Source: an uncultured virus (IMG/VR IMGVR_UViG_3300003478_000003) (Duplodnaviria; Heunggongvirae; Uroviricota; Caudoviricetes). From it: a stretch of 20,000 bases of DNA. Position numbers and translations under genes: made by a program. The DNA is taken from positions 55,456-75,455 of IMG/VR virus record IMGVR_UViG_3300003478_000003. The stretch is one strand, 5' to 3'. Position 1 is the stretch's first letter. The number at the start of each line of letters is the position of its first letter. Under the pieces are notes generated by a model, which ran no database searches, was not told the DNA's origin, and saw only the letters and a program-made list of their open reading frames with translations. Shown here one piece after another: positions 1 through 20,000 of this stretch.

Positions 1-549
1 GTGTTCTATCAAGTCAGCAAAACTAAATGTCATCTGTTGTGCTGTATTTATTTTTCCAACACGTTCTTCATTTAACTCAATTATCATGTTTGCGTGTAAT
101 TTACAATCTGTATGAAACATTCCTTTTATTTGTAGTGTTTCATGGCAATATTTGCCTAACGCACTATGAGGTTTGCTTTGGAAAAATCCAAATCCTTTTG
201 CTAATTCTGCGGGTATTAATTTACGTAAACTAATGTCGTTTATAATAGTAATATACTTAATGTGTTCATATGCTTCGTCAGCAGTAGTGCCTAACGGAAC
301 TTCATCAACAATAACACCTACCTCTGCTTCAAAGTCTATTCCATATTCCTCAGGGAATGGATGTATGTTTTCATTCCACAATAAAAATTTGTCACTAACG
401 CCTTGATACATTAATGGATCCCAATTAAAACTATCGGGCATTTTTGCTCCACGAGCCGCACGTAATCTCTCCATATGTATAAGATATGCACTACCATCAC
501 AAAATTGTGTTATATTTAGATCACTCGTCAGTGTGTGTTGTATTTTCAT
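1..549 (-). CDS. Fumarylacetoacetate (FAA) hydrolase family protein, partial (runs off the left edge)
   Basis: Not in the ORF track. Manual translation from ATG at 549 is open to base 1: MKIQHTLTSDLNITQFCDGSAYLIHMERLRAARGAKMPDSFNWDPLMYQGVSDKF...GIDFEAEVGVIVDEVPLG...INDISLRKLIPAELAKGFGFFQSKP...MTFSFADLIEH. The DGSAY, PLMYQG, IDFEAE, NDxSLR and AKGFGFFQSKP motifs are typical of the proteobacterial FAA-hydrolase subfamily. Confidence 0.88.
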   Translation of the reverse strand, partial: MKIQHTLTSDLNITQFCDGSAYLIHMERLRAARGAKMPDSFNWDPLMYQGVSDKFLLWNENIHPFPEEYGIDFEAEVGVIVDEVPLGTTADEAYEHIKYITIINDISLRKLIPAELAKGFGFFQSKPHSALGKYCHETLQIKGMFHTDCKLHANMIIELNEERVGKINTAQQMTFSFADLIEH

Positions 550-964
550 TTTGCATATTACATGTTATTTCTAATCGTAAATTGTTTGGATCAAAAAAGT
601 ATATACTATATATCCAATCATCGTGATTAGTTGGGCCTATAACATCTAGTCCTCTTGATGTTAATTCAGCAAACCAAGCATCTACATTCTCAACAGTACC
701 AACATCAAATGCAAAATGTACTACCCAATCTTCGCAATCTGTTGTAGTTGCTTCGCCATCGCCTAAATCAAAAAATGCAATGCAACTTTTGTCTGGCATT
801 TGGAAAAATATGTGTTTGTATGGAGCATATGCTCCGGTACTTGGAACGTGATCTTTTTCTATAGTATGGACGTGGGGTAACCCCAATACATTAGTATAAA
901 ATTCTATTGTTTCATCTGCATCTCTACACTTCCATGCAAAATGGTGTAGTTGCTTTAATTTCAT
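521..964 (-). CDS. VOC/glyoxalase family protein
   Basis: LHHFAWKCRD...FYTNVLGL, HIFF...IAFFD, HFAF, SIYFFDPNNLRLEIT: paired beta-alpha-beta-beta-beta VOC pattern with His/His/Glu metal ligands. Confidence 0.88.
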   Translation of the reverse strand: MKLKQLHHFAWKCRDADETIEFYTNVLGLPHVHTIEKDHVPSTGAYAPYKHIFFQMPDKSCIAFFDLGDGEATTTDCEDWVVHFAFDVGTVENVDAWFAELTSRGLDVIGPTNHDDWIYSIYFFDPNNLRLEITCNMQNENTTHTDE

Positions 965-965
965 A

Positions 966-1385
966 TTATATGCGCGAAGTTTTTTCTACCGCGATCGCCT
1001 CGCGTTTTTCCATGCCGCGTGTCCATGCCGCCGCTCCAAGTATAGCACCAAAAGCAATATGAAACAAGCCACCACCTTGTAATGTTAAGGACTGCCAGTC
1101 GCCTTTATTCATCATAATATTTAATGCTTCAGACTGTTGTTCAACTGGCATCTGCAATACATACTTAAATATCTCTGCTAAATCGTGTGGTTGTGCTTGT
1201 ACATAATAAGGTGCAATAATAAAATCAAATATACAGATAGCCAAATATGTTAATGCAGCTATTGGACGCCATAATGAACGCATCCATTTAGCAATAGGAC
1301 CATTAGAGTTGTTGCTTGCTATTGGTGTTACTGATAAATGTTCTGATACCGCAGTTTCTCTAACTGCTGTCCTGGTTCTTGTCAT
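966..1385 (-). CDS. Putative holin (3TM, GTA-holin-like family)
   Basis: WRPxxAxxYxxICxFDF...W.SLTLQGGGLFHIAFGAILGxxAWTRGxEK pattern with hydrophobic helices; close to the spanin pair. Confidence 0.65.
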   Translation of the reverse strand: MTRTRTAVRETAVSEHLSVTPIASNNSNGPIAKWMRSLWRPIAALTYLAICIFDFIIAPYYVQAQPHDLAEIFKYVLQMPVEQQSEALNIMMNKGDWQSLTLQGGGLFHIAFGAILGAAAWTRGMEKREAIAVEKTSRI

Positions 1386-1977
1386 AGTTCCTCGTTAAAT
1401 TGAATGTAGTAATACCTTCATCCTGTACAATATTACTTATCTTAATTGTCGAGTCAGTTCTTGTGATTACTTTTGCATACAAACTATCCACTAAGTGGTT
1501 GCGAAATCCTCGATATGTTAAACTACGTCCATGCGACTTATCATTAATTCCGTTCCTAAAATCACCAATTAAAACAACATCAGTACCTGTGCCACACACT
1601 CTTAGTAATTCTGATATGCTTTTTTGCATAAGTTCCACATCACTATTGTCAAATGGTAAACAATTAACTAATTTTAAACCATTTATATTATATGCATGCC
1701 AGTGTTGAATACGATCATCAGTTGAGCAGTCAAATTTATACACTTCACAATGATAACAGTTCTGTTTATCTACCATTGGAGTGTTATTAGAAATAATACA
1801 TAGACCGGTATCACCATTATCTATCCATTGGTGGTATGCCGTCAATTGGCTAGCAATAGGATACGGAACCTGTTGCAGAAAGCACAGGTCATATTGGCCT
1901 AAGATTTCCTTAGGAAATTCGCTAGTGTTTCTCCAATGAACACTAGACGTCAGGATCTTTAGTGTCTGCGTGTTCAT
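1360..1977 (-). CDS. Divergent endonuclease/exonuclease/phosphatase (EEP)-like protein
   Basis: LKILTSSV, DLCFLQQV (cf. DxxxLQEV) and VVLIGDFR (cf. GDFN) occur in the expected order, but the catalytic positions look substituted. Confidence 0.45.
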   Translation of the reverse strand: MNTQTLKILTSSVHWRNTSEFPKEILGQYDLCFLQQVPYPIASQLTAYHQWIDNGDTGLCIISNNTPMVDKQNCYHCEVYKFDCSTDDRIQHWHAYNINGLKLVNCLPFDNSDVELMQKSISELLRVCGTGTDVVLIGDFRNGINDKSHGRSLTYRGFRNHLVDSLYAKVITRTDSTIKISNIVQDEGITTFNLTRNYDKNQDSS

Positions 1978-2137
1978 TTTCGTCTTTCAAAATTTCTACA
2001 TCAGTTTTCTTTACTATATGTGTTAATAGACGATCTACTTTTTTCTGAAACCAAACGCCCATTTTGGTATCTTTAAACCACATCCAAAATGCTGACGCTA
2101 TTACGTTCAGTACGATAACTTTGATTAAAACCCACAT
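1943..2137 (-). CDS. Small membrane protein, hypothetical
   Basis: 64 aa with an N-terminal hydrophobic helix and charged tail; preceded by TATAAATA. Confidence 0.6.
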   Translation of the reverse strand: MWVLIKVIVLNVIASAFWMWFKDTKMGVWFQKKVDRLLTHIVKKTDVEILKDENEHADTKDPDV

Positions 2138-2142
2138 GCATC

Positions 2143-2150
2143 TATTTATA
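2143..2150 (-). promoter_or_regulatory. T4-like late promoter TATAAATA, 5 nt upstream of ATG 2137
   Basis: Minus strand reads TATAAATA-GATGC-ATG in a short intergenic gap. Confidence 0.6.
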
Positions 2151-2165
2151 TGGGTTTATTATAAT

Positions 2166-2561
2166 TTACTTGAATTGTTTGTTGTGTTCTATAAGAGCGT
2201 TATCTTGGTCTTTGTAGTATTCTTCGTAAGCAATAATAATTGCTTGCTGTTGTTGAACTAGTTTTCGAATAGCGGCCATGTTGAGAGATAAATTCTCATA
2301 ACCAGTATCGGTTAAACCAAATATTGCTCCATCTACGCTTTCTTTAGATAATTTGTGAAAAACATCATCTACATTTTCTGGTGTAACAATAATCCATTTA
2401 ACTTCTCTCTGATTAATTGTATCTGTACTTGGTAAATTTAATGGAACACGTACTGCTGGTTTTACTTGTATTGCTACTTTAGGTGGATTAGTGCTACACC
2501 CTGAGAGGGCAAATGGGCCTAAAGCAAGTATAGATGTACCTACAATAATTTCTTTTAACAT
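2166..2561 (-). CDS. Outer-membrane spanin (o-spanin, Rz1-like lipoprotein)
   Basis: Signal peptide with lipobox LSGC, Pro-rich segment, C-terminal helix YENLSLNMAAIRKLVQQQQAII..YEEYY; directly downstream of the i-spanin candidate. Confidence 0.72.
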   Translation of the reverse strand: MLKEIIVGTSILALGPFALSGCSTNPPKVAIQVKPAVRVPLNLPSTDTINQREVKWIIVTPENVDDVFHKLSKESVDGAIFGLTDTGYENLSLNMAAIRKLVQQQQAIIIAYEEYYKDQDNALIEHNKQFK

Positions 2562-3053
2562 TTACTCGTCCTCCTTGGGATGATAGTTTGGATTGGCTAC
2601 AGATGGACATTCTGTATTAATTTGACTTGGTTTTGTAGCAGTAATTTCTTTATTAGTTAAAGGACTACCACTGAGTATTTCAAAGCATCGCAATACCCTA
2701 GCAGATGCTTTACTTATTACTCTTTCAATTAATTTTGGTTTATTCTCAGCAAGTTTTCCAATGTCGCGTGTACCAAAATTAGCAGATAATTTACCAAATC
2801 TACCTACTAGATTGTCATAATCTTTTTGTGATTGTGCAAATCTTTGGTTTAAGTTGTCAACTACTTGTTGAATTTTTTCTCTGTCTCTGTCAGCCTGTGC
2901 TATTGCTTCATTTTGTAATGCAATTTTTGTATCTCTAACAGCTGCCTCGGCAATTAAAACGGCTTTTTCCTGTTGGGAATTTTGGTAGTACATGTAACCA
3001 CCACCGCCACCGATGCCCATGATGACTATTAGAATCATGACTATGTATGACAT
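2562..3053 (-). CDS. Inner-membrane spanin (i-spanin, Rz-like)
   Basis: Single N-terminal TM helix, long periplasmic coiled coil, LAENKPKLIERVI motif, two C-terminal Cys; SD GGAG at 3060-3063. Confidence 0.72.
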   Translation of the reverse strand: MSYIVMILIVIMGIGGGGGYMYYQNSQQEKAVLIAEAAVRDTKIALQNEAIAQADRDREKIQQVVDNLNQRFAQSQKDYDNLVGRFGKLSANFGTRDIGKLAENKPKLIERVISKASARVLRCFEILSGSPLTNKEITATKPSQINTECPSVANPNYHPKEDE

Positions 3054-3086
3054 AATTAACTCCTGCGTATAATAATATGCTACTAT

Positions 3087-3093
3087 TATTTAT
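3087..3093 (-). promoter_or_regulatory. Putative late promoter ATAAATA upstream of the spanin genes
   Basis: ATAAATA on the minus strand at the start of the 3054-3092 intergenic gap. Confidence 0.45.
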
Positions 3094-3875
3094 TACTTCA
3101 TAGGTACGCGGGCGTTAATTCTGAGTTGTTGTAACTGATCTTTAATATTTTGCTCTTTTGCTAGAAAAGAGTCATATTGTTCTGGGGTAACTGGAAGTGT
3201 GTTGTGTAATTCTTCCATCGTTAGTGTTTTACTGCTTTTATAATGTTTAAATGACCAATTATCAATGCCTGTTAGTTTTTCAACACCTGTTAACATTTCA
3301 GATAATACATCTTTGAATGTATCTTTACGTTCAAACTCTACAAATACAACGTAATCACCATCAATATTTTCACTTGAAATATTATCAGCATCTATAACAT
3401 CTGTATAACCACGCTCAACAAATGACATTAAGTCCTTTGCGGCATCATTATTTTTAACTTCCATTGCTAATACAATAACATCCTTATCTTCACCTAATTT
3501 GCTTTTATGTTTATCTACAAAAATTGTAGAATTTACAAGATCTGCCAAATCTAAAGCATTGAGGTCTTCATTAATTGGAGATTCGCCTAAATGAGTTAAG
3601 TCACTTGAAAAATCACCACCAATTTCTTGTGTTGTTATTGTATCTGTAACAGGTATAGTAGGATCTGCAGATATTACTTTTCTTGCTGTTGTATTTGATT
3701 TTGGATCGTTTGTTGTTATAGTAGTTATGTCTGGTTCCCCATCTACTCTTTTTGTAACAGTCTTTTTTGTAGGCCGTAAATTATCACGTATTTTAGCAAT
3801 ATTTGCTTTTTCTTTTATTTTCTTTTTAGCTACATTACTTAAATTATCTTCTAAAATTTCTCTAAAATTTTTCAT
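3093..3875 (-). CDS. Hypothetical phage protein (possibly virion-associated)
   Basis: 260-aa ORF with a Lys/Thr-rich N-terminal region followed by a globular alpha/beta domain; TAATG coupling with the upstream gene. Confidence 0.7.
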   Translation of the reverse strand: MKNFREILEDNLSNVAKKKIKEKANIAKIRDNLRPTKKTVTKRVDGEPDITTITTNDPKSNTTARKVISADPTIPVTDTITTQEIGGDFSSDLTHLGESPINEDLNALDLADLVNSTIFVDKHKSKLGEDKDVIVLAMEVKNNDAAKDLMSFVERGYTDVIDADNISSENIDGDYVVFVEFERKDTFKDVLSEMLTGVEKLTGIDNWSFKHYKSSKTLTMEELHNTLPVTPEQYDSFLAKEQNIKDQLQQLRINARVPMK

Positions 3876-4432
3876 TAGATCATTCCTCCTTCCATTTCTG
3901 GCTCCATAGCCATTTCTGGAGCGGCCGCAGCCTGAGCAAGATTTTCTTGTTCAGCTTGTTCAATATCCTCCAAATCTAATTTTTCACCTTCCAACTCTAC
4001 ATAACCACGTTCAATGTTTGTCATTAACTTGCGTGGAATTTTAATATTAACTATCCAAATTGGCGTTTCTTTAGTTTCAACTTTTTGATGAACTTCTTGT
4101 TCACCTGCTTTCTTTGGATATACGTTTAAGTCTTTAATAGGTTTTGTTAATTTAGACTTTCTATATGTTATAGTAATATCATAGTCTAGTAAGCGTTTTG
4201 CGCCAAGGGGATTGGGCATTAACTTACGTGGCCACATAAATTCACATTCTACAAAATAACGAGAATGGGTAGGACCAACAACTAATTCACCCTTATCCCA
4301 GTTTTCAAACACATATAAATCAAGTGTATCTAAAACACGTTCAAAATCTAGTAAATTTTCTAATGCGTTGTTACTTAAATAGATATTTTTAGTATTATCT
4401 AAAACGTCATATAATTCTATTTTATTGGCCAT
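3875..4432 (-). CDS. Hypothetical phage protein (LLDFERVLD..DLYVFENW type)
   Basis: ORF track gives 3875..4489; ATG 4432 (MANKIELY) is preferred because it avoids overlap with the upstream gene and sits 5 nt after ATAAATA. Acidic Met/Glu tail. Confidence 0.7.
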   Translation of the reverse strand: MANKIELYDVLDNTKNIYLSNNALENLLDFERVLDTLDLYVFENWDKGELVVGPTHSRYFVECEFMWPRKLMPNPLGAKRLLDYDITITYRKSKLTKPIKDLNVYPKKAGEQEVHQKVETKETPIWIVNIKIPRKLMTNIERGYVELEGEKLDLEDIEQAEQENLAQAAAAPEMAMEPEMEGGMI

Positions 4433-4436
4433 AATC

Positions 4437-4643
4437 TTATTTATCCAATTTACCCCATTGAATGTTATTCCATAAGCGTTCATAGCCATAGTATAAAACC
4501 ATTGTCAATATAGCACCTATTGTTAAAAGACCTGTTGACTTCCATGAACCTGTTACAGCATATGCAAGTATCGGCCAATATATAAAATTAAATACACGCC
4601 ATATAATTGTTTTAACTAATGTTCGTTTATGCGAGTCAGGCAT
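4437..4643 (-). CDS. DUF2061-like small membrane protein
   Basis: DSHKRTLVKTIIWRV...AYAVTGSW...LYYGYERLWNNIQWG matches the DUF2061 pattern; start reassigned to ATG 4643 (MPDSH). Confidence 0.78.
   Translation of the reverse strand: MPDSHKRTLVKTIIWRVFNFIYWPILAYAVTGSWKSTGLLTIGAILTMVLYYGYERLWNNIQWGKLDK
4438..4444 (-). promoter_or_regulatory. Putative late promoter ATAAATA, 5 nt upstream of ATG 4432
   Basis: Minus strand reads GATAAATA-AGATT-ATG. Confidence 0.5.
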
Positions 4644-5269
4644 TCGTCTCCGTCCAATATATCTTGTGTTTTGTTTGTTATAGTTCCAGTGCATTGTAAA
4701 AGACATCGAGGTTCCCACCCTGCATTAGCGGTGGCGTGTGGCATATTTGCCCAATCAAACCAAAACACATCTCCTGCTTGCCATCTGCATAAACTTGTGC
4801 CAAACTGTATAAAATGGCCAGGCTTCCAGTCTTCTAAAAATATTAAAAATCGGGATACTTTAGATGGATCATCATTCATTTCATATAGCTTATCAATATG
4901 TAAATTGACCATTTCACCTGGATATTGTATATGAAATGCTGTTTTAGAGTTTAATAACCCTAAACAATCTACCATAGTTTGCCATATTCCAGTAATGTCT
5001 CTTGAGCGGCGATACATGACTGTATCAGGGTTTTGACCAGCTCTAACTAAATCATTAACTTCAGTATCTAAACTAGCATCACTATTATGATAATTTTTCT
5101 TTCTAGTTTTCCAAGTAACTGGCTCAACACTATTTTTAATTTGCTGTAATTCATTGGACCAGTCGCCTATAAAACGAGTAACTTTTTTAAAATCAGTCTC
5201 TTGACTAGGCAAACTCCATTCAAAATGATAGTTACTTTGTGCTTTGCCAAGATCCCAGTTGCTTTCCAT
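4616..5269 (-). CDS. Fe(II)/2-oxoglutarate-type oxygenase (cupin/DSBH), paralog B
   Basis: HxD (LHIDKL)...H (PHATAN)...R (PRCLLQCTG). Start at ATG 5269 (MESNWD), with GGAG upstream. Confidence 0.7.
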   Translation of the reverse strand: MESNWDLGKAQSNYHFEWSLPSQETDFKKVTRFIGDWSNELQQIKNSVEPVTWKTRKKNYHNSDASLDTEVNDLVRAGQNPDTVMYRRSRDITGIWQTMVDCLGLLNSKTAFHIQYPGEMVNLHIDKLYEMNDDPSKVSRFLIFLEDWKPGHFIQFGTSLCRWQAGDVFWFDWANMPHATANAGWEPRCLLQCTGTITNKTQDILDGDECLTRINEH

Positions 5270-5270
5270 A

Positions 5271-5621
5271 CTAATATACTCCATCAAATATAAAATAATC
5301 TACAGTAAATGTTAGTTCAGCACCAATAAAAACTGCTAACCAATAATTATTTAACCAATCCCATAACTGCTTGATTACCCACCAAGCACATAATACTCTA
5401 ATAGAGTATACCACATCAGCCCATATTATGTCAAGCCATAAAAACGAATCTGCTTCAAAATAGTTGTAAAATAGGATATTGTCAGCTAAAAAACTTAATT
5501 GGGCCATAAAGAATACTGCCCAATAGTAAGTTATATATTTGTTTAAGAACTTAACTATTGGTCCGGAAACAACCAATCTATAAAGTACATAAATTATATT
5601 AGTGACAGCTAGTTCTATCAT
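5271..5621 (-). CDS. Small multi-pass membrane protein with internal two-fold repeat
   Basis: 116 aa, very hydrophobic; the halves YYWAVFFMAQLSFLADNILF and NYWLAVFIGAELTFTVDYFIF resemble each other; ATGA-coupled to the upstream gene. Confidence 0.65.
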   Translation of the reverse strand: MIELAVTNIIYVLYRLVVSGPIVKFLNKYITYYWAVFFMAQLSFLADNILFYNYFEADSFLWLDIIWADVVYSIRVLCAWWVIKQLWDWLNNYWLAVFIGAELTFTVDYFIFDGVY

Positions 5622-6268
5622 ACAGCGCCTTTCCGGTTACTTGCTAACTTTATTGTTTTATCTAATTTTGATTCTGCTTGTGATATGTATTTTTCATTAG
5701 CATCTTTAGATAATATTTCTGATAGTTTAGCATCATCTATTGTTACTTCATTTGGTAACAATCCTAGTTGTTTTTCTAACCATTGTAAATATCTTATCTC
5801 ATACAAGTATAATAACTCTTGACTAGCAAATACTGTTTTATGGTTAAGTGTTATACTAACTAACTGTTTTATAAAAAACGGTGTTGTATGTTTTCCTCTT
5901 ACACGTTCTTGCTGTAATTTTACAATATTACTATCTCTTCCTATTATAAGAAATTGAATTCTACAAAACTTCCTTGCTACTTCTATAAAACTATTATATG
6001 CTGGAATAGTTTCTACGCCATCATCAAAATAAGGACAACTAATACTTGTAATAAAATAATTGCTTTGTTCCCAATCAAATTCATTTAGCTTTGATGGATC
6101 TTTCCAACACTCTGCGAAAGGTTCTAAATCATGACCTTCCCAATACTTTTCTTGTAGTTTAGGCCATACAAATATATTTTTATTTTGTCCTAATGCTTTG
6201 CTGAATAAGTGATTACCACTACCTTGTGGTCCTGTCATTATTGTTAGTATTGGTTTCAACGTTAACAA
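5618..6268 (-). CDS. Sulfotransferase-like P-loop protein
   Basis: N-terminal strand plus loop IMTGPQGSGNH (5'-PSB-like) and FLIIGRD (3'-PB-like). TTG start, exact codon uncertain. Confidence 0.5.
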   Translation of the reverse strand: MLTLKPILTIMTGPQGSGNHLFSKALGQNKNIFVWPKLQEKYWEGHDLEPFAECWKDPSKLNEFDWEQSNYFITSISCPYFDDGVETIPAYNSFIEVARKFCRIQFLIIGRDSNIVKLQQERVRGKHTTPFFIKQLVSITLNHKTVFASQELLYLYEIRYLQWLEKQLGLLPNEVTIDDAKLSEILSKDANEKYISQAESKLDKTIKLASNRKGAV

Positions 6269-6274
6269 GACTTC

Positions 6275-7021
6275 TTACGCTAGTGTCCATACTGTATCAC
6301 TTGATCCATTAGCAATAATCTCTCTAGTCTTTTCAGATTTTAGTCCTGTAATCTGGATAATTGGTCTTGGGAAATTACTAGCATTCGCTGTGGCGTGTGG
6401 TGCATTTGCCCAATCAAAGATATGTGCCTCGCCAGCTTTCCATCTTTCATAGATAAAATTACCATACATATAAAACTGTCCTGGTCTCCAATCATCTAAG
6501 AAAAATGCAATACGACATATTTGTTCTGGATCATCAATACATCTATCCCATAGCTTATCAATATGTAAGTTAAACATTTGACCTGTTAATTGAACATGGG
6601 CTCTATATTTTAACTCGTCTTTACTGCCTATTACCCCAAAGTGTTCTTTCATTTTAACAAGCATTGGATAATCTTCTAACTCATCTTTCATATTTGTAAG
6701 CATAAGTTTTTTAGGATCTCCGCCTCCTTGTTCAATATCGTATTCTTCTTGTTTTAGCATTGGAGATTCGTCTTCTTTATCTCCATAGAATTTACGTGAT
6801 TCCCAATTAATTGCTTTAGTTGAATTTTCAACTAATCTATCTCTATCTTCTTTCCAAAGTTCAGGATTATCAAATCGGCCTAATACCTTAAACCATTCAC
6901 CTTCTTTATCTTTAACGTTATCATCAAAATGATATTCGCTATGTGCTACTGTCCAATCCCAGTTCGAATCGAATTCAGATGGGTCTTTTAAGGTTTTAGA
7001 CCAATCTGTTTTGTGTATCAT
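6275..7021 (-). CDS. Fe(II)/2-oxoglutarate-type oxygenase (cupin/DSBH), paralog A
   Basis: LHIDKL...FLDDWRPGQF...WKAGE..IFDWANAPHATANAS..PRPIIQITG; clear paralog of 4616..5269; ATGA-coupled to tctA. Confidence 0.7.
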   Translation of the reverse strand: MIHKTDWSKTLKDPSEFDSNWDWTVAHSEYHFDDNVKDKEGEWFKVLGRFDNPELWKEDRDRLVENSTKAINWESRKFYGDKEDESPMLKQEEYDIEQGGGDPKKLMLTNMKDELEDYPMLVKMKEHFGVIGSKDELKYRAHVQLTGQMFNLHIDKLWDRCIDDPEQICRIAFFLDDWRPGQFYMYGNFIYERWKAGEAHIFDWANAPHATANASNFPRPIIQITGLKSEKTREIIANGSSDTVWTLA

Positions 7022-8526
7022 GTGTAATCAAGTCCTTTGTCTTTTCTTACTAAACTATTTATGAATATGCCTAATGCTATTACAATACATACAAGGAAGA
7101 TAGGATGATTATAAATGTTAAATAATTCTCCCCATCTAAATCCTTCCATCGACGTTAAGCCTGGCTTCCATTGTTTGTAACCGTACAGTTGTAAGGTTCC
7201 CCAGAAGTATTCATCTATTTTAAATGCTACAACGTATGCAACTAGAATTGCCGGTCTACTAATGTTATATATTTTACATACAACACCAATAGCACTTAAT
7301 ATAGCAAGTAAGGCCAAGTCTTCCCAGCCACCTGTATATTGCATATTAGCATAAACAATTACTGCTAAAATAAATGTAGCATAAATCCAAAACGGAACTT
7401 CTAATATTTTAAGAATATATTTGTATAAGACTATACTCAACAATGCTACACCAACTGTTCCAAATATATAACCAAATGCCAGTGAATTTGTAAATTGTAA
7501 ATCTTGTAGTAAACTTGGTGTGCCAATCTCCATACCGAAGTACATACAGATTGCCATAACCATAGCCGCAAATGGTGCCGCAGGAATACCAAACAAACAA
7601 GCAGGTATCATACTAGATACTTTCTGTGCATTGTTGGCTCCTTCACAGCCTAGTAATCCTACAGGATTACCTTCACCAAATGGAACTTCTTGATCTTCTT
7701 CTTTGTGTGCGGCTTTGGTTGCACCGTATGCTAAGAAGTCACCTACTGCTCCTCCTACGCCTGGCAATAAGCCAGTTACGAATCCAATTAGTCCACCTCT
7801 AACCATATCTTTCCAATGTCGTTTGCAATCACCAAAACCTTGTTTCAGTCCTGTCCAATAATTTCCTTCTAACGGTGGTGCCGCTGATTTTAATTTCTTT
7901 CTGAATCCGTCTAATAATTCAGGAACTCCGAATAAGCCTGATAGTAGAACCACCATGCCAATTCCATTTTGTAAATATTCCCAACCGAATGTCAGTCTAG
8001 GATTACTTACAACATCTTCTCCTACCATACCTACTGCTAATCCGAATATGATTGCACAGATACTTAAGAAAACATTTTTACTTGCAACAAAGCCTACACA
8101 GGCTAGTGCCATTGTCATAAAGCCCAGAAACTCCGGGCGTCCAAATAATACTATAATTTTTCCATAGTATGGAAGTAAAAAGAAAGTTAATGCCGCAAAT
8201 ACAACACCATTAAATGTTGAATCAGCAATAGCAATTCCCATTGCTCTAGCGGCTTGACCTTTCTTTGCCATAGGATAACCGTCAATAACACATGCCGCAG
8301 TAGTACTAGCGCCAGGAATACCAGTAAGAATACTTGTATAACTATCTGCACTCGCACAACTTGCCACGATAGCAGTTAAAAAGACCAACCCCAAATAAGG
8401 GTCGGCCATAAAATATGCTCCCATGGTAAAGACAGTTATCAGAGCAGTAGTTACACCTGCGATAGGAATAATACCAACTAACATTCCATAACAAGTGCCA
8501 ACTAATGCCCAGATAACATATTCCAT
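7018..8526 (-). CDS. tctA: Tripartite tricarboxylate transporter large permease (TctA family)
   Basis: GxxxGxLVGIIP, SILTGIPG..TTAA..IDGYPMAKKGQAARA, IGFVTGLLPGVGG, EGANNA...SMIPACLFGIP: TctA signature motifs; about 500 aa, multi-pass. Confidence 0.9.
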   Translation of the reverse strand: MEYVIWALVGTCYGMLVGIIPIAGVTTALITVFTMGAYFMADPYLGLVFLTAIVASCASADSYTSILTGIPGASTTAACVIDGYPMAKKGQAARAMGIAIADSTFNGVVFAALTFFLLPYYGKIIVLFGRPEFLGFMTMALACVGFVASKNVFLSICAIIFGLAVGMVGEDVVSNPRLTFGWEYLQNGIGMVVLLSGLFGVPELLDGFRKKLKSAAPPLEGNYWTGLKQGFGDCKRHWKDMVRGGLIGFVTGLLPGVGGAVGDFLAYGATKAAHKEEDQEVPFGEGNPVGLLGCEGANNAQKVSSMIPACLFGIPAAPFAAMVMAICMYFGMEIGTPSLLQDLQFTNSLAFGYIFGTVGVALLSIVLYKYILKILEVPFWIYATFILAVIVYANMQYTGGWEDLALLAILSAIGVVCKIYNISRPAILVAYVVAFKIDEYFWGTLQLYGYKQWKPGLTSMEGFRWGELFNIYNHPIFLVCIVIALGIFINSLVRKDKGLDYT

Positions 8527-8536
8527 AGTGCTTTCC

Positions 8537-9592
8537 TTAGTCTAAAAGTTCAGGTTTGTAGATTGATGGGAAGCCATACGCTTCTTGGTTCCACTTCACC
8601 GCATCTCTTAGTGCTTTCTCTGTAATCAAAGATTTAAGAGCCGCTAATAGACTATCACCATCTTGAATCCAAGGATAAACACCTGTCTTAGCATAAATTT
8701 CTGCTGATGCAACTGGATCATTGATCATTGCAGTTACAGCCGATTTAACTTTTGCCGCATTTGGATTACCTTTGTTCATCCAAAGTGATTTTTGGATTGC
8801 GTCACGCCAGTTACGAGTAAGTTTATATGCTTGATATAAATCACCTGATGGTGCTTCGCCCCATAATCTTTCATACACATCTTCAAATTGTGTATTAGGG
8901 AAGTTAGGGTCATCCATTTGTATATTGTTTTCTAAGTCTAGGATACCGTGAGTGAACCATAGTTCATTACCTTCGATATCTGTATAGAAACGCTTCCATG
9001 CCGCTGGTGATTCACGTGCGATATCAAATTCACCATTTTGGAAACCTAGACGCTTTTCACCGCCTGATACACCGTTAACCCATACAACACGTTCTCTCCA
9101 ACATGTCAAGTAGGCATCGATTGAACCGTTTTCTTGTGGGCCACAGATTAACATTGCCGCCGCGGCCGCATCTGGTTCAAAACCTGACCCGCCTGCGATT
9201 GTCCAAGTGCCTGATTTTTCATCTTTACCTTCTTGTTTACCAAGAACGATATCATTATTCATTGAACCAATTAGTTCATAATCAAAATAATTGTATCTAA
9301 CTTTATCTAATAGAAACGATACACCGTTGCCACCGTGTGCAACCATGATTGTTTTATCATCAAAACGTAGACTATCGTGGAACTTGTTAAATCCAGGAAT
9401 ATCACGTGCGCCTGGAATGTGACGTACTACTACTGGTTCGCCTAGGAACTTTTCTAAGTTCTTAGCAATGATTTCACTCCAAACTGAAGTGCCCTTACCA
9501 GGTGCCTGTGGCACGATTAGGGTATAATCGGCTAACGCCGATGTTGCAATACCTATTGAAAGTATTGCCGAGATTAATAGTTTTTTAAACAT
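8537..9592 (-). CDS. tctC: Tripartite tricarboxylate transporter periplasmic binding protein (TctC/Bug-like)
   Basis: Sec signal peptide (MFKKLL...ALA), TLIVPQAPGKGTS...A..LEKFLGEPVVVRHIPGA, GGEKRLGFQNGEFD; adjacent to tctA; SD GGAG. Confidence 0.8.
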   Translation of the reverse strand: MFKKLLISAILSIGIATSALADYTLIVPQAPGKGTSVWSEIIAKNLEKFLGEPVVVRHIPGARDIPGFNKFHDSLRFDDKTIMVAHGGNGVSFLLDKVRYNYFDYELIGSMNNDIVLGKQEGKDEKSGTWTIAGGSGFEPDAAAAAMLICGPQENGSIDAYLTCWRERVVWVNGVSGGEKRLGFQNGEFDIARESPAAWKRFYTDIEGNELWFTHGILDLENNIQMDDPNFPNTQFEDVYERLWGEAPSGDLYQAYKLTRNWRDAIQKSLWMNKGNPNAAKVKSAVTAMINDPVASAEIYAKTGVYPWIQDGDSLLAALKSLITEKALRDAVKWNQEAYGFPSIYKPELLD

Positions 9593-9619
9593 TTGTTACT
9601 CCATTAATAAACTTCTTCA

Positions 9620-9805
9620 TTATATTCTCCTATGAATAATTGATTCTATTTTTACGAAAATAGCAAAATCTTCCCAACCTCCTGTATACTGTACACAAAC
9701 CCATATAACTATTGCAACGAGGCCTGTAGTCGCACCAGCACCGGGTATGATGCCGATTAATAGTCCATACAAAGTCCCGCCCAATAGAGCGATAATTTCA
9801 TTCAT
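9620..9805 (-). pseudogene. tctA: Internally deleted remnant of a second, divergent tctA
   Basis: Residues 1-29 align with the TctA N-terminus (GTLYGLLIGIIPGAGATTGL vs GTCYGMLVGIIPIAGVTTAL) and are joined in frame to VIWVCVQYTGGWEDFAIF, which matches TctA around residues 390-405 (IVYANMQYTGGWEDLALL). Confidence 0.78.
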
Positions 9806-9817
9806 AGGGGATAGTGT

Positions 9818-9852
9818 GTGTTAATGAACTTCCTAAGGAGCGTTACTAACAC
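9818..9852 (-). promoter_or_regulatory. Imperfect 35-nt stem-loop in the leader of the tct region
   Basis: Minus strand GTGTTAGT-AAC-GC-TCC-TTA-GGA-A-GTT-C-ATTAACAC; lies between ATAAATA (9867-9873) and ATG 9805. Confidence 0.45.
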
Positions 9853-9866
9853 TTGGTAGGTAAATA

Positions 9867-9873
9867 TATTTAT
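9867..9873 (-). promoter_or_regulatory. Putative late promoter ATAAATA upstream of the tct genes
   Basis: AATAAATA on the minus strand in the 9806-9886 intergenic region. Confidence 0.45.
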
Positions 9874-9886
9874 TGTATTATATAAT

Positions 9887-10813
9887 TTAGTCACAAAAAA
9901 TGGCAAAATTATTAATATTTCTATCAAACTTTATAATAATGTTATCATTTGTTTTTTCAAATTTATAAAAATAAGTTGCCCATACATCTTGATTCATTAA
10001 ATGTAATGAACTATTTTCTATATTAAAACAACCTATAATACCTAATAACATTGCACCATATTTGCCATTAGGTAAATTATTATTAATTTTCCACTCATAA
10101 TTTGTTGTAGGATTATGCATGTCAAATTTAATAACATTTCTTAATATAGTAGTCGTTGTTTTTAATGCAGAACTATATAATTGCATTAATAATCTATGTT
10201 TATCAGATTGTTCAGTGATAAATGGTCTAACATTATACTTCTGTTTTCCAAAATTTAGATCAAACAAATCACATGTGATGGAATAATTATCATCAATATC
10301 TTTAACTCCAGTTTCCATTTCAATGATTTTATTATTATGACTATCTATTATTTCAAACATTTCTGTATCAGTAAATAAAGCAAATGAGCCTAATAACGTA
10401 TCAGGTATTAATACAGCATGTCTTGTTGATTCATTGTATTTTATTAATCCATATAATTTACTAAGATCTATTCCAAAGAAATTACTTGTTATAAGTTCAC
10501 TTACTATTACGTCTATCTTGGGTAGTTTATCAATTAATTCTTGATCAAATTCAGCATGAATTATAGTATATTTTTCTTCAGGTATATTTGCTTTTTGAAA
10601 TATTCTTCCTGCCATCTCACAACAATCAATATTATGATCAATCATATATACATGCTTCGCACCAGAATGAATAGCAAATAAAGAAAGTACCCCGGATCCA
10701 GTTCCTATATCCAAACATATTTTATCATTACAAGAACTTTTTATTTGTTTATAATACCAATTATTCCTGTGACGATTAGTGAATAACATTTCATGATTAT
10801 ATGTTGTTACCAT
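9887..10813 (-). CDS. SAM-dependent methyltransferase, PRMT-like
   Basis: HEML...RNNWY, CLDIGTGSGVLSLFA..SGAKHVY, KIDVIVSEL, VLIPD followed by a beta-rich C-terminal half: the layout of protein-arginine methyltransferases. Confidence 0.7.
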   Translation of the reverse strand: MVTTYNHEMLFTNRHRNNWYYKQIKSSCNDKICLDIGTGSGVLSLFAIHSGAKHVYMIDHNIDCCEMAGRIFQKANIPEEKYTIIHAEFDQELIDKLPKIDVIVSELITSNFFGIDLSKLYGLIKYNESTRHAVLIPDTLLGSFALFTDTEMFEIIDSHNNKIIEMETGVKDIDDNYSITCDLFDLNFGKQKYNVRPFITEQSDKHRLLMQLYSSALKTTTTILRNVIKFDMHNPTTNYEWKINNNLPNGKYGAMLLGIIGCFNIENSSLHLMNQDVWATYFYKFEKTNDNIIIKFDRNINNFAIFCD

Positions 10814-11919
10814 GTTTCAAAAGGTTCTATTCTATAATCTTTATCTACGGCATCTCTTTCTGAATAAAGAATTGTATTAACTGTTACAATATATCTTTCA
10901 TCTGTATGATTTTTTCTAATCCAATGATTTAAGTAGCCAGGCCATATATTCATCATTCCAGATTTGGGTTGAATCTCAAATTCTTCAATTCGATACTCGT
11001 CCATATTATCTGTTCCTATATGATCAAGACCTTTCCTATATGAATGACTAGCTACTATAGCCTGAGTACTTGGATGCTCAAATACTATTGGAGCTGAATC
11101 TTCATCAACATATGGATACCACGCTCCCACAATCACCGCACCAGGATGAAAATGCATTTTAATAGAATCTAATTTCTTATACGACACAAACCAACTGCTT
11201 GATATTAGAACTCTAGGTAAATTAAACTTAACACAGTGCTCATCAAATGCAGTTTGAAAAGTTAACCACAGTGGGTATAACTCAGGAATTGATAATAATT
11301 TTTTATCAGATAATAATTTAGTCATCTCTTGTTTTTCATAATAATCACCCATCATTTCTATAATACGATCCGTACATACATGTTTTTTGATAAATCTAGT
11401 ACTAAATGGTATTTTAAAAATCTCTGGATAATTTACTTCTTCTTTATTAAACTTTTCTAACTTTAATACTTTTCTATATGGATATAATGGCATAGTAAAA
11501 CTTATTTCAAGTTCAGGATTTTCTGTATGTACTGAACCCACCAAATCTGTGCAACCTATTATTATAATACTGTTAGCCGAAATACTACGTATATTAATAC
11601 AACACGAAAGTTCTGTGTCGGTAAATACAACTCTTATTTTATGTGTGCTTGTTGTATCGCGGTCGTTATGGTTGTCCAATTCAACTATAAATTTATAACA
11701 ACTGCTGTCTGCCCCGCTCTCATTTTTAGGAACATCATTTCCTGCTTTAATTCCAGTCCATTCTGGCAATAGAGTATTAACCGTCTTCTTAATCTCTCGC
11801 ACTTCTATGTTCTCTTCGATCAATACATCATCAAAAAATATTGACATTCTTGGATATTGATTATTTTCAACACCATATTCTTCCACAAATATTGCAATAA
11901 TGTTATCTTCTAGCGCCAT
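10807..11919 (-). CDS. Two-domain protein: unknown N-terminal domain plus C-terminal putative Fe(II)/2OG oxygenase (TIGR02466-like)
   Basis: SSWF...HFHPGAVIVGAWY...IVFEHP...PKSGMMNIWPGYLNHWI..N...RYIVTVN; start likely ATG 11919 (MALEDN). Confidence 0.7.
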   Translation of the reverse strand: MALEDNIIAIFVEEYGVENNQYPRMSIFFDDVLIEENIEVREIKKTVNTLLPEWTGIKAGNDVPKNESGADSSCYKFIVELDNHNDRDTTSTHKIRVVFTDTELSCCINIRSISANSIIIIGCTDLVGSVHTENPELEISFTMPLYPYRKVLKLEKFNKEEVNYPEIFKIPFSTRFIKKHVCTDRIIEMMGDYYEKQEMTKLLSDKKLLSIPELYPLWLTFQTAFDEHCVKFNLPRVLISSSWFVSYKKLDSIKMHFHPGAVIVGAWYPYVDEDSAPIVFEHPSTQAIVASHSYRKGLDHIGTDNMDEYRIEEFEIQPKSGMMNIWPGYLNHWIRKNHTDERYIVTVNTILYSERDAVDKDYRIEPFETW

Positions 11920-11921
11920 AA

Positions 11922-12599
11922 TTATTTCTTTGACCAAACAAAATACATTCTTTCTTTGTAATCGTTTCTCAAATCTAATACATCTACTTTTAAAAAGTCA
12001 GCACAGTTAATTATAAATGTTGGTGTCCATTCATAAAAAGATATCCAACTGGATTCTGTTGGTATATGCGTTAGTCCTGGGTTTACTCTAAAATATATTT
12101 TACCACCAGGCGTTGTTAATTTTACTATATGCTCTAACTCTTTTAATATTTTATCAGTTGATCCAAAGTTAATTGAACCTAAGCACATAACTACATCAAA
12201 TGTTTCAGAAGGATGATAATCTAAAATACTTACTTTAATATCTGCGTGACTATTATATGGGTCAATACCTATTAGGTTGTCTATTTTACTTTTAAACTCG
12301 TTATAGCCACAGCCAACGTCTAACACACTACGTGGTTTTAAACTATTAATCTCATCCACTAATGCTAATCCACTGTGCTTATATTTTTTAGTTTCAGACT
12401 GCCATACATTACTAAAGTATTTTTCCAATACTTTGTCATCAATTTTATTAACTAATTCGCCAGTATTGTCAAAACTAACATCCTCAACCCATACGTCAAA
12501 CATACCTTGTATAGACTGCCGTAGTTTGTGATCATCTCGCAAGATTTGAGGAGATGTTTTAAACATATCCTCTAATGCATTAAGTATTTTTATATTCAT
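11922..12599 (-). CDS. Class I SAM-dependent methyltransferase
   Basis: VLDVGCG (motif I), LIGIDPY, FDVVMCLGSINF, LTTPGGKIYF; ATGA-coupled to TDO. Confidence 0.82.
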   Translation of the reverse strand: MNIKILNALEDMFKTSPQILRDDHKLRQSIQGMFDVWVEDVSFDNTGELVNKIDDKVLEKYFSNVWQSETKKYKHSGLALVDEINSLKPRSVLDVGCGYNEFKSKIDNLIGIDPYNSHADIKVSILDYHPSETFDVVMCLGSINFGSTDKILKELEHIVKLTTPGGKIYFRVNPGLTHIPTESSWISFYEWTPTFIINCADFLKVDVLDLRNDYKERMYFVWSKK

Positions 12600-13111
12600 T
12601 TATCCCACAAATTTTTATCAACTGTTTGTTTTAAATACTTTACTCCAGATGTGCCTCCAGTCCCAGGCTTATCCCCTATAATGCGTTCTACAGTTTTCAT
12701 ATGATTAAACTGCCATTTTTTAAACGCATTTTCTACATCGCATAACGCTTCACGTGGAAATAAACTTGTATTTGGACAACATTTGCTGGGTAAATCTCTC
12801 AATAACTGTTCTACTTCTATATATTGTGTTGATTGTTTGCCTGACGCTGAGCCTAGTGTGCTTCTAAATCTCTCGTAGTCTTGTGGGGTAAGTGTTGCTA
12901 TAATGTCCCACAATGTATTTAAGTGATTGAATATTTTGGCAATGCGTTTTAGATCTGGATTAGTAGCAATGCTTAATTCGCGTATTAATACTTTAAACCA
13001 TAATTCGGATGCTTGGTGTGCAACTATAAACATCAGTTCATTGCGATCCGATGTTATTGTGTTTTGTGAATTTAATATTGTATCTAGATCTAAATAATCG
13101 CCATAATTCAT
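12596..13111 (-). CDS. kynA: Tryptophan 2,3-dioxygenase family protein, compact (171 aa)
   Basis: YGDYLDLDTILNSQ, ELMFIVAHQASELWFK, TLTPQDYERFRSTLGSASGKQSTQY, WQFNHMKTVERIIG.KPGTGGTSGVKYL. Start at ATG 13111 overlaps the upstream TGA. Confidence 0.88.
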   Translation of the reverse strand: MNYGDYLDLDTILNSQNTITSDRNELMFIVAHQASELWFKVLIRELSIATNPDLKRIAKIFNHLNTLWDIIATLTPQDYERFRSTLGSASGKQSTQYIEVEQLLRDLPSKCCPNTSLFPREALCDVENAFKKWQFNHMKTVERIIGDKPGTGGTSGVKYLKQTVDKNLWDK

Positions 13112-13743
13112 ATTACGCACACTTTAATATCTTCTGCCTTATAACTTTGGTGTACACCTTCTATAGGACACTTTATATTTAACAAATTGCACGTATCAAA
13201 ACTGTCTATCGCATTAAATTTTGCTTTATTAACTGCCATAAATGCTTTAATATTTTTATTTTGTAAAGCAATCTCTGCCTTCATCTTTTTCTCGTTTTCA
13301 TACCATTCATAACTAGGATACGAGATTTCAAATCCGCCTGCCTGCATCCACCAATCATAGCATTTCTTGTTTGTTCTATACGTCAAAACTATTTTGCTAT
13401 TAGGCCATTCTGTTTTTATATATTGTAAATTGTGTGCTAATGTGTGGCTTTTAATAATCCTGTATTTGTCTCTGCGTAAAATACCACTAAATGCTTTATT
13501 AAACTCTGCTTCGTTTTGTTTTTTATTGTGCTTATCTATGCTATCAAACCAATTACCAAATTCCATACCTGGATCAAAATAAGAGCCACTGTGTTTTGCT
13601 TTATAATCACTAAGTTGTGGCCCGCCTAAATATTCACGGTGGGGAGCGGCGTCTGTTTGATCTATATCAACAGATTCGTATATATGAGCGGCAACACTAC
13701 TCCAACGTGATCCTGGCGCTCCTACTAAGAAAATATAACTCAT
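13108..13743 (-). CDS. Sulfotransferase-like protein
   Basis: YIFLVGAPGSRWS (5'-PSB-like), IIKSH, WPNSKIVLTYR (3'-PB-like). Confidence 0.55.
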   Translation of the reverse strand: MSYIFLVGAPGSRWSSVAAHIYESVDIDQTDAAPHREYLGGPQLSDYKAKHSGSYFDPGMEFGNWFDSIDKHNKKQNEAEFNKAFSGILRRDKYRIIKSHTLAHNLQYIKTEWPNSKIVLTYRTNKKCYDWWMQAGGFEISYPSYEWYENEKKMKAEIALQNKNIKAFMAVNKAKFNAIDSFDTCNLLNIKCPIEGVHQSYKAEDIKVCVI

Positions 13744-14549
13744 ATATTAAATTCATCCTTTATGCTTTGTGGTGTTACATACAACCACCTACCAATTAGA
13801 AGTTTACAAACTTGTATCTGATGTGCTGTTAATTCTCTATTAATAAATTTTTCAATATGTTCCTGCCAAGTCCCTTCCCATATAGATTCTATAGGAAACA
13901 TGTTCAATTTATTCTTATAATTATTTAATATATCCGTTATATAAATATTTCTTTCAAAATTTCCAGTGTATAAATCTTCATAATTTATTTCACCACACAC
14001 TTTTTCATCCTCACATAATCTAAGAAATTTATATGGTGTAGTTACAAACAGAACTTTACTTGGATCAAATAACAAGTCTGATAATTTAATAATATCCATA
14101 ATATTATCTCCGTCATATATCCACGGTTCTTCTACTGGTTCGCCAGCGGCTATACCCCATAAAGGGTTGCTGGCTTGCCGCCGTATTATGTAATTACAGT
14201 GATAATATTTTACTCTCATTCTAAAATCTGCTACACTGTATAGTTTAGTATCTTTATTGATAGTTCTTTGCAATAATTCATGTACATCTTTTTCTAATAA
14301 AAAACCATCAAAATGATTTTCATACAAATCATAAAAAGAATTACACAATATTCCTATATCAGGCGGAGTTAATTCATGATTTTTCCATTCAAGTGGCTTA
14401 TTTTTTAATGTCAATGGAAATCGATTTAAAGCATCTACCGCATGTGATGGAGATTTGGATTTGCGCTGATCATGCGCTAGTTGTAATAACCAGGAAACCA
14501 AAAAACCACCAGAGCCACCTTGATAGCGCACTACAAACTTACGTTCCAT
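13740..14549 (-). CDS. Hypothetical protein, possibly sulfotransferase-like fold
   Basis: Start reassigned to ATG 14549 (MERKFVVRYQGGSGGFLVSWLL): beta strand plus Gly-rich loop plus helix at the N-terminus; ATAAATA 5 nt upstream. Confidence 0.5.
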   Translation of the reverse strand: MERKFVVRYQGGSGGFLVSWLLQLAHDQRKSKSPSHAVDALNRFPLTLKNKPLEWKNHELTPPDIGILCNSFYDLYENHFDGFLLEKDVHELLQRTINKDTKLYSVADFRMRVKYYHCNYIIRRQASNPLWGIAAGEPVEEPWIYDGDNIMDIIKLSDLLFDPSKVLFVTTPYKFLRLCEDEKVCGEINYEDLYTGNFERNIYITDILNNYKNKLNMFPIESIWEGTWQEHIEKFINRELTAHQIQVCKLLIGRWLYVTPQSIKDEFNI

Positions 14550-14554
14550 GTGAA

Positions 14555-14561
14555 TATTTAT
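14555..14561 (-). promoter_or_regulatory. Putative late promoter ATAAATA, 5 nt upstream of ATG 14549
   Basis: Minus strand reads AATAAATA-TTCAC-ATG; a second TATAAATA lies at 14594-14601. Confidence 0.5.
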
Positions 14562-14596
14562 TCGAAGAGCACCCGAACAAATCGTATTAGTGATAT

Positions 14597-14914
14597 TTAT
14601 ATTCCTGTTTGATCGAGTAGTCGCAAATCCTCTGATAACCAATCAATAGGCCGAGCATGCCAGTGTAAATGATCTGGAATACTTCGTTGTTTTTTATCTA
14701 TATAATAATTGCCTGATCCATATTTCTTATCACCAACACATGTTAAAGCATATTCCATCTCATTGTAATCTTTAACAGGTATAGACATCGTGTGCGATGC
14801 CCGCCAAACGACCATAGGCACCACACACGACATGCAATCTAATATGATCCAACGTGGATCATGATCTTCATATAAATGAATTATTGTATGCAATTTGCAT
14901 AATTCACACGTCAT
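14597..14914 (-). CDS. HIT-like (histidine triad) protein
   Basis: N-terminal CELC, YED, second CxxC (CMSC) and C-terminal IPDHLHWHAR (HxHxH). Confidence 0.65.
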   Translation of the reverse strand: MTCELCKLHTIIHLYEDHDPRWIILDCMSCVVPMVVWRASHTMSIPVKDYNEMEYALTCVGDKKYGSGNYYIDKKQRSIPDHLHWHARPIDWLSEDLRLLDQTGI

Positions 14915-15669
14915 TATTCATCTCCGTAAATTCGTAGTACCTCCTCTACAACGACGTGGCGTCTTATATCTCGGTTATTAAAATGAACCATATCTATATG
15001 CCTACATTCATTATACCTCTCAAGTAAATCTTGAAATTCGTATAATCCATTGTCATGGTATCTATCACTTTGGTCCAAATCTCCTGTAACTACCATACGG
15101 GAATCATCACCTATTCTTGTTAATAACATTTTCATTTGATTTCGTGTAGCATTTTGCATCTCATCTGCGATAATAAATGCTCTTTTAAATGTTCGTCCTC
15201 TCATATATGCTAGTGGAGATATTTCAACAATACCTTCATCTATCATACGTGATATGTTTTTTGGTGAATAATACTCTTGAAAGATATCAAAAATTGGGCG
15301 TGTCCATGGTTCCATTTTTTGTTGGATAGTGCCGGGTAAGAAGCCATGTTGTTCGTCAACTTCTACTGCTGGGCGGGTTAGTACAATTTTATCTACCTTG
15401 TTTTCTGAGTATGCTTTAAGTGCGGCTAAACATGCTAACATTGTTTTGCCAGTTCCTGCTGGGCCACATGCAAATACTATCGCATTGGCTGGATTAGTTA
15501 ATAAGTTGATATAATCTTGTTGATTAAGTGATCTTGCTTTTAGTTTTATGTTTGGTTTTTTTAGTGTGTTTTTTGGTTTTCCATAATATTTTTCAAATTC
15601 AATAATTTTTTCGTCCATATAGTCGTAATGTGTGCTACGGCGTTTAGGACGACTTTTACGTTTTGACAT
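14914..15669 (-). CDS. phoH: PhoH-like ATPase
   Basis: GPAGTGKT, LTRPAVE, GFLPG, ISPLAYMRGRTF, DEMQN, LTRIG, TGDLDQSD, DIRRH; SD GAGGTG at 15674-15679. Confidence 0.95.
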   Translation of the reverse strand: MSKRKSRPKRRSTHYDYMDEKIIEFEKYYGKPKNTLKKPNIKLKARSLNQQDYINLLTNPANAIVFACGPAGTGKTMLACLAALKAYSENKVDKIVLTRPAVEVDEQHGFLPGTIQQKMEPWTRPIFDIFQEYYSPKNISRMIDEGIVEISPLAYMRGRTFKRAFIIADEMQNATRNQMKMLLTRIGDDSRMVVTGDLDQSDRYHDNGLYEFQDLLERYNECRHIDMVHFNNRDIRRHVVVEEVLRIYGDE

Positions 15670-15766
15670 AAGTCACCTCGCTTGCAAAGTTATTTCACAC
15701 TCCACATTGTGTGATACAAATATTTAATATTAAACCCATACAATAATAACATCGTAGTTTATTCCA

Positions 15767-15773
15767 ATAAATA
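15767..15773 (+). promoter_or_regulatory. Putative late promoter ATAAATA for the plus-strand island
   Basis: AATAAATA 25 nt upstream of ATG 15799 in the divergent intergenic region. Confidence 0.4.
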
Positions 15774-15798
15774 TACAGGCAAGTGTGATTCAATAACG

Positions 15799-16101
15799 AT
15801 GACAGATGATGAATATGATGCGGTGTACTCACTGCTGAGAGAAGGACTTAATTCAATTCCGTTTAATCAACGTGTGCATTCCGGGTCTTGGAAAGAACTA
15901 TTAGCACATATCAGTCTTAAGCATACTAATCCAGGAAAGTGTCAAACCTGTGATCACAAGTGTCATGGTTATGCTGGTGTAGGCGAACGCGTCAGCGGCC
16001 ATTGCGGAAGTGATAATTGCGATTGTAAAAATTGTCGCTGTAATTTGTGTCAGCTTAAATACGGTAGAGGGTTTAGTAATTTAACTATCCCTATAAAATA
16101 A
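15799..16101 (+). CDS. Small Cys/His-rich protein (metallothionein-like or RiPP-precursor-like)
   Basis: Nine Cys clustered in the C-terminal half (CQTCDHKCH...HCGSDNCDCKNCRCNLC); Cys-free N-terminal half; 2 nt before the radical SAM gene. Confidence 0.65.
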   Translation: MTDDEYDAVYSLLREGLNSIPFNQRVHSGSWKELLAHISLKHTNPGKCQTCDHKCHGYAGVGERVSGHCGSDNCDCKNCRCNLCQLKYGRGFSNLTIPIK

Positions 16102-16103
16102 TT

Positions 16104-17594
16104 ATGTCAGTATATAACGAAAAAAATAAAAATACTTACTGCCCAGTTCCATGGCGTGAACAAATGGTAGATTCTAATGGTGAAATGAGACTATGTTGTA
16201 TTGCTCAAAATATTATAACAAATGACGATGGTACTAATGTAAATATTTCTACTGATTCTCTAGAAAAAGTATGGAATAACAAGTACATGCAAGATGTTAG
16301 AACAGCAATGTTAGATGGTGTAAAAATTGACGCGTGTCATAATTGTTATAAGCATGAAGAAGATAGTGGATACAGTAATAGATTAAATGAACTTGAAGAT
16401 ATTCAAAATATAAGCGCAGGTGTTAAAAGGCTGAAGGAATATGATCATTACACAGCAGACTTCCCAAGTGATATTATCACAGATTTAAGACCTGATATTT
16501 ATGATATACGATTTGGTAATTTATGTAATCTTAAATGTATTAGTTGTAGTCCAAATTATAGTTCAGAATGGTATGAAGAAGTTAGAAAATCTCATAATAC
16601 TATGCAAATAGAGTTTGATGGTAATAAAGAACAAATAGATGCTGAATTCAAAAAATTAGGTGATTGGGGGAATTTTGATCATGGTACGGCATGGGATGAC
16701 TCGGAAGTAAATCGTATTATTGTTAATAACAAGAGTGGTACTTTTGAATGGGTAAATAATACCAAAGTATTTGAAAACATATTAGAACAAATACTTAAAT
16801 CAGATACTAAAAGAATATATATCACTGGTGGTGAGCCAACGATAACACAAGGCAATTATAAATTATTACAAGCACTAGTAGATAATAACGTAGCTAAAAA
16901 TATACAAGTGTGGTGTAATACAAATTGTACAAATGCCAATCTAAAATTTTATAATTTATTAGCACATTTTGGTGATGTTAATTTAATGTTAAGTATAGAC
17001 GGAGTAAGTGATGCGTTTGATTATATCAGATACCCAGGAAAATGGACACAAATAGAAAAGAATATTAAAAAAATTGTTGACTTTGTTAATGAAAATAAAC
17101 TAAAACATTGGAATGTATCATTAGTACCAGTTATACAATTTTTAAATTTATTTGATTTAGAAAACTTAATCGAATACTATTACAGAATGCTTTTATTAAG
17201 TGATTATGGTCCAAAACAAATTCGATTTATGCCAATAACTTTAGATGGACCACGATATTACCGTATTCAAAATGCTGAATTGTCTGTTAGACTAGAAATA
17301 AATGAACGTCTACAATCAAAATATTGTAGCAAAGAAATAATAACAGACCGTGTTTGGCCTGAAATTAAATCGGGCGAAATAGACATTTATGATACAGTAT
17401 CACAACCATTACTAGAATGGCTTAGAATTTTAAATCTTACATTAAAACAAGAAGCAAATGATGAAGAAAGAGATAATATTCCTGACTATAGAAAACAAAT
17501 ATTAGCGAATCACGAGTTTTATAAGAAATATAGAAAAATCAGCCATTTAGAAACATGGTTTACTGATACATATAACAAACTTACCATATCATAA
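16104..17594 (+). CDS. Radical SAM protein with N-terminal twitch/SPASM-like domain
   Basis: CPVPW...GEMRLCC...WN......VR..ML.G....ACHNC (auxiliary Fe-S domain), CNLKCISC (CxxxCxxC), ITGGEPT, NTN, SIDG, YIRYP. Confidence 0.88.
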   Translation: MSVYNEKNKNTYCPVPWREQMVDSNGEMRLCCIAQNIITNDDGTNVNISTDSLEKVWNNKYMQDVRTAMLDGVKIDACHNCYKHEEDSGYSNRLNELEDIQNISAGVKRLKEYDHYTADFPSDIITDLRPDIYDIRFGNLCNLKCISCSPNYSSEWYEEVRKSHNTMQIEFDGNKEQIDAEFKKLGDWGNFDHGTAWDDSEVNRIIVNNKSGTFEWVNNTKVFENILEQILKSDTKRIYITGGEPTITQGNYKLLQALVDNNVAKNIQVWCNTNCTNANLKFYNLLAHFGDVNLMLSIDGVSDAFDYIRYPGKWTQIEKNIKKIVDFVNENKLKHWNVSLVPVIQFLNLFDLENLIEYYYRMLLLSDYGPKQIRFMPITLDGPRYYRIQNAELSVRLEINERLQSKYCSKEIITDRVWPEIKSGEIDIYDTVSQPLLEWLRILNLTLKQEANDEERDNIPDYRKQILANHEFYKKYRKISHLETWFTDTYNKLTIS

Positions 17595-17608
17595 TATACA
17601 TAAAGTAA

Positions 17609-17615
17609 ATAAATA
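17609..17615 (+). promoter_or_regulatory. Putative late promoter ATAAATA followed by SD GGGAG
   Basis: AATAAATA-CGTC-GGGAG-ATGAAAT-ATG upstream of 17632. Confidence 0.45.
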
Positions 17616-17631
17616 CGTCGGGAGATGAAAT

Positions 17632-18048
17632 ATGGCGGATAATTCTATGAATCGTCGCTCTAGCGACAATTCTATAAACAAGGGACTTATACTATCAATG
17701 GCAGTGGCCTTTTTAGTTCAAGCAGGTGGATTCATTTGGTGGATGTCTGGATTAAATTCAGAAGTAACACGACTTGCAAGTATACAAGGTCAAGCAATAC
17801 CTGCATTGGAAGCAGAGGCACAGAAATGTGGAATCGCGATTCATAACAATATACAAGCAATTAAAGACATACAAGAAAACGAAGAGGCCATTTCAGGACT
17901 AGACGTTTTAGGCTTTAAAGTTGATCAACTCAGAGAAGAAATTAGAACATTACGTGAAGTTGATCGAGAAATTATGAAACAACATGAAAAGATATTTGAG
18001 TGGATGGCACAGAATAGTAGTAGCCGTGGTAGTGGTGGTTATAATTAA
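17632..18048 (+). CDS. Membrane-anchored coiled-coil protein, hypothetical
   Basis: One TM helix (LILSMAVAFLVQAGGFIWWM) followed by heptad-rich helices; good SD. Confidence 0.7.
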   Translation: MADNSMNRRSSDNSINKGLILSMAVAFLVQAGGFIWWMSGLNSEVTRLASIQGQAIPALEAEAQKCGIAIHNNIQAIKDIQENEEAISGLDVLGFKVDQLREEIRTLREVDREIMKQHEKIFEWMAQNSSSRGSGGYN

Positions 18049-18968
18049 GAGTTAATTTGAGATAACTCTACAAGTGTTGCACTTAAATTAATCTCTGGAT
18101 CAGCGGCTAATGTGTGATTAACTAATCCCTTACGTATAATTAAAATTGCTTTATCCGTGCCGTCAGGATTATCTGACCACAACTCCAAATTATCATACAT
18201 CCAACGATACATGTCGTCAATCTCATCTGGGCGTATTTGCTTACACAATAATTCACGTGCCTCTCTATACTGACCTTTTTTAACTAACTCTACCATATCA
18301 ATTTTATAGTCACTAATGCCAGCATCTTCACTATGCGGAGATACAAGTTTGCCTGTAGTGCTATTCATTTGTAGTAAGTTAATACACTTACGCAAATCTG
18401 GATAAGTTGCTTTTACATAATTGTCTAACACATCAAGTTCAAACTCAACGCTTTCCTCCAACATTATGTGTGCTACTCTCGCAGTAAACTCTGTTGGATC
18501 AATTTTATCAATGTGAAAGCCTTGACATCTACTGTGTAATGCTGGAATAACTTTATGTGGATAATTACAAGTTAAAATAAAACGTGCTGTGTCGTGATAT
18601 GTTTCCATAACACCACGCAATGCCGCCTGTCCGTTGGGAGACATATAGTCTGCCTCATCAAGCAATACAATTTTAAATTCACCAAATGGCAATGTGCTAA
18701 CAAAGCCTGTTACTTTATCTCTAATACTATCTACAGAGTTTTCCCTACTAGCATTAATCTCTAGCATATCATATTGGTCAATGTCAAGTGCTGTAATTAG
18801 TATTTTTGCCAACGTTGTTTTGCCAACACCAGCCGCGCCACTAAACAATAAATGTGGGATTGCCCCACTTTTAATCCAACCCTTAACTTGTTTTCGTTGA
18901 CTTTCATCACGAAATACATAAGAGTCTATGTCAGTTGGCCTGTATTGTTCAGTCCACAGTTTTTTCAT
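18045..18968 (-). CDS. Clamp loader AAA+ subunit (RFC small subunit / T4 gp44-like)
   Basis: LWTEQYRP, PHLLFSGAAGVGKTT, EINAS, LLDEAD, FILTCNY, SRC, DLRK.IN. Confidence 0.93.
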   Translation of the reverse strand: MKKLWTEQYRPTDIDSYVFRDESQRKQVKGWIKSGAIPHLLFSGAAGVGKTTLAKILITALDIDQYDMLEINASRENSVDSIRDKVTGFVSTLPFGEFKIVLLDEADYMSPNGQAALRGVMETYHDTARFILTCNYPHKVIPALHSRCQGFHIDKIDPTEFTARVAHIMLEESVEFELDVLDNYVKATYPDLRKCINLLQMNSTTGKLVSPHSEDAGISDYKIDMVELVKKGQYREARELLCKQIRPDEIDDMYRWMYDNLELWSDNPDGTDKAILIIRKGLVNHTLAADPEINLSATLVELSQINS

Positions 18969-19254
18969 TAGTGCCTAGGAATTTGTCTATGTGATCTTTG
19001 TAATTTTGATAATAATAATCAAAGAGAAAGTCATAATCGTCTGATATATCATGTATCTTGCTACGCCGCAATATCTTTTTGTTTTCTAAATCTAATACAA
19101 CGGTAGCACTAATAAAATCTTTATCTCGTAATTTATTTGTTATGCTTACCTTCTCATCATATACTAGGTTTTCTTTAAGATAACCTTTCTTTGACGTTTG
19201 ACTAGGATCTGCTGGTTTCCCTGCATATTGAATTACTAAAAATTTACCTTTCAT
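18949..19254 (-). CDS. Hypothetical protein
   Basis: 101-aa ORF directly downstream of a consensus sigma70 promoter; overlaps the clamp-loader start. Confidence 0.7.
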   Translation of the reverse strand: MKGKFLVIQYAGKPADPSQTSKKGYLKENLVYDEKVSITNKLRDKDFISATVVLDLENKKILRRSKIHDISDDYDFLFDYYYQNYKDHIDKFLGTNEKTVD

Positions 19255-19260
19255 ATGCTT

Positions 19261-19289
19261 ATTATACTACTCATCTAGGCATTTGTCAA
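19261..19289 (-). promoter_or_regulatory. Perfect consensus sigma70 promoter TTGACA-N17-TATAAT
   Basis: Minus strand TTGACA (19289-19284), 17-nt spacer, TATAAT (19266-19261), then AAGCAT-ATG (19254). Confidence 0.85.
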
Positions 19290-19292
19290 ATA

Positions 19293-19694
19293 TTATACAC
19301 TAGTATCAATTACTGTATTTTCACCAATGCCATATTGTTCATGTTCTGGTGGACGCTCATCACTTATAAGTAAAATTTCTTCTGGGTCAACCATTCGTAT
19401 AGTTTTTTCTTCGCCATCTACTGTGCGAACTTTTAAACCACGTGTCCAACGGCCATGTTCAACAAGTATCCATTGGCCCTGCGATACTTCATGTTGTAGC
19501 GGGCCAATGCGGTATACTTTCCCCCAACGTGGACGAATGCCACGTTCTATTGCGTTATCATCTGGAATAACAATGCCAGTTTTAGTGATAGTTTCACCAG
19601 TTTTTAATTCTTCTACAACAATTCTATCTTGAATTGCTCGCAACTCACCACTTAATTGATATGTTGAAAATAATTGAACATCATTCCATTCCAT
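19293..19694 (-). CDS. groES: Co-chaperonin GroES (Cpn10) family
   Basis: LRAIQDRIVVE...ETITKTGIVIPD...GKVYRIGP...V..GQWIL...IRMVDPEEILL; SD AAGGAG upstream. Confidence 0.85.
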   Translation of the reverse strand: MEWNDVQLFSTYQLSGELRAIQDRIVVEELKTGETITKTGIVIPDDNAIERGIRPRWGKVYRIGPLQHEVSQGQWILVEHGRWTRGLKVRTVDGEEKTIRMVDPEEILLISDERPPEHEQYGIGENTVIDTSV

Positions 19695-19704
19695 TTTGGA
19701 CTCC

Positions 19705-19998
19705 TTATCCTAAATCGAGATTATCCAACGCGCCTGTAACCGCCTTAGGTAATTTTGCTTCTGCTTCTGCTTTTTCTTCTTGAGCCTTATTTTTTGCTTT
19801 GGCCGCCGCCTTTTTGATTTTCTTTTCTAAAGCAGACTGCGTTGCCTCATCAGCAACAACAGTTGGGTCTGCTGATATAGCAGGTGGTGCCGGTGTTTGC
19901 TTCGGTGTTGATGATACTTCCGGTGCTGGTTGCTCTTCAACACTCATTGCTGGTGTTACAGTTGCTGGATTTTTTAAATCATCTGGAATTAAATCTTC
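19705..19998 (-). CDS. C-terminal part of a Pro/Ala/Lys/Glu-rich hypothetical protein (5' end outside the window)
   Basis: The frame is open past the ORF-track ATG to the window edge (EDLIPDDLKNPATVTPAMSVEEQ...). Confidence 0.65.
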   Translation of the reverse strand, partial: EDLIPDDLKNPATVTPAMSVEEQPAPEVSSTPKQTPAPPAISADPTVVADEATQSALEKKIKKAAAKAKNKAQEEKAEAEAKLPKAVTGALDNLDLG

Positions 19999-20000
19999 AG

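Follow-up and report, generated by a model that had tools for sequence, protein, structure and literature searches.

A putative TctC–TctA importer and predicted tailoring enzymes in a mosaic auxiliary gene island of a T4-like jumbo phage, uncultured and marine

The route from tryptophan to NAD begins with tryptophan 2,3-dioxygenase (TDO). Among the binding proteins of TTT transporters, Bug27 and Bug69 of Bordetella bind quinolinate (PMC11452294). The locus presented here belongs to an uncultured marine jumbo T4-like phage and carries TctC-like, TctA and shortened TDO genes among predicted tailoring enzymes. In the window (the whole 20,000-nt stretch of DNA analyzed), 14 co-directional and mostly overlapping minus-strand ORFs occupy positions 4437-14642, with phoH at one edge and virion/spanin genes at the other. 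We hold with moderate confidence that this is a phage importer combined with hydroxylating, sulfating and methylating enzymes that would tailor an anionic solute, set in a mosaic island of which TDO is not the hub. The features are as follows:

13740..14642, minus strand: P-loop A, 300-aa ORF with a probable start at 14549 (269 aa) and a glycine-rich loop near the N-terminus
13108..13743, minus strand: P-loop B, 211 aa, sulfotransferase fold by structural match, with tyrosylprotein sulfotransferases nearest
12596..13120, minus strand: mini-TDO (PF03301), 174 aa from a GTG or 171 aa from a conserved Met
11922..12599, minus strand: MT225, 225-aa class-I SAM methyltransferase (Methyltransf_23, 6.8e-6)
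10807..11937, minus strand: 376-aa protein with a C-terminal 2OG-Fe(II)_Oxy_5 domain (PF13759, 8.7e-11, residues 247-348; phrog_81, 1.1e-21)
9887..10813, minus strand: PRMT-like SAM methyltransferase, 308 aa (PrmA, 6.2e-7)
9606..9906, minus strand: scar of a displaced type-2 tctA with its upstream region (61-aa ORF at 9620-9805; blastn and protein matches to L007)
8537..9592, minus strand: putative TctC-like periplasmic binding protein, 351 aa, very divergent, with an N-terminal signal-like segment
7018..8526, minus strand: TctA permease, 502 aa (PF01970, 1.4e-86, profile positions 2-422 of 423)
6275..7021, minus strand: LHIDKL_A, 248 aa, predicted AspH-like Fe(II)/2OG oxygenase with conserved metal-site residues
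5618..6268, minus strand: P-loop C, 206-216 aa, sulfotransferase fold by fold match
5271..5621, minus strand: hydrophobic membrane protein, 116 aa (ORF and translation)
4616..5287, minus strand: LHIDKL_B, 223 aa, paralogue of LHIDKL_A (35-36% identity)
4437..4718, minus strand: DUF2061 small membrane protein (PF09834, 3.9e-10), probable start at 4643

The junctions between these ORFs, in the order listed, measure -4, -13, -4, -16, -7, +81 and +27 nt for the first seven and +10, -4, +6, -4, -17 and -28 nt for the last six; with spacings of -4 to -28 nt at most joins, the run is therefore mostly translationally coupled. A sequence-only reading of this DNA had described just such a run, and all the genes it listed were found on the minus strand where it had placed them, while the flanks it had named (phoH on one side, conserved hypotheticals and spanins on the other) correspond to PhoH, two virion-protein PHROGs and two Rz-like spanins. 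A chimera of host and phage sequence, which that reading had allowed for, was rejected, as four other viral contigs of up to 322 kb carry the same island at 99-100% identity, flanked at either end by phage genes. The assemblies of four metatranscriptome libraries from three studies contain pieces that match tctC, tctA, LHIDKL_A, P-loop B, the PRMT-like/2OG5 junction, DUF2061 and phoH exactly; this is consistent with transcription but is not proof of it, as contigs of RNA libraries may come from contaminating DNA. Positions 15799-17594 of the window hold a twitch-type radical SAM gene with a 100-aa ORF ahead of it.

The permease had been named from the sequence alone, and its PF01970 match, like those of the upstream 2OG oxygenase (2OG-FeII_Oxy_5) and of DUF2061, agrees with that call. 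TctA is encoded at 31 viral loci with 77-100% identity. The tctC call stands only by an indirect route: Pfam and PDB sequence searches gave no direct match, which counts against the importer reading, whereas an exhaustive profile search with the protein gave 357 relatives. Nine of 35 distant relatives match PF03401, one of them above the cut-off, and 27 of the 30 named Atlas neighbours fall in a set where 10-17% of the members carry PF03401. The predicted TctC identity is thus supported through intermediates and Atlas neighbours. No recognizable TctB is encoded in the cassette, an absence that had gone unremarked in the sequence-only reading. The importer would be of a two-component TTT type, made of TctA and a secreted, divergent TctC-like binding protein.

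Also missed previously was the deletion scar of another tctA upstream of tctC. By blastn, window positions 9873-9710, 9721-9653 and 9659-9606 match positions 11870-12033 (94%), 13081-13149 (87%) and 13348-13401 (100%) of L007, a sister phage, and residues 1-36 and 29-51 of the 61-aa ORF match residues 1-36 and 382-404 of the type-2 TctA of L007. On these alignments, the ORF is the scar of a type-2 TTT cassette that formerly stood here and gave way to the type-1 cassette now present. The region also has a sigma70-like site (9906-9877) that scores 11/12, such sites not being above chance overall.

Synteny was compared within 7 kb around tctA in 20 type-1 TctA lineages, comprising 19 viral lineages and one GC-rich MAG contig. 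TctC was found in 19/20, its gene adjoining tctA, an LHIDKL oxygenase in 19/20, P-loop C in 18/20 and an MT225-type methyltransferase, usually just upstream of tctC and at 35-90% identity, in 14/20. A pair of APS-kinase-like and HxGH-nucleotidyltransferase genes, absent here, was present in 12/20 (relatives only), P-loop B and DUF2061 in nine lineages each, and radical SAM/SPASM genes in eight. The gene set also occurs on L044, which has a GC content of 55% (33% in the window), at 32-60% identity (P-loop B 32%, MT225 35-45%, TctC 58%, TctA 60%, LHIDKL 38-44%, P-loop C 41%, DUF2061 33%). LHIDKL_A begins 4 nt before the end of tctA in the window, and the overlap is 1-8 nt across the window, L015, L029, L022, L016, L033, L024, L040 and L044. 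The importer pair, the LHIDKL oxygenase, P-loop C and, usually, the methyltransferase form the conserved kernel. Strong purifying selection acts on each of the first four genes, with dN/dS of 0.04-0.27 at dS of 0.3 to >2: 0.04-0.10 for TctA (at dS 0.4 to >1.7), 0.07-0.12 for TctC, 0.10-0.21 for LHIDKL_A and 0.12-0.27 for P-loop C. Conservation and constraint in the island are both highest for TctC-TctA.

These patterns bear on whether the genes merely accreted, without a common substrate, in a hypervariable drop zone, their linkage reflecting common descent and insertion-site preference. Several observations fit such accretion: the island holds lineage-specific genes (TDO, 2OG-Oxy_5, PRMT-like, P-loop A), TDO has different neighbours in each other context, one cassette type has replaced another, and the cassette has many unrelated neighbours in relatives (ClpX, ClpS, IF3, S21, HSP20, PNP, lipase). 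Moreover, dS differs from gene to gene, even between adjacent genes, within the same genome pair and the gene order varies among relatives; the cassette is therefore built from separable modules, which also weighs against a single import-and-tailoring unit. We nevertheless consider accretion alone quite unlikely, as the kernel is kept in 18-19/20 lineages despite a complete change of flanks, recurs on the GC-55% contig, conserves the tctA/LHIDKL overlap and is under purifying selection throughout. The lack of co-occurrence in relatives, which the sequence-only reading had said would count against its module, was thus seen for the add-on genes and not for the kernel. Co-inheritance and co-selection as one unit are supported for the transporter together with some of the tailoring enzymes, and a mosaic auxiliary island with a conserved kernel and lineage-specific cargo best explains the region.

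The two LHIDKL proteins had been called 2OG oxygenases. In an alignment of 19 sequences, H153 and D155 are invariant and H209 and R219 nearly so, but Asp_Arg_Hydrox matches are found in only 3/19 members and are sub-threshold. LHIDKL_B, which shares the HxD...H...R columns, reaches 0.0029 and 17.9 bits against a cut-off of 22.6. LHIDKL_A falls in virus-only Atlas clusters, with PF05118 (Asp/Asn beta-hydroxylase family) as the closest named neighbour, and matches the AtsK C-terminal motif weakly (E 0.27). We predict that LHIDKL_A is a cytoplasmic AspH-like Fe(II)/2OG oxygenase translationally coupled to TctA.

The earlier sulfotransferase-like calls are supported by fold for P-loop B and P-loop C but not for P-loop A, which matched nothing in Pfam, PHROG and NCBIfam searches, showed no profile similarity to P-loop B and has a homologue only in L007 (53%). 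The best structural matches of P-loop B are tyrosylprotein sulfotransferases (TPST-like), and the top match of P-loop C is the CurM/olefin-synthase ST. Homology between these two could not be demonstrated, a point against the importer-tailoring reading. The kinase/transferase pair of relatives is placed right after the sulfotransferase-fold gene. The profile of its kinase half hits APS kinases and PAPS synthases (best 4.4e-8), that of its transferase half NMNAT-type HxGH enzymes (6.5e-4), and no canonical ATP sulfurylase or CysD was found above the cut-off in five large relatives; these results speak for the reading. The absence of this pair from the window's lineage (0 matches in G001, 90% complete) weakens it.

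The pair could instead serve NAD salvage, a further point against the importer-tailoring reading. The locus would then import a pyridine carboxylate such as nicotinate or quinolinate, the kinase and the NMNAT-like enzyme would make NAD, and TDO would feed the kynurenine route. NMNATs as the best transferase matches, the quinolinate-binding Bug proteins and the place of TDO at the head of the tryptophan-to-NAD route agree with this theme, which we regard as very improbable: the kinase half matches APS kinases and not ribosylnicotinamide kinases (AAA_28 only at 3.8e-4), TDO and the pair never occur together in the lineages examined, no other kynurenine-pathway gene was seen in the TDO-bearing viral records, and the sulfotransferase-fold, oxygenase and methyltransferase genes are left unexplained.

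The methyltransferase calls stood in part. MT225 scores 26.3 bits with Methyltransf_23, just below the cut-off of 27. For the PRMT-like protein, 58 of the 60 PDB matches listed are protein arginine methyltransferases (best 9.3e-10), but the alignment spans only residues 23-108, the SAM-binding half; its homologues occur only in the L024 lineage (52% and 33%). The 2OG-Oxy_5 protein was seen in no contigs other than those nearly identical to the window. The 116-aa membrane protein gave no family match in Pfam, PHROG or NCBIfam searches and has homologues in 3/20 lineages (53-61% identity). In relatives, LHIDKL and P-loop C are separated by DUF2061 genes of 66-72 aa, and in L044 the DUF2061 gene adjoins the kinase-transferase gene.

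TPST-, AspH- and PRMT-like relatives modify proteins, and a protein target fits them better than the solute we propose. With the radical SAM/SPASM enzymes, they might act post-translationally on a small peptide or on a protein of the phage or its host, such as neighbouring virion proteins or a RiPP-like product, the transporter being functionally separate or serving the peptide. Along with the resemblances of P-loop B, LHIDKL and the 308-aa methyltransferase, the nearby radical SAM/SPASM genes, including the twitch-type gene of the window, and the virion-protein genes adjoining the island in the window, L019, L024, L038 and L040 speak for this alternative. We consider it unlikely, since it leaves unexplained both the strongest conservation and constraint, on TctC-TctA, and the oxygenase-TctA coupling; neither a precursor peptide nor a target was identified, the PRMT-like similarity is confined to the SAM-binding half, and a sulfotransferase fold alone is compatible with a protein or a small-molecule acceptor, as the P-loop C match illustrates.

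The TDO call stands with PF03301 (1.5e-43, in two stretches), but the shortened form had been overlooked. The protein scores 175.9 bits with TIGR03036, below the equivalog cut-off of 390.7, and aligns to residues 21-139 and 222-270 of 2nox_A; about 80 internal residues are therefore absent. His35, Tyr82, Arg86 and His140 are invariant in the family alignment, and dN/dS is 0.08-0.30. Mini-TDO defines a selected family of 74 short clusters that is found elsewhere without the transporter.

The sequence-only reading had centred the cluster on this enzyme, with TDO opening tryptophan and its methyltransferase, oxygenase and sulfotransferase neighbours tailoring the product. In favour of this, TDO retains its key residues, its stop shares 4 nt with the MT225 start, and its start shares 13 nt with the P-loop B stop. 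It is, however, absent from 19/20 type-1 lineages that keep the module (the sister phage L007 also has it), and its gene lies precisely at the junction of two genes that adjoin and overlap in relatives, P-loop B being directly next to MT225 in L019 and L024. In seven other viral contigs, the 7 kb around mini-TDO hold no homologue of TctA, TctC, LHIDKL or the P-loop proteins, and no kynurenine formamidase was found in any of five TDO-bearing viral records. This distribution largely refutes a tryptophan/kynurenine-centred pathway, which we find scarcely credible, and TDO is best explained as an independent single-step gene. Three genes (TDO, 2OG-Oxy_5, PRMT-like) are lineage-specific cargo, and the cargo of this lineage as a whole is best explained as comprising these three, the TPST-like P-loop B, P-loop A and the second LHIDKL paralogue.

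The import-then-tailor module of the sequence-only reading therefore survives for its co-inherited kernel and not for these lineage-specific genes. Kernel synteny, the recurrence on L044 and the low dN/dS make the logic of import followed by oxidation, sulfation or methylation reasonable. During infection, the phage would equip the cell with a phage-encoded high-affinity importer of an anionic organic solute, which would be hydroxylated, O-sulfated with PAPS as donor and methylated in the cytoplasm; the window's lineage would depend on the host for PAPS, and relatives may obtain it through the kinase/transferase pair that they themselves encode.

The window forms the final 20 kb of a 75,455-bp IMG/VR record with an estimated completeness of 21%. 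Fourteen co-directional minus-strand ORFs, whose junctions are 4–28 nt overlaps or 6–81 nt gaps, lie between phoH (14914–15669) and a region (2166–4489) with two virion-protein genes and two Rz-like spanins, so that the gene run described in the sequence-only reading was confirmed. In transcription order, this island encodes:

13740–14642, minus strand: P-loop A, a glycine-rich-loop protein
13108–13743, minus strand: P-loop B, a second glycine-rich-loop protein
12596–13120, minus strand: a short tryptophan 2,3-dioxygenase (mini-TDO)
11922–12599, minus strand: MT225, a SAM methyltransferase
10807–11937, minus strand: a 2OG-FeII_Oxy_5 protein
9887–10813, minus strand: a PRMT-like methyltransferase
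9620–9805, minus strand: a 61-aa ORF
8537–9592, minus strand: a 351-aa secreted TctC-like protein
7018–8526, minus strand: TctA
6275–7021, minus strand: LHIDKL protein A, a predicted oxygenase
5618–6268, minus strand: P-loop C, a third glycine-rich-loop protein
5271–5621, minus strand: a 116-aa membrane protein
4616–5287, minus strand: LHIDKL protein B, a paralog of LHIDKL A
4437–4718, minus strand: a DUF2061 protein

Elsewhere, the contig has the gene content of a large T4-like phage with many auxiliary genes; it encodes, among others, a family-B DNA polymerase, a clamp loader, ClpP, a ClpB-like ATPase, DnaJ, peptide deformylase, and GTP cyclohydrolase I. The island is not an assembly chimera, as four other viral contigs (38–322 kb) carry it at 99–100% identity; a megablast search of deposited phages with the whole cluster gave no match. 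The G+C content is 0.39–0.41 across tctC-tctA (7500–9500) and 0.27–0.33 in the surrounding genes, a rise that may reflect the amino-acid composition of membrane and secreted proteins or a foreign origin.

Several genes around the island were also recorded. On the minus strand at 1–964, a gene of the fumarylacetoacetate hydrolase family, truncated by the window start, lies beside a glyoxalase/VOC-dioxygenase-family gene; the two resemble late steps of homogentisate-type aromatic catabolism, and a SAR11 paper describes a comparable enzyme set adjoining a TRAP transporter. Between phoH and P-loop A, a 105-aa ORF (14597–14914, minus strand) with an N-terminal CxxC and a C-terminal His-x-His-x-His has homologs in two related loci (L007 and L024, 79–89% identity); it matched no family, and its HIT-like look was judged by eye. 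The opposite strand next to phoH encodes a 496-aa N-terminal-twitch radical SAM protein (NF033640, 278.8 bits), immediately preceded by a 100-aa ORF (15799–17594 for the two, plus strand). Radical SAM/SPASM genes occur in the islands of 8/20 lineages, within 7 kb of tctA, and also adjoin the mini-TDO in two other loci (L057 and L060).

Relatives of TctA were found in 31 viral loci at 77–100% identity, several of them on contigs longer than 300 kb. All ORFs within 7 kb of tctA were clustered for 28 viral loci and one locus from a cellular collection, and loci with TctA at least 98% identical were merged, leaving 20 lineages. The TctC-like protein and LHIDKL were each present in 19 of these, P-loop C in 18, and MT225 in 14; the lineages devoid of TctC or P-loop C include loci truncated by contig ends (L027, L037). 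Less frequent were a kinase/nucleotidyltransferase gene pair absent from the window (12/20), P-loop B (9/20), DUF2061 (9/20, an undercount, as the ORF caller dropped the copy of the window lineage), DUF6552 (7/20), and the 116-aa membrane protein (3/20). The most frequent order was MT225, TctC, TctA, LHIDKL, DUF2061, P-loop C, kinase, transferase, and DUF6552, and the tctA stop was overlapped by the LHIDKL start (1–8 nt) in nine inspected loci. The same gene set, with 32–60% protein identity and a LuxR-type regulator, is found on a 10.5-kb contig of 0.55 G+C (L044) that was binned with a Chitinophagales MAG and could be either cellular or viral in origin. In five loci (L014, L028–L030, and L032), phage-encoded ClpX, ClpS, IF-3, ribosomal protein S21, and HSP20 adjoin the cassette upstream of tctC, which is an unusual translation and proteostasis set for a phage.

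One of the two main rival explanations, a partly unlinked accretion of genes, bears on this pattern. Outside the conserved set, the genes are entirely different from lineage to lineage; the 2OG-FeII_Oxy_5 gene is confined to the lineage of the window, and the PRMT-like gene is shared with a single further lineage. The kernel, in contrast, recurs in 18–19 of the 20 lineages. With the selection data below, this upholds the part of the sequence-only reading that linked the transporter to tailoring enzymes; the part that placed TDO at the center of the pathway did not hold.

Selection on the kernel was assessed by Nei-Gojobori estimates between the window and eight relatives, with dS ranging from 0.3 to saturation. 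The dN/dS values were 0.04–0.10 for TctA, 0.07–0.12 for TctC, 0.10–0.21 for LHIDKL A, and 0.12–0.27 for P-loop C. Protein identity was 84–96% for TctA/TctC versus 49–83% for PhoH; given the low dN/dS at such dS values, the high identity of the transporter proteins reflects constraint rather than recent transfer. Neighboring genes of a same genome pair had unequal dS (0.35 for P-loop C and 0.83 for TctA versus locus L022), which indicates recombination between modules.

The 61-aa ORF upstream of tctC is a scar, its first 36 residues being those of a TctA, joined to a stretch from about residues 382–404. Its source can be traced in a sister phage (L007) that shares with the window PhoH (92%), the clamp loader (96%), P-loop B, TDO, and MT225 (90–91%), and carries a second type of TctA-TctC pair with 42–45% identity to the window's pair. 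Window positions 9873–9710, 9721–9653, and 9659–9606 correspond to this type-2 tctA at its start, at a late internal segment, and at its end, with 87–100% DNA identity. At this site, one TTT cassette was therefore replaced by another, which argues that an importer is what selection keeps there. In the sister phage, the second-type pair (L007: 11938–14100) is ordered tctA then tctC, an order also seen in two MAG contigs (L045 and L046; 38–46% identity).

Contigs from four metatranscriptome libraries of three studies matched exactly parts of tctC, tctA, LHIDKL A, P-loop B, the 2OG-FeII_Oxy_5/PRMT-like junction, the scar, DUF2061, and phoH, and one of them crosses the tctC/tctA junction. This is consistent with transcription of the island, it being noted that assembled contigs give neither strand nor level and that DNA carry-over is possible. 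Stretches not represented in the RNA-library contigs (e.g., 5062–5823, 10015–10395, and 11158–12300) are uninformative on expression. A scan for promoters and terminators found 57 sites versus 64.4 expected and 5 versus 5.1 expected, respectively, and thus gives no operon boundaries.

TctA is a 12-TM permease of the TctA family, as it matched PF01970 over profile positions 2–422 of 423 (1.4e-86, 291 bits versus a cut-off of 28.9). Its translation has the glycine/proline motif in TM1 and TM7 that a TTT review describes as conserved. The 351-aa protein, encoded only 10 nt from tctA, begins with a signal-like hydrophobic segment. None of 13 family members matched PF03401 directly, and the window protein had no direct match in Pfam or NCBIfam; nothing significant was obtained with PDB sequences, either by direct matching or by a profile search with the TctC alignment. 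An exhaustive profile search yielded 357 relatives. Among 35 full-length relatives scanned, nine, all distant, matched PF03401, one of them above the cut-off (P0222, 30.3 bits versus 27), and of the named Atlas clusters, 27 of the nearest 30 fall in a set whose members carry PF03401 in 10–17% of cases. From these remote sequence matches, the protein was filed as a very divergent TctC-type binding protein. TctB (PF07331) was not matched among the window ORFs or in five large relatives at E-values up to 0.1. The place of TctB, which the review describes as poorly conserved, of unknown function, and missing from archaea, could be taken by the 116-aa membrane protein, DUF2061, or DUF6552. In tables of three papers, DUF2061 genes are listed as induced by iron limitation or regulated by Fur in Caulobacter, Shewanella, and Vibrio parahaemolyticus, and a metal link of the cassette's small DUF2061 membrane protein (4437–4718 and relatives) is a possible lead.

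As in known TTT transporters, a full-length TctA-family permease adjoins a secreted protein that is probably a remote relative of TctC. The window's cassette differs in that it is virus-borne, has no detected TctB, has a putative binding protein outside Pfam TctC, and has its permease gene translationally coupled to an oxygenase gene. An exact peptide-pattern scan of 185,579 species genomes found at most 60% identity to this TctA lineage, more distant cellular relatives being outside the reach of such a scan; in deposited phages, tblastn matches did not exceed 31% identity and were in unannotated or enteric records. The flexible islands of SAR11 (PMC11796062) likewise hold TTT/TRAP transporters and neighboring enzymes as swappable cassettes with several versions per island, which parallels the replacement of type-2 by type-1 tctA in the window lineage. 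Those systems are, however, described there as cellular tctCBA operons including TctB, while the window's cassette is viral and devoid of a detected TctB; sulfotransferases are not mentioned in the main text of that paper. A viral tctA was reported together with phoH and a 2OG-Fe(II) oxygenase in SUP05 viruses (Roux et al. 2014, PMC4164917), a study that presents it as a putative auxiliary gene identified by a domain match only, with a role stated as unknown, and describes neither partner genes nor a binding protein. No other printed report of a viral tctA came up in the literature searches.

The gene coupled to the permease belongs to a predicted Fe(II)/2OG oxygenase family, probably AspH/LpxO-like. 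Across 19 LHIDKL sequences, H153 and D155 are invariant, and H209 and R219 are found in at least 90%, the arginine lying ten residues past the second histidine; this is the arrangement of an HxD/E...H metal triad with a basic residue for 2OG. The match to Asp_Arg_Hydrox was below threshold (17.9 versus 22.6 bits) and was present in three of the 19 members. The Atlas neighbors are virus-only clusters, the nearest named family being PF05118, with 7/30 neighbors in the PF05118 set. A profile search of PDB sequences with the alignment found nothing significant (best, AtsK at 0.27).

A sulfotransferase fold was assigned to the models of both P-loop B and P-loop C, a verdict that comes from VIA-align, as Foldseek alone gave weak E-values for both. 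Compared with tyrosylprotein sulfotransferases (5wrj, 3ap1-3) and CurM/olefin-synthase domains (4gbm, 4gox), the window's proteins are 10–14% identical and about 70 residues shorter. No Pfam sulfotransferase family (Sulfotransfer_1/2/3 etc.) was detected in the window proteins or in 14 P-loop C members at E-values up to 5; PF13469 was found on one of 120 P-loop B relatives, among the matches listed. Profile searches of PDB sequences with the two alignments gave nothing significant; over these and the LHIDKL and TctC profiles, the best matches besides AtsK were chance ones to antibodies. The unexplained proteins had no match in NCBIfam. Both proteins have a conserved N-terminal glycine-rich loop and mid-protein Arg/Asp or Lys-Ser-His motifs, which we liken to the 5'-PSB and 3'-PB motifs. 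Judging from the models, sulfotransfer and PAPS binding are putative functions of P-loop B and C. The two are not detectable homologs of one another, as hhalign aligned a 27-column P-loop alone with a probability of 6.6%; between P-loop A and P-loop B, it found nothing.

In 12 of the 20 lineages, P-loop C is followed by a 141–167-aa P-loop kinase and then by a 123–158-aa protein with two motifs, HxGH close to the N-terminus and ISAT-K-I-R close to the C-terminus. The two are separate ORFs (~141 and ~136 aa) in the AT-rich phages and are fused into a 277-aa kinase-HxGH nucleotidyltransferase on the GC-rich MAG contig (L044: 7350–8388), where the stop overlaps the DUF2061 gene. The kinase profile resembles APS kinases/PAPS synthases over residues 3–83 (best 4.4e-8), with PF01583 above the cut-off, and the transferase profile resembles archaeal-type NMN adenylyltransferases (6.5e-4). 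Canonical ATP sulfurylase or CysD was not found above the cut-off in five large relatives, and the pair had no match in a 90%-complete genome of the window's own lineage. By family resemblance, the sulfotransferase-fold, APS-kinase-type, and adenylyltransferase-type genes would fit a line for sulfate activation and transfer; the pair may instead serve an NadR-like NAD salvage. Bacteria have dedicated sets for PAPS supply and sulfotransfer, namely NodP/NodQ with NodH and RaxP/RaxQ with RaxST. The relatives' set resembles these in that a sulfotransferase-fold gene is directly followed by APS-kinase-like and adenylyltransferase-type genes. It differs in that the transferase is a 123–158-aa NMNAT-type HxGH protein and not a CysDN or Sat-type ATP sulfurylase, in that the phage set is tied to an importer, and in that the window's lineage is devoid of the supply pair.

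The PRMT-like methyltransferase has a PRMT-type SAM-binding domain, as 58 of 60 PDB matches, among the matches listed, were PRMTs (best 9.3e-10). The alignments end at residue 108–121 of 308, so that the likeness to arginine methyltransferases is confined to the SAM-binding half. The second main rival explanation is that the island modifies a protein or peptide. Tyrosylprotein sulfotransferases, AspH, and PRMTs are among the likenesses of the enzymes; the importer genes beside them are the ones kept under the strongest constraint. Modification of an imported solute is the reading we slightly favor here.

In the sequence-only reading, the cluster was centered on tryptophan dioxygenase. This was not borne out, as seven of the TDO loci carry no module gene within 7 kb and kynurenine formamidase was absent from all five TDO-bearing records searched. 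Seven TDO loci were found at first and 12 with a profile search, all viral: four near-identical copies of the island, the sister phage L007, and the seven others, where the neighbors include a lipase, the gp32 region, purine-synthesis genes, and radical SAM genes. In the window, TDO sits exactly between P-loop B and MT225, which overlap directly in two relatives (L019 and L024). A tblastn search of deposited phages gave no match to this TDO, and the literature search found no publication on a viral TDO as an auxiliary metabolic gene.

The protein itself is a member of a shortened family. With 174 aa, it does not contain the complete helical core of ~260–300 residues: residues 21–139 and 222–270 of the Cupriavidus TDO (2nox) are aligned (8.9e-39 to 2nox_A), a 13-residue linker takes the place of the ~80 residues in between (2nox 140–221), and the first long loop is also shorter, the gap being common to all 27 short forms aligned. 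It scored 149.9 bits versus a Pfam cut-off of 34.9, and 175.9 bits versus an NCBIfam equivalog cut-off of 390.7. Among the best 120 homolog clusters, 74 are 101–214 aa long with 45–93% identity (two of these, of 101 and 161 aa, cover 56–63% of the query and may be fragments), and the other 46 are 259–296 aa long and mostly cover ~60% of the query at ~50% identity. In an alignment of 32 sequences (27 short and 5 longer forms, including 4 full-length bacterial TDOs), His35, Tyr82, Arg86, and His140 are invariant, with equivalent stretches in 2nox and 2nw7, and the glycine-rich loop and N-terminal Tyr/Leu residues are also conserved. We take the four residues to be the haem-ligand and distal histidines and the substrate-binding Tyr and Arg, and the N-terminal Tyr/Leu to be those that complete the active site of the neighboring subunit in TDO tetramers. 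The short forms have a family-specific Phe-to-Lys change in the SG(F/K)QS stretch. Given the conserved residues and a pairwise dN/dS of 0.08–0.30, the short TDO is a maintained family and not a fresh pseudogene. Relative to bacterial TDOs with structures (2nox, 2nw7/2nw8, and 1yw0), it retains the distal-His, Tyr/Arg, and proximal-His segments and the glycine-rich loop, but it is 171–174 aa long versus 264–306 aa and has no kynurenine-pathway neighbors.

Two arrangements of the mini-TDO elsewhere should be mentioned. A 563-aa frame (L057: 6971–8662) joins the mini-TDO, shortened by ~15 residues at its C-terminus, to a SPASM/radical SAM protein from the latter's own Met; seen on one contig only, this is probably a deletion joining two genes and was not accepted as a genuine fusion. 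In two loci (L059: 7770–9668 and L060: 7546–11126), the mini-TDO immediately precedes genes for purine synthesis (IMPDH/GMP-reductase-like, SAICAR synthetase, PurF-like, and PurD), and one idea is that formate from N-formylkynurenine might feed this synthesis.

Taken as a whole, we lean slightly towards a phage importer whose anionic solute would be hydroxylated, sulfated, and methylated; that the importer and enzymes form a co-selected module is a claim we make with more confidence. A bolder version seems doubtful to us, namely that jumbo phages have a virus-specific import-and-tailor organ, with a two-part importer working without TctB, an oxygenase-coupled permease, and a sulfation line in which the relatives' tiny NMNAT-type enzyme would be a new kind of ATP sulfurylase, and that, separately, the 171-aa mini-TDO is catalytically active as the smallest TDO scaffold that works, and has spread through ocean phages as a stand-alone opener of host tryptophan.

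Auxiliary genes of phages are usually single host-derived enzymes. In this case, an entire uptake system, together with dedicated tailoring enzymes, is under strong purifying selection in many giant ocean phages, and no cellular lineage close to its transporter was found in the collections searched. Whether TTT transporters function in the absence of TctB is a question that the cassette puts to a natural test. The mini-TDO, for its part, illustrates the extent to which the TDO scaffold can be reduced with its catalytic residues kept and is an attractive minimal model for haem dioxygenase chemistry. The implication of the module is that infected cells would be made to import a particular dissolved compound and to change it chemically, a new viral route that would shape marine dissolved organic matter and possibly sulfur flow.
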